From NCBI GenBank assembly GCA_041659765.1, contig JBAZXR010000001.1, positions 853,338-897,219 of the forward strand: a stretch of 43,882 nucleotides of DNA, in the 5' to 3' direction. The position numbers and the translations under genes were made by a program. Shown in pieces: positions 1 through 43,882 of this stretch. Within the stretch, counting starts at the first letter, position 1. Each line of letters starts with the position of its first letter. Under the pieces are notes generated by a model. It ran no database searches. It saw only the letters and a program-made list of their open reading frames with translations, and was not told the DNA's origin. Origin of the DNA: Patescibacteria group bacterium. Its GTDB lineage: Bacteria; Patescibacteriota; Patescibacteriia; UBA9934.

Positions 1-1048
1 GCCACGCTTCCGGCAGCGCGTGAGACTGTAACTCGACCCTCCTCGAGGGGCTGGCGAAGGTGCTCGAGCGCGCGGCGCGGAAACTCAGGAAACTCGTCGA
101 GGAAGAGCACCCCGCGATGTGCGAGCGTGATTTCGCCGGGTTTGGGGTTGCCTCCACCGCCGACGAGAGCTACTCCACTCGCGCTGTGATGCGGCGAGCG
201 AAATGGTCGATCGCGGAGTAAGACTTCGTCTTTATCGAGACTGCCGTGAACTGAGTGAATCGCTGTGATTTCGAGCGCTTCGTCAAAAGAGAGGGGCGGG
301 AGTATCCCCGGGAGTGCACGCGCGAGGAGTGTTTTGCCACTGCCGGGAGAGCCTATAAGGAGAACGTTGTGACCACCTGACGCGGCGATTTCGAGCGCGC
401 GTTTAGCTTGAGACTGGCCGGCGATGTCCGCGAAGTCCGTTCCACTCTTCCTGAACTCCCTCCCGACATCCCCTTTCGTAAGGGGAAGATGCAGCGAACT
501 GTCCAGTTCATTGGGCGGTGTGTAGAGCGGGAGGATGCCGTCGTTTAGCGCCTGAACGATTGCTCGCAGGTCTTTGACGGGATGAACAAGGATCCCTTCA
601 ATAAGCGCTGCTTCACGGGCGTTTTCTTCGGGGACAATGACGCCTGTAAATCCTGTTTTTTTCGCCATCATGACGCAGGGCAGTATTCCGGTTGTTGTCC
701 TGATACGGCCGTCGAGGGCCAACTCGCCTAAAACGAGGATGCGATCCAGGGCTTTTGGCGGAATAGTGCCGTCGGCTACCAGGATTCCGAGCGCGATGGG
801 TAAATCATAAGAGGCGCCGTGCTTTTTGAGACTCGCTGGCGCGAGATTGACCGTTATAACAGGGCGCGGGAAGGTGAGCCCGCTATTTTTGATTGCCGAT
901 CGTACCCTTTCGCGCGCTTCGCTCGTGGCCGTATCGGGTAAACCGACAACGTGAAACTTCGGTAGACCCTTCGAGATATCGGCCTCGACCTCGACATGCA
1001 CCGCTTCAAGACCAAATACCGTAGCCGCACTTACAAAAGCAAATCCCA
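1..1048 (-). CDS. comM: Mg-chelatase-like AAA+ ATPase ComM/YifB, first ~349 codons (C-terminus lies beyond the left edge)
   Basis: Absent from the ORF track because it is open at the window edge. Hand translation of the minus strand from the ATG at 1048 gives [40 protein letters not shown] Walker A block [29 protein letters not shown] lies near 300-378. Confidence 0.85.
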
Positions 1049-1076
1049 TACACAAAATGTATGGGGAGTTTTTAAT

Positions 1077-1541
1077 TTAGGTTTTCTCGATCTGGGGGTT
1101 GCCTTTATGGTACCACAGAAAAAGTCCCATGCCGAAGAGAATCAGCAGGTCAGAAAGATTAATTGCCGAAGTGTGCAGGAGAATCAGGTAATCAGTGGTG
1201 AACCCATTCACGGCTCGATCCAGGAAATTGCCGAGTGCGCCAATACAGACCATGAAACAGGCTAGGGCTTCCTCAAATCTATGATCAACGAGCGCTGGGC
1301 GACCGAAATAGTAGCCGAATAGCACGATAATCGTGAGGGTCAACGGCAAAATAATGAAAAACGGCACCGGGATGTCAAAAGCAATGCCTGGATTTTTGTG
1401 TAACGCGAAAGCGAACAATGAGGGGATGGCCGATGAGCTGGCCGGAATTGCGTGGCCTATAGCCCACCATTTTGTAAAGGCGTCGACAAGAGCGAGTGCC
1501 ACGACCGAACCTGCGCCCGTGAAAAAGTGGGCGCGGGTCAT
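1077..1541 (-). CDS. lspA: lipoprotein signal peptidase (signal peptidase II)
   Basis: 154 aa, four hydrophobic segments, GALGNFLDR and TTDYL...INLSDL motifs typical of LspA. Confidence 0.85.
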   Translation of the reverse strand: MTRAHFFTGAGSVVALALVDAFTKWWAIGHAIPASSSAIPSLFAFALHKNPGIAFDIPVPFFIILPLTLTIIVLFGYYFGRPALVDHRFEEALACFMVCIGALGNFLDRAVNGFTTDYLILLHTSAINLSDLLILFGMGLFLWYHKGNPQIEKT

Positions 1542-1542
1542 A

Positions 1543-1926
1543 CTACATTTCTTGGGTAAGCGTCTTTTTACAGGCCACGCACGAGGTAGATGTCGGACGA
1601 ATTTTCAAGCGGGCCTCGGTAATTGGCTGCTGACAATATTTGCAAGTGCCGTAAATACCCTTTTCCACTGCTTTCAAAGCTGAATTAACATCTTTAAGCG
1701 CTGATTCGAGTTCCTGCTCGAGTGAAAGGTTGTCGCTGAACTGAGCAACTTCAAAAGCGTTTTCGCCTTCATCGCTTCCTGTGTCTTTGTACTCGGTGAC
1801 AAAAGTGCCAGGAGCCTTGGGATCGCGATGTGCAAATTGGGTCAGCTCTTTTTCTAGCTTAGCCTTCTCAGCAATAAGCAAGAGCTTCATTTCTTCGATA
1901 ATTTTTGGTGATACAACTTTGGCCAT
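1543..1926 (-). CDS. DksA/TraR-family C4 zinc-finger protein
   Basis: 127 aa. Coiled-coil N-terminus followed by CKYC...(17 aa)...CVAC. Its stop lies 1 nt from the lspA start. Confidence 0.8.
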   Translation of the reverse strand: MAKVVSPKIIEEMKLLLIAEKAKLEKELTQFAHRDPKAPGTFVTEYKDTGSDEGENAFEVAQFSDNLSLEQELESALKDVNSALKAVEKGIYGTCKYCQQPITEARLKIRPTSTSCVACKKTLTQEM

Positions 1927-1954
1927 AAAAAAGGGGTTTCGATGACAATAGCCG

Positions 1955-2340
1955 ATTCCTTAGAAAAAGAAAAGGGGGCTCGGTTGCAAAGGGCGGTGCA
2001 AAGCATCTCCCGGCGGTTGAACCCCGATGGTCGAGCTAAGCTCGACCGGGCGGCATGGGGACCCAGGTATGTGATATTGGGTTCAGTGCACCGAGATTTC
2101 GGTGCGTTCAACTCAATAACCCATGTCCTCCTGTCCTTCAGGCCTAAGTGACGCCTGCTCTACCCCTCTCTTGGGTTCACGAATTGCTGTCCTTGCTTCG
2201 ACAGTCATTCATTGATCCAAAAGAGGAGGAGCGCAAGTGAGGTATCTTCCGAAGTGTTTGTGGGGCTTCGGGAAATTTCCCCTGTCATTGCCCGTGCCTA
2301 GAAAGGCACGGATAGGTTTTGTGGAAAGAACGATTACCAG
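1955..2340. other. unassigned hairpin-rich non-coding region (possible ncRNA or cluster of palindromic elements)
   Basis: About 400 nt with only short, low-quality ORFs. Local hairpins are visible at 2029-2047 (GGTCGAGCT-A-AGCTCGACC), 2075-2135, 2262-2283 and 2291-2310 (CCGTGCC...GGCACGG). On the minus strand a 10-bp helix CCUCUUUUGG/CCAAGAGAGG encloses a CUGUC/GACAG hairpin. On the minus strand the region ends in CCCCCUUUUCUUUUU about 30 nt before the dksA-like start. Confidence 0.3.
2019..2053. repeat. palindromic hairpin GAACCCCG..GGTCGAGCTNAGCTCGA..GGCGG, copy 1 of 2
   Basis: Near-identical to the hairpin at 33759-33796, read on the same strand. Confidence 0.6.
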
Positions 2341-2411
2341 TCCAGTATAAACCCTGAGTACAATTTGTATATAAGATACTAACGGCTGACATTAGCCAAA
2401 TTACTTTGCCA

Positions 2412-2484
2412 TGTGGATAAGGTGACACTAAAGGTATTCAACTATTGAGTACAAGAAGTGTGCATAAGTCGTCACTTATCCACA
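2412..2484. promoter_or_regulatory. two perfect DnaA boxes in an AT-rich spacer
   Basis: TGTGGATAA at 2412-2420 and TTATCCACA at 2476-2484. A 2-mismatch box TTATCACCA lies at 2487-2495. Confidence 0.55.
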
Positions 2485-2489
2485 ACTTA

Positions 2490-3713
2490 TCACCAGCAGA
2501 TGCGAGTTCGGTGGTTCGAAAAGGCTATTTCTTGGCTATTCAACAGATTTTGAATAAATGTCCAGCCTGGCGTGGACAAACGTGCCGGGAGGAGATCAGT
2601 GAGCCCTCCGATGGAAACCCACTGGTTGGCTCTCGGCAAACACACATTCTTAGCCGAACCGGTTGTGGTTGAACCGTCCAGATTCACTTGGCGGTTGGTT
2701 AGGACGAGACCATGGGCCGTTTGGGCTGCGCGAACGATTGTCCCACTGTTATCTGTGATACTCGTGATAGTTGCTGAGGGATCGCTGGTTGTGATCGGCT
2801 GAGCTGATGAGGTTGAGATGATTTCGTCCAGGCTAGTGTAGACATCCCCGGACGACAGCAAAACTAATGACTTGGTGTAGTAGAGCTCGTTTACCGTACT
2901 TTCCATGTCTTCTTTGGTCAGATTGCCTTCTGGAACCGTTACGGAATAGGGAGTTCCTTCAATGTCTTGACCGAGGGAGACTACAAATCCGTGAGTAATC
3001 ATTTGTTCTTCAAGGGCGCGCAGGCCTGGATAGACTAATGGAACGTCGAAGCCTAAGAGGTTCTGCGCTTCTGCCGCTGTAACGGTCATTTTCGCTAGCG
3101 ATTGGTCAGAATTTGTATTATTTATATCCCCAGAACGGCCGAGCCCGGAAATAGTAAGGCTATGCTCGGTTAGTCTGATGGGCGCGCTCAATTGATCCTC
3201 GGCCGAGTTGATCTCGCCATTAAACCAAGGAAGTAAGGATTTTACTGGCAGTCTAAACGAAAATTTAGTGGATCCCGGGGCTACGGTACCTATGTACGTG
3301 CCACCAAACCGTTGCACGACCACCAAGTTGAATGCCTTTGCTTCATTGAGCTTGGCCTGGGGAATTTTGCCGGCCACAGCTACGCCCACGACCCCAGTTT
3401 CGTTGATAAATATGGCGCTTCCTCGTTTTGACCAACGTCCAAGCTCGTCGAGGGTGAAGGGTGCGTTTTGAAAAAGGACCGTGCCGTGAAACTTGTTCTC
3501 TAAAACTGCGGAAGTTTTCGGCGTTTTTATTATCCTCACGGTCATTTCGGCGTCATTCGGCACAAAGGACGAGATTGTATCGAGGGCGAGATAGGTGCGA
3601 ACTACTAGTATCGACAGACCCGTAGCGAGGAGTAGTGGAGCCACAAATACCACAACCCGCCAGATCTTTTGGCGGGTTGGGTTATCGGTGAGTGGGATGT
3701 TGAGGGGGTTCAT
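2490..3713 (-). CDS. hypothetical protein with an N-terminal membrane anchor
   Basis: 407-aa ORF with one N-terminal hydrophobic helix (IWRVVVFVAPLLLATGLSILVV). No motif recognised. Confidence 0.6.
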   Translation of the reverse strand: MNPLNIPLTDNPTRQKIWRVVVFVAPLLLATGLSILVVRTYLALDTISSFVPNDAEMTVRIIKTPKTSAVLENKFHGTVLFQNAPFTLDELGRWSKRGSAIFINETGVVGVAVAGKIPQAKLNEAKAFNLVVVQRFGGTYIGTVAPGSTKFSFRLPVKSLLPWFNGEINSAEDQLSAPIRLTEHSLTISGLGRSGDINNTNSDQSLAKMTVTAAEAQNLLGFDVPLVYPGLRALEEQMITHGFVVSLGQDIEGTPYSVTVPEGNLTKEDMESTVNELYYTKSLVLLSSGDVYTSLDEIISTSSAQPITTSDPSATITSITDNSGTIVRAAQTAHGLVLTNRQVNLDGSTTTGSAKNVCLPRANQWVSIGGLTDLLPARLSTPGWTFIQNLLNSQEIAFSNHRTRICW

Positions 3714-3720
3714 GGTGTAT

Positions 3721-3741
3721 GGGCAAGGCGGCGCCTTGCCC
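3721..3741. other. perfect 9-bp GC hairpin between pnp and the downstream gene
   Basis: GGGCAAGGC-GGC-GCCTTGCCC with no U-run. Possibly a processing or stabilising element. Confidence 0.4.
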
Positions 3742-3754
3742 GTACGACTAGCTG

Positions 3755-5980
3755 CTAGTCGTACCGTTTGCCTTGGGGCGGTTTTGCGCCGCGTCGGCTG
3801 GTTGATTCGCTGTCTCCGGAGCCGGCTTTGGCTTTCATCTCATCTGTGTAGACGTTGCCCTCGGCTTTTTTCATCGAGAGGTTCACGCGTCCTTTTTCGT
3901 CGATTTCGATGACCTTCACATGCACCTTATCGCCCACATTGACGACATCGGTTACTTTCTCAACTCTCCACGGGGCCATTTCGGACACATGGACAAGCCC
4001 GTCCTTGCCGGGAAGAAGTTCTACGAACGCACCGAAGTCCATGAGGCGCACCACGTTGCCGTGGAATACCTCGTTTACTTCAATGTCACGCGTTAGGTTG
4101 TAGATCCAATCATACGCCTTCTGTGCGGATTCCGCATCAGGCGAGGTGATCATGACCAAGCCAGTCTGTTCAATATCAATGTCAGACACGCCGGTTTTCT
4201 CGATAATCTCGTTGATCGTCTTTCCACCAGGACCAATTACTTCGCGAATCTTATCTGGGTTAATGTTAATGGTGATGATGCGAGGCGCGTTTGGTGAAAG
4301 TTCGGCACGCGGCTCAGGAATTGCCTTGGCCATGACATCCAGAATCTTCATGCGGGCAGACTGCGCGCGGGTGACGGCTTCGACGACTACGGTATGAGGA
4401 AGGCCATCGGTCTTTGTATCAAGCTGAATAGCCGTAATACCTTTGCGCGTACCGGTAATTTTGAAGTCCATGCCACCCTCGCCGTCTTCGAGGTCTTGTA
4501 AGTCGGTGATGACCTGGTAGCGCTTGCCGTCGGACGCGAGGCCCATGGCAATACCGGCGACTGCAGCCTTAATCGGCACGCCAGCATCCATAAGTGCCAA
4601 CGAGGCACCGCAAGTTGAGCCCATCGAGCTTGAGCCGTTAGAACCGAGAACCTCGGAAACTACGCGAAGCGTGTACGGGAAGACTTCTTTTGCAGGGATC
4701 ATGAAGGCGAGTGCTTTTTCTGCTAGCGCGCCATGTCCAACCTCGCGACGGCCAGCGCCACGGAGTGGTTTTGCTTCGCCAACAGAGAACGGAGGAAAGT
4801 TGTAGTGGTGCATGAATCGGCGTTCGCCGACCAGTTCCATGCCGTCGAGCGTCTGCTTGTCGCCAGGAGCACCGAGCGTAACGATGGACAGAACCTGCGT
4901 TTCGCCACGGTTGAACAATGCAGAACCGTGCACGCATGGGAGCAAGGCGACTTCGCTTTCCAGGTTGCGGATTTCATCGAGTCCTCGACCATCAACGCGC
5001 TTGCCTTCTTCAATGATCGTGCGACCGATTTCGAGGTCAAGTAACTCGCCGAGCAATGACTTGCCGAGCGTAATACCTTCTTCGTCCTGGCCTTGTTCCG
5101 TTAAAAATGCGACGGCTTTCTTCTTCATCTCATCTTTTGCAATTGCGCGTTCGACTTTGCTCGCTTTCGGTGCTGCGAAGAATAATTCCTGAATAGTTTT
5201 CTTCATGAACGGCGTTAAAAGCGCTTTGATTTCTTCGCGCTTGCCGGCGACACGTTTGGCTTCGTCCGTCTTTGGCGTCAGAAGGTCAACTTTGGCCTTT
5301 CCTGCTTCCTTGCGCACCGCTTCGATGAGCTCGATAACTGGACCAAGGTTCTCGCGACCATAAGCAATAGCGTCAATGACTTCAGCTTCTGGAGCTTCAT
5401 CGCAACCAGCTTCGATCATAATCACCTTTTCGGCTGTACCAGCAACGTCCACGTCGAACTTTGCAACCTCGCGTTCTGCGTAGGTGCCGTTCAAGATGAA
5501 ATGACCCTCGGCATCAGTGTTGACGCGAGCAACGGCGATTGGGCCGTTCCATGGAATGTCAGACATGTGGAGCGCGCACGATGCGCCGATGAGCCCTGGA
5601 ATGTCGGCATCATTTTCTTCGTCGAAGGCCAGTACCGAAATAATGACCTGCACATCGTTGGCGATGCGCTGATCAAACAGTGGGCGAATAGCGCGATCGA
5701 TGAACCGAGCAGCGAGAACTGCTTCGTCCGTTGGTCGTCCTTCACGCTTAATGAAGCGCGAACCCTTGATGCGTCCCGCGGCGTACAACTTTTCCTCGAA
5801 ATCAACCATGAGCGGGAAGAAACTCAATCCTGGGCGAACATCCTTGCTCATAACTGCAGTCGCGAGCACCACAGTCTTGCCGTATGTAACTACGCAAGCG
5901 CCGTTTGCTGCTTTTGCGAGCTTGCCTGTTTCAATCGTTAACTTCTTTCCTCCAAAATCAATCGAGTGCGATGTGGTCAT
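3755..5980 (-). CDS. pnp: polyribonucleotide nucleotidyltransferase (PNPase)
   Basis: 741 aa with two RNase PH-like halves, KH and S1 regions (GNVVRLMDFGAFVELLPGKDGLVHVSE). Full-length family match by eye. Confidence 0.95.
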   Translation of the reverse strand: MTTSHSIDFGGKKLTIETGKLAKAANGACVVTYGKTVVLATAVMSKDVRPGLSFFPLMVDFEEKLYAAGRIKGSRFIKREGRPTDEAVLAARFIDRAIRPLFDQRIANDVQVIISVLAFDEENDADIPGLIGASCALHMSDIPWNGPIAVARVNTDAEGHFILNGTYAEREVAKFDVDVAGTAEKVIMIEAGCDEAPEAEVIDAIAYGRENLGPVIELIEAVRKEAGKAKVDLLTPKTDEAKRVAGKREEIKALLTPFMKKTIQELFFAAPKASKVERAIAKDEMKKKAVAFLTEQGQDEEGITLGKSLLGELLDLEIGRTIIEEGKRVDGRGLDEIRNLESEVALLPCVHGSALFNRGETQVLSIVTLGAPGDKQTLDGMELVGERRFMHHYNFPPFSVGEAKPLRGAGRREVGHGALAEKALAFMIPAKEVFPYTLRVVSEVLGSNGSSSMGSTCGASLALMDAGVPIKAAVAGIAMGLASDGKRYQVITDLQDLEDGEGGMDFKITGTRKGITAIQLDTKTDGLPHTVVVEAVTRAQSARMKILDVMAKAIPEPRAELSPNAPRIITININPDKIREVIGPGGKTINEIIEKTGVSDIDIEQTGLVMITSPDAESAQKAYDWIYNLTRDIEVNEVFHGNVVRLMDFGAFVELLPGKDGLVHVSEMAPWRVEKVTDVVNVGDKVHVKVIEIDEKGRVNLSMKKAEGNVYTDEMKAKAGSGDSESTSRRGAKPPQGKRYD

Positions 5981-6021
5981 AATATGGTTATTGGTTCTCT
6001 TTCACGTTCTTCTTCTTTCTC

Positions 6022-6094
6022 CATCCTGAGCGAGAGCGAAGGATCCGACTCTCTCCTCTGAAAGTCGGACTCTTCGCATGGCTCAGAGTGGATG
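6022..6094. repeat. imperfect palindrome of the CATCCTGAGCG-AGCGAAGGATC type, copy 1 of 2
   Basis: The left arm is CATCCTGAGCGAGAGCGAAGGATCCGACT. The reverse complement of the right arm is CATCCACTCTGAGCCATGCGAAGAGTCCGACT. It lies in the pnp 5' leader. The related copy is at 43358-43434. Confidence 0.65.
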
Positions 6095-6096
6095 CG

Positions 6097-6750
6097 TTAT
6101 GTGATCTTCGCTGGTCGGCCACGTCGCTTCGGTGCTTCGACGACTGGAGCGGCAGGAGCGGATTTGAATTGATTCTCACTCTGCTCGGCAATGACGTCAT
6201 CAAACGTGTCCGTGGTCGATCCTCTGCGTTGCTGCGCGGGGCGATATTTTGCGTCTTTGATGAGGAACTCGCCCAAGTTGTCTGACAAGTTTGTGTAAAT
6301 GTCTGCGGCCTCCACGAGCTTGCTCGATGTCGACTCGCGGAAACTCACGACATGGAAAATGCGGCCGCGGTTCTTAATGTATTCGCCGAGCGGAACGTAA
6401 TCTCCGTCACCGGACACGATCACCACGACATCGAACGTATCAAGCATGCGGATGATATCAACGGTGATGCCTACGTCCCAGTCCCCTTTCTTTTGGCCTG
6501 ACTCGTACTCGAGCAGTTCCTTGGTATTCACTTCGATGCCTGACTTGTGGAGAGCTTCGAAAAAGGGCAACTCATCTCCTGTCTTAGTCGAAATAGTATA
6601 CGCAATTGCTCGAATAAGTTTCTGATTTCCGGTTGCGGCCTGCACGATGTTTCCGTAGTTGACTTTGCTTCCGTAAATATTTCTCGCACTGTAATACATG
6701 TTCTGCACATCAATGAAAACGCCCACTCTCCGATTCGAAAAATCTAACAT
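6097..6750 (-). CDS. NYN (LabA/DUF88-like) domain protein with a C-terminal AT-hook-like tail
   Basis: VGVFIDVQNMYYSARNIYG and VVIVSGDGDYVPL are typical NYN motifs. The C-terminus is PKRRGRPAKIT. Confidence 0.75.
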   Translation of the reverse strand: MLDFSNRRVGVFIDVQNMYYSARNIYGSKVNYGNIVQAATGNQKLIRAIAYTISTKTGDELPFFEALHKSGIEVNTKELLEYESGQKKGDWDVGITVDIIRMLDTFDVVVIVSGDGDYVPLGEYIKNRGRIFHVVSFRESTSSKLVEAADIYTNLSDNLGEFLIKDAKYRPAQQRRGSTTDTFDDVIAEQSENQFKSAPAAPVVEAPKRRGRPAKIT

Positions 6751-6774
6751 ATGTATAAAACGTGATTAAGTTTT

Positions 6775-6812
6775 GAAAAACCGACCTCTACACCAACGGT
6801 GCGGAGGTCGGT
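6775..6812 (-). terminator. intrinsic terminator after rpsO
   Basis: Minus strand: ACCGACCUC...GAGGUCGGU stem (6812-6780) followed by UUUUU. Confidence 0.75.
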
Positions 6813-6823
6813 TGTTCTTTTTA

Positions 6824-7090
6824 TTACTTCTTCAATCCAAGCTCTTCCAGAATTTTCCGGTAAGCAGCTTCGTTCTCGCGCTCAAGGTACTTGAGGAGGC
6901 GGCGGCGTTCCGCAACCTTCTTAACAAGTCCTCGGCGTGAGCTGAAATCCTTACGATGCGTCTTTAAATGGTTAGTCAGTTCCTTGACCTCTTCCGTTAG
7001 GATAGCGATCTGGACCTGAGGGGAACCAGTATCAGACTCATGCGTGCGGAACTTCTTAATGAGCTTCTCTTTCTTGGCCTTATCGAGCAT
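6824..7090 (-). CDS. rpsO: 30S ribosomal protein S15
   Basis: 88 aa, THESDTGSPQVQIAILT...HLKTHRKDFSSRRGL. Confidence 0.95.
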   Translation of the reverse strand: MLDKAKKEKLIKKFRTHESDTGSPQVQIAILTEEVKELTNHLKTHRKDFSSRRGLVKKVAERRRLLKYLERENEAAYRKILEELGLKK

Positions 7091-7204
7091 AGCAATATGG
7101 TTTCAATCGATCGTCTCAGTAAAAGGCTTGCTCAAGCCATAAACCGGGGCGAACGCTATATAAATTGGCACGGGGGAAGGATAGCGAAATATGGTCGAAT
7201 TGTC

Positions 7205-7238
7205 AAAAAAGAGAACCCCACGAGCGGACCTCGTGGGG
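7205..7238 (-). terminator. intrinsic terminator after the small-ORF pair
   Basis: Minus strand: CCCCACGA-GGUCCGC-UCGUGGGG followed by UUCUCUUUUUU. Confidence 0.75.
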
Positions 7239-7271
7239 CGTAGGTCGTTTTGCGACGACGAGTCTGGCGTG

Positions 7272-7460
7272 CTAGTTGCCGCGATGACCTCGGCCACCGC
7301 TTCTGAAGTGGGACACCGGGGTGCCGGTGTACTGGCCGATTTTTGGTTCCAGGGGAACCGTCAGGGCCGGGGCAAGTTCCTTGGACGGCGGGGTCTCTTT
7401 CAGTCCCTGGATTGATTCCGGGGTAACGCCGCTATCGAACGGATCGATGGCTTTTTCCAT
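7272..7460 (-). CDS. small Pro-rich hypothetical protein (62 aa)
   Basis: High third-position GC counted by hand. Its ATG overlaps the upstream stop (TGATG). It is followed by its own terminator. Confidence 0.45.
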   Translation of the reverse strand: MEKAIDPFDSGVTPESIQGLKETPPSKELAPALTVPLEPKIGQYTGTPVSHFRSGGRGHRGN

Positions 7461-7681
7461 CAGTTCAGACCATCGCCCTTGGTCCGCTTTTCGGCCGACA
7501 GCCGTCCGCGCTCCCTTTGGAGCCGCTCCATGCGTATTTGCGCTTTGATCGCATCATTCATGCACTCTGGTGGCATGGTGTTGGGAAAGGTCCCGACGAG
7601 CTCAAGCCCGATCAGGTCCGTTTCGTCGGGGATATCAAGCGGGCGCTCGGTATCCGAATGGTCGTTATCGCGGGGTGACAC
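7460..7681 (-). CDS. small charged hypothetical protein (73 aa, GTG start)
   Basis: High GC3. GAGG lies about 10 nt upstream of the GTG. Translationally coupled to 7272-7460. Confidence 0.45.
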   Translation of the reverse strand: MSPRDNDHSDTERPLDIPDETDLIGLELVGTFPNTMPPECMNDAIKAQIRMERLQRERGRLSAEKRTKGDGLN

Positions 7682-7807
7682 TGTTCTTAACCTCGAGGTT
7701 GGGATAAAACTCGGGATCCGCGCTTTTTACACGCAGAATTGATAGGATAGGCGAAAAAATGTTTTAGGTCAAGAAATAATCGAGGGGGTGTACAATGTAC
7801 GACACAT

Positions 7808-8737
7808 ATGCCCAAGAACATTCTGGCTAAATACATTAAGGAGTTTCTAGAATATCTTGAGATTGAGCGCGGGCGCTCGGAGAAAACCATTAAGAACTAC
7901 CGTTTTTATTTGTTGAGGTTTTCGGAATGGGCTGGTTCGCCGAATCCATTGGAGATTACGGGAGAGATGGTTAGAAAATACCGATTACACCTGAACCGCG
8001 ATATTGCCGGTCGCGAGGAAGCAAAGCTCCAGAAAAACACCCAGAACTATCATCTAATTGCGCTTCGATCATTTTTGAAATATCTCGCCAAGCGTGACGT
8101 GCAGAGCATGGCGCCGGAGAAGATCGAGCTGGCCAAGCAAGGGACTCGCCATGTGAGTTTCCTTGAGGCGGATGAGTTTGAGCGCTTCCGTAAGGGCCCG
8201 ACGAATGATCCAACGATTGTTGGCTATCGTGATAAAGCTTTGCTTGAGTTACTTTTTTCCACGGGCATGCGTGTGTCTGAGGCGTCGACGCTCAAGATCG
8301 ACAACATCAATTTGAAACGTGACGAGTTCACAGTGCTTGGTAAAGGCAAGAAACATCGGGTCGTCTATCTTTCGGAGGATGCTCGTCGGGCAGTAAAGAC
8401 ATATCTCGAACATCGCAAGGACACTTCTCCGTACCTCTTTGTCCGCCACGACCGAGCCCGTCACTCGATGCCAACTGCGCATCCTCTTACTCCCCGCTCC
8501 GTGCAACGCATCGTCGACAGATACGCACGCGAGGCCGGCATCACCAAACGCGTCACACCCCACACGCTGCGTCACACTTACGCCACGGACCTTTTGCGTA
8601 ACGGGGCGGACATCCGCGCAGTTCAGTCGTTACTTGGCCACGAGTCGATCACAACGACGCAGGTGTATACGCACATTACAGACAAAGAACTGGGGCGTGT
8701 ATATAAGGAGTTTCATGATAAGAAAAAGAAAAGTTAG
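7808..8737 (+). CDS. tyrosine recombinase, XerC/XerD family
   Basis: 309 aa with a C-terminal catalytic region HTLRHTYATDLLRNGADIRAVQSLLGHESITTTQVYTH. Confidence 0.9.
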   Translation: MPKNILAKYIKEFLEYLEIERGRSEKTIKNYRFYLLRFSEWAGSPNPLEITGEMVRKYRLHLNRDIAGREEAKLQKNTQNYHLIALRSFLKYLAKRDVQSMAPEKIELAKQGTRHVSFLEADEFERFRKGPTNDPTIVGYRDKALLELLFSTGMRVSEASTLKIDNINLKRDEFTVLGKGKKHRVVYLSEDARRAVKTYLEHRKDTSPYLFVRHDRARHSMPTAHPLTPRSVQRIVDRYAREAGITKRVTPHTLRHTYATDLLRNGADIRAVQSLLGHESITTTQVYTHITDKELGRVYKEFHDKKKKS

Positions 8738-8803
8738 TGCAGCATTTCGTCCTTTTCACCTGCTCGAGTGTGGTCATAAGCGTTGTATACTACAGGTTAC
8801 GCT

Positions 8804-9574
8804 ATGCGCAGTCATACCACCACCACACATTCATGGACGTACATCAGAATATTTTTTGGTCTGGTGGCCGCGTTACTGATCTCCCTGTTTATTCCCTACT
8901 TGGGCGATACGGAGCTTGATCAATATTTATATTCGAGTGCAGTTAATATCGGCATTCTTTATGCGATGGTTGTGGGATTTCTCATGATGATTGTCATTAA
9001 TCGTAAGCAGGCTCTCGACGGGCAGATTTCTCTTGAGTTAAACAAACTTCGGCGTATTTATCATTTGGGCAAGCACGTTTCTACGGGTAAAGAAGGCGGG
9101 GCAACATGGTTCAAAATTCTGGACAAGGCACTGACGGACTATCTCAAAGCCTTCGGTAAGCGTGATTTTTCCGAGTACGATGCCGGTAACGCGCTGCACC
9201 GAAAAATTACTTATGCTGTTTACGCCCTTCCGGATTATGTGCAGGATTATGTGTCGGAACTCTACACGTCACTCTTAGAGGCAACGGGCGAAGTAACCGA
9301 GGCTCGCGAACGGCTCCATTCGCTTAAGGATGCGTCGATTGGTAATTTTCAGTGGATCGTTACTATTTCCATGACACTTATTTTTGGTCTGCTCCTAGCT
9401 ATTGATTCCCCTCTGACTTTCCTCACGCGTTTCATCACCTTTGCTCTCCTGTTTAATTTGTCTCTCATGATCCAGCTTATTTACGAGTACGATCAAATGA
9501 ACGACAAAAAACGCCGGTTTTATTCTCAGCTCTACACGGACAATGTTAAATCGATGCGAACGATTGGGAAATAG
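8804..9574 (+). CDS. hypothetical integral membrane protein
   Basis: The ORF opens at 8783 and the second ATG at 8804 is equally possible. It has hydrophobic helices at both ends. Confidence 0.6.
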   Translation: MRSHTTTTHSWTYIRIFFGLVAALLISLFIPYLGDTELDQYLYSSAVNIGILYAMVVGFLMMIVINRKQALDGQISLELNKLRRIYHLGKHVSTGKEGGATWFKILDKALTDYLKAFGKRDFSEYDAGNALHRKITYAVYALPDYVQDYVSELYTSLLEATGEVTEARERLHSLKDASIGNFQWIVTISMTLIFGLLLAIDSPLTFLTRFITFALLFNLSLMIQLIYEYDQMNDKKRRFYSQLYTDNVKSMRTIGK

Positions 9575-9582
9575 ATCACAAA

Positions 9583-9616
9583 AGAAAAAAAACTTCCCAA
9601 ATGGGAAGTTTTTTCT
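9583..9616. terminator. bidirectional intrinsic terminator
   Basis: A8-AACTTCCC-AAAT-GGGAAGTT-T5, shared by the + strand membrane gene and the - strand tRNA pair. Confidence 0.75.
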
Positions 9617-9692
9617 TGGGGTGGCTAACGGGAATTGAACCCGTACTAGAGGTACCACAAACCTCTGTGATAACCATTTCACCATAGCCACC
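9617..9692 (-). tRNA. tRNA-His (anticodon GTG), G-1 and CCA encoded
   Basis: Hand-folded cloverleaf: G-1, acceptor GTGGCTA/TAGCCAC, anticodon arm GAGGT-TTGTGGT-ACCTC, T arm ACGGG-TTCAATT-CCCGT. Confidence 0.9.
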
Positions 9693-9773
9693 ATAGCGCG
9701 GGCGTTGCCCGCCAAACCAATACGTTCAATCGGCATCGACAATATCATTTGAAGAACGCGGTTGTCCATCTGT

Positions 9774-9848
9774 TGGTGTCCCGGGTTGGAATCGAACCAA
9801 CATCAAGGCCTTAGAAGAGCCCTGCTCTATCCATTGAGCTACCAGGAC
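9774..9848 (-). tRNA. tRNA-Arg (anticodon TCT), CCA encoded
   Basis: Acceptor GTCCTGG/CCGGGAC, D arm GCTC-AATGGATA-GAGC, anticodon loop CTTCTAA, T arm GTTGG-TTCGATT-CCAAC. Confidence 0.88.
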
Positions 9849-9871
9849 ATCAAAAGTGCATAACCCGAGAA

Positions 9872-9900
9872 ACAATAGCAGATATTGGCGAGAAAATCAA
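9872..9900 (-). promoter_or_regulatory. sigma70-type promoter for the tRNA-Arg/tRNA-His pair
   Basis: Minus strand TTGATT-17 nt-TATTGT, ending about 24 nt upstream of the tRNA 5' end. Confidence 0.55.
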
Positions 9901-9909
9901 GTTTTTGGG

Positions 9910-9936
9910 TTGACAGATGTTGATTGTTCGTATAAT
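9910..9936 (+). promoter_or_regulatory. promoter with perfect TTGACA and TATAAT hexamers (15-nt spacer)
   Basis: TTGACA at 9910-9915 and TATAAT at 9931-9936. It is followed by a perfect 12-nt palindrome ATCCTGCAGGAT at 9952-9963 in the leader. Confidence 0.55.
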
Positions 9937-10002
9937 GTTCGTTGTCCCTGTATCCTGCAGGATGTTGCCTTCCATCTTCAGACTTCCCCAGAGGTAGCCC
10001 CC

Positions 10003-10992
10003 ATGAGTGACTTGGATCAGGAAACAGACATGGATGAACTCCGCGGTGGTCCTAAAGGAATTCGTGCAATGATGGATCGAACTGTGAATGGACGCCCATT
10101 CATCACGCGTCACAATCTGTCGGCCCTGGGAGTTAGGGAGCCGTTTGGGACGCGTTTGACGCTTCGCGTGGTCACCACTAGGACCACGGACTCTCGTAAA
10201 GATGAGTTTGCGGAGATCTTCAAGGTAGGGTATTTCCATGTGGACGGCTTGCATCATCTGCTCTTCATGTACGATTGGAACATTCCCGATCCCGTGATGA
10301 AGGAGGTGATCGCTCCCCTGTTCATGGAACTGTTCGACTATGCCGATGGAGATCTTCTCACATCGGCACTCCTTGAGATCATTTCTACGACCGAGCGGAT
10401 CAAGAAGACGGAATCCGTGCTGACCTGGATTCAGCGGTATTGGTCAGGCACCGAGCCGAAGCCGGAAGCCGAAGATGGTCAGACGGACGAAGTGTCACTC
10501 ATCATTTCGCTCCTGACGCTCGAAGAACGTGCGGGCAAGCCACCGAAGTGGAGGCTTCGCCAGGCGACGAAAGTGATTGATGATTTCCATGTGTCTCCGA
10601 AAGGACGCTTGGCGGTCTTGAGTGCCGAGCAGGCGTTTGAGGTCAATCCGCGGGCGTTTGTCCGAGCCATCAAAGGCGCCGGCGCACGTGATGAAGACTT
10701 TATGGCAGCCAAACGCCTGGGCGTGAAGGTGGGGCCGAACGCGGTACTTTCACGCTACACGCCTGACGACTTCCAGTTCAACATTCCGGTGTATGACAAC
10801 GGTGCGCTTACCGTCTATCACCCGGATACGGGCAAGGTGCTTTTCACTCGGCCGTCGGACAGGTTCATCATGACCGCGGCGGATGGTACGGGGAGTTTGA
10901 TCGCCCTTGAGCGCACGCAGCATGGCCGGCGCAAGGTCGCCCCTGCTCGCGCACATCCCGGACAGGAGACGCTTCCGCTTCACGCACACTAG
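10003..10992 (+). CDS. hypothetical protein (329 aa), GC-rich orphan
   Basis: In-frame ATG at 10003 preceded by GAGGTA. The 9856 start in the ORF track would overlap the promoter. No motif recognised. Confidence 0.6.
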   Translation: MSDLDQETDMDELRGGPKGIRAMMDRTVNGRPFITRHNLSALGVREPFGTRLTLRVVTTRTTDSRKDEFAEIFKVGYFHVDGLHHLLFMYDWNIPDPVMKEVIAPLFMELFDYADGDLLTSALLEIISTTERIKKTESVLTWIQRYWSGTEPKPEAEDGQTDEVSLIISLLTLEERAGKPPKWRLRQATKVIDDFHVSPKGRLAVLSAEQAFEVNPRAFVRAIKGAGARDEDFMAAKRLGVKVGPNAVLSRYTPDDFQFNIPVYDNGALTVYHPDTGKVLFTRPSDRFIMTAADGTGSLIALERTQHGRRKVAPARAHPGQETLPLHAH

Positions 10993-11010
10993 AGCTTGCA
11001 AGAGCTGCTC

Positions 11011-11045
11011 GCGCCTTGACCCCACGTGGTCAGGGCGCTGTTTTA
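11011..11045 (+). terminator. intrinsic terminator
   Basis: GCGCCTTGACC-CCACGT-GGTCAGGGCGC followed by TGTTTTATTT. Confidence 0.7.
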
Positions 11046-12293
11046 TTTGATGAAGTCGCAGATGATGTACCAGGCGTACTTCCCAAGTTTTTCGAAGTGA
11101 CGTGGCTTCAGGACGGTCCAAGCCAGTGAGCGATGCTTATCTTTGCTGTCGCAAAATTGTTCCAGGAATGTTTCATGCTCGGAGGCGATGATGTCATACA
11201 TGGCGCGGAAGCTGCGGTCTGTTTTCATGAGATCCCAAATCATCCGGTAGCCCATTTGGCGATAATAATATTTCATAATGCCGCCGTGTTCGTTCATCCA
11301 TTTTCGAAGTTTCTTTGTCACTTCGGTTCTGCCGTCGAGATAATGATGAATGACGCGCGCGGCTTCCTTGCCGGAAATGACAGAACCCTTAATGCCGTCA
11401 GCGGCGAATGCGCCACAAAAACCTGCAGCATCGCCAATCAACAAAATATTTCCGTCCGCGATCTTCATTCGGGGGCCACCGATCGGAATGTGCGAGCCAA
11501 AGACGTAGCCGGGAGCAGTGATCTCGCCTTCGACTCTAATATGGCCGAGCTCGACCAGCTTTCGCATGAAAGATTCCATGAGATTCTTCGCCTCCCCTCT
11601 ATCTTTCATTAGTTTGGCGAGGCCGATACGGAATGCTTTGCGTCCATCGACAACCGTAGGCGACAACCAACCGCCGTAGCCGAGCGAAAACTCGCCGAAC
11701 CAATAGTGGAAGATCGTCTCTTCGGGTTTGGGACCGAGGAGAACGTCGCCAAAGAACACTTGTTCGTAGCCAAAGAGGAACTTGCTGTTCTGGCTGAGCG
11801 CTGGGTTCGTCGACGCGACTTTCGAGTGACCTCCGTCGGCACCAACGAGGAACTTGATGCTGATCGCTTCTGGCTCTTGGCCGAGCGTGCGAATCGTGGC
11901 CTCGGTCGGATTATTTGGTTTGTTGGTGGCGAGGAAGACGGTCGAGGTCTTCAGCGATACGTTCGCCGGTAGCGTTTCGGCTAGGGCGGCGACGAGTCCT
12001 TTTGTATCAGTTTGATAAATCCAAGGTTCTTTAACAGTTGAGATGAAATAGTCGGCAAAGCCCGGCGCAATCACTCCGATGGCGCTGATCGGGTTTGTAA
12101 TATAGCGATCAATTGGAAAAAACGAGGAAAACTCGGCGAGAGTCTTAGAAGTGATGAGGCCTGTCGACTCAACGGTGCTTCCGGCGGACGGTTTTGCGTC
12201 TACTACGAGTACTTTTAAGTGTTTTGGAAGATGATGCGCCAGGGTTAGCCCAGAAAAGCTTGCACCCACTATCAATACATCGAAGTTTTCCAT
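11043..12293 (-). CDS. FAD-dependent oxidoreductase, geranylgeranyl-reductase-like
   Basis: N-terminal dinucleotide-binding motif DVLIVGASFSGLTLA, plus LIGDAAGF further on. Confidence 0.75.
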   Translation of the reverse strand: MENFDVLIVGASFSGLTLAHHLPKHLKVLVVDAKPSAGSTVESTGLITSKTLAEFSSFFPIDRYITNPISAIGVIAPGFADYFISTVKEPWIYQTDTKGLVAALAETLPANVSLKTSTVFLATNKPNNPTEATIRTLGQEPEAISIKFLVGADGGHSKVASTNPALSQNSKFLFGYEQVFFGDVLLGPKPEETIFHYWFGEFSLGYGGWLSPTVVDGRKAFRIGLAKLMKDRGEAKNLMESFMRKLVELGHIRVEGEITAPGYVFGSHIPIGGPRMKIADGNILLIGDAAGFCGAFAADGIKGSVISGKEAARVIHHYLDGRTEVTKKLRKWMNEHGGIMKYYYRQMGYRMIWDLMKTDRSFRAMYDIIASEHETFLEQFCDSKDKHRSLAWTVLKPRHFEKLGKYAWYIICDFIK

Positions 12294-12328
12294 AGATTCG
12301 CGTATGATGTTCTCGAACTACACCCCTT

Positions 12329-14959
12329 ATGTCAACCGAGAAAAAAGTATTTTTAGTGCTTGATGGCAACGCGCTTTTGCACCGCGCCTGGCATGCTATT
12401 CCCCCGCTCACTACCGCCGATGGTCGAGTAGTGAATGCTGCCTACGGCTTTACGAACGTCATCGAGAAAATGCTGTCGACCTTTCACCCGGACTCGATGG
12501 TCGTCGCTTGGGATTTGCCTGGTGGTACGTTTCGGAACGAAGATTACGCACCCTACAAGGCACACCGTGAGAAGAAAGCTGATGAACTTTATGCGCAAAT
12601 TCCTATTATACAGGAGATTTTGCGCGCGTACGGTATTCCATCACTCGATGCGAAGGGATTTGAAGCTGACGATATCATCGGCACCATTGCAACCATGAAT
12701 GAGACTGGCGGAGACTTTGAGACTTTGATTGTAACGGGTGATCTCGATTCCCTTCAGCTTGTTTCGCCGAATACGAAGGTCGTTTTCTTTGTGAAGGGGC
12801 TGTCCGAGGTGAAGATTTACGACGAGAAAGCAGTCGAGGAACGCTACGGATTGCCGCCGAGTGGACTGATTGACCTGAAGACGCTCATCGGCGACACGTC
12901 TGACAACTTGCCGGGCATTGTTGGTATTGGCGAGAAGGGCGCGGCCGAATTATTGAAGGCATATGGCTCGGTGAACGGTATCCTTGAGGCGATGAAGACC
13001 GAGTCGCTTCCAGAGAAATATGTAAGAAAATTCAAAGGCCAGGAAAAGACGGTGGAACTCATGCGCAGGCTGGTGACGGTTGTTCGAGACGTACCACTTA
13101 AGAATTTTTCATATGAATCGGCTAAGCGAACGCCGATTGATCCTGCGAAATTGTTGCCCATGTTCCGTGATTTGGAATTTCGCACGTTGATTAAGAAATA
13201 TGAATCTCGAGAAGGCGGGGTTATCAACCCCGCACCGGATGAAAGACCGAAAAAATCAACAAAGAAATCCGCATTAACGAAATTTGTTGGCAGCATGTTT
13301 GAATTGAACCCGAAACAGATAGGGATTTTATTAGAGGAGAAGCAACAGGATCTGTTTGGCGAGTCTGTGGGAGCGATAATCCTGACGGACGGTTCTTTGT
13401 TTTGGAAGGTTGCTTCGACGAATATTGCCGAACTACGGCACGTGGTCGAGGTTCTTTCCAAGACAGACCTCGTCGTTGGACATGACTTGAAGGCTATTTA
13501 TCATGTGTTTGCGAAGCATGACGTCGAGGTTCTTGAGCCGCTGCGCCAGAAGACGATCTTCGATACGATGGTTGGCGCGTATCTGTTGGCGCCAGGTGGC
13601 CGTGAGTTAGCATTCATAGAGGTTCTGAATGAAAATCTCGGACTTCAGCTTGAAGAAACGGCGACTATCGACGAAATCGCCCCGCACTTGTTCGCGCTCA
13701 AGGAGAAGATTGAGAAGAAACTGGCCGAAGAGAAGATGACGAAGCTTTTTGAAGAGATTGAGATGCCCTTGATTCCTGTTCTGTTCAAAATGGAGCTCGA
13801 CGGCATTTTGGTCGACAAGGAAATGCTGACCTCGCTCGCCGATCAATTCGAGAAGACCATTGATAAGCTGACGAAGAAGATTCACAAACTTGCGGGCAAA
13901 GAATTTAACGTGAACTCCCCTTCTCAGCTGGCCGAGATTCTTTTCGTCGATCTCGGACTCCCGACAAAGGGCATCAAGAAAACTAAGACCGGTTACTCGA
14001 CGGCCGCACAGGAGCTTGAGAAACTTGAAGACGAGCACGAGATTGTCCCTCTAATGTCTGAATATCGTGAGATCGCAAAGCTGAAGTCGACTTACGCTGA
14101 TTCCTTGCCAACACTGATTGCGAAGGATGGCAGAATCCACACCACGTATAACCAAACGGTTGCGGCCACGGGTCGATTGAGCTCGGTGAACCCAAACATG
14201 CAGAACATTCCGATCCGCTCAGAGCTTGGCCGTGAGATTCGCAAGGCATTCATTGCACCGAGTGGTTTCGAGCTTCTCTCCGCCGACTATTCGCAGATCG
14301 AGCTTCGACTTGCAGCCGTGCTATCGCAGGACGAACCATTCCTCAAGGCGTTTAAGGAAGGCGCGGACATTCACCGCCGTACTGCGGCCGACATTCTCGG
14401 TATCGAGGAAGACAAAGTGACTAAAGAACAACGCGAGGCTGCGAAGGCAACGAACTTCTCGATTCTCTACGGAGTTGGCGCGCGAGCTTTATCGAGGCGT
14501 ATCGGCATGAGCTATGAGGAAGCAAGGGATTTTATTGAACGCTACTTTGCCGTGCATCCTGGTATCGCAGCTTTTATCGATGCGTCGAAAGTGAAGGCGA
14601 GAGTCGACGGCTATGTAGAAACGATGTTCGGCCGCCGCAGATATTTGCCCGACATTCAATCAGGAATGCCCCAGCTCGTCGCGGCCTCCGAAAGAATGGC
14701 GATGAACATGCCGGTGCAAGGTTCAAACGCCGACATCATCAAAATGGCCATGATCAAAATGGACGAATGGATCCGTAAGTCGGGACTGCGGGTGAAGATG
14801 TTGCTGCAAGTTCACGATGAACTCGTTTTCGAGGTTCACGCGAGCGACATTGAACAGGCCACCAAAGAAATTCCCAAAATTATGTCGGGCGTGGTCAATC
14901 TGGAGATTCCACTGATCGTTGATACGGGAATCGGAAAGAGATGGGGGGAGATCGAGTAA
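12329..14959 (+). CDS. polA: DNA polymerase I
   Basis: 876 aa with a 5' nuclease domain, then polymerase motifs LSADYSQIELR, RRTAKATNFSILYG and QVHDELVFE. Confidence 0.95.
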   Translation: MSTEKKVFLVLDGNALLHRAWHAIPPLTTADGRVVNAAYGFTNVIEKMLSTFHPDSMVVAWDLPGGTFRNEDYAPYKAHREKKADELYAQIPIIQEILRAYGIPSLDAKGFEADDIIGTIATMNETGGDFETLIVTGDLDSLQLVSPNTKVVFFVKGLSEVKIYDEKAVEERYGLPPSGLIDLKTLIGDTSDNLPGIVGIGEKGAAELLKAYGSVNGILEAMKTESLPEKYVRKFKGQEKTVELMRRLVTVVRDVPLKNFSYESAKRTPIDPAKLLPMFRDLEFRTLIKKYESREGGVINPAPDERPKKSTKKSALTKFVGSMFELNPKQIGILLEEKQQDLFGESVGAIILTDGSLFWKVASTNIAELRHVVEVLSKTDLVVGHDLKAIYHVFAKHDVEVLEPLRQKTIFDTMVGAYLLAPGGRELAFIEVLNENLGLQLEETATIDEIAPHLFALKEKIEKKLAEEKMTKLFEEIEMPLIPVLFKMELDGILVDKEMLTSLADQFEKTIDKLTKKIHKLAGKEFNVNSPSQLAEILFVDLGLPTKGIKKTKTGYSTAAQELEKLEDEHEIVPLMSEYREIAKLKSTYADSLPTLIAKDGRIHTTYNQTVAATGRLSSVNPNMQNIPIRSELGREIRKAFIAPSGFELLSADYSQIELRLAAVLSQDEPFLKAFKEGADIHRRTAADILGIEEDKVTKEQREAAKATNFSILYGVGARALSRRIGMSYEEARDFIERYFAVHPGIAAFIDASKVKARVDGYVETMFGRRRYLPDIQSGMPQLVAASERMAMNMPVQGSNADIIKMAMIKMDEWIRKSGLRVKMLLQVHDELVFEVHASDIEQATKEIPKIMSGVVNLEIPLIVDTGIGKRWGEIE
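13211..13242. repeat. 32-nt hairpin repeat inside polA (copy 1 of 3)
   Basis: GAAGGCGGGGTTATCAACCCCGCACCGGATGA is identical to 38925-38956. It has an 8-bp perfect stem GCGGGGTT/AACCCCGC with loop ATC, and is read as EGGVINPAPDE. Confidence 0.9.
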
Positions 14960-14983
14960 TTTAAAAGCGAACCGCAAATAACA

Positions 14984-15009
14984 ACGCCCGGGCTTTTGGC
15001 CACGGGCGT
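14984..15009. terminator. hairpin between convergent polA and 15017-15610
   Basis: ACGCCCG-12 nt-CGGGCGT. The U-runs are weak on both strands. Confidence 0.4.
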
Positions 15010-15016
15010 ACGTGTG

Positions 15017-15610
15017 TCAGTTGTCACCCTTGATATCCTTCTTTTGCCCGAGCATCTCTTCGGCATATTCCCACGTCACTGCGGCAATGAGCTGACGGAG
15101 ATCTCGTTCGTCATGGACGGGCTGCGCGTCTTTCGCTTCACTCTTGAACTCGAAGAGCACGGTATCCATGACGTTTTTCAAGATGGCATCAAGTGCTGCC
15201 TTCTCTTGTTCGTCGGTGAGGAATATTTGTTGCGAAGCACAGACGGCAGCAATCGATCCTTGGATCCACGGGGGGAGCCTATCGAGCTCAAGCTGAGTCG
15301 TGAGCACGGCGTGGCAGACGGCACGAGATTCAGGGCTCAGCGTGATACCGTAGTCCTTCAGATTGTCCGTTTCCACCACGACCCACAAGTTCAGAAGCCC
15401 CCCGAAGGTGAATTCTGTCTCTGGTAGCTCTCGTACTCCCGAGGACCTCAGCTCCTTGAAGTTGAGCTTTACCACCTCCATGTTCGCGCTCATCACAGAG
15501 AGAAGCTCAGAGAGTTCCGTTTTCCGCATCCCGTGTTCCAGGAGCGTTTTCATTGCATCCCGCAACGCGTTCTTGTTGTTGAGGGCCTCGGTGAATTGCT
15601 CTTGAAACAT
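15017..15610 (-). CDS. hypothetical protein (197 aa)
   Basis: ATG at 15610 has GGAGG 5 nt upstream. The longer track ORF (to 16003) would overlap holA. Confidence 0.55.
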   Translation of the reverse strand: MFQEQFTEALNNKNALRDAMKTLLEHGMRKTELSELLSVMSANMEVVKLNFKELRSSGVRELPETEFTFGGLLNLWVVVETDNLKDYGITLSPESRAVCHAVLTTQLELDRLPPWIQGSIAAVCASQQIFLTDEQEKAALDAILKNVMDTVLFEFKSEAKDAQPVHDERDLRQLIAAVTWEYAEEMLGQKKDIKGDN

Positions 15611-15675
15611 GGAACCTCCGCGCAAGAGCTTAATCGCCTTTTCATTCCTGGTCAAACGTGTTTTTATACCGGTAT

Positions 15676-16647
15676 ATGTTGTTATTCGTTTACGGCGACG
15701 ATCATTTGCGCGTGAAAGAACGCTCGGATGATTTGAAAAAGAAATTTCTTGAAAAGTATGACCCCACCGGAATGAATGTGGACGAGTTTGTGATCGGGGC
15801 GAAGTCTGACCTTGAACCCGGAAAGATTTTGCAGGCTGTTCAAGCATCGCCATTTCTCTCTGAGAAACGGCTGGTGATAATTCGAGGTCTGGTCGAGTCC
15901 GTGACCAAGGCGGAATCGAAACCTTGGATTGCGGGATTTGAGCGAGCGCCTGAATCGAGTGTCGTAATTTTTGCGGACGATCTTTCCGTTGAGGACTTCG
16001 CAAAGAAAGAACTCGGAAAAACGTTGTCGACGCTGCCGAACGTCCACACCTATCCCCTGCCGCGGCTGGTCGGCGCTGAACTTGTTGCTTGGGCGCGTGA
16101 GCGCGTGGTCAAGCTCGGTCTCGTGATGACGCCGTCAGTGCTCGATGAGGTACTTCGACGAACAAAAGATGATGCATGGCGCACCGGGGGCGAGCTCGAA
16201 AAACTTTCGGCGTATGCTCGAAAAGAACCGGTGACCATGGAGATGATCGATTTACTGGTGCGCACAGATTATGAAGCAGATATTTTTGGCTTCATGGATG
16301 CGCTTGCCTCGCCCACTCCGCGCAAGGCTCTCGAAAAACTGTATAGCGAACGAAAAGCCGGGGGAGATGAATTTGCGCTCTTTGGCATGCTGTTGCGACA
16401 GATTCGACTGCTCGTGCAGGCCCGCTCAGTCCTAGACGACAACCCCCGGGCTCAAAAACAAGACGTGGCTTCCCTTCTGGCTGTTCATCCATTTGTAGCC
16501 CAAAAACTGCTGTCCGAGGTTCGTGCTTGGACTTCGACCGATCTCGCCCACACCCACGAACTCGCCCAAAAGCTAGACCTGGCCATGAAAAGCGGGATTA
16601 AACCGTCTATTTCGGTTGATCGGCTAGTCAGCGAGTGGTTACTTTAG
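15676..16647 (+). CDS. holA: DNA polymerase III delta subunit
   Basis: The N-terminus MLLFVYGDDHLRVKE and the overall length fit HolA. The ORF opens at 15658. Confidence 0.8.
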   Translation: MLLFVYGDDHLRVKERSDDLKKKFLEKYDPTGMNVDEFVIGAKSDLEPGKILQAVQASPFLSEKRLVIIRGLVESVTKAESKPWIAGFERAPESSVVIFADDLSVEDFAKKELGKTLSTLPNVHTYPLPRLVGAELVAWARERVVKLGLVMTPSVLDEVLRRTKDDAWRTGGELEKLSAYARKEPVTMEMIDLLVRTDYEADIFGFMDALASPTPRKALEKLYSERKAGGDEFALFGMLLRQIRLLVQARSVLDDNPRAQKQDVASLLAVHPFVAQKLLSEVRAWTSTDLAHTHELAQKLDLAMKSGIKPSISVDRLVSEWLL

Positions 16648-16649
16648 GC

Positions 16650-16678
16650 TTGACTGTCCCACCCTTTTCCTCTATAGT
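16650..16678 (+). promoter_or_regulatory. sigma70-type promoter upstream of rpsT
   Basis: TTGACT (16650-16655), 17 nt, TATAGT (16673-16678). A leader of about 85 nt follows. Confidence 0.65.
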
Positions 16679-16768
16679 TTTCCCACTTAATTGAGGTCTG
16701 GCTTTCGCTGGACTGACTACGGCGCCAATGTGCCGTAAGGGGCTAGCTAAGCTGGCTCTCGACTACCT

Positions 16769-17035
16769 ATGCCAATTTTGAAAAATGCAGAGAAGGCCCT
16801 CCGTAAGAGCAAGGTGCGCGGTGAACGCAATGCTGACGCTAAGTCCAAGATCGCTTACATGCGCCGAAACCTGCGCAAGTTGATTGAGGCCAAGAAGTTC
16901 ACGGAAGCTGATGAAGTGATGAAGGGTCTGGTCCAGTCTTTGGACAAGGCCGTCACTCAGAACCTCATGAAGCGCAACACTGTTGACCGCATCAAGAGCC
17001 GAGCCATGCTTGGACTCGCGAAAGCACGAAAGTAA
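16769..17035 (+). CDS. rpsT: 30S ribosomal protein S20
   Basis: 88 aa, MPILKNAEKALRKSKVRGERN. Confidence 0.93.
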   Translation: MPILKNAEKALRKSKVRGERNADAKSKIAYMRRNLRKLIEAKKFTEADEVMKGLVQSLDKAVTQNLMKRNTVDRIKSRAMLGLAKARK

Positions 17036-17071
17036 TTAGTCCACGCACTCGCACGTTCGACAAATCAAAAA

Positions 17072-17130
17072 CCCCGTTCGGAACTGGAGTCGGATTACCT
17101 CCTAACAGTTCCTCACGGGGATTTTGTTTT
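17072..17130. terminator. long hairpin terminator between convergent rpsT and rmuC
   Basis: CCCCGTTCGGAACTG...CAGTTCCTCACGGGG followed by ATTTTGTTTT, with an A-run on the other side. Confidence 0.7.
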
Positions 17131-17133
17131 GTC

Positions 17134-18237
17134 TCACTCCAAGGCTGGTTTTTCGACCACTTCGATCTCAATGGCTTCGACGATATCTGTTTGAGTAATT
17201 TTTGCGACGTCCTTGGTGATCTTCTTCAGTTCCCCACTCGATAAGTTGAATTGATTGACCGTTGTCGCGAGGTTTTTCGCCACCTTGCCGTGATAGTCGT
17301 GATAGGCGCGGACATGTTTTCCTAACTCCCCTACTTGCTGTTGAATGATTTGTGCGTCTTCTTCGATCTTCAGTGCCCGCAGGCCTTGCAGTACCGTTTG
17401 CAGATAGGCGAAGAATGACGTTGGCGACACAATGATGACGCGATACTTGCTGGCAGCACGGGCGAGCAGGCTGTCGGTCTCGTCCGTGACCGCGCCGACT
17501 TTATTTACGAGAAGATCGTAGTAGACGGCTTCGTGCGGAATAAACATGAAGGCAAAGTCCATTGTGTTTTCTCCGGGGCGAATATATTTTGCCGTTTCTT
17601 GAATGCGTAATTTCAAATCGCCGACGAAAGTTTTTTCGAGTTTTTCGCGCTCAGTCGGATTTGTTTCAACACTCATCTTGTTGTAGTTCTCCAAACTAAA
17701 TTTGGCGTCGATCGGAATAATTTTTCCTTCAATAAAAATAGCCGCGTCAACAATTTCACCGTTTTGAAATTTATATTGCATCTGATAGTGATCCGGCGGC
17801 AATACATTCTTGAGCGCGGTTTCGAGGAAATATTCGCCGACGATGCCGCGTTGTTTGGGGTTTTTTAAAATATCCTGTAACTGTTTTAACTGCGCGGAGA
17901 AGTCTAGTACCTGCTTATTGGTAGCGTCGAGCGAGGCTAGCCGATTAGTAATGTCCTGGATGATTTTAGAAGTGTGCTCATGCTGCACCTGCTGTGACTT
18001 CTGTGAGTCTGACATGCCCTTGTAGACATTGTCATTTACGCGGGAGAGGTGCGTCTGCATCTCTTGGCGCGATTCAAACTGCGTGCGCTGGAGTTCTTCG
18101 CGCATTTCTTGGAGACGTTTAGCGAGATCATCAGTGCTAGATGAGCTCGGCGAGAGGGATTTACGGACCACAACGACCAAGAGGCCGAGAACGGCGAGCA
18201 GAAGTACGAGAATGAGAGGAAGAAGTACACTTTGCAT
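17134..18237 (-). CDS. rmuC: DNA recombination protein RmuC
   Basis: Start moved to the ATG at 18237 (MQSVLLPLILV, membrane anchor). The longer track ORF overlaps tRNA-Arg. Coiled coil followed by an RmuC-type C-terminal domain. Confidence 0.85.
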   Translation of the reverse strand: MQSVLLPLILVLLLAVLGLLVVVVRKSLSPSSSSTDDLAKRLQEMREELQRTQFESRQEMQTHLSRVNDNVYKGMSDSQKSQQVQHEHTSKIIQDITNRLASLDATNKQVLDFSAQLKQLQDILKNPKQRGIVGEYFLETALKNVLPPDHYQMQYKFQNGEIVDAAIFIEGKIIPIDAKFSLENYNKMSVETNPTEREKLEKTFVGDLKLRIQETAKYIRPGENTMDFAFMFIPHEAVYYDLLVNKVGAVTDETDSLLARAASKYRVIIVSPTSFFAYLQTVLQGLRALKIEEDAQIIQQQVGELGKHVRAYHDYHGKVAKNLATTVNQFNLSSGELKKITKDVAKITQTDIVEAIEIEVVEKPALE

Positions 18238-18345
18238 ATTGACCGTGTGAGTGTGTTCTCTTATACTTTTTATGCGAGCGAATAGTATAGCACGACGTAA
18301 ATGCGTTTTGCGACGCTTGTTGGTATATTCTGCTAAGGTTAGCCG

Positions 18346-18351
18346 TATAAT
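18346..18351 (+). promoter_or_regulatory. perfect TATAAT -10 hexamer 17 nt upstream of tRNA-Arg(CCT)
   Basis: No convincing -35 hexamer seen. Confidence 0.35.
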
Positions 18352-18368
18352 CTTGATATCAGGATTGT

Positions 18369-18444
18369 GCTCCCGTAGTTCAAATGGATAGAACAGGGGC
18401 GTCCTAAGCCTTAGATCGTGGTTCAATTCCGCGCGGGAGCACCA
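18369..18444 (+). tRNA. tRNA-Arg (anticodon CCT), CCA encoded
   Basis: Acceptor GCTCCCG/CGGGAGC, anticodon loop GTCCTAA, T arm GTGGT-TCAATTC-CGCGC region. Confidence 0.88.
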
Positions 18445-18573
18445 GTACACAAAACCCCCTAAAATACGCCCTGGCGTTGTCGCCGGCTACGTTTCTCCTC
18501 AACGTACCATTAAGTACGTTTCGTCGAAGCCTCGCCGGCTCCTAGCCAGGACCTATTTTAGAGGGTTTTGTAA
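18445..18573 (+). repeat. tRNA-3'-flanking inverted-repeat element, copy 1
   Basis: Starts at the base after CCA. It has 17-nt terminal inverted repeats, ACAAAACCCCCTAAAAT (18449-18465) and ATTTTAGAGGGTTTTGT (18555-18571), and a central hairpin AACGTAC-CATTAA-GTACGTT. Confidence 0.85.
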
Positions 18574-18606
18574 AGCAAATGTCTTGGCAATCGTCGTTAT
18601 AACTAT

Positions 18607-18682
18607 GGGCCAATAGCTCAGTTGGTAGAGCGCGGCATTCGCATTGCCGAGGTCTGGAGTTCGAGCCTCCATTGGTCCACCA
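18607..18682 (+). tRNA. tRNA-Ala (anticodon CGC), CCA encoded
   Basis: G3:U70 in acceptor GGGCCAA/TTGGTCC, anticodon arm CGGCA-TTCGCAT-TGCCG. Confidence 0.9.
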
Positions 18683-18812
18683 GTACACAAAACCCCCTAA
18701 AATCGGCCCATGCGTTGTCGCCTCTGTCGCTCCAGTCTCAACGTACCAGTAAGTACGTCTCGACTGTCGCTCGTCGGCTCCTAGCCTGGACCAATTTTAG
18801 AGGGTTTTGTAA
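18683..18812 (+). repeat. tRNA-3'-flanking inverted-repeat element, copy 2
   Basis: The first 21 nt are identical to copy 1. The terminal inverted repeats lie at 18687-18703 and 18794-18810, and the central AACGTACCAGTAAGTACGT is conserved. Confidence 0.85.
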
Positions 18813-18834
18813 ATTCGGTCGATTGCAGTTGAAG

Positions 18835-18860
18835 ATCAGCTTTAGGGCTGATTTTTTGTT
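18835..18860 (+). terminator. intrinsic terminator after the tRNA pair
   Basis: ATCAGC-TTTAGG-GCTGAT followed by TTTTTTGTT. Confidence 0.7.
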
Positions 18861-18908
18861 ATAGGGATGCTTGTTCGGTAAAAGTACGAATCATATGAAA
18901 CAAAAATC

Positions 18909-19160
18909 TGGGGATAAACTGTTAACTGGTGTGAACAAGTCCCATGTGTGACCTAGAAAACCTTAAATTTGAAGCTGTAATTAAATTAGAAAAGCTACGC
19001 CACTCCTACTTATAGGCAAACTATGTTGAATAAGTCGTAAAATTAGCGAAATTGTTACATATCACTGTTGATAAGCTGTGGATAAAGAATATGCAGATTT
19101 GGCTACGCTAGTGTAGACAAAAATTACACAGGTTATCCACAGTTTTTGGCTTGTGGATAA
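18909..19160. promoter_or_regulatory. DnaA-box cluster in a ~330-bp AT-rich non-coding region (oriC candidate)
   Basis: Perfect boxes: TGTGGATAA at 19077-19085, TTATCCACA at 19133-19141, TGTGGATAA at 19152-19160. One-mismatch boxes: TGGGGATAA at 18909-18917 and TGTTGATAA at 19066-19074. Confidence 0.5.
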
Positions 19161-19179
19161 AGTGGTGAACACTTATAGT
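19151..19179 (+). promoter_or_regulatory. promoter of the surface locus, with its -35 overlapped by a DnaA box
   Basis: TTGTGG, 17 nt, TATAGT (19174-19179). The ATG at 19194 is only 14 nt downstream and no SD is visible. Confidence 0.45.
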
Positions 19180-19193
19180 GTTCATAGAGCTGT

Positions 19194-20114
19194 ATGAGAC
19201 ACTTAAAGTTTTTTAATTTGTGTTGCGCTCTGACGATAATTTGGCTAATATCAGCTACTTTTCATGCTGAGTCAAATATGTCCTCAAGCAATTATCAGAT
19301 TCAGTGGGACTCGATCGGACAGGGTGGCGAGAACACGAGCACTTCTGCTTCTTATAAGGTAAGGGATACATTTGGAACTATTCAGGGGGTATCGTCGTCG
19401 ACGTCATTCAGACAAGACACTGGGTTCCGGGCCGGTGTTTATGATCCGACGGTTTCATTTTCCGTTTTTTCGCAGGATACTTCCTCCCAGGTTGCAGCCA
19501 CCTCCCTGGTTGGCAATGTGGTGACTATTACTTCGGTAGTTGGCTATGCGGTTGATGATTACATCGCGGTAATTCAGGATCAGGGCACTTCACAGATTTC
19601 CGCGATAGGTCGAGTCACAGTGGTTGGCGGCTCAACGCTGACTATTGATGAACTCAAAGATGGTGGAGTTGCCCCGGTAATCGATGGATCTAGTGACTTT
19701 GTTTATAAATTAAGCGGCAGTTCATTGCCTTTTAACACTTTTTCTACCAGCGTAGTTAATACTGGCATTGTGGGCTGGGACGCGGCGGCTGATGTTTCGA
19801 GCGGGTACAGCGTCTTCCTTTTTGAAGATCAGAACCTGACTTCTGGCACGGATACCATTCCAGACATCTCCGACGGTTCAGTGACTGCTGGCGTTAATGA
19901 ATACGGGGCGCGATCGTCAGATACTTCACTCACTGGTTCAACGTTTGATACGACTGATTCACCAATTATCGGATCGTTCCAGGAGGTTGCGAGCAGAGCT
20001 GATAACTCTCTGAAGGCGCGGGATTTTTTGACGCTAAAAGTAGGCATTAGCGGTACTCAGCCTAATGGTACCTACACTCAAACGTTAACTTTCGTCTTTG
20101 TTGGTAACTACTAA
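19194..20114 (+). CDS. secreted Ser/Thr-rich hypothetical protein (306 aa)
   Basis: Signal peptide MRHLKFFNLCCALTIIWLISATFHA, and a C-terminal beta-strand-like GTYTQTLTFVFVGNY. Confidence 0.7.
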   Translation: MRHLKFFNLCCALTIIWLISATFHAESNMSSSNYQIQWDSIGQGGENTSTSASYKVRDTFGTIQGVSSSTSFRQDTGFRAGVYDPTVSFSVFSQDTSSQVAATSLVGNVVTITSVVGYAVDDYIAVIQDQGTSQISAIGRVTVVGGSTLTIDELKDGGVAPVIDGSSDFVYKLSGSSLPFNTFSTSVVNTGIVGWDAAADVSSGYSVFLFEDQNLTSGTDTIPDISDGSVTAGVNEYGARSSDTSLTGSTFDTTDSPIIGSFQEVASRADNSLKARDFLTLKVGISGTQPNGTYTQTLTFVFVGNY

Positions 20115-20115
20115 T

Positions 20116-20979
20116 ATGCGACTCTGCGGACTCGTTCTGGGTTTATTTCTATCTTTTGCGACGCCACTATTTGCGTTGGGCGCGACCGTTGACCCGAGTG
20201 CGAGTGATCTTACAGTTATGCCAGGTGAAACGGCGGTAGCGACGATTTCCGTAAAAAATGATGCAGATTGGTCAAAGAATTATGAGGTTTCTTTCGCCCA
20301 GGTGAAGTTTGGTACTACGGCAGAAGAGGTCTCGTTCACCGCGTTGTCTACGAGTTTAAAAGGGGCGTTGTTAGCTGCGCCGAAACTTTTTACTCTTGAA
20401 GCTCATGCTTCGCGAACGATCGATGTGTCTGTGCAGCTGCCGGTCGGTCTTGAGGCTCAGTCGCCGACGATCGCCATTTTGGTAACTGAGAAGGGTGACC
20501 AGGGACAGACGGGAGGCGTGCAATCGTCCGTAGCCTCGATGTTATTTTTGCATGTTCCAGGTAATTTGACGCGTTCCATGTCTCTGGATTCGTTTATTGC
20601 CGTGCCAACCTTTACTTGGGGGAGAAATACAATGATTTCCGGGTTATTTAGGAATGACGGAGAGGAAACAATAGTCCTGCCAAACGAGATCCGAGTTTTT
20701 GGTCCATTTGGCGGTGAGGTTGGCCGAGGTTTATTCTCGAGTGAACCTAAGCATTTGCCTCCAGGAACCACGCGCGGGGTGACGCTAACTTGGCCGGCGA
20801 GTGACGGATTTTCTAAGTTTTTGATAGGCTCATACCGTTTTGAGCTGTGGGATGGTGATCAACAGCTGGCCAAAACTAAAGCTACTTTTGTTCCGATTAC
20901 GGTGTTCGTAGTGCTTGGAGCCAGTTTTATTGTCATTTTTCTTGGTATAATTACTCTCGTGCGGCGTCGCACTAAATAA
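20116..20979 (+). CDS. cell-surface protein with signal peptide and C-terminal TM anchor (DUF916/DUF3324-like architecture)
   Basis: The ATG lies 1 nt after the upstream TAA. Signal peptide MRLCGLVLGLFLSFATPLFALGA, then two beta-rich halves, then C-terminal FVVLGASFIVIFLGIITLVRRRTK. Confidence 0.65.
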   Translation: MRLCGLVLGLFLSFATPLFALGATVDPSASDLTVMPGETAVATISVKNDADWSKNYEVSFAQVKFGTTAEEVSFTALSTSLKGALLAAPKLFTLEAHASRTIDVSVQLPVGLEAQSPTIAILVTEKGDQGQTGGVQSSVASMLFLHVPGNLTRSMSLDSFIAVPTFTWGRNTMISGLFRNDGEETIVLPNEIRVFGPFGGEVGRGLFSSEPKHLPPGTTRGVTLTWPASDGFSKFLIGSYRFELWDGDQQLAKTKATFVPITVFVVLGASFIVIFLGIITLVRRRTK

Positions 20980-20983
20980 CTTT

Positions 20984-23437
20984 GTGAGATTTTTTTTCAA
21001 GCGTGCTGCGGTGTTTTGTATTTTCACCCTCTTGCTGATGGGTGTATTTCCTGTTTTTCACACTTTTGCAGTTACTGATGTGGTGACTAGTTTGTCCGAC
21101 CAACCGAGCACGTTGGTTACGAGCGCTTTATCAAATCATTCGTTTTTATTCACTACCGCTGACAATTGGACTGATGGTTTTACTGTGACCTTGGTTTTCC
21201 CGGCCGGGTTTACGACTACCGCTATCATTGAGGATGACGTTGACGTTGCCGATGACGGGGTGGATTTGACCACCGCTGCTACTTGCGCCGGAACAGAGCA
21301 GATGTCTGCGGTCATGAGTGGCGGAACCCTCACTTTGACGGTCTGCACTGGTGATGGGGGAACGGTAGCCTTAGGCAGTGTGGTGACTGTTGAGATTGGG
21401 ACAAACGCGTCCGCGTCTGGCACTGGCTCTAATAAAATCACTAATCCTTCAAGCGCCGGTACCTATTTCGTAAATCTTGCAGGTACGTCTGGCAACCAGG
21501 GTTCTATCCCTTTACCTATTGTTAGTTCATTAAGCAGTGGCGTTTCCGGATCAGTTGGTTCATTCGTTCCACCGCCATCGGGCGGCGCGCCGCCATCACC
21601 TCCGCCTGAACCTCCGCCAGCACCTGCTCCGGAACCGGCTCCAGAACCAACTCCTGAGCCTGCGCCTACGCCAACTCCCGAGCCAGCACCAGCTCCCACT
21701 CCCGAGCCCGCGCCTGCACCAGCCCCTGCGCCATCACCGGCGCCAAGTCCTGCGCCGAGCGCGCCACCTGGAGGGGGTGGTGCTTTGCCAACTGATATTG
21801 ACGTGTCGGCTACGTTGTCAGCTGGCGGGATTCCGCTTGCCCTAGAAGGCGGCGCAGTTAGTCTTTTACCTGGCACGACTCCGGTTGTCAGGGTATCGGT
21901 TACTAACCCTGATGATGTTGGTTCAGTAACAGTGGTAATCGCAGACTCTACTTACATCTTGTCCCAGGTTGCGCCTGATACATATCAAGGCTTGATTCAG
22001 GCTCCCTCGGCGAATGACGTCTTGAACGTCATAGTGGCGAGGAAGAGCGGAGGTTCAAAAATCATTTCGATGGCCATTCAGATTGCGTCATACGGGCAGG
22101 TCTATGAAATTATTGATGGCTTACGACGACCAGTGGAGAACGTTATTGTGACGGCCTATACTGGGGGTCGAATACTTTGGAATGCTTCTGATTTTGGCGG
22201 GGTGAATCCAGAGCGGACTTCATTTTCCGGCAGTTTTGGTTGGTATGCGCCAAATGGTTCGTATGTCCTAGTGGCTGAGCGAGACGGGTATGAATCGGCG
22301 AGCGTGACAGTCGGGGTGAGTGATCACGTTTTATCTTCCTCTATTCAACTAACAAGATCTTCCGAGGTTATCGTACCGCCTGTTGTTCCGCCGGTCGTAC
22401 CCCCAATTATTGCCGCGCTTCCTCCGAGCGTTGGTCAGGCGGTGGTTTCGGCTAGCGCCGCTGTTGCCGTGGCTACTGAGGCAGTGGCGGCGGTGTTTGC
22501 CTCCCCGGAAGCGCAGGCTACGGCCACGGTGGCAGCCCCGGTAGCCGCGGCTGTGGCGGCCTCGTCAACGATTGTGCTGGCTTCGAGTTTTAATTTGGCA
22601 GCTTATCTTCAGTATTTAATTACTTCGCCGTTATTGCTTCTCAATAGACGCAAACGAAAAGCGTACGGCATGGTTTATAACGCGATGACCAAAATCCCGA
22701 TTGAGCTGGCGGTGGTACGACTTTATAGAGTTTCGGACAACCGACTCATAAAGTCAGTAGTCACCAACGCTGAAGGAAAATACTTTCTGTTCGTCCCTGA
22801 GCCGGGCGTATATACCTTGAAAGTAGCCAAAGGTGGCTTTGTTTTCCCGAGTGATTATTTGAAAGGCATCAAAGACGATGGGACGTTTCTTGACGTGTAC
22901 ACTTCTCAATTGATTACAGTCAACGAGCGCGACGCCACGATTGCGGCTAATATCCCAATGGATCCGTCGCAATCTAGCGAGCACCATGGTGAGATGCGTT
23001 TGCGAACCAAGCGGTTCCTGCGTTCATTGCAGAAAGTGGCGGCTCCAGCTGGTGTTGTGTTATCGGTTTTCGTTTTTCTAACTTTTCCTGGAGTATTTTC
23101 CGGCCTTGGATTGGTGGTACAGGTAATTGCACTCATGATTTCTATCCGACTCGCTTGGCCAAAGAAACCAAAAGGTTGGGGTCTGGTTGATGAAGCTACC
23201 GGTAAGGCGCCGTTGGGGAATGTTGTCGTTCGTCTCTTCGAACCGCGGTATAATAAGCTAGTCGAGTCTACGCTCACGGATAACCGTGGCCGATATTCTT
23301 TCCTTTTGGGTCCGAACGAGTACTACGTAAGCTACTCTAAGACGGGGTTTGCGGAAAAAATTGTTCGTCCCATTGACTATAGGGACAAGAAAGAGCCGAC
23401 ACCATTAACGGTGAAGGTGGCACTCGACAAAGCTTAG
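20984..23437 (+). CDS. large membrane-embedded surface protein with a proline-rich linker and three CarboxypepD_reg-like beta-sandwich modules
   Basis: GTG start and signal peptide. The modules are VIVTAYTGGR...GSYVLVAERDGYES, VVRLYRVSDNRLIKSVVTNAEGKYFLFVPEPGVYTLKVAKGGF and VVVRLFEPRYNKLVESTLTDNRGRYSFLLGPNEYYVSYSKTGF, interleaved with hydrophobic helices. Confidence 0.7.
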   Translation: MRFFFKRAAVFCIFTLLLMGVFPVFHTFAVTDVVTSLSDQPSTLVTSALSNHSFLFTTADNWTDGFTVTLVFPAGFTTTAIIEDDVDVADDGVDLTTAATCAGTEQMSAVMSGGTLTLTVCTGDGGTVALGSVVTVEIGTNASASGTGSNKITNPSSAGTYFVNLAGTSGNQGSIPLPIVSSLSSGVSGSVGSFVPPPSGGAPPSPPPEPPPAPAPEPAPEPTPEPAPTPTPEPAPAPTPEPAPAPAPAPSPAPSPAPSAPPGGGGALPTDIDVSATLSAGGIPLALEGGAVSLLPGTTPVVRVSVTNPDDVGSVTVVIADSTYILSQVAPDTYQGLIQAPSANDVLNVIVARKSGGSKIISMAIQIASYGQVYEIIDGLRRPVENVIVTAYTGGRILWNASDFGGVNPERTSFSGSFGWYAPNGSYVLVAERDGYESASVTVGVSDHVLSSSIQLTRSSEVIVPPVVPPVVPPIIAALPPSVGQAVVSASAAVAVATEAVAAVFASPEAQATATVAAPVAAAVAASSTIVLASSFNLAAYLQYLITSPLLLLNRRKRKAYGMVYNAMTKIPIELAVVRLYRVSDNRLIKSVVTNAEGKYFLFVPEPGVYTLKVAKGGFVFPSDYLKGIKDDGTFLDVYTSQLITVNERDATIAANIPMDPSQSSEHHGEMRLRTKRFLRSLQKVAAPAGVVLSVFVFLTFPGVFSGLGLVVQVIALMISIRLAWPKKPKGWGLVDEATGKAPLGNVVVRLFEPRYNKLVESTLTDNRGRYSFLLGPNEYYVSYSKTGFAEKIVRPIDYRDKKEPTPLTVKVALDKA
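21569..21782 (+). repeat. low-complexity (E)P(A/T/S)P tract, about 70 codons
   Basis: PPPSGGAPPSPPPEPPPAPAPEPAPEPTPEPAPTPTPEPAPAPTPEPAPAPAPAPSPAPSPAPSAPPGGGG. Confidence 0.9.
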
Positions 23438-23444
23438 GAGGTAC

Positions 23445-26400
23445 ATGAACCAACGTGCACACCATGGATTCCCGCAAGTGATTGCGAGGTTTCTCCTCGT
23501 GTCCGTTTTGTTCGGCAGCGCGGCGCTCTCCGCGCTTTTCGGCGTGTCTGTCCAGGCCGCAAGTGCTCCAAACATCATTAGTTATCAAGGAAGAGTACTG
23601 AATACGAACGGCGTTCCTGTTGCCTCCGCCTCCGCTACCATGGTCTTTGAAATTTATGACTCGCTCGCAGCCGGCACGTGTCTCTGGTCTAACTCGTCCG
23701 CTACCTGTGCAAGTGCAACCTCGCGAACCGTTACACTAACCGACGGCTTGTTCTCCGAGCCACTCGGCGACACGACCGTTGGAGTTCCATACGCGGCTAT
23801 TGCTGACACAGTTTTTGGCAGTAATGCTGGTACCTACCTGCAAGTCACGGTGAACGGCGAGACGCTCACTCCCCGCAAACAGATTGTGGCTGCTCCGTAT
23901 GCACTTAATGCTGACACGCTTGATGGCTTGGACTCGTCTGCCTTTACATCTCTCTTTACTGACGGCGGCACTTTTACATACCTAACTTCAGCCACAGACG
24001 ACCTTGTTATTGGCGGGGTTACGGTGCCGGCGGCCTCGCTCTTCTTTGATGCATCAGTCGCGGAACTTAATCTTGGAACGGAGGGCGCCCTGAACGGACT
24101 CGTACGGCTTTATAGTTCTGGTGCTGTTGTTGATGCGACAATTGGTACGAACGTGTCAGGTGATTTAGTTTTGACGACTCCTGGAATCATTTCTGTTGCG
24201 AGTAACATCACGAGTAGCGCAGACCTGGCTCTAAACGGCGGCGATCTTACTTCTACCTCTGCTGTCTTTAAGCTGGCTGACGCTGTCGGAAACTCGGCCA
24301 CTATTCAAATTGGTGGTGTCAGTACTGACCTTCTAAATACCGTGAACATTGCTACGGATTCTACGAGTGCCGATTTCATAGTTATTGGCAGCATAAACGC
24401 TGCCAGTACCGCTCAATTACGTGGTGCCATTACTACTCTGAACGGCACCTCGGCCATTAATCTGAATGACGCTACGGGCGCTAAGATCACGGACGTCGGC
24501 GGTGTTGACAATGACGGCGGAGATACGGTCCGCATCGCAACTGAAGGTACGTCGGCTGATGTTATTACCATTGGTAATAGCAATGCTTTGACCACATTAG
24601 GACTCACCGGTGGCGATGATTGGAGTGTCACGACCGCGGGACTGATTACTACGGCTAATGACGTGTTTATTAATGGAGGCGATTTGCAATCAACTTCCGC
24701 CACTTTTAACTTTTTGGATAACACTGGCGACGCGACAACGATTGATATTGGAGGCGTAACTACTGCTCTCAGCAATACCATTAACATCGCTACTAATGCC
24801 ACAGGTTCCGATACCATTAACATTGGTAATAATGGAGCGGCTACTTCACTGGTTCTTACGTCTCAGGCCTGGAGCATCACTGGCCCTGGTCTGATAACTA
24901 CGGGGGACGATCTAGCTGTTAATGGTGGTGACTTGACCTCTACTTCGGCTACCTTTAATTTTCTTGATGCGGCCAGTAGTTCCACAACGATTGATATTGG
25001 CGGCGTGACCACTTCGCTTAGTAATACGATCAATATCGCCACTAATGCCACCGGTTCCGATACCATTAACATTGGTAACAATGGAGCCGCTACTTCTTTG
25101 GTGCTGACGTCTCAAGCCTGGAGTATCACCGGTCCGGGTTTGATAACTACATCTGATGATGTGGCGATTGGCGGCGGAGACTTAACCTCCACCGCTGGAA
25201 CCTTTAACTTCTTAGATGCTGCCGCAAACTCGGCCGCCATAGATATTGGAGGGGTCACTACTGATATCGGAAATACCATTTATATTGCGATAAACTCAAC
25301 TACCGCGGATACGCTTAGTTTTGGAAATGCTAACGCCTCCACTGTATTCTATCTTGATGGTGGTGATGACTGGGCTATTAACGCTACGGGCGATGCGCAA
25401 TTTGAAAATGTTTTGATTGACATGACGAATACCGCTACCACGAACGGTGTCTGTCACTCTGGTGTAGATTCAGATACCACAGCGACAGTTCGGGAGATGG
25501 TTGTTTGTTCTGCAGCTCCAGACGACTACGCCGAGTGGTATGAAACAGACGGTTCTGCGGTTGCCGGTGATCTTGTAGCGACGACGTCAACTACTTTTAC
25601 GTACAATGCCAAGCAGAGCAACCCGTTTACCGGTGAGATTTTGCCTGGCACGATTAGTAAAACCTTGCCGGTACTCACGAAGGCGACATCGAGTTCGGTC
25701 GACGTATTCGGCATCATCTCTACTTCGCCAAACCAGGTGATTGGTAGCGATGTGAAGAATCAGGGCGCGCATCCTCAGCCGATTGGTCTAGTTGGCCGTG
25801 TTCCGCTTCATGTGACTAGCGAGAACGGCCCGATTGCTGCGGGTGATTATCTAACTGTGTCATCGACTCCCGGTTACGCTATGAAGGCCACTGCTCCTGG
25901 TCGAGTGATCGCTCGCGCACTGACAAACTTTAACGGCGTCGGCGTGACTACTATTACCGCGTTTATTGACAATTCTTGGTACGGCGGCGAAATGCTCGCA
26001 GCCGATGGCTCGGCCTTGGCACTGACCGGGGACCTTAAGCTTTCGTCGCTTGCTCAGGCAACGCCATCGAGCCAGGCTATAAACTCGCATGCGCTTTTAC
26101 TCACGGGTAGCGGTTGGGATGGCTCAAGTGCTCTAGACGTAACGATGGGTTTGCGAACTAAAGTAAATTCGCTCAGTAATTATCGCCTCGCTTTTGAAAA
26201 TAACCTTGGCGGCGAGATCGCGTCGATTACCAACTCCGGTGATGTGCTGGTGTCCGGCAAGTTGTATCCCTCTGACAGGGGTTTGACTCAAACCAACGCG
26301 TACATTTTCTATGATTCATCGGCTGGCGGGGGATACATGAAGACGAATGCTGCCGGTTGGAACGTGGGTTCGTACGACTTTGCTGAAATGTTCCCATCTG

Positions 26401-27506
26401 ACGACGAACTGACCGCTGGCGAGGTTGTTGTTTTCGCCGACCGTTCACAGGCGGTGAAGAAGTCAGGTTCGACGACTTATGATGATAAGCTCGTCGGTGT
26501 TGTTTCAACACGTCCAGGTTTCTTGGCCGGTGAATACAAAGCTGGTTCATACCCGATCGCCCTTTCAGGTCGAGTGCCAACGAATGTGTCGGACGAGAAC
26601 GGCGCTGTGGCTATCGGCGACCCGCTGACTACCTCCTCGACGCCTGGCGTAGCGATGAAGGCCACGAAAGCTGGTCCGATTCTTGGCTATGCCATGGAGC
26701 CGCTGCCTGGTGGAACCGGTAAGGTAGTCGCCTTTATTCGAGCTTCTTATTACTCAGGAAACGGAACTAACTCAGCACCGGATGTCAGTAACACGGTTAC
26801 CGGCTTGTCAACGGCCGGTAGCCTTGATCTCTCAGGCTCTTTGAATATGAACGGCGGCAATATTCTGTCAGTCGGTTCTATAGGGGGTATCGGCGGAGTT
26901 TGGAAGATCGCTGATAATGGAGATTTTACAACCGGAGGGGCATTGGTTAAGCAGGTTCGTTCATTTATGGGTGATCTAGTAGACACTTATCCTTCTACCG
27001 CAACGGAGCGAACGGTTGAGCTGTCGGGGACAAGTACATTGCAGAACGGCTTAGCTACAGTTACCTTCTCAGAGGAGGATCCGCATTTTAATCAGATCAT
27101 TTCTAACACTGCGGCTTATCGTGTACTAGTTACTCCGGCGGGCGCCACCGGACAGGTTTTTGTAACAGATCGTTCAAATGGAGGATTTATCATTCACGAT
27201 ACCGGCTCATCTACCGGAGTGATGGTTGACTGGCTCGTGATTGCCTACGAAAAAGATCATGAACCTCAAGTGGTGACTCCCGTTGTTGTACCTGAACCCA
27301 TTCCGGAGCCAATCGTGGCTGGCATAGTTGATCCTGTGCCGGCTGATCCTGTCGTAGTTGTAGATACAGTGCCAACTGAACCGATTCCCGTTGTCGACCC
27401 GGTACCAATCCAGGCGGTCATAGAGGTCGCGCCTGTTGAAACGCTTATTGATCCAGTGCCTGTGCCTGAGCCAACCTTGCCGACTGATCCTCTTCTGACA
27501 CCATAG
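23445..27506 (+). CDS. giant secreted fibre/adhesin-like protein (1353 aa) with phage tail-fibre-type modules
   Basis: GGAGG RBS and signal peptide. Five IGGV...IAT..T.AD.I.IG modules. Two DYAE-type modules, DDYAEWYETDG at 25521 and YDFAEMFPSDD at 26373. Pro/Val-rich C-terminal tail. Confidence 0.8.
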   Translation: MNQRAHHGFPQVIARFLLVSVLFGSAALSALFGVSVQAASAPNIISYQGRVLNTNGVPVASASATMVFEIYDSLAAGTCLWSNSSATCASATSRTVTLTDGLFSEPLGDTTVGVPYAAIADTVFGSNAGTYLQVTVNGETLTPRKQIVAAPYALNADTLDGLDSSAFTSLFTDGGTFTYLTSATDDLVIGGVTVPAASLFFDASVAELNLGTEGALNGLVRLYSSGAVVDATIGTNVSGDLVLTTPGIISVASNITSSADLALNGGDLTSTSAVFKLADAVGNSATIQIGGVSTDLLNTVNIATDSTSADFIVIGSINAASTAQLRGAITTLNGTSAINLNDATGAKITDVGGVDNDGGDTVRIATEGTSADVITIGNSNALTTLGLTGGDDWSVTTAGLITTANDVFINGGDLQSTSATFNFLDNTGDATTIDIGGVTTALSNTINIATNATGSDTINIGNNGAATSLVLTSQAWSITGPGLITTGDDLAVNGGDLTSTSATFNFLDAASSSTTIDIGGVTTSLSNTINIATNATGSDTINIGNNGAATSLVLTSQAWSITGPGLITTSDDVAIGGGDLTSTAGTFNFLDAAANSAAIDIGGVTTDIGNTIYIAINSTTADTLSFGNANASTVFYLDGGDDWAINATGDAQFENVLIDMTNTATTNGVCHSGVDSDTTATVREMVVCSAAPDDYAEWYETDGSAVAGDLVATTSTTFTYNAKQSNPFTGEILPGTISKTLPVLTKATSSSVDVFGIISTSPNQVIGSDVKNQGAHPQPIGLVGRVPLHVTSENGPIAAGDYLTVSSTPGYAMKATAPGRVIARALTNFNGVGVTTITAFIDNSWYGGEMLAADGSALALTGDLKLSSLAQATPSSQAINSHALLLTGSGWDGSSALDVTMGLRTKVNSLSNYRLAFENNLGGEIASITNSGDVLVSGKLYPSDRGLTQTNAYIFYDSSAGGGYMKTNAAGWNVGSYDFAEMFPSDDELTAGEVVVFADRSQAVKKSGSTTYDDKLVGVVSTRPGFLAGEYKAGSYPIALSGRVPTNVSDENGAVAIGDPLTTSSTPGVAMKATKAGPILGYAMEPLPGGTGKVVAFIRASYYSGNGTNSAPDVSNTVTGLSTAGSLDLSGSLNMNGGNILSVGSIGGIGGVWKIADNGDFTTGGALVKQVRSFMGDLVDTYPSTATERTVELSGTSTLQNGLATVTFSEEDPHFNQIISNTAAYRVLVTPAGATGQVFVTDRSNGGFIIHDTGSSTGVMVDWLVIAYEKDHEPQVVTPVVVPEPIPEPIVAGIVDPVPADPVVVVDTVPTEPIPVVDPVPIQAVIEVAPVETLIDPVPVPEPTLPTDPLLTP
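24230..25400 (+). repeat. in-frame tandem modules, period 249 nt (83 aa) for the three best units
   Basis: Landmarks recur at 24672/24921 and 24777/25026. The protein modules are IDIGGVTTALSNTINIATNATGSDTINIGNN, ...TTSLSNTINIATNATGSDTINIGNN and ...TTDIGNTIYIAINSTTADTLSFGNA. Confidence 0.85.
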
Positions 27507-27514
27507 AAATACAT

Positions 27515-29869
27515 ATGTCTCACAAAATAGGCGTCTTTTTACTGAAACTTTCTCGCATTCTCTGGTGCTCTGCAGCCATTTTGGTGCCTCTTGTCATGTT
27601 CCCGTGGACGACTGATCATTTTGATTTTAACAAAGCCTTCGTACTTGTCATCCTGGGCACCGGCATTGCCGCATCTTCTTTTTTTGGCATGGCGCTGACT
27701 AAGTCGTTGCGAGTGAAGATGCATCCGGTTCTACTTCTGCCCGCAATCTTTTTACTCGTTACCGCACTGTCGAGCGTTTTTTCTCTTGATCAGGCCACGA
27801 GTTTTATCGGCGAAGGGGGACAAGAACATACGAGTTTGTTGATGGGTATTTTTCTTTATATTTTATTACTTTTAGGCGCCATTTTTCTTGAGGATGAAGG
27901 ATTTCAGAAGAGTCTGTCTTCTGCGTTGTTGGTTGGATCGGCCATCACTGGCGCGCTGACTCTGGTGACTTTTGTGGGCATCTCCATTCCGCCGTTCCAA
28001 AATACGGTCGGCGTGCCAACGGCCTTCGCTGTTTACATGATAACCATGACAATGTTTGGAACGTGCGTATTTCTAACGGAGATGGGACAAGAAACAAAAG
28101 CTAAGTCATGGGCGATGAAAATTAGTTTCGCCTTGACGGCCTTAGCGACTGCTTTGACTTTGATCGCTTTCGACTCCATATTATTGTGGGCTCTGGTGAT
28201 CGTTTCAACCTTGGCGCTCTTCACCTTTGTCTTTGCTCGTCCCGAACTTCTCCAGAAGACAGCAATTTTAGCGGTTCCAGGACTATTCTTGTCTTTGGCC
28301 ATCGTTTTTATCTTTGTTCAGTCGCCACTTCACGGCAAGTTCCCACTTGAGGTCAGCCTTAACCAGAACTCGTCTTTGACCGTTGTCAGACTTACTCTAG
28401 CTGCACATCCGATTATCGGTTCTGGTCCTGGAACCTTTGGTATTGATTTTAATCGATTTGCACCGCCCGAACTGAACTCGAGTTTATTTTGGGATACGCG
28501 TTTTAGTTCAGGCATGAGCGAATTCTTTACTCTACTCGCAACACACGGTGTCCTCGGCTTTATTGCTTTGTTACTCTTTCCTTTGGCGCTTGGCTTGTTT
28601 GCCTTCAGAACGGTCGTGTCAACTCGCACCGACTGGCATCGGGTGCTCCCGCCGCTTGTCGGGGGAATCACTTTACTCGGCGCTTTCTTCTTATTTGCTT
28701 ACACAGTTACCACGGTATTTATTTTGATGATTTTCGCTGCCTGGATCGCTGCCATAACTTTGCCGCCGAGCCGAGACGTCTCACATGCCCATTCGCCTCG
28801 CTTGGCCTTGGTGTCGAGTTTTGGTGTTTTGCTTGGCAGTGTTGGCATTTTGGTCGCGGTATTCGTTTCACTTACCCGTTACGGTGCAGAGATAGCTTTT
28901 GCTAAAGCAGTTGCCAGAGATAGGGAGGGCGGTGAGGCCATGGAGATCATAAAGCTGCTCAATACGGCCGCTACATTAAATGGCCGTAATGACGGGTATT
29001 ATAGAAATTTGTCCAACGCACTGTTAATTCAAACTTCCAAAGTAGCCGCTGATACTAAGGCTGATCCAGCAGTTATTCAGAGTTATCTCGCCTCAAGCGT
29101 GAATGCTGCCGTCATGGCTGCGAATATTGGGCCAAACGATGTAGCTAACTTCCAGATGCTTTGCACTGTTTACCGAGAATTTTCGTCAGTGGTGAAAGAT
29201 GCTAATAATCATGCTATTTCTACCTGCGAAAAAGCCGTCACTCTAGCTCCTAACAATCCTAAATATCTAGTAGACGTGGCTCGCACGTACATAGTTCGCG
29301 TAGATTTATTGAACGCGTTGGCTAACGGCGATGATAAGGAGGTTGCCAAGACAGCTAAAGACGCGCAGGCCGAGGCATTGACTAAGGCTGGAGATGCACT
29401 CTCTAAGGCCATCGAGTTAAAGGGTGATTACGCGTCGGCTCGTTACTACTCAGCTTTTGTTGAGGAGCGAAAGGGCAACCTGGCTGCCGCTATCCAAAGC
29501 ATGGAGGTAGCCCGCGCTCTTAACCAGAAGGATGTTGGGGTTAGTATTCAACTATCGCTTTTGTACTTGCGCCAGGGCAAAAATGATTTAGCCGAGAAAG
29601 AACTATTGCGCGCATTAGATCTTGATCCCAAGAATGATAACCTAAAGTGGTATCTCTCGGTGGCCTATGAGGCTAAAGGAGAAAAAGAGAAGGCAATTAA
29701 TCTTTTACAGGATCTCGTAAAGACTAACCCGGATAACGAGACGGTTAAAACCAGACTTGAAAAACTTCAGAAGAACGAGCCGGCACCAAAACCCGTGATA
29801 CCAGAACCGATCGAACCAACGCTTCCACCAGCGGAAAGCACGGCACCGTCAGCCCCAGTGACTCCGTAA
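27515..29869 (+). CDS. O-antigen ligase/polymerase-like polytopic membrane protein fused to C-terminal TPR repeats
   Basis: About 450 aa of TM helices with IGSGPGTFG in a loop. TPR-like repeats follow (ARYYSAFVEERKGNLAAAIQSMEVARALN, VSIQLSLLYLRQGKNDLAEKELLRALDLDP). Confidence 0.75.
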   Translation: MSHKIGVFLLKLSRILWCSAAILVPLVMFPWTTDHFDFNKAFVLVILGTGIAASSFFGMALTKSLRVKMHPVLLLPAIFLLVTALSSVFSLDQATSFIGEGGQEHTSLLMGIFLYILLLLGAIFLEDEGFQKSLSSALLVGSAITGALTLVTFVGISIPPFQNTVGVPTAFAVYMITMTMFGTCVFLTEMGQETKAKSWAMKISFALTALATALTLIAFDSILLWALVIVSTLALFTFVFARPELLQKTAILAVPGLFLSLAIVFIFVQSPLHGKFPLEVSLNQNSSLTVVRLTLAAHPIIGSGPGTFGIDFNRFAPPELNSSLFWDTRFSSGMSEFFTLLATHGVLGFIALLLFPLALGLFAFRTVVSTRTDWHRVLPPLVGGITLLGAFFLFAYTVTTVFILMIFAAWIAAITLPPSRDVSHAHSPRLALVSSFGVLLGSVGILVAVFVSLTRYGAEIAFAKAVARDREGGEAMEIIKLLNTAATLNGRNDGYYRNLSNALLIQTSKVAADTKADPAVIQSYLASSVNAAVMAANIGPNDVANFQMLCTVYREFSSVVKDANNHAISTCEKAVTLAPNNPKYLVDVARTYIVRVDLLNALANGDDKEVAKTAKDAQAEALTKAGDALSKAIELKGDYASARYYSAFVEERKGNLAAAIQSMEVARALNQKDVGVSIQLSLLYLRQGKNDLAEKELLRALDLDPKNDNLKWYLSVAYEAKGEKEKAINLLQDLVKTNPDNETVKTRLEKLQKNEPAPKPVIPEPIEPTLPPAESTAPSAPVTP

Positions 29870-29893
29870 TTTGCTGATTTCCCTAAAAATAAC

Positions 29894-29921
29894 ACCCCGT
29901 CGGTTTAGGCCGGCGGGGTTT
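29894..29921. terminator. hairpin terminator ending the surface locus
   Basis: ACCCCGTCGG-TTTAGG-CCGGCGGGGT followed by TTT. The right arm contains GCGGGGTT. Confidence 0.55.
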
Positions 29922-29928
29922 CACGATT

Positions 29929-30627
29929 TCACGGTTTCACGATGATGGCGACCAGTTCGTCGTAGAAGAGTTGGAGCGCGTCCATGAACTCTTTGGTGCC
30001 CTGCTTCACATGCGTGAAAGCATTGTCGCTGTGCGGAACGATCATGAGCGCGCTCCGGAGCTTGAGCCCGTGGACCGCCGCGGCAGAGTACTCGGCGTAG
30101 TGTTTGCGCAAGTACTCCAACTCTGATAGACGCACCCCGTACTTTTTGCTTTTCACGAAGGCGTTGATTTGTCCCGGAATGATGTGGTGGTCAGTCATGA
30201 CGTCGAGCGCCAGGTAGGCGCCGAGCGATTTATAGACGCACGCGTGGTCCTCGTAGTCCCGGTTAACAAAGATGGCTTCCATCTGCTGAATGGCCGGGGT
30301 TATGGTCTCACGGAAGATGACGGGTTTTCCAAGAAGCCGCTTGGCCATATCCTGGTACAGCGCGCCGTGTTGTCGTTCGTTCTCCCGTACCTTCTCAATG
30401 ACGAGGGCGATTTCATCAAGCTCGTGATAGCGGAGGTTGCTCGGCATGGAGAACACGTTACGCGCGAGTGCGCAGAAGTGAGCCACGTGGCAGAGCCAGG
30501 CCTCCAGTTTTTCTGGCGGCGGCCTTCCTTGTGCCAGCAGGATAAAGACCAGATGGCGGTTGACTGGGTGCTCTTCAATCAGCGCCACGAGTGGTTCAAC
30601 GAAGCTGGTGTCCTGGTTGTTGTTCAA
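29929..30627 (-). CDS. heme-oxygenase-like-fold protein (iron-containing redox enzyme / PqqC-TenA-CADD-like), TTG start
   Basis: 232 aa, all-helical. It has the N-terminal HP...LL.G....KLE.W pattern, an ExxH motif (ENERQH) and later His/Asp clusters (DHH, HYAEYSAAAVH). GGAGG lies 4 nt before the TTG. Confidence 0.5.
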   Translation of the reverse strand: MNNNQDTSFVEPLVALIEEHPVNRHLVFILLAQGRPPPEKLEAWLCHVAHFCALARNVFSMPSNLRYHELDEIALVIEKVRENERQHGALYQDMAKRLLGKPVIFRETITPAIQQMEAIFVNRDYEDHACVYKSLGAYLALDVMTDHHIIPGQINAFVKSKKYGVRLSELEYLRKHYAEYSAAAVHGLKLRSALMIVPHSDNAFTHVKQGTKEFMDALQLFYDELVAIIVKP

Positions 30628-30643
30628 ATCTCCTCCCGCGTAG

Positions 30644-30672
30644 ATTATTCAAGTAAAACAGCGAATAGTCAA
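30644..30672 (-). promoter_or_regulatory. sigma70-type promoter for 29929-30627
   Basis: Minus strand TTGACT, 17 nt, AATAAT. Confidence 0.55.
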
Positions 30673-30696
30673 GAAAACAGGGGCAATGACGTGCAG

Positions 30697-30732
30697 AAAA
30701 AAAAGACCCACAGCGATGCGTCGCTGCGAGTC
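30697..30732 (-). terminator. intrinsic terminator after 30740-31285
   Basis: Minus strand hairpin CAGCGA-CGCA-TCGCTG with extended stem, then U8. Confidence 0.8.
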
Positions 30733-30739
30733 ATACTCA

Positions 30740-31285
30740 TTACGGTTTTTTTGTGGTTGCTCTCCGTTTGAATCCATCCTTTGGCCAGTCAGTGATCTTG
30801 AGTATGGAACAGGCTGTTTGCCATTCGGGGTTCACTCCGTCTGGTGACTGCTCAACCATGGCGAGCAGCATTTCGACCACATGCTTGGGCAGCGGGCGTT
30901 TCCCATGTAAGAATTTGGAGAGTTCTGTTGGGCTAGCTCCTACCTGTTTAGCGATTCTATAGTGCTGGTCAATTCGTCTCAGATACTCGGCCAGTACTTT
31001 GAGTGCATGTTCCAGAGAACCCTTTGGATCGCCACAGACCACTGGTCCTACCCGGGTAGGCGGATGGTGGTTGGTCCGTTGTTTTCGGAGCATCACGGAC
31101 ACAGTGGCGGACCTCCCGACCACCAGGCAGCGAAAGACGTGTTGAACCATCTTCTCGCACGCGGCCTGAGCGGCTGCCTCCATGTTCTTCAAGTCAGCGT
31201 CTTTGGGAACATTCACCGTTAGTTCATGCCTGAACTGCGCGAACCCCCTCTGTTCGAAATCAAAAGATAGCTCCTCATCTTTCAT
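30740..31285 (-). CDS. hypothetical protein with an XRE-like helix-turn-helix
   Basis: 181 aa. The segment IAKQVGASPTELSKFLHGKRPLPKHVVEML resembles Cro/XRE HTH. The N-terminal half is unrecognised. Confidence 0.55.
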   Translation of the reverse strand: MKDEELSFDFEQRGFAQFRHELTVNVPKDADLKNMEAAAQAACEKMVQHVFRCLVVGRSATVSVMLRKQRTNHHPPTRVGPVVCGDPKGSLEHALKVLAEYLRRIDQHYRIAKQVGASPTELSKFLHGKRPLPKHVVEMLLAMVEQSPDGVNPEWQTACSILKITDWPKDGFKRRATTKKP

Positions 31286-31389
31286 GCCATCTCCCTATTT
31301 TGATTGAAACCTAGCTATAGTTAGCAAAATTATTGGTCCGCGTCAAGAAATTGGTATATTTTCATATAATTCTTTATCATCTTGGCACT

Positions 31390-32466
31390 ATGCTAAACGT
31401 CGGTATTGTTGGCCTCCCGAACGTGGGAAAGTCGACCCTCTTCACAGCCCTTACAAAAAAGCAGGTAGACTGCGCTAATTTTCCTTTCTGTACTATCGAG
31501 CCGAATGTCGGCGTAGTTGAAGTACCGGACACGAGAGTAGATGTACTGGCTGAGATTTCAAAAACGACTAAGAAGATTAAAGCAGCGATCGAGTTTGTCG
31601 ATATCGCGGGACTCGTAAAGGGAGCGCACAAGGGGGAAGGACTTGGTAACAAGTTTTTGGCGAATATCCGAGAGGTGGACATGATTGTTCATGTAGTTCG
31701 ATCTTTCGTGAACAACGATGTCATTCACGTTGACGGATCCGTCGATCCCGCACGCGATGTAGAAGTGATCGAGCTCGAACTGGCCATGGCTGATCACGCT
31801 ACGGTCCAGAAACTCCTCGACAACGTGAACAATAAGATGAAGGGCGGAAAGAATACTGACCTCGCACCGCAGGCTTCGGCGCTACAAAAGTGGTTCGATG
31901 CATTGAGTCAGGGTCAGATGGCGTTGTCGGTCGAACTCACGGATGAGGAAAAGGAAGCGGTTTCGACAATCCAGTTGCTAACGAATAAACCAATTTTGTA
32001 CGTTGTAAATTCTGACGAAGAGTCCGCTAAAGATCCAAACTGGGTGTCACCGCTTGGTCCGAATAGACTCGCGGTTCCTATTTCGGTAAAGATCGAAGCA
32101 GAACTCGCAGGACTGCCACCAGAAGAAGCAAAAGAAATGCTCGACGCGCTCGGGATGACTGAATCCGGACTCGATAAAGTAATTAAAAAGTGTTACGAGT
32201 TACTTGATCTCATTACTTTCCTCACAACCGGTGAAGTCGAGACGCGTGCCTGGACAGTCCACCGCGGTGCCAAGGCTCCAGAAGCTGCTGGCGTGATTCA
32301 CACGGACTTTACAAAGAACTTTATTCGCGCCGAAGTAATTTCTTACCAGGACTTTGTGGATTGTGGTGGCGAGTCTGGGGCGAGAGACAAGGGAAAGTTG
32401 AGAGTTGAAGGCAAGGAATACGTGATGCAAGATGGAGACGTTTGTCACTTTAGAATCGGAGCATAA
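31390..32466 (+). CDS. ychF: ribosome-binding ATPase YchF
   Basis: [22 protein letters not shown], then [20 protein letters not shown], and a C-terminal TGS-like domain. The track ORF start at 31333 is rejected. Confidence 0.93.
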
Positions 32467-32564
32467 AAAAGACCCGCCACCCAGCTATTGTCGGGTAGGC
32501 TGGTTTTAGGTGGTGATATACCACAGATTTTATCTAATATTAGCTATATTATCAGGTATTTTAG

Positions 32565-32593
32565 TGGACAAAAGGCTGTTTTTATGCTATAGT
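32565..32593 (+). promoter_or_regulatory. sigma70-type promoter for 32679-33689
   Basis: TGGACA, 17 nt, TATAGT. A leader of about 80 nt follows, ending in GAGAGG before the ATG. Confidence 0.55.
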
Positions 32594-32678
32594 CCTTGGT
32601 TCGGTTTTTTTCTGGGATATTCCTAGGAATGGGCCGAAGAACAAGCGAATTCTTTCCCAATCACAAGAGAGGTGACTC

Positions 32679-33689
32679 ATGTCGCAGCAGGAACAGCAGA
32701 ATAACACCGGCGCAAAGACCCGCCCGATCCAGCCCCGCATCAACACCCGTTGCGGTGTGAACATGGATACGGCCTTTTCGGTCGCGCTCGTCGGGTGTTT
32801 GGTCCCGGAGTTTGAGAACGCGGAGATTTTCTTCCGCGACGCCGGCTGGAGCTGGCAGATGGGTCCCATGGAAGTGGCCATCGATCTCGACGCGGGTGGC
32901 GTGAGCTTCATGGCCGAGCCGGACTCCGAGGGCCGTGTGCGCTCGACGTTCGATCTCATCCGTAAGACCTACGGCCCGCAGGCCAACGACAAGCGGGTCG
33001 TGGACGCGCTCGAGCCTCTCGCGCAGTATCTGGACAACCAGAAAGCATACGGGTCCGAAGGGATCCGCATGATCGCTCCGAGCTTGACCGAGGCCGATGC
33101 CGAAAACGTCTCGGACTTCACCCTCGCCGGGGTCTTTCGCAGGGAGAGCAGGGCCATCCGTGGACGGGCGAAGCGCTTGGGCGAGTCCCCCGAATGGGCG
33201 GACTACCAGATCGTGTGCTGGGCCCGTGACCACCTGCGCGAGTACATCAGCGAGAAGATCTCCTATATGAACGCCGAGGCCAACGTGGTCCGCGCGATCC
33301 ACCGCAAGAAGATCATCATGCAGGAAGGAGGCGCGGTGGCCCTGTGTCTGGACCCGATCAAGTTCGTCCAGGAAGTCCTCTTCCGTAACTACGGCATCCG
33401 TGCCGTGGTGATCGTGGAGGACACGGACAACATCGTGGTCCGTCGCAAGGACTCCGAGCAGACGCGCATGGACCACCTGTTCATCCGCGAAGTGCTTGGA
33501 CGCTTCGGTGAGAAGATCGGGAACGGGCAGAACGACTGGTTCTCCCACCCTTCCGGATTCCTCCTTGCGTGGCAGACCCGTAGGGGCGAGCAGCGCGGGC
33601 GCGGAACCAAGGTGGATCCCTGGGACATGGCGGAAGCTGTGGAGCGTGCCATCCTGTTCGAGGATGCGCGTATCGCCCAGTCCAAGTGA
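32679..33689 (+). CDS. hypothetical protein (336 aa), strongly GC-rich orphan
   Basis: GC is about 61% in the first 120 nt (hand count). The fully open antisense ORF has the low-complexity L/R/G/H composition expected of a shadow frame. An RBS and a downstream terminator support the + frame. Confidence 0.6.
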   Translation: MSQQEQQNNTGAKTRPIQPRINTRCGVNMDTAFSVALVGCLVPEFENAEIFFRDAGWSWQMGPMEVAIDLDAGGVSFMAEPDSEGRVRSTFDLIRKTYGPQANDKRVVDALEPLAQYLDNQKAYGSEGIRMIAPSLTEADAENVSDFTLAGVFRRESRAIRGRAKRLGESPEWADYQIVCWARDHLREYISEKISYMNAEANVVRAIHRKKIIMQEGGAVALCLDPIKFVQEVLFRNYGIRAVVIVEDTDNIVVRRKDSEQTRMDHLFIREVLGRFGEKIGNGQNDWFSHPSGFLLAWQTRRGEQRGRGTKVDPWDMAEAVERAILFEDARIAQSK

Positions 33690-33714
33690 CATATCGGAGC
33701 TGAAACGCAGCTCG

Positions 33715-33745
33715 CCGGCATTCCCCTCTGGGAGTGCCGGTTTTT
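33715..33745 (+). terminator. intrinsic terminator after 32679-33689
   Basis: CCGGCA-14 nt-TGCCGG followed by TTTTT. Confidence 0.75.
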
Positions 33746-33750
33746 AAATT

Positions 33751-33794
33751 TAAAAGCAGAACCCCGCCGGTCGAGCTGAGCTCGATGGCGGGGG
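33751..33794 (-). terminator. intrinsic terminator after 33801-34265 (palindrome family copy 2)
   Basis: Minus strand CCCCGCCATCGAGC-TCA-GCTCGACCGGCGGGG followed by UUCUGCUUUU. Confidence 0.7.
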
Positions 33795-33800
33795 AACGAT

Positions 33801-34265
33801 TTATTGATCACCCGGGTACCCGTAGAGGACGGGGGCATTGCTGTCCGGGATAGTGCTGTAGAGCGTGAAAAGTTGATTCACGACTGTGAGCACGCGGCTT
33901 GTGCCATGCCACCGATGGATTTCGCAGGCTTCCTTGAGCGCGTCGAGCCGCTCGAGAATGGGGTATTCGCGGGAGAATATGTCCATCCCGCCCAGTCGCC
34001 AGTGCATGAAGCGGGCGAGGGTTTTGATCTCATGTCCGGGCGTGAACGGTTCAAAGCCTCGTTCTTCGAGCTGACCCAAGATCATGTCCATCTCGTACCG
34101 GTCGTATGCATCAACGGCCACCAGGTCATCGGCGTTCGTGAGGATTTCAAAGACGGTGTATCGGTCACCACTCCGAATGCGGGGGAGTTCCAGGCACAAG
34201 GGAAGGAACATGCGCAAAAAAGCCGTAGGATTGCGAGCGATCTGTCGGATCGTGGGCGCGTCCAT
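33801..34265 (-). CDS. hypothetical protein (154 aa), GC-rich orphan
   Basis: ORF convergent with 32679-33689 and with its own terminator. No motif recognised. Confidence 0.5.
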   Translation of the reverse strand: MDAPTIRQIARNPTAFLRMFLPLCLELPRIRSGDRYTVFEILTNADDLVAVDAYDRYEMDMILGQLEERGFEPFTPGHEIKTLARFMHWRLGGMDIFSREYPILERLDALKEACEIHRWHGTSRVLTVVNQLFTLYSTIPDSNAPVLYGYPGDQ

Positions 34266-34303
34266 GGAGCCTCCCGGAAAGGGGACAGAAAAAGCTTACC
34301 TGC

Positions 34304-35479
34304 TTACGCGCGGAAAATCAAAATCTTCCGGCCGACCAGTTGGTTCTGGTGGCGGTACATGAGGGGATCAAAGGGTGTCGGCACATGTTTGTAGCCGAGT
34401 TCTTCCATGATCCGTACGGCGTCGAGTTCGAGAATCTCGTCGTCGACAACATGGAACGGAGCGGTGAGCACAACGATGCCGTCAGGTTTTAATGTTGTTT
34501 TCAAAATCGAGAAGCTCTCGCGGTAGAGGGTTTCGACGTAGTCAATCGTCGTCTGTACATCTTCGACAGATTCAACTCCCTTGCGCGGGCGACCGAGGTA
34601 GGTTTCCGTAATAATTGCGTCTACAGAATTCGGTGCCATCTTCGACGCGATGTCGGACGCCTTTGAGACGTACACTTCGGCCACTGGCATGGATGGATTC
34701 TCTGAACGAATCCAGTTCAAGTTAGCAATCGAGTCTTCAGCGGCCATCGCGGCGATGTCTCCACCAATTAACCGTTCAGCGCCGAGTAAGCCAGCTTCCA
34801 TGAGCACAGTTCCAGAGCCACAGAATGGATCCATCACTGTCTTTCCGTTCATGTTTGAACCGGCCAAATTTACCATCATGCGAGCGAGCTTCGGGGGGAG
34901 CATGCCTTGCTTAGCATTACGACGTGGGCGTTCCATGTCGCGGTGTGACCAAACGTCTACATCCTGAACAGCCAAAGTCTTGCCAATCAAAATGTCATTC
35001 TTGCGAACAATGAAAACAAACTCCGCGCCCTTTTTGAGCAAGTCATTGTTCTTGATGACCACGCTCGACAATGTTGGTTCACGGGAAATAACGTAACGCG
35101 CAGAGCGACCAGCGTCCTTTAAGTACGTCTTAATATCAAAACCCAAGTTCTTCAGCTTTGCACGGGTATCTCCCAGCTTCTGGCCATCTTCGCCGTAAAC
35201 GCTGACACCCACGTGCACCTTTCCCTCGGGGAACTGCTCGATGAGGTCTGCACCGACAAACGCTGCCAGTTCTTTCGTGTCCACGTTCGTGATTGAACCG
35301 ACAATGCTGCCTAGCTTCTGAACCCCGCCGAGGCGGTTCTGTAAATCCCCAAAAGCCCACTGAACATCGTCAAAAACTCCAAATTCACCCTCATGCCAGG
35401 ACGGCTGAGAACCAGTTGCGGCATGGATTTCTGCCAATGAAATGTTGGGATGGGCTCCCAGAAGGGCGAAGGATTGCAT
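34304..35479 (-). CDS. class I SAM-dependent methyltransferase, UPF0020/Trm11-like (probable RNA methyltransferase)
   Basis: SAM motif I VMDPFCGSGTVLMEAGLLG. The motif IV position reads ITETYLG instead of the usual (D/N)PPY. Confidence 0.7.
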   Translation of the reverse strand: MQSFALLGAHPNISLAEIHAATGSQPSWHEGEFGVFDDVQWAFGDLQNRLGGVQKLGSIVGSITNVDTKELAAFVGADLIEQFPEGKVHVGVSVYGEDGQKLGDTRAKLKNLGFDIKTYLKDAGRSARYVISREPTLSSVVIKNNDLLKKGAEFVFIVRKNDILIGKTLAVQDVDVWSHRDMERPRRNAKQGMLPPKLARMMVNLAGSNMNGKTVMDPFCGSGTVLMEAGLLGAERLIGGDIAAMAAEDSIANLNWIRSENPSMPVAEVYVSKASDIASKMAPNSVDAIITETYLGRPRKGVESVEDVQTTIDYVETLYRESFSILKTTLKPDGIVVLTAPFHVVDDEILELDAVRIMEELGYKHVPTPFDPLMYRHQNQLVGRKILIFRA

Positions 35480-35506
35480 AGATTCGGCTATGCTAGCAGT
35501 TCTTTC

Positions 35507-35536
35507 TTGACTTTACAACCCCTTTTCGGCTAATCT
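35507..35536 (+). promoter_or_regulatory. candidate promoter of the rpsF operon
   Basis: TTGACT, 18 nt, TAATCT. The ~65-nt leader contains the hairpin GGTTCCC-ATTC-GGGGACC. Confidence 0.45.
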
Positions 35537-35606
35537 TCGACCACTAAATATTGTCCAAAGGTTCCCATTCGGGGACCTGTCGAGCAGAACTCGACCAAAG
35601 ACCCTT

Positions 35607-36089
35607 ATGATCTACGAGATCATGACAGTTATTCCGGGACGTTTTGCGGATACGGAGATTGAGAAGGTGACCGGTGATATTCAGAAGGAAATTGAGAAGG
35701 GGGAGGGAAAGATTGAGAAAGTGTTGAATTTGGGCAAGCAGAAGCTGGCTTATACTATTGAAGGTGAGCGTTACGGTACGTATGTCATTTTCTACACGGT
35801 TGCTGAGAAGGCTGCTATGGCGAAGATTGACATGAACCTCCGCCTTTCTGAGGAGGTGCTCCGCCACATCACGATTGCTCGCCCAGAAGGTATCCCAACT
35901 GGCGCGTACAAACTGGTTTCTTACGTCGCCCCTCTCACTACAGAAGGTCGCCGCTCGAGCGAACGTGAAGATCGTCCAGCCCGTGAGCATCATGAAGCTG
36001 CTGTAGCTCCGGTGAAGAAGATGTCCACGGAAGAACTTTCAAGCAAGCTGGATCAAATCCTCGATTCGGATATCATGAAGAATGTCTAA
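35607..36089 (+). CDS. rpsF: 30S ribosomal protein S6 (with a C-terminal extension)
   Basis: MIYEIMTVIPGRF...LGKQKLAYTIEGERYGTYVIFY. Confidence 0.92.
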   Translation: MIYEIMTVIPGRFADTEIEKVTGDIQKEIEKGEGKIEKVLNLGKQKLAYTIEGERYGTYVIFYTVAEKAAMAKIDMNLRLSEEVLRHITIARPEGIPTGAYKLVSYVAPLTTEGRRSSEREDRPAREHHEAAVAPVKKMSTEELSSKLDQILDSDIMKNV

Positions 36090-36101
36090 AGGATAAAACC
36101 T

Positions 36102-36575
36102 ATGGCTTCCTCACTCAATAAAGCAATGCTCATCGGAAACCTCACGCGGGATCCCGAGATGCGGAAGACTACCGGTGGTCAGTCTGTGACAAGTTTTTCC
36201 ATGGCTACGAACCGTTCTTACACGGACAAGGCTGGGAATAAGAAAGAAGAGGCAGACTTTCACAACGTGGTTGCCTGGGGACGCCTGGCAGAAATCTGCG
36301 CGCAGTACCTCACCAAAGGCAAGAAAGTGTACGTTGACGGTCGCATCCAGACTCGCGATTGGGAAGGTCAAGACGGTGTAAAGAAGTACCGAACCGAGAT
36401 CGTGATTGAAAACATGATCATGCTCGGCGGTCCTGCCGGTGCGCGTGGTCCGTCAACGTCGACCCCATCACCGGAATACGTTGCTTCCCCAAACTTTGAA
36501 GAGACGCCCATCGCCGCGTCTGAGCCCTCGCAAACACCCGACGACGAAATCAAGCTTGAAGATATTCCATTCTAA
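36102..36575 (+). CDS. ssb: single-stranded DNA-binding protein
   Basis: LNKAMLIGNLTRDPEMR...FHNVVAWGRLAE, with an acidic tip ending DIPF. Confidence 0.93.
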   Translation: MASSLNKAMLIGNLTRDPEMRKTTGGQSVTSFSMATNRSYTDKAGNKKEEADFHNVVAWGRLAEICAQYLTKGKKVYVDGRIQTRDWEGQDGVKKYRTEIVIENMIMLGGPAGARGPSTSTPSPEYVASPNFEETPIAASEPSQTPDDEIKLEDIPF

Positions 36576-36577
36576 AT

Positions 36578-36808
36578 ATGAATCCCCCAAACACTAAACA
36601 AACAACGGAACGGTACTGTAACTTCTGCGTGAACAAGGACATCGTGATCGACTACAAGAACACGGACATGTTGAAGCGCCTGGTTTCCTCTTTTGGAAAG
36701 ATCGTGCCTCGCAAGCGCTCTGGCGTTTGTGCCAAGCACCAGCGCGAAGTAGCGACTGAGATTAAGCGCGCACGCATCATCGGTCTTCTCCCATTCGTAA
36801 ATGCTTAA
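36578..36808 (+). CDS. rpsR: 30S ribosomal protein S18
   Basis: 76 aa, CNFCVNKDIVIDYKNTDMLKRLVSSFGKIVPRKRSGVCAKHQREVATEIKRAR. Confidence 0.93.
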   Translation: MNPPNTKQTTERYCNFCVNKDIVIDYKNTDMLKRLVSSFGKIVPRKRSGVCAKHQREVATEIKRARIIGLLPFVNA

Positions 36809-36810
36809 GC

Positions 36811-37734
36811 ATGCTCGGTAAGGACGACTTGAAACTTCGTGCGGAATTATGGAATGGCGTGATCTCCCAAGTTCACGCCTTTTTCCAATCCAAAAATTAT
36901 TTGGAAGTCCGCACCCCAGTTCTCGTGAAATGCCCTGGCATGGAACCGAACCTGGATCCTGTCGGTGTCGACGTGCGACTGATCGACGGAACCAAGCATC
37001 GAAGAGGATTGATAACCAGCCCCGAATATTCAATGAAGAAACTCCTTGGCGCAGGACTCGATAAGATTTACACGCTGACACCGGTTTTTCGTAACGTGGA
37101 AAAGATGGGGGAGAGATGGAGTGTCGAATTTACGATGCTCGAGTGGTATCGAACGAACGCGGATTATCACGAGTGCATGAAGGAGACGGAAGAATTGGTT
37201 GATATGATTTTAGGCTCAGAAAAGGCGGGGTTATCAACCCCGCGGTGGCCCCGCATCAGTTACGTCGACGAATATCAAAAGTATTTTGGCGTACATCCGG
37301 CCGATGAGACGCTTGACGCTTCAAAAGTGGCTGATCGATTTCAGTTTGAGGTTATGCCGAAGCTTGAAGCGCAGTATCCTCGATTTTTCCTGACCGAGTA
37401 TCCGGTGGCCGAGGCCGCCCTCGCCCAAAAGAATGCGGATGGACGCTCGGCTCAGCGATTTGAGGGATATGTGAATGGGCTGGAGATCTGTAACGGGTTC
37501 ACGGAGCTGGTAGACTCGACCGAACAACGGAAGAGATTCGAGCTAGAGGCCGAGGAGCGCAGATTGGCGGGTAAAGAAGTCTTCCCAATTGACGAGGAAC
37601 TGCTCGCCGGGCTATCCTCCGTGCCGTCGCCGACCTTCGGCAATGCTTTGGGCATAGATAGACTGATTATGCTTAAAGCAGGTGCGAAAGATATCGATTC
37701 TATTCATTTGTTCCCTCCTTCCACGAGGTTTTAA
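36811..37734 (+). CDS. epmA: EF-P lysine aminoacylase (EpmA/GenX/PoxA, LysRS-core paralogue)
   Basis: 307 aa with class II aaRS motifs (YLEVRTPVL, FRNVE, EFTMLEWY, GNALGIDRLIML), immediately upstream of efp. Confidence 0.85.
   Translation: MLGKDDLKLRAELWNGVISQVHAFFQSKNYLEVRTPVLVKCPGMEPNLDPVGVDVRLIDGTKHRRGLITSPEYSMKKLLGAGLDKIYTLTPVFRNVEKMGERWSVEFTMLEWYRTNADYHECMKETEELVDMILGSEKAGLSTPRWPRISYVDEYQKYFGVHPADETLDASKVADRFQFEVMPKLEAQYPRFFLTEYPVAEAALAQKNADGRSAQRFEGYVNGLEICNGFTELVDSTEQRKRFELEAEERRLAGKEVFPIDEELLAGLSSVPSPTFGNALGIDRLIMLKAGAKDIDSIHLFPPSTRF
37222..37243. repeat. hairpin repeat inside epmA (copy 2 of 3, core only)
   Basis: AAGGCGGGGTTATCAACCCCGC has the same 8-bp stem and ATC loop. Here it is read one frame off, as KAGLSTP. 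Confidence 0.85.
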
Positions 37735-37735
37735 T

Positions 37736-38302
37736 ATGGCATCACCAAACGACATTAAGAAAGGCACGGTTATTAAGATGGACAACGGCTTGGCTGTGGT
37801 TGTTTCTTTCCAGCGCGTCTCCCCGGGTAAGGGTAGCTCTTTCGTCCGCACCCGCATCAAGTATTTGTCTTCTGGCAAGGTGGTTGAAAACAACTTCAAG
37901 AGCGCCGAGTCATTGACCTTTGAAGAGGTTGGTCACAAGAAGATGCAGTTTATCTTTGGCGATGCTGACACGCTCACCTTCATGGACGGAAACACGTTTG
38001 AGCAGGTAACCATGGGCCGAGATCTGGTTGGCGAGGATGCTAAGTACTTGAAGGAAGGTCTGGATGTGACAGTCATCATGCATAATGACGCCGCCATTTC
38101 CATGGAGTTGCCGCTCAAGATTGAATATGTAATTGCTGAAACTGAACCGGCAACTAAAGGCGATACCGCTTCTGGCAACGTGCTCAAGGATGCAAAGACT
38201 GATAACGGTTTAATGATTCGCGTACCAATTTTCGTTAAAGAAGGCGAGCACGTGATGGTGAACACGGATACGGGGGATTACGTGGAGCGCGTATCAAAGT
38301 AA
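37736..38302 (+). CDS. efp: elongation factor P
   Basis: MASPNDIKKGTVIKMDNGLAVVVSFQRVSPGKGSSFVRTRIK (PGKG loop lysine present). The ATG lies 1 nt after the epmA stop. Confidence 0.93.
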   Translation: MASPNDIKKGTVIKMDNGLAVVVSFQRVSPGKGSSFVRTRIKYLSSGKVVENNFKSAESLTFEEVGHKKMQFIFGDADTLTFMDGNTFEQVTMGRDLVGEDAKYLKEGLDVTVIMHNDAAISMELPLKIEYVIAETEPATKGDTASGNVLKDAKTDNGLMIRVPIFVKEGEHVMVNTDTGDYVERVSK

Positions 38303-38311
38303 AGGAAATAC

Positions 38312-38336
38312 AAGCCGGCTGAATAGGCCGGTTTTG
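38312..38336 (+). terminator. intrinsic terminator after efp
   Basis: AAGCCGGC-TGAATAG-GCCGGTTT followed by TG. Confidence 0.55.
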
Positions 38337-38360
38337 TATATCTGTTACAATGGTGAGGTT

Positions 38361-40658
38361 ATGGCGAAGCGTAAAAAGCAGGAACCGGAAGATTTTGGTT
38401 TATCTGAGGAAGTTCGGCGCAGCATTGTTGCTGTAGTCCTGATTGCCATTGGGGCAGTGGGGCTGCTTTCTGTTTTTGGCCTTGCGGGCGCTGTCGGTCA
38501 TAAGGTGGACGACGTTCTGGCGATGGGACTTGGCCTGGCACGGGTGATTGTGCCTGGTCTTCTGATTCTCGTTGGTATCGGCATGGTCGCCGAGCGATTA
38601 AACGTCCTTCGACCCCGGGTGCTTTTGGCTCTGATCGTTTTTATTATTAGCTTTAGCGGGTTGGTAAACCTTTTCTTTGCTTCCGGAATCGACGATCCAG
38701 CCGTGCTAAAGAATGCCGGGGGAGCGCTCGGTCTGCTTTTTTCGAGCATCCTTGTCCGATACATGGGATTTGGCGCGGCGCTTATTGTGGCGCTTGCATG
38801 TTTGGTCGTTGCAGGTCTTCTGATCATGAATAAGCCAATTCAGACGCTAATGGCGATGTTCAAGAAGGAAGAGAGCGAGGATGAGCCGAAATTTGTCGGC
38901 GACGGTATTCCGGACGTCGATGACGAAGGCGGGGTTATCAACCCCGCACCGGATGATGACGCCGATGATGACACCGAATCCGAAGAACCCGAGGTGAATG
39001 AAAAAGCCGTTGCATATTTTGCGGCAAACAAAGCCGGGGGAGGCGCTGGAGAGACGGTTATGACGTCCGCTGCTCGCAGAAAGATTGAAATCCCGCTCGA
39101 TCTGCTTGATAACAAGCGTTCAGAAGCGAAACCGGGGGATATCGACAGAAACCAGGAGATCATTGCAAGAACCATGGAGCAGTTTGGTATTCCGGTTGAG
39201 ATGAGCGACGTTCGCGTTGGTCCAACTGTGACGCAATATGCGTTCCGTCCTGCCCAGGGCGTGAAACTCGCTCGCGTGGTTGCCCTGCAGAACGACCTCG
39301 CGCTCGCTCTCGCGGCTCACCCTATTCGTATCGAGGCGCCAATTCCAGGAAAGGCGCTTGTTGGTGTTGAAGTTCCTAATCAGACCGTTGCGCGCGTGGG
39401 TCTTCGCGAGCTGCTCGAGAGTAAGGAGTTCCGCACGCACAAGAGTTCGTTCGCCGTGCCACTCGGCAAGGATATTTCGGGTGCGACGCAGATGCTGGCT
39501 GTCGACAAAGCTCCGCACATGCTCGTTGCAGGTGCGACTGGTTCTGGTAAGTCTGTCTGTTTGAATGACATCATCATTTCGCTTTTGTACCAAAACGGCC
39601 CAGATGATCTGAAGTTCATCATGGTCGACCCAAAGAGAGTCGAACTTGGCGTGTATGCGGGTATTCCGCACCTCCTCGTGCCGCCGATCGTGAAGGCTGA
39701 AGAGGCCGTCAACGCTTTGAAGTGGGCTATTCGAGAGATGGAACGCCGTCTCGACTACTTGGCGAAGTTCGGCGCGCGCGACATTGATTCCTACAACGCA
39801 AAGGCGGCCGAAAGAATGCCTCGTATCGTTATTATTATCGACGAGTTGGCCGATTTGATGATCCAGAACAAACGCGATGTTGAAGCCGTCATTGTTCGCT
39901 TGGCTCAGATGGCGCGTGCAGCCGGCATTCACCTCGTCCTTGCTACCCAGCGACCGTCCGTAGACGTCATTACTGGTACGATTAAGGCGAACATCCCAAC
40001 CCGTTTAGCTTTCGCCGTGGCGTCACAGGTCGACAGTAAGACTATCCTCGACACTGCTGGTGCCGACAAACTACTCGGACGCGGAGACATGTTGATTTCG
40101 ACACCTGATTTGAGCAAACCCCGCCGTGCGCAGGGTGCGTACGTTTCTGATGATGAGATTGCCCGCGTGGTAGACTTCTTGAAGAAGGAGAGCGAACCAG
40201 ATTACGATTATAAAATTACGGAAGGTGGTAAGGGAACTGGAGACTCCGGGGGAGTATCCCTAGGTTCTGATGATGCCGATGAATTGCTCGAGGACGCGAT
40301 CAATATCGCTATCGAAGCCGGCCGCGTTTCGACGTCATACCTTCAGCGCCGCATGAAAATTGGCTACTCCCGCGCCGCGAGAATTGTTGATCTCATGGAA
40401 GAAATCGGTGTGGTCTCCGCTGGCGAAGGCGCAAAGCCTCGTACCGTGTTGGTCACCGAATGGCCACCAGCAGGCGTGGGCGTGAACACCGACCTGACGG
40501 GCGCACCAATGCCTCGCGCAGCTGATGAAGAAGAGGACGAGGAAGACGAAGAAATCGAAGACGAGGAATCCGACGATGAAGTCGCGGACGTAGTGGTCGT
40601 TGACGCCATCGAGGGAGACGAAGATGAGGAGGAAGACGAAGAAGAATCTACGAAATAA
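38361..40658 (+). CDS. ftsK: DNA translocase FtsK/SpoIIIE with a long acidic C-terminal tail
   Basis: N-terminal TM helices, Walker A VAGATGSGKS, IIIDELADL, a gamma-like winged helix YLQRRMKIGYSRAARIVDLMEEIGVVS, then about 45 residues that are mostly D/E. The ORF opens at 38334. Confidence 0.92.
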   Translation: MAKRKKQEPEDFGLSEEVRRSIVAVVLIAIGAVGLLSVFGLAGAVGHKVDDVLAMGLGLARVIVPGLLILVGIGMVAERLNVLRPRVLLALIVFIISFSGLVNLFFASGIDDPAVLKNAGGALGLLFSSILVRYMGFGAALIVALACLVVAGLLIMNKPIQTLMAMFKKEESEDEPKFVGDGIPDVDDEGGVINPAPDDDADDDTESEEPEVNEKAVAYFAANKAGGGAGETVMTSAARRKIEIPLDLLDNKRSEAKPGDIDRNQEIIARTMEQFGIPVEMSDVRVGPTVTQYAFRPAQGVKLARVVALQNDLALALAAHPIRIEAPIPGKALVGVEVPNQTVARVGLRELLESKEFRTHKSSFAVPLGKDISGATQMLAVDKAPHMLVAGATGSGKSVCLNDIIISLLYQNGPDDLKFIMVDPKRVELGVYAGIPHLLVPPIVKAEEAVNALKWAIREMERRLDYLAKFGARDIDSYNAKAAERMPRIVIIIDELADLMIQNKRDVEAVIVRLAQMARAAGIHLVLATQRPSVDVITGTIKANIPTRLAFAVASQVDSKTILDTAGADKLLGRGDMLISTPDLSKPRRAQGAYVSDDEIARVVDFLKKESEPDYDYKITEGGKGTGDSGGVSLGSDDADELLEDAINIAIEAGRVSTSYLQRRMKIGYSRAARIVDLMEEIGVVSAGEGAKPRTVLVTEWPPAGVGVNTDLTGAPMPRAADEEEDEEDEEIEDEESDDEVADVVVVDAIEGDEDEEEDEEESTK
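38925..38956. repeat. 32-nt hairpin repeat inside ftsK (copy 3 of 3)
   Basis: Identical to 13211-13242 and read in the same frame as EGGVINPAPDD. Confidence 0.9.
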
Positions 40659-40663
40659 AAAGA

Positions 40664-40700
40664 GGCGGCCTGGAATTTCTTCCGGTCGCCTTTTGCGTTT
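40664..40700 (+). terminator. intrinsic terminator after ftsK
   Basis: GGCGGCC-13 nt-GGTCGCC followed by TTTTGCGTTT. Confidence 0.6.
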
Positions 40701-40712
40701 GTCACTACGGCT

Positions 40713-41027
40713 CTATTTGCCTTCTTCGTACAGCTCCCAGGTTTCGGTATTGGCGCGAGGAGGGCCGATTTTGCGGACCGCTAGTCCGCTGATGGTCGAG
40801 ATAAGCCTGAGAATCTGGCCTCTCTCGAATTTGCCACCCGATCTACCTACTTGCTTACTTGGACGGGACTGCTCGTCCAAGAAGATGGTGTTGATGGTCG
40901 GGCGACCTTTCGCGTCGGGAAGCACGATCTTCATGTTGCCCGTCGACTGGTCGAAGACCAGGAGGGTACCGGCAACGATTTTCAGCGGAACATCCAGCGC
41001 TTTTCTGCGGACAATCTTTACGAACAT
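40713..41027 (-). CDS. small hypothetical protein (104 aa)
   Basis: ATG at 41027 with AAGGAG 6 nt upstream. The longer track ORF is rejected. Confidence 0.55.
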   Translation of the reverse strand: MFVKIVRRKALDVPLKIVAGTLLVFDQSTGNMKIVLPDAKGRPTINTIFLDEQSRPSKQVGRSGGKFERGQILRLISTISGLAVRKIGPPRANTETWELYEEGK

Positions 41028-41132
41028 GCGTGGCTCCTTTTGATCGGTTTTCGTAACTATTGAGATTAACAGAATCTGGGGGTTTTGTAAAGTTGGGTAA
41101 TCCGGTAGAATGGCCTTGATATGGTCTTCGTG

Positions 41133-41819
41133 ATGCGAAAACTGGAAACCCAGCCTAAGTTGTTGGGCGAAAAGTTGAGAACCCTGCGCCGCAGCCAAGC
41201 GGTGAGCTTAGAGATGATCGAATCACTAACCCGAGTGAGAAAGAGTTACCTCGAGGCCCTCGAGTGGGGTAAGTACGATTTGCTGCCGGATCCCATGTAT
41301 ACGAGGAATTATATTCGTTCCTACGCTCGCGCACTGAACGCCGACGAGACGTACTTCCTTGAGCTCTACGAAGAAGAGTCCGGACGCATGGATTTGCTTG
41401 CGCCGCACCGGTTGCCGCGGGAGCGTGTGAAGAAACATCGTTTTTTCGTGGCCACGCATTTGTTGTCTGGTGCGGTACTTGCCGTTTGCGCGCTCGCGGT
41501 TATTGGCTATCTCGGTTATCAAGCAAATCGACTTCTCTCGGCCCCCGAAATTGCGCTCTTGAATCCGTCGGACGACTCGGCGGTGACCTCTGCACTTCTG
41601 CCTGTCTCGGGAACGGTCGAGAACAAAGAAGTGCAGGTAAAAATCAACGGCCACGACGTGGTTGTGAAGGACGACAATACATTCTCTACAACGCTCGACC
41701 TTGTTCGCGGTTTGAATGTCATTACTGTAGAGGCGAAGCGACGCTATTCACATCCCGCCATCATTTATCGACGTGTAGTTTTTGATGGAACCACTAGTCC
41801 GGCAGTTTCTTTGAAGTAA
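41133..41819 (+). CDS. RodZ-like HTH membrane protein
   Basis: N-terminal HTH (LGEKLRTLRRSQAVSLEMIESLTRVRKSYLEALEWGKYDLLPDPMYTRNYIRSYARAL), one TM helix, and a C-terminal Ig-like beta domain. Confidence 0.7.
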   Translation: MRKLETQPKLLGEKLRTLRRSQAVSLEMIESLTRVRKSYLEALEWGKYDLLPDPMYTRNYIRSYARALNADETYFLELYEEESGRMDLLAPHRLPRERVKKHRFFVATHLLSGAVLAVCALAVIGYLGYQANRLLSAPEIALLNPSDDSAVTSALLPVSGTVENKEVQVKINGHDVVVKDDNTFSTTLDLVRGLNVITVEAKRRYSHPAIIYRRVVFDGTTSPAVSLK

Positions 41820-41900
41820 AAGTGGATAAGTTTCTATCGAGTGCCAGTGAGTTGAGGTAAACTCTGTTCGAGTTTTGTTCGGTTACTAATAATTTCTTCT

Positions 41901-42974
41901 ATGGCGAAAGTTAATCCACGCATCGCTGCTGCAGGCGAAGCAATTTCACAAATTAAACAACGATTTGGAGAGGGGAGCATTATGCGCTTTGGCGAGTCCA
42001 AGCCGACGAACGTGGACGCGATCCCTACGGGATGCTTGTCGATTGACTTAGCACTTGGGGCGATGGGAGTTCCTCGAGGACGCATTATCGAAATCTACGG
42101 ACCAGAGTCTTCTGGTAAGACCACGCTTGCCCAGCACATTGTGGCTGAGTGTCAGAAGCAGGGAGGTATTGCCGCCTTCGTGGACGCTGAGCACGCGCTT
42201 GACCCAGAGTACGCTCGCAGACTTGGAGTTAATGTCGACGAATTATATATTTCGCAGCCAGACACTGGAGAACAGGCGCTCGAAATCGTCGATACGCTCG
42301 TCCGTTCTAATGCAATCGACGTGATTGTCGTCGACTCCGTAGCTGCGCTGACACCGAAAGCCGAAATTGAGGGCGAAATGGGCGATAGCCACATGGGTTT
42401 GCAGGCCAGACTCATGTCACAGGCCCTCCGAAAGCTCACTGGCTCCATTTCAAAGTCCGGAACGGTGGTTATCTTCATCAACCAGATCCGCATGAAGATC
42501 GGCGTCATGTTTGGCAACCCGGAAACTACTCCTGGAGGCAACGCGCTTAAATTTTATGCCTCGGTACGCGTCGAAATCCGCAGAAACGCGCAGATTAAGC
42601 AGGGCGATAAAATTATTGGTAATCGTGTAAAGGTAAAGATCGTGAAGAACAAGGTTGCCCCGCCATTCCGCGTGGCCGAGTTCGATATTATGTATAATGA
42701 GGGCATCTCGCTGTCCGGCGATTTGCTCGACCTTGGTGTCGAAGTCGGAACCGTCGAGAAGCGCGGAGCTTCATACGCCGTGGGCGAAGAAAAACTCGGC
42801 GTTGGACGCGAGACCGCGAAGGCGTACTTGAAAGCCCATCCTGCACTCATGGAAAAGTTGCGCGCCGTTACCCGTGATGCCGCCATTGCGAAGGACGCTG
42901 GCACTGTCATGGGCGGAGCCGCGAAGGACGCCTTTGATGCTGCAGAAGCTGCAGGAGCGGTTGATGAGATTTAA
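41901..42974 (+). CDS. recA: recombinase RecA
   Basis: [31 protein letters not shown]. Full length, 357 aa. Confidence 0.97.
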
Positions 42975-42991
42975 CGAGTCTTGTTTCTTCT

Positions 42992-43357
42992 ATGGAATCA
43001 GAAAACGAAAAGTCTTTATCGATCGCAAGGGAATTTCTCGGCAAGACTGTTGAGGTGGTGATGGATCGACCGCTCGGTAGCAAACATCCGAAGCATGGCT
43101 TTGTGTATGAAGCCAATTACGGTTTTATTCCCGGCACCAAATCACCAGATGGCGAAGAGCTAGACGCCTATTATCTCGGCGCGTCAGAACCGGTAGAAGC
43201 AGTATTCGGTCGTTGTATCGCTATTATCCATCGTTTAAACGACGACGATGATAAATGCATTGTTGTTCCAGAAGGAATCGAGTTGTCCGATGAGCAGATT
43301 GAAAAACTGACGAATTTCCAAGAGCAATATTTTAAGCACGTTATTATTCGAAAATAG
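42992..43357 (+). CDS. short inorganic-pyrophosphatase-like protein
   Basis: 121 aa. NYGFIPGT and DGEELDAYYLG resemble the family I PPase core, but the N-terminal third of a canonical PPase is missing. Confidence 0.55.
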   Translation: MESENEKSLSIAREFLGKTVEVVMDRPLGSKHPKHGFVYEANYGFIPGTKSPDGEELDAYYLGASEPVEAVFGRCIAIIHRLNDDDDKCIVVPEGIELSDEQIEKLTNFQEQYFKHVIIRK

Positions 43358-43434
43358 AGTCATCCTGAACGTAGTGAAGGATCTGAATGGTAACCAATCA
43401 GATCCTTCGTCGCTCAGAGCTCCTCAGGATGACT
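43358..43434. repeat. imperfect palindrome of the CATCCTGA-CG-AG-GAAGGATC type, copy 2 of 2
   Basis: AGTCATCCTGAACGTAGTGAAGGATCTGA...TCAGATCCTTCGTCGCTCAGAGCTCCTCAGGATGACT. Confidence 0.7.
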
Positions 43435-43446
43435 GAATAATGCTAC

Positions 43447-43475
43447 TTGAACGAGCGGGCGAGTTGCGGTAAAGT
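43447..43475 (+). promoter_or_regulatory. candidate promoter of the long-hairpin sRNA
   Basis: TTGAAC, 17 nt, TAAAGT. Confidence 0.45.
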
Positions 43476-43481
43476 AAGAGA

Positions 43482-43661
43482 GCTCCCGCTTAGAAGTTGC
43501 GGGGTAAGACGCATCGTTTTCTTGCTATATCTGTGCGTGAACACATTAATGGGGATCGCCCGTTAGTGAAATTTCTCTCTCCTGTTCATGCGCGGGTTTG
43601 GCCAAAATCGTAAACATGATTGCCGTTCTCACCCTGCATCTTCTCAGCGGGAGTTTTGTTT
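43482..43661 (+). ncRNA. candidate ~180-nt sRNA folding into one long irregular hairpin (6S-RNA-like architecture)
   Basis: Hand pairing: 43481-43505 pairs with 43631-43655 (23 of 25 positions, 3 of them G:U). 43531-43543 pairs with 43583-43595 (13 of 13, 4 of them G:U). An irregular region lies between them. The 3' arm is followed by UUUUGUUU. No ORF of 60 aa or more. Confidence 0.4.
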
Positions 43662-43696
43662 GGGCTAAATAAAACACCCCCGGTGCACATCCTGTG

Positions 43697-43725
43697 TTGA
43701 CTCCTTCTGGTTAGTCAGGTACAAT
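43697..43725 (+). promoter_or_regulatory. strong sigma70-type promoter firing toward the right edge
   Basis: TTGACT (43697-43702), 17 nt, TACAAT (43720-43725). About 150 nt of non-coding leader follow before the window ends. Confidence 0.6.
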
Positions 43726-43882
43726 CCCGCGTACGCGCGTCAATTTGACAGGCTATGGTTTAAAACATAGCAAAGCGTAGCGAAAATTCGTAACTCGTCT
43801 GGCATGCAAAACAGCATCCCGGTCACTGTCTCAGGGGCTAAAACCTCTGCCGCGGTGTCCATTCAGCACGAGAACTAAGGAT

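Follow-up and report, generated by a model that had tools for sequence, protein, structure and literature searches.

The window analysed here, a stretch of 43,882 nt (44 kb) from an 897-kb contig, belongs to an Uhrbacteria-like Patescibacterium. Three of its genes (polA, an epmA-like gene and ftsK) each carry one copy of a very short hairpin repeat. The bit scores below are those of R1, a covariance model of the repeat which was run on the window and on about 144 kb of sequence from relatives. The genes and the repeat copies are:

12329-14959, + strand: polA, DNA polymerase I with 5' nuclease and family A polymerase domains (Pfam; 120 orthologues)
13211-13242, + strand: copy 1, in the polA linker; 22-nt unit at 13212-13233, read as EGGVINPAPDE (R1 41.6 bits)
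36811-37734, + strand: epmA/poxA-like gene, a class II lysyl-tRNA-synthetase paralogue adjoining efp (Pfam tRNA-synt_2)
37221-37243, + strand: copy 2, in epmA; AAAG followed by GCGGGGTT-ATC-AACCCCGC, read as (E)KAGLSTPR (R1 38.2 bits)
38361-40658, + strand: ftsK (Pfam FtsK_4TM/alpha/SpoIIIE/gamma; orthologue alignment)
38925-38956, + strand: copy 3, in the linker that joins the membrane domain of FtsK to its motor; read as EGGVINPAPDD (R1 41.6 bits)

The polA orthologues come mostly from Patescibacteria/Uhrbacteria. The best solved-structure matches of the epmA-like product are PoxA/GenX (3G1Z, 3A5Z), and the synteny rpsF-ssb-rpsR-epmA-efp-ftsK around its gene is conserved. The ftsK gene starts at ATG 38361 (MAKRKKQ), while the mechanical ORF starts at TTG 38334. 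In PolA the peptide encoded by the repeat occupies residues 295-305, between 5_3_exonuc (ending at 271) and DNA_pol_A (starting at 498). In FtsK it occupies residues 198-208, between FtsK_4TM (ending at 174) and FtsK_alpha (starting at 255). These Pfam limits agree with the sequence-only reading, which had placed both copies in inter-domain linkers. The two contexts are unrelated, the polA linker being basic and that of ftsK acidic. Disordered linkers, acidic tails and variable surface loops house all the copies seen, including those in the related genomes described below.

The polA and ftsK copies share an exact 32-nt match, GAAGGCGGGGTTATCAACCCCGCACCGGATGA, both on the + strand. For a random 44 kb the expected number of identical 32-mer pairs is about 5e-11, no match of any kind was obtained in 100 dinucleotide-preserving shuffles, and the flanks of the two copies have 6/30 (5') and 7/30 (3') identities. 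The sequence-only reading was thus correct that the identity is real, that chance is negligible as its source and that the flanks are unrelated. The shared unit, which it had taken to be 32 nt, is in fact 22 nt, as revealed by a third copy of this core, AAGGCGGGGTTATCAACCCCGC, at 37222-37243 (+ strand) in the epmA-like gene. The 22-nt unit is made up of AAG and GCGGGGTT-ATC-AACCCCGC. The tract common to the polA and ftsK copies measures 32 nt, whereas the other copies share only 22. A tract of variable length is a better fit to templated copying or gene conversion than to fixed-end transposition. The 19-22-nt core is present in three exact copies in the window, where chance predicts none, and is its sole dispersed short repeat. 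The earlier claim of a common reading frame stands for polA and ftsK (EGGVINPAPD(E/D) in both) but does not extend to epmA, where the copy is read in another frame (KAGLSTPR). Since the third copy is read differently, the conserved unit is a nucleic acid and not a peptide. The element contains no stop codons in any sense-strand frame.

The perfect 8-bp stem and 3-nt loop that had been described for the core are recovered as its predicted local minimum-energy structure (about -9.7 kcal/mol with DNA parameters). Of all 30-nt windows, the one holding the hairpin is the most stable in both polA (z -4.4) and epmA (z -4.7), and ranks second in ftsK. Several familiar kinds of element were rejected. 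No T-run follows the hairpin, as a terminator would require, and there is no array of the kind that defines CRISPR repeats. A parS, dif or operator site does not fit a motif that lies inside linkers and is unconserved between close genomes. A link to EF-P and polyproline stalling was discarded for lack of a PP motif.

Related genomes contain variants of the same hairpin. The ftsK gene of L033 and L034, which are two independent assemblies, carries two copies of GCGGGGTT-TCA-AACCCCGC and one older variant, GCGAGGT-TTCA-ACCTCGC. In L032, ftsK carries two copies of GCGGCATT-ATT/ACT-AATGCCGC (loop AYT). Together with the window this gives 8 copies in 3 genomes (window, L033/L034, L032), with stems of 8 bp (7 bp in one copy) and loops of 3-4 nt. 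The 5' AAG is invariant in all 8 copies, within a tag NAAG (GAAG six times, AAAG and CAAG once each), and the 3' flank is variable. The sole adjacent pair of copies, L033 tail1 and tail2, lies 30 nt apart in direct orientation. All 8 copies are intragenic and on the sense strand; no extragenic copies and no inverted dimers (the REPIN form) were seen, and no copy is flanked by direct repeats.

Across the 8 copies all 56 stem pair cells are standard, compared with 36-46% in slid controls. In three of the eight pairs the residues of both arms have changed, and no pair has changed in one arm alone, which yields three stem variants, each perfectly paired and free of G-T pairs and bulges. This pattern of change, as read from the aligned copies, indicates that the preserved entity is the hairpin itself. 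The R1 scores of the copies are 32-42 bits, while the rest of the window and of the relatives scores at most 16 bits, with the sole exception of the copies' own reverse strands (up to 24 bits). Copies within a genome match one another better than they match orthologous copies elsewhere, a comparison that shows copying between sites.

Copies also appear and vanish among close relatives, to judge from orthologue comparisons. L037, whose FtsK is 94.4% identical to that of L033, lacks the two perfect copies of L033, and in its orthologue of the older copy two of the pairs no longer form (-5.3 vs about -9.4 kcal/mol with DNA parameters), as expected of an old copy in decay. In orthologue alignments the epmA and ftsK copies are absent from L035 and L036, and the motif as a whole is absent from the 19-45 kb sampled in close relatives. 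L040, the closest relative by FtsK, is unreadable at the ftsK linker, where its scaffold has a gap of 100 N. Relative to the nearest relatives the net length differs by +18 nt in epmA (compared with L035/L036), +3 nt in polA and 0 in ftsK. A lineage-specific insertion, as anticipated from the sequence alone, is therefore clean in epmA but in neither polA nor ftsK. The empty sites resemble the 5' part of the element: AAAAGGGG in epmA of L035/L036, GAAGGGGAGG in ftsK of L035, and GAAGGGG. This likeness is equally compatible with microhomology-driven repair.

Among 240 PolA and FtsK orthologues, the encoded signature was found only in PolA of the window and in FtsK of L032 and L033. The sequence-only reading had named diverged DNA encoding the same peptide at the same position as a sign of ancestry. 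Here the outcome is mixed: the ftsK linker of some relatives does have a similar peptide encoded by diverged DNA, but nearer relatives lack the peptide. Because the divergence is compensatory on both arms and common to the second copy in the same genome, and because nearer relatives have no such peptide, the repeat is not merely ancestral protein sequence.

As a family, the core is absent from 596 Gb of reference genomes, from metagenome contigs, and from phage and plasmid collections. Scans with the 19-mer core gave 7 (genome), 19 (metagenome) and 1 (viral) scattered single matches, which were rejected as relatives: their flanks are unrelated and several are terminator-like, so these are chance or convergent hairpins. 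BLAST of the 32-mer found no match in plasmid or vector sequence, and its only phage match (18 nt in one Salmonella phage lineage, E 0.9) is attributable to chance. At the gathering score Rfam 15 leaves the repeat unmatched and yields only 4 tRNAs in the window. No transposase or HUH/RAYT gene was found among the 30 window ORFs or among the genes called in the related loci. A candidate second family, CCCCCT-NNN-AGGGGG (L027, L030, L036), is unproven, being composed of low-complexity Pro/Gly codons with no exact repetition and with one member that folds like shuffles.

The closest known kind of repeat is the intragenic REP-type stem-loop. REP-type (GTAG/CGTC-tagged) repeats have a 20-40-nt unit with a terminal tetranucleotide tag, a GC-rich 6-9-bp stem and a short loop (PMC3733652). 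Their families are species-specific, with sub-families that differ in which complementary residues form the stem (Di Nocera et al. 2013, PMC3733652). Intragenic copies are read through in frame in genes for DNA polymerase I, other replication and repair proteins, and tRNA synthetases, plausibly in flexible linkers (PMC3733652). The 22-nt unit, 7-8-bp stem and 3-4-nt loop of the present repeat agree with this definition in size and stem, its three stem variants are alternative complementary residues, and its hosts likewise include polA and a tRNA-synthetase-type gene. Since small intragenic stem-loops of this type, polA copies included, are already described, the repeat is less novel than the sequence-only reading assumed. 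It nevertheless differs from REP-type repeats in several respects. Its tag is NAAG, and neither GTAG/CGTC nor a listed degenerate form stands beside the stem on either strand. Its copies are intragenic sense-strand singletons, with none extragenic and no inverted dimers, and its stems pair perfectly, with neither G-T pairs nor bulges. It is hosted by a Patescibacterium (CPR), and the sampled loci showed no RAYT, the IS200/IS605-like Y1 HUH transposase that accompanies REPs. REP families count tens to hundreds of dispersed copies per genome; for the repeat, the 44 kb examined of the 897-kb contig hold three.

Other systems share fewer features. REPIN-RAYT populations resemble the repeat in having a master sequence with variants within a genome and in persisting vertically (Bertels and Rainey; 10.1101/2021.07.10.451892). 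They decay after the loss of the transposase, RAYT (10.1101/2021.07.10.451892), and the relic in L037 is similar to such decay. However, REPINs are inverted REP doublets that lie outside genes and number in the hundreds, whereas the repeat occurs as single hairpins; the REPIN master is stable across a species, while that of the repeat changes from genome to genome at 83-93% FtsK identity. The Rickettsia palindromic elements (RPEs) are also palindromic repeats that a reduced genome carries in frame in unrelated housekeeping genes, where they add a short tolerated peptide (Ogata et al. 2000; PMC10969869). RPE-1-type elements, at about 100-150 bp, are longer than the 22-32 nt seen here, and their conserved peptide is read in one frame, compared with two frames and two peptides here; the short RPE-4 and RPE-6 carry a CGTC tag which the repeat lacks. 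MITEs are about 50-500 bp, with terminal inverted repeats, an internal region and a target-site duplication, whereas the repeat is a 19-nt hairpin with a 3-nt tag. The uptake sequences of Neisseria (DUS) and Pasteurellaceae (USS) are likewise short oriented motifs with lineage dialects in tolerant coding sites. The Neisseria DUS and Haemophilus USS occur roughly once per kb and have a core of 9-12 nt that needs no particular structure. They are about 10-fold denser than the repeat, are not hairpins alone, and arise by mutation and drive rather than by copying of 22-32-nt blocks.

Several explanations other than a proliferating repeat can be weighed against these results. A process without dedicated machinery is unlikely. 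It would consist of short-patch ectopic gene conversion or template-switch repair among G-rich low-complexity linker codons, where the hairpin or cruciform would be break-prone and intrastrand templating would keep the arms complementary. It would explain why the shared tract varies between 32 and 22 nt, why polA and ftsK show little net length change (+3 nt and 0), and why the empty sites of relatives (AAAAGGGG, GAAGGGGAGG) are similar to the 5' arm; the lack of one-sided stem changes is expected from arm-templated correction, and the 30 window ORFs include no transposase. However, gene conversion needs a homologous target beforehand, and the basic polA linker is unrelated to the acidic ftsK linker. 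The 18 nt gained in epmA arose de novo at a site with a similarity of only about 7 nt, and two perfect copies were gained or lost between genomes with 94% identical FtsK. Selection for a host function is improbable. Here the repeat would be a cis-element under positive selection, either an RNA stem-loop (one that pauses translation at domain boundaries, for instance, or that is bound or processed) or an 8-3-8 inverted-repeat site for a co-evolving dimeric protein. The strict compensatory covariation of the stem, the sense-strand orientation of every copy, the position in inter-domain linkers and the high stability rank of the hairpin in all three genes agree with such a role, as does another genome (L030/L036) in which two of these linkers are occupied by a strong but different hairpin. 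Those hairpins, however, are low-complexity Pro/Gly codons, and the one in L036 folds like shuffles (z -0.28). The nearest relatives (FtsK 93-94% identical) lack the repeat at all three sites, and an identity of 22-32 nt between sites is unneeded for structure and unreachable by convergence. There is no Rfam match, and parS-like chromosome-organising sites are conserved across species, while the repeat differs between close genomes.

A motif resembling a DNA-uptake signal, built up by biased uptake and recombination in competence-dependent, nucleotide-scavenging bacteria with lineage dialects, is very improbable. The genome-specific dialects, tolerant coding sites and single orientation would suit it, as would the two of three sites without net length change. 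Against it, the repeat density (about 1 per 15 kb) is far below that of DUS/USS, the exact 22-32-nt identity exceeds what mutation and drive yield, and close relatives are wholly without the motif in the 19-45 kb sampled. Compensatory stem changes are unexpected as well, since uptake signals need not be hairpins. Finally, an assembly or sequencing artefact, chance or plain ancestral linker sequence is effectively refuted. The gap in L040 does suggest that the ftsK linker can be hard to assemble, but the three host reading frames are intact, variants were recovered independently in JGI, ENA and Logan assemblies (with L033 and L034 in agreement), and no plasmid or vector is matched. Chance is contradicted by the expectation given above, and ancestry by 93-94% identical orthologues without the repeat.

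The repeat is therefore probably a lineage-restricted, proliferating family of miniature palindromes with REP-like anatomy, in which a 5' NAAG tag, a GC-rich stem of 8 bp and a loop of 3 nt add up to about 22 nt. The sequence-only reading had proposed that a very small palindromic element inserts, or is copied, where coding sequence tolerates it, and this is borne out by the third copy, the genome-specific multicopy variants, the covariation, the copy-free relatives and the relic. The evidence base of the family is 8 copies in 3 genomes, with the source contig covered for 44 of 897 kb. By this account the hairpin would form on single-stranded DNA and serve as the substrate of a trans-acting copying activity, which by analogy with REP/RAYT and IS200/IS605 chemistry would be an enzyme of the HUH type that cuts at the tag. 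In a gene-dense genome copies would survive only where the 6-10 encoded Gly/Pro-rich residues do no harm. Stem perfection could result from element-level selection, with only foldable copies being copied, or from hairpin-templated correction, and genomes that lost the activity would retain just decaying relics. Such a family would not require any benefit to the host.

It is possible, though rather unlikely, that the repeat instead represents an unrecognised class of ultra-small (18-22 nt) hairpin elements in CPR that is adapted to coding sequence, is not spread by known GTAG-cutting RAYTs and has variants co-evolving with its machinery. Such a class would rely for its spread on a new enzyme that recognises NAAG, whether a hairpin-specific HUH or another, or on hairpin-templated repair. 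Features that fit it are the three stop-free sense frames, the clean gain of 18 nt (6 codons) and the confinement to the sense strand.

CPR/Patescibacteria genomes are tiny and gene-dense, and to our knowledge they are not known to host REP-like repeats. An element confined to genes would be an example of selfish DNA adapting to near-zero intergenic space. It would also mean that the linkers and loops of essential proteins (PolA, FtsK, EpmA) can acquire sequence through processes that do not act at the protein level. The contrast between genomes with intact copies, no copies and a decaying relic offers a handle for finding the responsible enzyme through phylogenetic profiling. Repeats of this kind can mislead alignment-based inference in linkers, and may serve as strain-level markers.

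The DNA was placed in Patescibacteria (CPR), near Candidatus Uhrbacteria, by its PolA and FtsK orthologues, and the window is part of an 897-kb contig. Its sole dispersed short repeat, which is also its sole recurring strong hairpin, lies in three genes.

Genes of the window that carry the repeat
12329-14959: polA ORF; repeat translated as EGGVINPAPD(E/D)
36811-37734: epmA, a class II lysyl-tRNA-synthetase paralogue; carries the third copy
38334/38361-40658: ftsK ORF; repeat translated as EGGVINPAPD(E/D)

Two exact occurrences of the 32-mer GAAGGCGGGGTTATCAACCCCGCACCGGATGA, at 13211-13242 and at 38925-38956 and both on the + strand, bear out the sequence-only reading. Chance identity was considered negligible there and the flanks unrelated, and both points stand: the match appeared in 0/100 dinucleotide-preserving shuffles, a random 44-kb sequence is expected to contain ~5e-11 identical 32-mer pairs, and the flanks of the two copies agree at 6/30 and 7/30 positions. 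The core, GCGGGGTT-ATC-AACCCCGC, is indeed a perfect 8-bp stem with a 3-nt loop, and was recovered as a local minimum-energy structure (~-9.7 kcal/mol, DNA parameters). Pfam limits confirm the proposed inter-domain linkers, with the polA copy 3' of the 5' nuclease domain, between domains, and the ftsK copy between FtsK_4TM and FtsK_alpha.

A repeat scan of the window showed that the 22-nt core, AAGGCGGGGTTATCAACCCCGC, occurs a third time, at 37222-37243. Its gene was identified as epmA because of synteny (rpsF-ssb-rpsR-X-efp-ftsK, X being epmA) and because the best solved-structure matches of the product are PoxA/GenX 3G1Z and 3A5Z. The same-frame reading claimed for the repeat holds for polA and ftsK, but the epmA copy is translated as KAGLSTPR in another frame; therefore the nucleic acid, not the peptide, is conserved. 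Directly 3' of this copy (37244-37254), GGTGGCCCCGC repeats CCCCGC of the hairpin 3' arm so that a longer pairing is predicted as an alternative (-21.7 kcal/mol); epmA orthologues have TGGCCCAGG or similar at this position.

Beyond the window, the 19-mer core had 7 matching loci in reference genomes (596 Gb, single scan), 19 in contigs from metagenomes (single scan), and 1 among viral contigs, all scattered singles with unrelated flanks. The plasmid collection gave no match to the element, and the sole match in the phage collection (18 nt) is chance. With so few scattered matches and none in plasmids, the core search proposed earlier shows an element private to a narrow lineage and not a vector or adapter artefact; artefact or chance is exceedingly improbable, and the finding is real.

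Orthologous loci were taken from nine related genomes (5-45 kb per relative, and 44 kb of the source genome), two of which possess their own versions of the element. In one of them, represented by two independent assemblies (loci L033 and L034; FtsK ~82% identical to the window's), ftsK contains GAAG-GCGGGGTT-TCA-AACCCCGC twice, in the linker and in the acidic tail, and an additional older variant, CAAG-GCGAGGT-TTCA-ACCTCGC. In the other (locus L032; FtsK 91% identical), the linker carries GAAG-GCGGCATT-ATT-AATGCCGC and the tail GAAG-GCGGCATT-ACT-AATGCCGC. The 5' AAG is identical in 8/8 aligned copies and standard pairs occupy 56/56 stem cells of these copies; stem pairs altered on both arms amount to 3/8, those altered on one arm only to 0, and slid-partner controls paired at only 36-46%. 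Copies within one genome have a stem variant in common while orthologous copies differ between genomes, a pattern of concerted evolution. R1, a covariance model, scored the copies at 32-42 bits; the rest of the window and ~144 kb of related DNA gave at most 16 bits, apart from the copies' own reverse strands (up to 24 bits).

Gain, loss, and decay are visible among close relatives. FtsK of locus L037 is 94.4% identical to that of L033, yet both perfect L033 copies are missing, and in its orthologue of the older copy two pairs are broken (GCGAGAT...ACCTCGG; -5.3 kcal/mol vs about -9.4 for the intact form). The window's ftsK and epmA copies are missing from loci L035 (93%) and L036 (89%), and PolA orthologues (83-89% identity) do without the polA copy. 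In a set of 240 PolA/FtsK orthologues, only window PolA, L032 FtsK, and L033 FtsK showed the encoded signature. The idea of a lineage-specific insertion, for which these orthologues were to be checked, agrees with this absence, but in net length polA differs by only +3 nt and ftsK by 0 nt; as both linkers are also hypervariable, no clean insertion is seen there. At the epmA copy the gene is a net 18 nt longer than in L035/L036; this copy sits in a connector 3' of the motif-2 helix, where other lineages have unrelated inserts.

This EpmA connector (window 37210-37250 and the orthologous positions of L033, L035-L038, and L040) is an indel hotspot, with unrelated inserts that differ by lineage: GRKSDPSPSLGM, NRNTTPPHVGVGSDGEVEYEA, DSHATPPGVGVESHP, or none. 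In L040 (GCA_964348985.1), the closest FtsK relative (96% identity), 100-N scaffold gaps at 3571-3670 and 4869-4968 fall exactly on the ftsK linker and the epmA 3' end, and these regions therefore broke that assembly. Element-free relatives show a different strong hairpin at the same polA/ftsK linker positions.

CCCCC(C)T-NNN-A(G)GGGGG hairpins in related loci
L030 10893-10905
L036 10605-10617
L027 2149-2161

Those of L030 and L036 are the most stable 30-nt window of their gene (z -5.1 and -4.9). As a repeat family this hairpin is unsupported; it is low-complexity Pro/Gly coding sequence.

The data require a copy-and-paste type process within genomes and something that keeps both hairpin arms complementary. 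The favoured reading, which is reasonably probable, is a REP-like, non-autonomous miniature palindromic repeat, and the earlier suggestion of a tiny palindromic element in tolerant coding positions was essentially right. The single-strand hairpin and its NAAG tag would be the substrate of a trans-acting activity, and copies would survive only where the 6-10 encoded residues do no harm. All sense frames of the element are free of stop codons, and of the antisense frames only one is closed. At least 5-6 copies count as independent, and every one is on the sense strand; that strand is also G-rich and probably the leading one, and the bias is marginally significant and compatible with a transcription or replication effect alike. 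We infer an enzyme for the copying step; no transposase was found in the window ORFs or in the gene tables of related loci. The main rival, spread without a dedicated enzyme via short-patch gene conversion or template switching, is rather unlikely; in its favour are a shared tract of varying length (32 nt vs 22 nt), the lack of net length change at two sites, and empty sites resembling the element's 5' arm.

Two functional alternatives had also been raised. A selected RNA or DNA cis-element is improbable, as the nearest relatives manage without it and a structural role needs no 22-32-nt identity, and uptake-signal-like drive is very improbable given how sparse the copies are and how the hairpin covaries. 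Tentatively, the element may also be an ultra-small one that is adapted to coding sequence and mobilised by a new mechanism.

REP-type stem-loop repeats are the nearest match in both anatomy and behaviour. Di Nocera et al. 2013 (PMC3733652) describe them as units of 20-40 bp that end in a GTAG or CGTC tag, have stems mostly of 6-9 bp, and fall into sub-families whose stems differ by alternative complementary residues. However, the element cannot be counted among them: its tag is NAAG, not the defining GTAG/CGTC, and the copies seen lack their extragenic or dimeric habit. Rickettsia palindromic elements share its in-frame lifestyle but are much larger, and the short RPE-4/RPE-6 are CGTC-tagged. 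In REPIN-RAYT systems repeats decay once the transposase is lost (10.1101/2021.07.10.451892), which the L037 relic parallels. Prior descriptions of intragenic REPs, polA included, lessen the novelty; the hairpin repeat described here resembles REPs but differs in its tag, comes from a phylum that is not known to harbour elements of this sort, and has to date turned up exclusively within genes.

Other features of the window were recorded. tRNA-Arg(CCT) and tRNA-Ala(CGC) (18369-18813) are each followed by a near-identical segment (18440-18484 vs 18678-18722, 91% identity; 18498-18574 vs 18737-18813, 86%; spacing 238-239 nt), which looks like a duplicated tRNA-trailing module. The 817-aa ORF at 20984-23437 carries CarboxypepD_reg domains and proline-rich repeats of 12-nt period (21591-21756), and probably encodes a surface protein. 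A 249-nt tandem duplication (24735-25232, 78% identity) lies in a 1353-aa ORF (23445-27506) with no Pfam match. In the ORF list, efp (37682) overlaps the epmA end, and its true start is probably further downstream. The ftsK ORF as called starts at TTG 38334; orthologues start with MAKRKKQ, corresponding to ATG 38361.

Follow-up and report, generated by a model that had tools for sequence, protein, structure and literature searches.

A bacterial chromosome that encodes a fibre protein with two consecutive modules of the kind found in phage pre-neck appendages raises the question of whether the gene belongs to a phage or to the cell, and of what such modules would do there. The gene lies in a stretch of 43,882 nucleotides from a Patescibacteria group bacterium (the window), and a ribosome-binding site, AGGAGG, precedes its ATG by 7 nt (Table 1). 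It has 217 homologues at E≤1e-5, with lengths of 1078-2359 aa among the matches listed and all named ones among these being Patescibacteria/Uhrbacteria. The predicted signal peptide has its hydropathy segment at aa 9-37, with an equivalent leader in all homologues followed by a conserved AASAPNI.SYQGR. The N-terminal domain, which includes QIVAAPYALNADTLDGLDSSAF at aa 146-167, was found in ~95 of 119 homologues, with 17 of 17 family N-domains matching NF053851 (Bdello_MAT_N; best E=5.8e-11, 42 bits against an NCBI family cutoff of 60). Between conserved ends the shaft is variable: no more than 25-48 of 119 homologues cover it, and it contains a 249-bp tandem duplication at 24735-25223 (TRF, period 249, 2.0 copies, 79% matches). 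The conserved C-terminal ~670 aa comprise module 1, a ~110-aa beta domain with beta strands at pLDDT ~65-88 in the AF2 model and no family assigned, module 2, a beta-sandwich of tailspike type and, last, an acidic tail (median length across the family 98 aa).

Table 1. Features of the fibre gene and its cassette (positions within the window).
Feature	Position	Strand	Remarks
Cassette gene 1	19194..20114	+	Secreted 306-aa protein, distant relative of CPR Pam pilins
Cassette gene 2	20098..20979	+	293 aa, signal peptide, C-terminal TM anchor and RRRTK tail
Cassette gene 3	20984..23437	+	817-aa envelope protein; Pro-rich linker, CarboxypepD_reg domains, TM segments
Giant fibre precursor ORF	23445..27506	+	1353 aa
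Sec-type signal peptide, aa 1-~39	23445..23561	+	Hydrophobic core, then VQA↓AS; cleavage position inferred
Conserved N-terminal beta-rich domain, aa ~40-170	23562..23954	+	Related to Bdellovibrio MAT fibre N-domain
Variable repetitive Ser/Thr/Gly-rich shaft, aa ~180-682	23982..25490	+	
Module 1, G2-type (phi29 gp12 D4-like) intramolecular chaperone domain, aa 683-859	25491..26021	+	HMM envelope
Predicted module 1 cleavage site, D693↓D694-Y-A-E697	25521..25535	+	Alignment with gp12 D692-E695
Inter-module beta domain, aa 862-975	26028..26369	+	Conserved in 109/119 homologues
Module 2, second G2-type domain, aa 964-1114	26334..26786	+	HMM envelope
Predicted module 2 cleavage site, Y977↓D978-F-A-E981	26373..26387	+	
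C-terminal beta-sandwich domain, aa 1140-1275	26862..27269	+	Tailspike-type core aa ~1194-1265
Acidic Pro/Val/Thr-rich low-complexity C-terminal tail, aa 1276-1353	27270..27503	+	
Cassette gene 5	27515..29869	+	784 aa, 13 predicted TM segments, C-terminal TPR repeats

The two modules of common layout proposed in a first-pass annotation are homologous far above chance, sharing 42% identity over 107 aa (BLASTP, E=5e-20) and 34% identity over 147 aligned positions of a 155-position profile. Every peptide string quoted there is found exactly in the fibre ORF on the plus strand, while the interval given, 25521-26710, starts exactly on the residue preceding the module 1 motif Asp and ends too early, cutting off ~25 residues of module 2. 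Module 1 carries DDYAEWYETDG (aa 693-703, nt 25521-25553) and TPGYAMKAT (aa 808-816), with YDFAEMFPSDD (aa 977-987, nt 26373-26405) and TPGVAMKAT (aa 1066-1074) in module 2, and six-frame translation of the window revealed no module copies beyond these two. The nearest neighbour of each module was of the same module type in 458 of 458 cases, with module 2 the better conserved (mean identity 58% among module 2 copies vs 39% among module 1 copies); judged by their sequences, the modules are anciently duplicated, diverged copies.

The likeness of the modules to the peptidase G2 domain of phage pre-neck appendage proteins, proposed in the same annotation, holds only at the profile level, the relative being the pre-neck appendage protein gp12 of phage phi29 (MEROPS G2; PF11962; 3gqh, 3suc, 6qz9). 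Pfam hmmscan, the check suggested at that time, gave no match for the whole fibre protein at E≤1, and searching the full-length sequence against PHROGs and, by phmmer, against the PDB likewise returned nothing significant; module 2 alone reached PF11962 at E=0.013 (15.4 bits vs a cutoff of 25), the fibre sequence by itself being too dissimilar for a Pfam call. Among family modules, however, 17 of 25 matched PF11962 (best E=3.1e-9), a family precomputed on 16 of 120 homologues among the matches listed, and the module family profile matched three gp12 entries (6qz9, 3gqh, 3suc) with E-values from 1.8e-6 to 5.4e-5 (HHalign 95.6%, E=1.2e-8). Module 1 is modelled at pLDDT ~77-94 (AF2), and Foldseek searches with the module returned pre-mature gp12 (3suc, probability 1.00) as well as "preneck appendage" models of 175 aa, for which the target-normalised TM was 0.63-0.66 and the rmsd ~2.6 Å. 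Both modules are very probably homologous to the gp12 D4 domain, which likewise comes after a beta-rich trimeric fibre or spike and has D-x-A-E at its N-terminal edge. Gp12 differs in carrying one copy per chain rather than two, in having the domain at its extreme C-terminus, where the fibre has 660 aa and 376 aa past the predicted cuts, and in a ~45-aa insertion between the GV.S and GL.GQ strands that the fibre modules lack.

The D-x-A-E motif aligned to residue 1 of 3gqh, where the cleaved fragment starts, and to the DFAQ of 3suc. In gp12 (854 aa) DFAE occupies residues 692-695, such that the module motif matches D692-E695, the first residues past the known S691↓D692 cleavage site. Module 1 retains the D, A and E in 120 of 120 close homologues against a background of ~39% identity, a contrast that is difficult to account for unless the site carries out chemistry. 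Most often A, S or G precedes the module 1 Asp, and D, as in the fibre, does so in only 2 of 120 homologues. In module 2, YDFAE is present in 104 of 120 close homologues with Asp lost in 12 and Glu in 2, while in a broader set of last modules D-x-A-E is intact in 214 of 233, ~8% being without Asp or Glu.

The C-terminal YRVLVTP...VDWLVIAYEKD block (aa 1225-1271), previously likened to phage tail fibres, does lie in a tailspike-type domain. Its family profile matched the C-end of the cyanophage Pam1 tailspike (7eea 598-661, E=0.0039), PF24146 (K1-lyase_C, from the Klebsiella phage K1 lyase) was matched at the beta-sandwich core in 18 of 32 family members, and Foldseek with the AF2 model (pLDDT 92.5) ranked phage depolymerases and R-pyocin fibres behind 7eea (E=3e-4). 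The core aligns with the final ~65 residues of the Pam1 tailspike at 26-29% identity and rmsd 2.7 Å. In these podophage tailspikes the domain comes after a catalytic beta-helix, whereas in the fibre it comes after a chaperone module and has a ~80-aa acidic tail behind it.

The reading that we favour, at somewhat better than even odds, is that the protein is the precursor of a trimeric surface fibre of Uhrbacteria-like Patescibacteria, matured by G2-type intramolecular chaperones of which at least module 1 is self-cleaving. After export, where cytoplasmic chaperones are absent, the modules would nucleate trimerisation and folding of the segment preceding each, and each would hydrolyse the bond just before its Asp through the Asp and Glu of D-x-A-E, as in gp12. 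The module 1 cut would free a mature fibre of aa ~40-693 with its distal end exposed, and the module 2 cut would divide what is left into two pieces, aa 694-977 and 978-1353; the conserved ~130-aa N-domain would presumably sit at the cell surface, with the fibre serving in attachment. Several observations count against this reading, including the internal position of both modules where gp12 has its domain at the C-terminal end, the Ser that precedes the scissile bond in gp12 where the fibre has Asp (module 1) or Tyr (module 2), the weak direct Pfam scores of the fibre's own modules, the last modules that lack Asp or Glu and the resemblance of the C-terminal half of the module to non-catalytic phage cement/decoration proteins. 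Xiang et al. reportedly found in 2009 that the gp12 chaperone needs ATP for its release. Extracellular ATP is not expected, and for a cellular, Sec-exported protein ATP-driven release is unlikely, which also counts against the reading. Furthermore, domains of the C-terminal type are retained distally in tailspikes and pyocin fibres, making it odd if all past module 1 is discarded.

This last observation fits the foremost alternative, that the modules are retained as G2/cement-fold trimerisation knobs, with either both of them or module 2 alone having lost the ability to cut, and that the mature fibre keeps the whole C-terminal cassette, the lectin-like C-terminal domain being its functional distal tip. 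The match of 11 of 25 family modules to Phage_cement_2, the many capsid cement/decoration proteins returned by Foldseek, the degenerate module 2 motifs and the high conservation of the cassette, which would be expected of a part with a function and not of a pro-region that is thrown away, are all in keeping with it. The invariance of the module 1 motif and its residue-for-residue alignment with the gp12 cleavage site argue the other way, and we regard this alternative as unlikely, while giving it real weight.

Less probable again is a release switch resembling that of MyRF, in which the C-terminal domain and tail stay cell-bound and self-cleavage sheds the N-terminal trimer, or several trimeric pieces in the manner of a polyprotein, as a shed or transferable product. 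Neither module is C-terminal, some relatives have three modules or one that lies thousands of residues before the C-terminal end (P0207, of 5366 aa, has modules at 1880, 4216 and 4929), and self-cleaving S74-type chaperone domains in an internal position are described for MyRF (PMC8326128). Against this, the fibre's tail has no TM helix and no LPXTG or other sorting motif, the relative of the N-domain in MAT fibres is the domain presumed to lie next to the cell, and binding of the C-terminal domain to the producer's own envelope has no support.

Turning to the setting of the gene, cassette gene 1 matched NF058579 (CPR_pilus_PamT, E=9.2e-11, 41.6 bits vs a cutoff of 240) and NF058581 (Pam pilin C, E=1.9e-5), a result that was reproduced in two orthologues. 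Cassette gene 2 gave no significant family match, and its architecture may be that of the membrane-anchored PamC/D chaperones. Orthologues of cassette genes 3 and 5 occupy the same positions in other genomes, with the five-gene cassette syntenic between rmuC and ychF in three of them. A tyrosine recombinase gene and tRNA genes lie ~14 kb upstream of the fibre gene. That the fibre gene is a phage tail-fibre gene, whether it belongs to a prophage, to a tailocin or to a phage that inserted recently, could draw on these upstream genes and on the identifiable non-shaft domains which, the N-terminal one excepted, all have their best-characterised relatives in phages. It is nevertheless very improbable given the Sec signal peptide, the conserved rmuC-ychF location and a GC content like that of the surroundings. 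In addition, no two-module match was found in 50,697 phage records and no match in IMG/VR, and, in agreement with the earlier remark that phage genes do not flank the fibre, a Pfam scan of the window ORFs found no capsid, terminase, portal, tape-measure or baseplate genes. A chance or compositional origin of the DYAE/DFAE resemblance in a low-complexity Ser/Thr/Gly-rich protein, for which only the empty full-length searches speak, can be dismissed in view of the inter-module, gp12 profile and HHalign matches, the independent fold agreement and 24,137 representative clusters at E≤1e-10.

A close parallel to the favoured reading is offered by the S74 subgroup of the Bdellovibrio bacteriovorus MAT fibres, such as Bd3182 (Caulton et al., 2024, PMC10769870; NF053851). 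These are also chromosomal, signal peptide-bearing fibres of a bacterium living on other bacteria, with a homologous ~130-aa N-domain straight after the signal peptide, a variable, mosaic shaft and a phage-type self-cleaving intramolecular chaperone near the C-terminus, cleavage being presumed for the Patescibacteria fibre; a self-cleaving C-terminal S74 chaperone was present in 13 of 21 cases (PMC10769870). The Patescibacteria fibre differs in that its chaperone is G2-type, with no SDxxxK motif and no PF13884 match, is duplicated and lies within the ~670-aa conserved cassette, in that its N-domain scores below the family cutoff, and in that the gene belongs to a monoderm-like Patescibacterium and has a Pam-pilin-like gene as a partner in its conserved cassette. 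Peptidase S74 chaperones (K1F endosialidase, T5 pb1, the MyRF ICA domain) follow the same logic of trimerising a beta-helical fibre before cutting themselves, and MyRF shows that such a domain can be internal as well as C-terminal; their fold and Ser-Lys dyad chemistry are unrelated, with no sequence or profile match in the fibre. A tail-fibre-like protein adjoining pam (CPR pilus) operons has been mentioned in one sentence with no domain analysis (Troman et al., 2026, bioRxiv 10.64898/2026.03.03.709456). Those systems, mainly of Saccharimonadia and Microgenomatia, may resemble the fibre locus, whose cassette gene 1 is only a distant PamT relative.

The fibre protein belongs to a very large conserved family and sits in a pilus-like cassette. 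All 233 relatives examined have two modules or more, and across GTDB species-representative genomes (Uhrbacteria/Patescibacteria) the cassette is encoded at no fewer than 482 loci. The layout of the fibre is a good candidate for how ultrasmall Patescibacteria build surface attachment fibres.

The fibre protein is encoded by a single intact ORF (23445..27506, + strand, 1353 aa), within which every peptide string quoted in the first-pass annotation was found where it had been placed. The protein carries two modules that are 34% identical across 147 aligned positions of a 155-position profile, and no third copy was found in a six-frame translation of the window. The range originally assigned to the modules was 25521-26710; the HMM envelope of module 2 reaches aa 1114, such that the end at 26710 cuts off approximately 25 of its residues.

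Coordinates of features of the fibre protein and its gene cassette. Nucleotide positions refer to the window unless one of two other cassette-encoding loci (L001, L002) is named.
Feature	Nucleotides	Residues (aa)	Strand	Remark
DDYAEWYETDG	25521	693	+	Start of module 1 motif string
YDFAEMFPSDD	26373	977	+	Start of module 2 motif string
N-terminal string of first-pass annotation		146-167	+	Present in ORF
C-terminal string of first-pass annotation		1225-1271	+	Present in ORF
Module 1		683-859	+	HMM envelope
Module 2		964-1114	+	HMM envelope
Five-gene cassette	19194-29869		+	Window
Five-gene cassette	5787-17302			L001
Five-gene cassette	5708-16528			L002
Tandem duplication in shaft	24735-25223			249 bp (83 aa), 79% identical
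Tail motif EPIVAGIVD	27300-27325	~1286-1294		

The whole protein matched no Pfam family at E<=1, and a search of PHROGs and a phmmer search of PDB returned only noise. The hmmscan proposed earlier for Peptidase_G2 likewise gave the fibre protein no match above threshold, but homology to gp12, the pre-neck appendage protein of Bacillus phage phi29, was found with family profiles, the signal being visible only when isolated modules and such profiles are used. Module 2 alone matched PF11962 (Peptidase_G2) at 15.4 bits (E=0.013), below the gathering threshold of 25 bits, and module 1 alone gave no match to PF11962; of 25 diverse copies of the module drawn from homologues, 17 matched it (best E=3.1e-9), and PF11962 is precomputed on 16 among the 120 homologues listed. 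The profile of these 25 copies matched the gp12 entries in PDB (6qz9, E=1.8e-6; 3gqh, 1.9e-6; 3suc, 5.4e-5) as well as the "chaperone domain D4" of another tailspike (28nb, E=1.5e-4), and HHalign of the module profile with gp12 residues 676-854 gave a probability of 95.6% (E=1.2e-8). In the profile alignment, the D-[YFLV]-A-E of the modules falls on gp12 DFAE (residues 692-695 of the 854 encoded in the phi29 genome), which begins at residue 1 of 3gqh, the cleaved C-terminal fragment, with D694/E697 and D978/E981 of the fibre protein aligned with gp12 D692/E695. The module Asp would thus be the first residue past the scissile bond and the Glu the equivalent of E695. At the position of DFAE, 3suc, titled "pre-mature" gp12, has DFAQ.

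An AlphaFold2 model of aa 667-1275 (pLDDT ~80-94 across most of both modules) was matched by Foldseek to 3suc (probability 1.00, E=1.3e-2) and to 175-aa viral "preneck appendage protein" models in BFVD (E~1e-9, target-normalised TM 0.63-0.66, rmsd 2.6-6.8 A). Phage cement/decoration proteins were also among the matches, in agreement with PF09956, which is touched by 11 of the 25 module copies. Peptidase_S74, the other family suggested at first, was not borne out, with PF13884 unmatched by isolated segments at E<=10; a Peptidase S74 identity (PF13884, SDxxxK) found no match in any Pfam scan of the protein or modules, which differ from Peptidase S74 in being G2-type. Profile homology, a D-x-x-E at the N-terminal edge and the fold are all common to the modules and the D4 domain of gp12 (residues ~687-854), the founding member, to which the modules are very probably homologous. 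The gp12 domain forms the C-terminal end of its precursor, whereas the modules here end at aa 859 and 1114 of 1353 with a folded domain and a tail coming after module 2.

The D, A and E of the module 1 motif are invariant in the close homologues listed (120/120), the residue before the Asp being A in 81, S in 25 and G in seven, with the Asp seen in the fibre protein occurring in two of 120. In module 2, YDFAE is found in 104 of the 120 close homologues, with the Asp replaced in 12 and the Glu in two. In a broader set D-x-A-E is intact in 224 of 233 first modules and 214 of 233 last modules. Overall conservation is higher in module 2, yet its motif is dispensable in a minority of proteins. Three invariant motif residues amid a mean identity of ~39% form the main argument for module 1 being catalytically active. 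We lean towards the fibre protein being the exported precursor of a trimeric surface fibre, with at least module 1 predicted to be self-cleaving. G2-type chaperones would work after export of the precursor, each folding and trimerising the segment that precedes its own position before cutting ahead of its own Asp, between D693 and D694 in module 1 and between Y977 and D978 in module 2; the module 1 cut would then free a mature fibre of aa ~40-693. Of this picture, the homology, the aligned and conserved motif, the fold, the export signal, the architecture and the synteny are observed, and trimerisation, cleavage and the fate of the fragments are inferred.

A number of features are difficult to reconcile with such a precursor. 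Neither module is terminal, module 2 is followed by a domain that is normally retained, the residues ahead of both predicted scissile bonds are unusual and ~8% of last modules are without the motif. Release of the gp12 chaperone is reportedly ATP-dependent, and no ATP would be at hand outside the cell for a release of the gp12 type, which is a further difficulty. The alternative of non-cleaving modules retained as structural knobs, against which stands the invariance of the module 1 motif, is regarded as somewhat unlikely.

A whole-protein search identified 217 relatives, those listed being 1078-2359 aa in length and, where they bear names, all labelled Ca. Uhrbacteria or Patescibacteria. All 120 relatives listed have exactly two modules, with 63-112 aa between them and 210-327 aa thereafter. 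When the module profile was run exhaustively against 1.84 billion representatives, the clusters matched numbered 30,041 at E<=1e-3, 24,137 at E<=1e-10 and 3,041, counted as 50%-identity clusters, at E<=1e-30; in each of the best 150, which include proteins of up to 5,476 aa, two or more stretches were matched. At least two modules are present in each of 233 proteins compared, 180 of which have the full layout of N-domain, two modules and C-domain. The nearest relative of every module was the module at the same position (458/458), with mean identities of 39% among first modules, 58% among second modules and 35% between the two, indicating that the duplication predates the radiation of the family and that the copies have been kept as separate lineages. 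In GTDB species-representative genomes, at least 482 loci encode the cassette.

Three G2-type modules are found in four relatives, P0207 (5366 aa), P0173 (3772 aa), P0220 (4272 aa) and P0224 (1543 aa), and in P0207 over 3,000 residues separate one module (aa ~1880-2030) from the C-terminus. Modules may therefore be able to serve as internal separators in giant precursors. These three-module relatives and the distance of modules from the C-terminus would also be in keeping with a MyRF-like release or polyprotein scheme, which is nonetheless quite improbable. As separate observations, one Uhrbacteria contig (JACPHX010000016.1) has two paralogous two-module cassettes ~20 kb apart (39174-47036, L012; 59085-66956, L015), and 27 of 80 loci (including L006, L009, L010, L018, L020 and L028) come from GTDB-representative MAGs titled "uncultured Gammaproteobacteria bacterium" despite a Patescibacteria-type cassette. 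The synteny of one contig so titled (CAYVLY010000001.1, 709 kb) is the same as that of the window, and such titles therefore look like mislabels.

The window, part of an 897-kb contig, is ordinary chromosome, with genes for PNPase, a XerC/D-type recombinase, PolA, RmuC, YchF, a methyltransferase, an aminoacyl-tRNA synthetase, FtsK and RecA, four tRNAs and an even GC content. In keeping with the initial claim that no phage genes flank the fibre gene, its neighbours are housekeeping genes, and no phage structural or packaging genes were found among the ORFs of the window scanned against Pfam. A surrounding prophage, raised earlier as the finding that would count against a chromosomal fibre, is opposed both by this context and by the fixed syntenic position in three other genomes. 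A prophage or tailocin fibre gene was rejected on context and on the synteny between rmuC and ychF. A tblastn search of 50,697 phage records with the cassette found no two-module match, its weak single-module matches being in PA5oct-like jumbo phages (33% over ~120 aa), and a scan of IMG/VR for two exact peptide patterns, which divergent viral relatives could escape, found none. That the fibre gene is a phage gene is thus barely credible. Chance likeness of DYAE and DFAE can be dismissed as next to impossible, since the homology between the two modules, the common layout of which had been remarked on at first, greatly exceeds what chance would give (E=5e-20 by BLASTP, with 42% identity over 107 aa).

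Elsewhere in the window, the tyrosine recombinase (7808-8737; XerC/D-type), which belongs to the Phage_integrase family and has an N-domain of SAM-like type, is situated within ~1 kb of tRNA-His and tRNA-Arg genes (9617-9848). No other mobile-element genes were seen, and it is therefore probably a chromosomal dimer-resolution recombinase. The RmuC ORF (17134-18450, - strand, 438 aa, GTG start) overlaps tRNA-Arg (18369-18444, + strand); since RmuC orthologues are 367-372 aa in length, the true start is probably ~65 codons downstream of the listed GTG.

The N-terminus of the fibre protein is a Sec-type signal peptide ending at VQA ahead of AS, followed in all relatives by AASAPNI.SYQGR.LN.NG.PV. 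The N-domain (aa ~40-170) is kept in approximately 95 of 119 homologues, and NCBIfam NF053851 (Bdello_MAT_N) was matched by 17 of 17 family N-domains, the best match (E=5.8e-11, 42 bits) being under the curated cutoff of 60. In MATs, the mosaic adhesive trimer fibres of Bdellovibrio, the signal peptide is followed by a beta-rich domain of ~130 aa, which is conserved, and by a fibre that varies (Caulton et al. 2024; PMC10769870), and the N-domain here, directly after the signal peptide, is in an identical position to theirs. The MAT N-domain is presumed to be cell-proximal and is without a PDB homologue (PMC10769870), which is consistent with the lack of a match when PDB was searched with the N-domain profile. 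A C-terminal self-cleaving S74 chaperone is found in 13 of 21 MATs, with the others having an adhesive non-S74 tip (PMC10769870); in the fibre protein this S74 terminus is absent and G2-type modules are in its place.

A variable, mosaic region between conserved parts is common to the fibre protein and MATs. The shaft (aa 180-690) is repetitive and common to just 25-48 of 119 homologues, compared to 95 to 109 for the two ends, with at least three sequence types visible upstream of module 1. Its length varies in the family from a few hundred to thousands of residues, and the tandem duplication in the shaft is consistent with change in length through repeat gain and loss. The fibre protein is rated as a MAT-like bacterial fibre, distinguished by duplicated G2 rather than single S74 chaperones, by its occurrence in another phylum and by a Pam-pilin-like cassette.

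The resemblance of the C-terminal block to phage tail fibres, remarked on from the outset, has held up, the domain being tailspike-type. Residues ~1194-1265 match the tailspike of cyanophage Pam1 over its final 65 residues (7eea, E=0.0039), and the C-terminal domains of 18 of 32 members matched Pfam K1-lyase_C. For a separate model of the domain (pLDDT 92.5), Foldseek again gave 7eea (E=3e-4), along with depolymerases of phages, fibres of R-pyocins and, as weak matches, H-type lectins. The acidic tail that follows is rich in Pro, and neither a TM helix nor LPXTG was found in it. A P-[EVI]-[VI]-A-G motif ~15-50 residues into the tail occurs in 23 of 208 relatives, compared to two of 208 after shuffling, and could be a processing or recognition site. 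Its carriers are mostly the closest relatives of the fibre protein, and a PEVAG-like motif as a family-wide sorting signal was rejected, being present in just those 23 tails.

Five + strand genes, spaced by gaps of -17, 4, 7 and 8 nt, form a tightly packed cassette in which the fibre gene comes fourth. Besides the window, at least three other genomes carry this cassette, with rmuC and ychF on either side of it. Gene 1 encodes a secreted protein of 306 aa that matched PamT (NF058579) at 41.6 bits (cutoff 240, E=9.2e-11) and Pam_pilin_C (NF058581) at 24.8 bits (cutoff 55, E=1.9e-5), a signal reproduced in two orthologues, which supports a relationship, distant only, to the Pam pilins of CPR. Gene 2 has a signal peptide and C-terminal TM anchor with no family or PDB match. 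PamC/D are membrane-anchored PapD/FimC-like chaperones of the Pam system (Troman et al. 2026); gene 2 has the same architecture, with homology not detected. Genes 1, 2 and the TM part of gene 5 gave nothing significant against PDB sequences.

Gene 3 (20984-23437, 817 aa) has a ~70-aa Pro-rich linker (PAPEPTPEP...) and several mid-protein TM segments in addition to CarboxypepD_reg/SdrD_B-like beta-sandwich domains, a topology that is unusual for a surface protein. Gene 5 (27515-29869, 784 aa), directly downstream of the fibre gene and always adjoining it in syntenic loci, has 13 predicted TM segments and, after them, TPR repeats; neither Pfam, NCBIfam nor PDB gave a match for its membrane part. 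The Pam-pilus preprint mentions, in a single sentence, a "tail fibre-like protein" that co-localises with pam operons across CPR (Troman et al. 2026). The cassette may represent a Pam-like pilus locus in Uhrbacteria, beyond the classes with reported Pam pili.

To our knowledge, the means by which Patescibacteria (CPR) find and attach to their hosts are largely unknown, the links made so far being to type IV pili and, in 2026, to Pam pili alone, and a single phage protein is the characterised source of the G2 autochaperone. A literature search that was thin on subscription journals turned up no account of CPR proteins with G2 modules, nor of G2 modules in tandem. The giant exported fibres to which the protein belongs form a very large family that seems not to have been described (at least 482 loci; 3,041 clusters for the module at E<=1e-30), the hallmarks of which are an N-domain probably related to that of the Bdellovibrio prey-recognition fibres, a variable shaft and a conserved cassette of two gp12-type, predicted self-cleaving chaperones. 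This widens the range of the G2 autochaperone to cellular proteins and to a tandem arrangement, while the family profiles provide a handle for annotating thousands of "hypothetical proteins" and the predicted D693-D694 and Y977-D978 cut sites make the reading concretely and cheaply testable.

On a wider reading, which we consider unlikely, the tandem and triple G2 modules would be self-cleaving separators by which one Sec-exported chain gives rise to two or three separate trimeric products extracellularly, with no need of ATP or of chaperones from the cytoplasm. A host-recognition fibre would be one such product and a C-terminal piece tipped with a lectin another, both cooperating with a Pam-like pilus in episymbiont attachment, and the ancestry of this attachment hardware would be shared by CPR episymbionts and the predatory Bdellovibrio. 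If true, bacterial surface fibres would have a maturation route of the "polyprotein" kind that operates outside the cell.

Follow-up and report, generated by a model that had tools for sequence, protein, structure and literature searches.

A GC-rich stretch beside ychF in an ultra-small CPR bacterium comprises two unrelated transcription units, without sign of a defence system

Between ychF and a methyltransferase gene of an ultra-small CPR bacterium (label Uhrbacteria), two convergent genes stand out by their GC content, and the locus raises the question of whether they form an acquired cassette in which a novel system could hide. An earlier note on this DNA (a window of 43,882 nucleotides, meaning the whole stretch that was analysed) had taken them for an island of two unrecognisable genes with a possible role in defence or effector/immunity. 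Our analysis shows that the suspected GC-rich island is two unrelated transcription units, without sign of a defence system. The explanation that we prefer overall, with a confidence somewhat above even, is that of independent units, in which P0001 is an accessory, catalytically compromised member of the DHH family and P0002 is an orphan in a methyltransferase operon.

The reading frames of P0001 (336 aa; 32679-33689, plus strand) and P0002 (154 aa; 33801-34265, minus strand) were found where they had been placed, together with both full-length antisense frames, and GC content indeed peaks here, at 0.637 (32701-33300) versus about 0.50 elsewhere. The overall GC content is 0.627 for P0001 and 0.572 for P0002. 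A check by codon position upheld P0001 as a compositional outlier, because its GC3 of 0.84 (z +4.0) is the highest among about 700 proxy genes of the genome; nearly all of the excess comes from third codon positions, GC1 and GC2 being ordinary, and P0002 deviates only mildly (GC3 0.70, z +2.0). The antisense frames of 343 aa (32661-33692, minus strand, in codon register with P0001) and 196 aa (33804-34394, plus strand, overlapping P0002 and the last part of the methyltransferase gene) stay open because the sense genes, in the same codon register, avoid A-ending codons. They are by-products and not genes, the former a consequence of the GC3 of 0.84, and their products gave no family matches. 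The idea that high GC3 reflects strong expression was ruled out, since the genes with the highest GC3 are mostly hypotheticals lacking Pfam matches and not translation genes.

All the expression signals that had been read upstream and downstream of P0001 are present. The sigma-70-like promoter (32565-32593, plus strand) consists of TGGACA, 17 nt and TATAGT with a TG extension, a 10/12 match, and is weak evidence alone, because equally good sites are about as frequent in shuffled sequence (1.8 in the region). It is followed on the same strand by a leader of about 85 nt (32594-32678; 80 nt in the earlier note), whose purine-rich RBS GAGAGGTGA ends 4 nt before the ATG, and the gene is closed by an intrinsic terminator (33714-33741, plus strand) with a 12-bp stem and a T-run (-32.6 kcal/mol, z -6.1). 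P0001 is best explained as a monocistronic accessory gene.

P0002 belongs to a different unit. Upstream of it, on the same strand, lies a core gene for an RNA guanine-N2 methyltransferase of the Trm11/TrmG10/RlmL-like type (34304-35479, minus strand), which is context and not part of the island, and which is present in all 15 good genomes of the genus. P0002 follows after 38 nt with no promoter or terminator detected between, and in each of the three genomes the two genes are 24-40 nt apart. From this spacing and the lack of detected signals, P0002 is probably co-transcribed with the methyltransferase gene. It has its own RBS, GGGAGG (34270-34275, minus strand), and its long start is backed by conserved residues 5-18. 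The unit ends, as had been proposed, in a terminator built from a palindrome: the hairpin at 33752-33793 (minus strand; -24.3 kcal/mol, z -4.1) contains the TCGAGCTGAGCTCGA palindrome. The genome contains three copies of the TCGAGCTNAGCTCGA palindrome versus 0.004 expected, two of them in the window, and every copy lies inside a terminator-like hairpin.

The P0002 protein is an orphan confined to three genus members. A search of 5.8 billion proteins, with the single sequence or a profile, found no homologues beyond the genus, and the ESM Atlas gave no usable match and a model with a pLDDT of only 0.49. A remnant of the sigma-70 factor that other species carry in the same slot was considered and rejected (hhalign probability 0.4%). 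The copy in genome G006 is split by a frameshift, for which assembly error and real decay are both possible. P0002 would be a fast-evolving orphan at the end of a core RNA m2G methyltransferase operon, perhaps with an accessory role for the methyltransferase.

Of the 18 other genomes of the genus, P0001 was found in 1 and P0002 in 2, and among 185,579 GTDB species P0001 turned up in a single record; this patchy distribution within the genus confirms that both are accessory rather than core. The wider P0001 family is present in 19 of 400 other genomes of the phylum. The idea of an acquired island was borne out in part: atypical composition and patchy distribution speak for it, but signatures of mobility are missing and a recent arrival is doubtful, because the flanking genes have diverged almost to saturation at synonymous sites, yet the P0001 orthologue of G006 shares the high GC3 (0.836). 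The slot is bordered by neither a mobility gene nor a tRNA nor a boundary repeat, direct and inverted repeats are at chance level, and the P0001 clade had no match in phages, plasmids, IMG/VR or JGI metagenomes. The gap between ychF and the methyltransferase gene is a variable slot in the genus, and it may be for this reason only that P0001 and P0002 meet tail to tail.

The two genes could be seen as a new two-gene system for defence or effector/immunity, since they are adjacent in two genomes, both are accessory, neither matches a curated family, and DHH-fold enzymes, to which P0001 is related (see below), do occur in signalling-based defence, as with NrN, crystallised with SAM-AMP according to the PDB title. 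We consider this very improbable. The adjacency appears inherited and not independent, because the two genomes are closely related (their flanks are about 90% identical), while in G008 P0002 adjoins the methyltransferase gene and P0001 is absent. Being separate transcription units, with P0002 independent of P0001 in G008 and trailing a core gene, they are not a cassette; for the same reasons (convergent genes, separate terminators, P0002 alone in G008) they do not behave as a toxin-antitoxin or effector-immunity pair. The suggestion of defence likewise found no backing: both proteins lack matches in PADLOC-DB v2 at E<=1, nothing significant was found for either in Pfam, NCBIfam, PADLOC or PHROGs, and P0001 relatives lie among housekeeping genes, with no P0002-like partner.

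P0001 had been called unrecognisable, but it proved to have a known fold and a sizeable, uncurated family (174 clusters at 50% identity by profile search). With only 3 sequences, the AlphaFold model was unusable (pLDDT 48.7), whereas AlphaFold2 with 86 family sequences gave a pLDDT of 94.1 and a pTM of 0.87. Foldseek returned 52 PDB matches for this model at E<=1e-3, and the top matches listed were all DHH/DHHA1 proteins (PggH, NrnA, TM1595, GdpP, RecJ and NrN), the first five with E 1e-6 and probability 1.0. VIA-align placed DHH/DHHA1 enzymes and RecJ/Cdc45/GAN-type relatives at ranks 1-13, with Z 9.2 over 145 residues (3.9 A) for the N-domain and Z 6.8 over 107 residues (3.9 A) for the C-domain, and the BFVD matches were DHH phosphohydrolases. 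As modelled, P0001 has a two-domain DHH plus DHHA1 fold joined by a linker. We read it as a member of an uncurated family in the DHH/DHHA1 superfamily, in which a putative ChrB_C-type DHH-like domain at the N-terminus (about residues 16-193, with the long helical linker counted in) is followed by a DHHA1-like domain (about residues 194-328).

At the sequence level, the best link is to the C-terminal domain of ChrB (ChrB_C, PF09828), proposed to be the chromate-sensing domain of this regulator (PMC3817168). The N-domains of P0001 relatives match the whole profile, and one of them, P0013, does so above the curated cut-off (residues 5-158; 31.1 versus 25 bits). Among 86 family members, 16 match ChrB_C at E<=0.01 and 9 match DHH. 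P0001 itself has no ChrB_C match at E<=1 and no match to Pfam DHH (PF01368), for which the best relative reaches 23.5 bits, under the curated cut-off of 28.1 bits. ChrB_C provides a precedent for such a domain as an oxyanion sensor and not an enzyme (PMC3817168). Unlike ChrB, P0001 has no N-terminal DNA-binding half: it lacks a ChrB_N or HTH match, its DHH-like domain starting at about residue 16 with the DHHA1-like domain after it; also, no chromate-resistance gene such as chrA lies near it, its neighbours being ychF, the RNA methyltransferase gene and SSB.

By comparing the family with the DHH/DHHA1 phosphoesterases (NrnA, TM1595/TmPDE, PggH, the GdpP catalytic domain, NrN and the RecJ core), we found the same DHH-like/linker/DHHA1-like architecture. 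In intact members of the family, the N-domain shows the motifs TH...DxD, D(I/L)xAGGxGxKG, (H)S and DxxD, and the C-domain shows RR...D and WFxHxxGF. Their motif I, H...DxD...S, aligns with H...DGD...S of NrnA, and the R-rich and ...H..G motifs of the C-domain are, on our reading of the alignment, placed like RxRxR and GGGH of DHHA1. However, similarity to NrnA is insignificant past motif I; with hhalign against a 30-sequence NrnA alignment, motif I alone was aligned, at an insignificant E of 0.08, and when the 86-sequence alignment was run as a profile against PDB sequences, nothing rose above noise (E>0.3). The family also differs in having (H)S instead of the canonical DHH triplet, and P0001 in having a much longer linker, a helical hairpin of residues 138-208, in missing the first Asp of DxD and in lacking a Pfam DHH match. 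As an Atlas lead only, MYG1/UPF0160 (PF03690), an exonuclease family of the DHH superfamily with similar size and two-domain layout, appeared among the ESM Atlas feature and structure neighbour clusters (TM 0.58-0.64), but PF03690 matched neither P0001 nor 26 individually scanned relatives.

The distant CPR homologues of P0001 sit in a housekeeping cluster, in the order frr, rseP, proS, homologue, HIT, yqeY, ybeY and dnaX, in at least 10 of 14 CPR genomes. Judging from these neighbours, intact family members are probably metal-dependent hydrolases that act on a phosphorylated RNA or nucleotide. One intact relative adjoins proteins that resemble RNase Y and HU by their N-termini.

P0001 itself has lost much of what is conserved, retaining 9 of 16 conserved polar positions versus a family median of 15. 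The metal-binding role of these residues is deduced from motif position. In motif I, H24, D28 and D30 occur in 74, 77 and 83 of 83 sequences, respectively, and P0001 has R24, N28 and D30, so that the intact His plus DxD form is absent and the first Asp of DxD is replaced. In the columns assigned to motifs II-IV by order and spacing only, D69 and D119 remain, Arg stands at position 88, and Lys takes the place of D122. The Arg at position 88 means little, because His is only 63% conserved there and several otherwise intact members have Arg. The DHHA1-type substrate-binding motifs are kept (R255/R256, D265, H290, G293). Two of the losses, those of the first Asp in DxD and of the second in DxxD, are shared by the whole P0001 clade, which comprises two genomes and one metagenome assembly. 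P0001 itself has in addition lost the His of motif I and, alone in the clade, three residues of the near-invariant Gly/Lys loop GxKG. In the tree, this clade (support 100, stem length 0.88) is nested in a group with support 98, whose remaining members are intact except P0009. The best explanation would be that a small P0001 clade branched from intact ancestors. According to PDB entry titles, D-to-N mutants of TM1595 are named inactive. Asn and Glu can still ligate metals. The G006 orthologue, with H24, N28, D30, D69, H88, D119 and E122, could, to judge by these residues, be active as an enzyme.

What P0001 does at present may be read in several ways. Some function is indicated by its intact frame, good expression signals and a dN/dS below 1. 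Decay of a functionless gene toward a pseudogene in a reduced genome, which we regard as quite unlikely, would fit the dN/dS of 0.34 versus 0.04 for flanking genes (ychF left out of the comparison), a constraint about nine-fold looser, and also the branch about twice as long as that of the G006 orthologue (0.28 versus 0.12), the loss of family-invariant residues and the frame-shifted P0002 copy next door in G006. But the 336-codon frame is intact in the G000, G006 and Logan assemblies, 145 positions are invariant across the three clade members, the dN/dS is still well below 1, and both orthologues keep the extreme GC3; moreover, useless DNA is rapidly deleted from small CPR genomes.

P0001 could also have kept phosphoesterase activity through a remodelled site, perhaps with one metal only, and its substrate would then be a small phosphorylated nucleotide such as pAp, nanoRNA, a linear or cyclic dinucleotide or a signalling nucleotide of the kind that NrN acts on. 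The retention of D30, D69, S89, D119, D175 and H290 and of the DHHA1 motifs is consistent with this, as are the intact frame with its promoter, RBS and terminator under purifying selection and the nucleotide phosphodiesterases among its nearest structural matches. We hold it possible but improbable, because the clade members differ from one another at formerly conserved sites (R/H/Q at 24, N/N/S at 28, E/Q/D at 65, K/E/Q at 122), which looks more like a loss of constraint than like a newly conserved site; the changes in the GxKG loop of P0001 add to this, and the genome already encodes, besides a canonical NrnA-like enzyme, another DHH-domain protein (569 aa, by its length probably RecJ). More tentative still, and in our view unlikely in this specific form, is a clade of DHH/DHHA1 pseudoenzymes that sense or sequester a phosphorylated nucleotide or oxyanion and derive from the CPR housekeeping phosphoesterase family between proS and HIT/yqeY/ybeY; if so, the extreme GC3 of both orthologues would be actively maintained, for example by codon or mRNA-level selection. 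Under the preferred explanation of an accessory, catalytically compromised P0001, the most likely mechanism is that the protein would no longer be an efficient two-metal phosphoesterase, and relaxed purifying selection may maintain it because it binds or senses a phosphate-bearing ligand, much as the ChrB C-domain is proposed to sense oxyanions, or because it is still weakly active as an enzyme.

The main outcome is a correction, from a suspected novel defence cassette to two unrelated genes, one of them with a known fold. It also brings out an uncurated family that joins a ChrB_C-type domain to a DHHA1-like domain, and this joining indicates that ChrB_C itself is a DHH-like domain. Because the more distant CPR homologues cluster with proS, a HIT hydrolase gene, yqeY and ybeY, these homologues are candidates for an RNA- or nucleotide-processing enzyme of organisms with minimal metabolism. 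P0001 offers a natural case of a scaffold that has lost its presumed metal ligands yet stays under selection, and it may be used to compare enzyme with pseudoenzyme within one family.

GC content peaks at 0.637 at 32701-33300, the maximum of the 43.9-kb window against a backbone of about 0.50 in the composition profile, which bears out the GC-rich island described in the earlier note. All the reading frames claimed there are present in the ORF list of the window, namely the P0001 gene (336 aa, 32679-33689, plus strand), the P0002 gene (154 aa, 33801-34265, minus strand) and two full-length antisense ORFs. The codon-position GC periodicity confirmed the sense frames of both genes. The antisense ORFs share the codon register with the sense genes and remain open since the latter avoid A-ending codons; a profile scan returned no family match for them. 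P0001 tops a genome-wide set of about 700 proxy genes in GC3 (0.84, z +4.0) with unremarkable GC1 and GC2, whereas P0002 is only mildly raised (0.70, z +2.0), so the suspected compositional deviation holds genome-wide for the former and only weakly for the latter. The remaining highest-GC3 genes mostly encode hypothetical proteins without a family, not translation proteins. Several top-GC3 genes, most without a Pfam family, cluster outside the window at G000:C1:16600-25300 and 33100-44200 of this source genome, and these stretches may represent a larger accessory-gene block with P0001-like unusual codon usage.

The proposed promoter-like site, leader, RBS and both terminators were all found in the window sequence, and the two terminators (-32.6 kcal/mol, z -6.1; -24.3 kcal/mol, z -4.1) are far more stable than shuffled sequence. 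Three copies of the palindrome core TCGAGCTNAGCTCGA are present in the 0.92-Mb genome (window 2031-2045, window 33771-33785 and G000:C1:563569) against 0.004 expected, each within a longer hairpin that is GC-rich and terminator-like. About 30 nt of flanking similarity is common to two of the three copies (GAACCCCG...GGCGG). The sequence-level observations of the earlier note were correct.

P0001 had been described as unrecognisable, and the curated libraries searched with it indeed returned nothing. A word-indexed search found just two relatives (66% and 59% identity), while an exhaustive HMMER profile search collected 174 cluster representatives (E<=1e-10 for 112). AlphaFold2 reached a pLDDT of 94.1 and a pTM of 0.87 with 86 representatives, compared with a pLDDT of 48.7 with a three-sequence alignment. 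Foldseek gave 52 PDB matches to the model at E<=1e-3, and the top matches listed are DHH/DHHA1 proteins throughout (PggH, NrnA, TM1595, GdpP, RecJ and NrN). In VIA-align, a structure search independent of Foldseek, DHH domains match residues 16-193 (Z 9.2, 145 residues, 3.9 A) and DHHA1 domains match residues 194-328 (Z 6.8, 107 residues, 3.9 A), with ranks 1-13 all held by DHH/DHHA1 enzymes or RecJ/Cdc45/GAN-type relatives. Matches in a viral structure library were likewise DHH phosphohydrolases. Global TM-scores are low because the inter-domain orientation differs. The N-domain of P0001 relatives matches the Pfam ChrB_C profile over its full length (16 of 86 family members; 31.1 bits for the relative P0013, cut-off 25 bits), and the DHH profile matches the same region weakly. 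Additionally, the family motif TH...DLDA..S aligns to H...DGD...S of an NrnA-like protein encoded by the same genome, with nothing significant outside this motif, and the ESM Atlas neighbours fall in the same ChrB_C-linked clusters and in MYG1 clusters. Therefore, P0001 is a recognisable DHH/DHHA1-fold protein, a new degenerate variant inside this known superfamily.

The degeneracy shows at the polar positions with at least 80% conservation across the family: P0001 retains nine of these 16 (family median 15), which puts it in the bottom five of 86 sequences. It keeps D30, D69, S89, D119, D175, E278, W287, H290 and G293, and it has lost H24 (H24R), the first Asp of DxD (D28N), D65 (D65E), the near-invariant GxKG loop (G76S, K78M, G79A) and D122 (D122K). 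H88R should not be over-read, as column 88 is only 63% His and carries Arg in several intact members. In a quick IQ-TREE analysis, P0001, its orthologue P0005 in genome G006 and the Logan metagenome relative P0006 form a clade (support 100) on a long stem of 0.88; the remaining members of the enclosing group (support 98) have the intact set except P0009, so the residue losses are secondary. The formerly conserved positions vary among the three clade members, which looks more like relaxed constraint than a new conserved site. The dN/dS of P0001 between G000 and G006 is 0.34, whereas the methyltransferase and SSB give about 0.04. PDB entry titles call D-to-N mutants of TM1595 inactive, which supports the inferred importance of D28N, short of proof. 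The C-domain of ChrB has been proposed as the chromate (oxyanion) sensing part in the only experimental ChrB paper (PMC3817168), which gives this domain type a precedent for acting non-catalytically.

The source genome, from a CPR/Patescibacteria lineage (921 kb, two contigs, 99.7% complete), carries the pair among the core genes for YchF, the methyltransferase, SSB, an EpmA-like protein, EF-P, FtsK and RecA. By comparing window 32467-34303 with its counterparts in other genomes of the genus (L013-L023), we found that the convergent ychF/methyltransferase gap is a variable slot: three species have it empty (53-67 bp), four have a sigma-70 family factor there (G003, G004, G010, G014), four have an SLT-type transglycosylase (G002, G007, G014, G015), and three have P0001 and/or P0002. 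On the other side of ychF, between it and a fibre locus, two minus-strand genes at 29929-31285 (232 aa, GC3 0.75; 181 aa) have no Pfam match and were not found at the syntenic locus of G006; variable accessory genes therefore border ychF on both sides. The P0001 clade was located in G000, G006 and one Logan assembly and was not found in the phage, plasmid, IMG/VR and JGI collections, and the flanks of P0001 contain no tRNA, mobility gene or repeat above chance. The G006 orthologue matches P0001 in GC3 (0.836), and 30% of the conserved residues are encoded by a different codon in the two genes (saturation for this composition, 47%), compared with 51% for the methyltransferase (saturation, 60%). 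It follows that both lineages have carried the gene since about their split and that it kept its odd composition, which argues against a recent arrival. The P0001 gene is accessory, and it may have been acquired at some past time.

P0002 has only two homologues, both within the genus. The one in G008 (32% identity, labelled hypothetical protein by NCBI) occurs without P0001, and the one in G006 shows 55-58% identity in its N-terminal part and is split by a frameshift. This G006 orthologue (L007:7272-7740) lies in two frames that break near a C/T homopolymer stretch at 7462-7475, which could be a true frameshift or a long-read assembly error. Conservation of residues 5-18 favours the 154-aa start over the 136-aa database call. 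Each of the three genomes has P0002 on the same strand as the methyltransferase gene and 24-40 nt downstream of it; in the window P0002 is preceded by a GGGAGG RBS, with no promoter or terminator in between. The methyltransferase, which all 15 good-quality genus genomes contain, is closest in kind to the tRNA/rRNA guanine-N2 methyltransferases Trm11/TrmG10, Trm14 and RlmL. In its sequence (34304-35479) SAM motif I (DPFCGSGT) is normal and catalytic motif IV is atypical, with ETYLG at the (D/N)PPY site of Trm11/RlmL-type enzymes. P0002 is a lineage-restricted orphan linked to an RNA methyltransferase.

Among 400 other genomes of the phylum, 19 contain a match to the family profile, no two of them in the same genus, and these homologues are distant (21-28% identity to family representatives). 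At 14 loci from different families of the phylum (L093-L106, e.g. L093:2945-13989), at least 10 place the homologue within a conserved co-oriented cluster of frr, rseP, proS, X, HIT hydrolase, yqeY, ybeY, dnaX, ybaB, prs and recR. P0012, a closer intact relative, adjoins proteins resembling RNase Y and HU, judged from their N-termini alone. P0001 relatives thus have neighbourhoods of a housekeeping kind, concerned with RNA or nucleotides, rather than lying in defence islands; with P0002 also occurring without P0001 in G008, the idea of an acquired two-gene cassette, possibly for defence, was not upheld. The cluster homologues (276-302 aa) combine a ChrB_C-type DHH-like domain with a DHHA1-like domain, retain an intact motif I and belong to an uncurated family, possibly of uncharacterised enzymes that process RNA or nucleotides in these CPR genomes.
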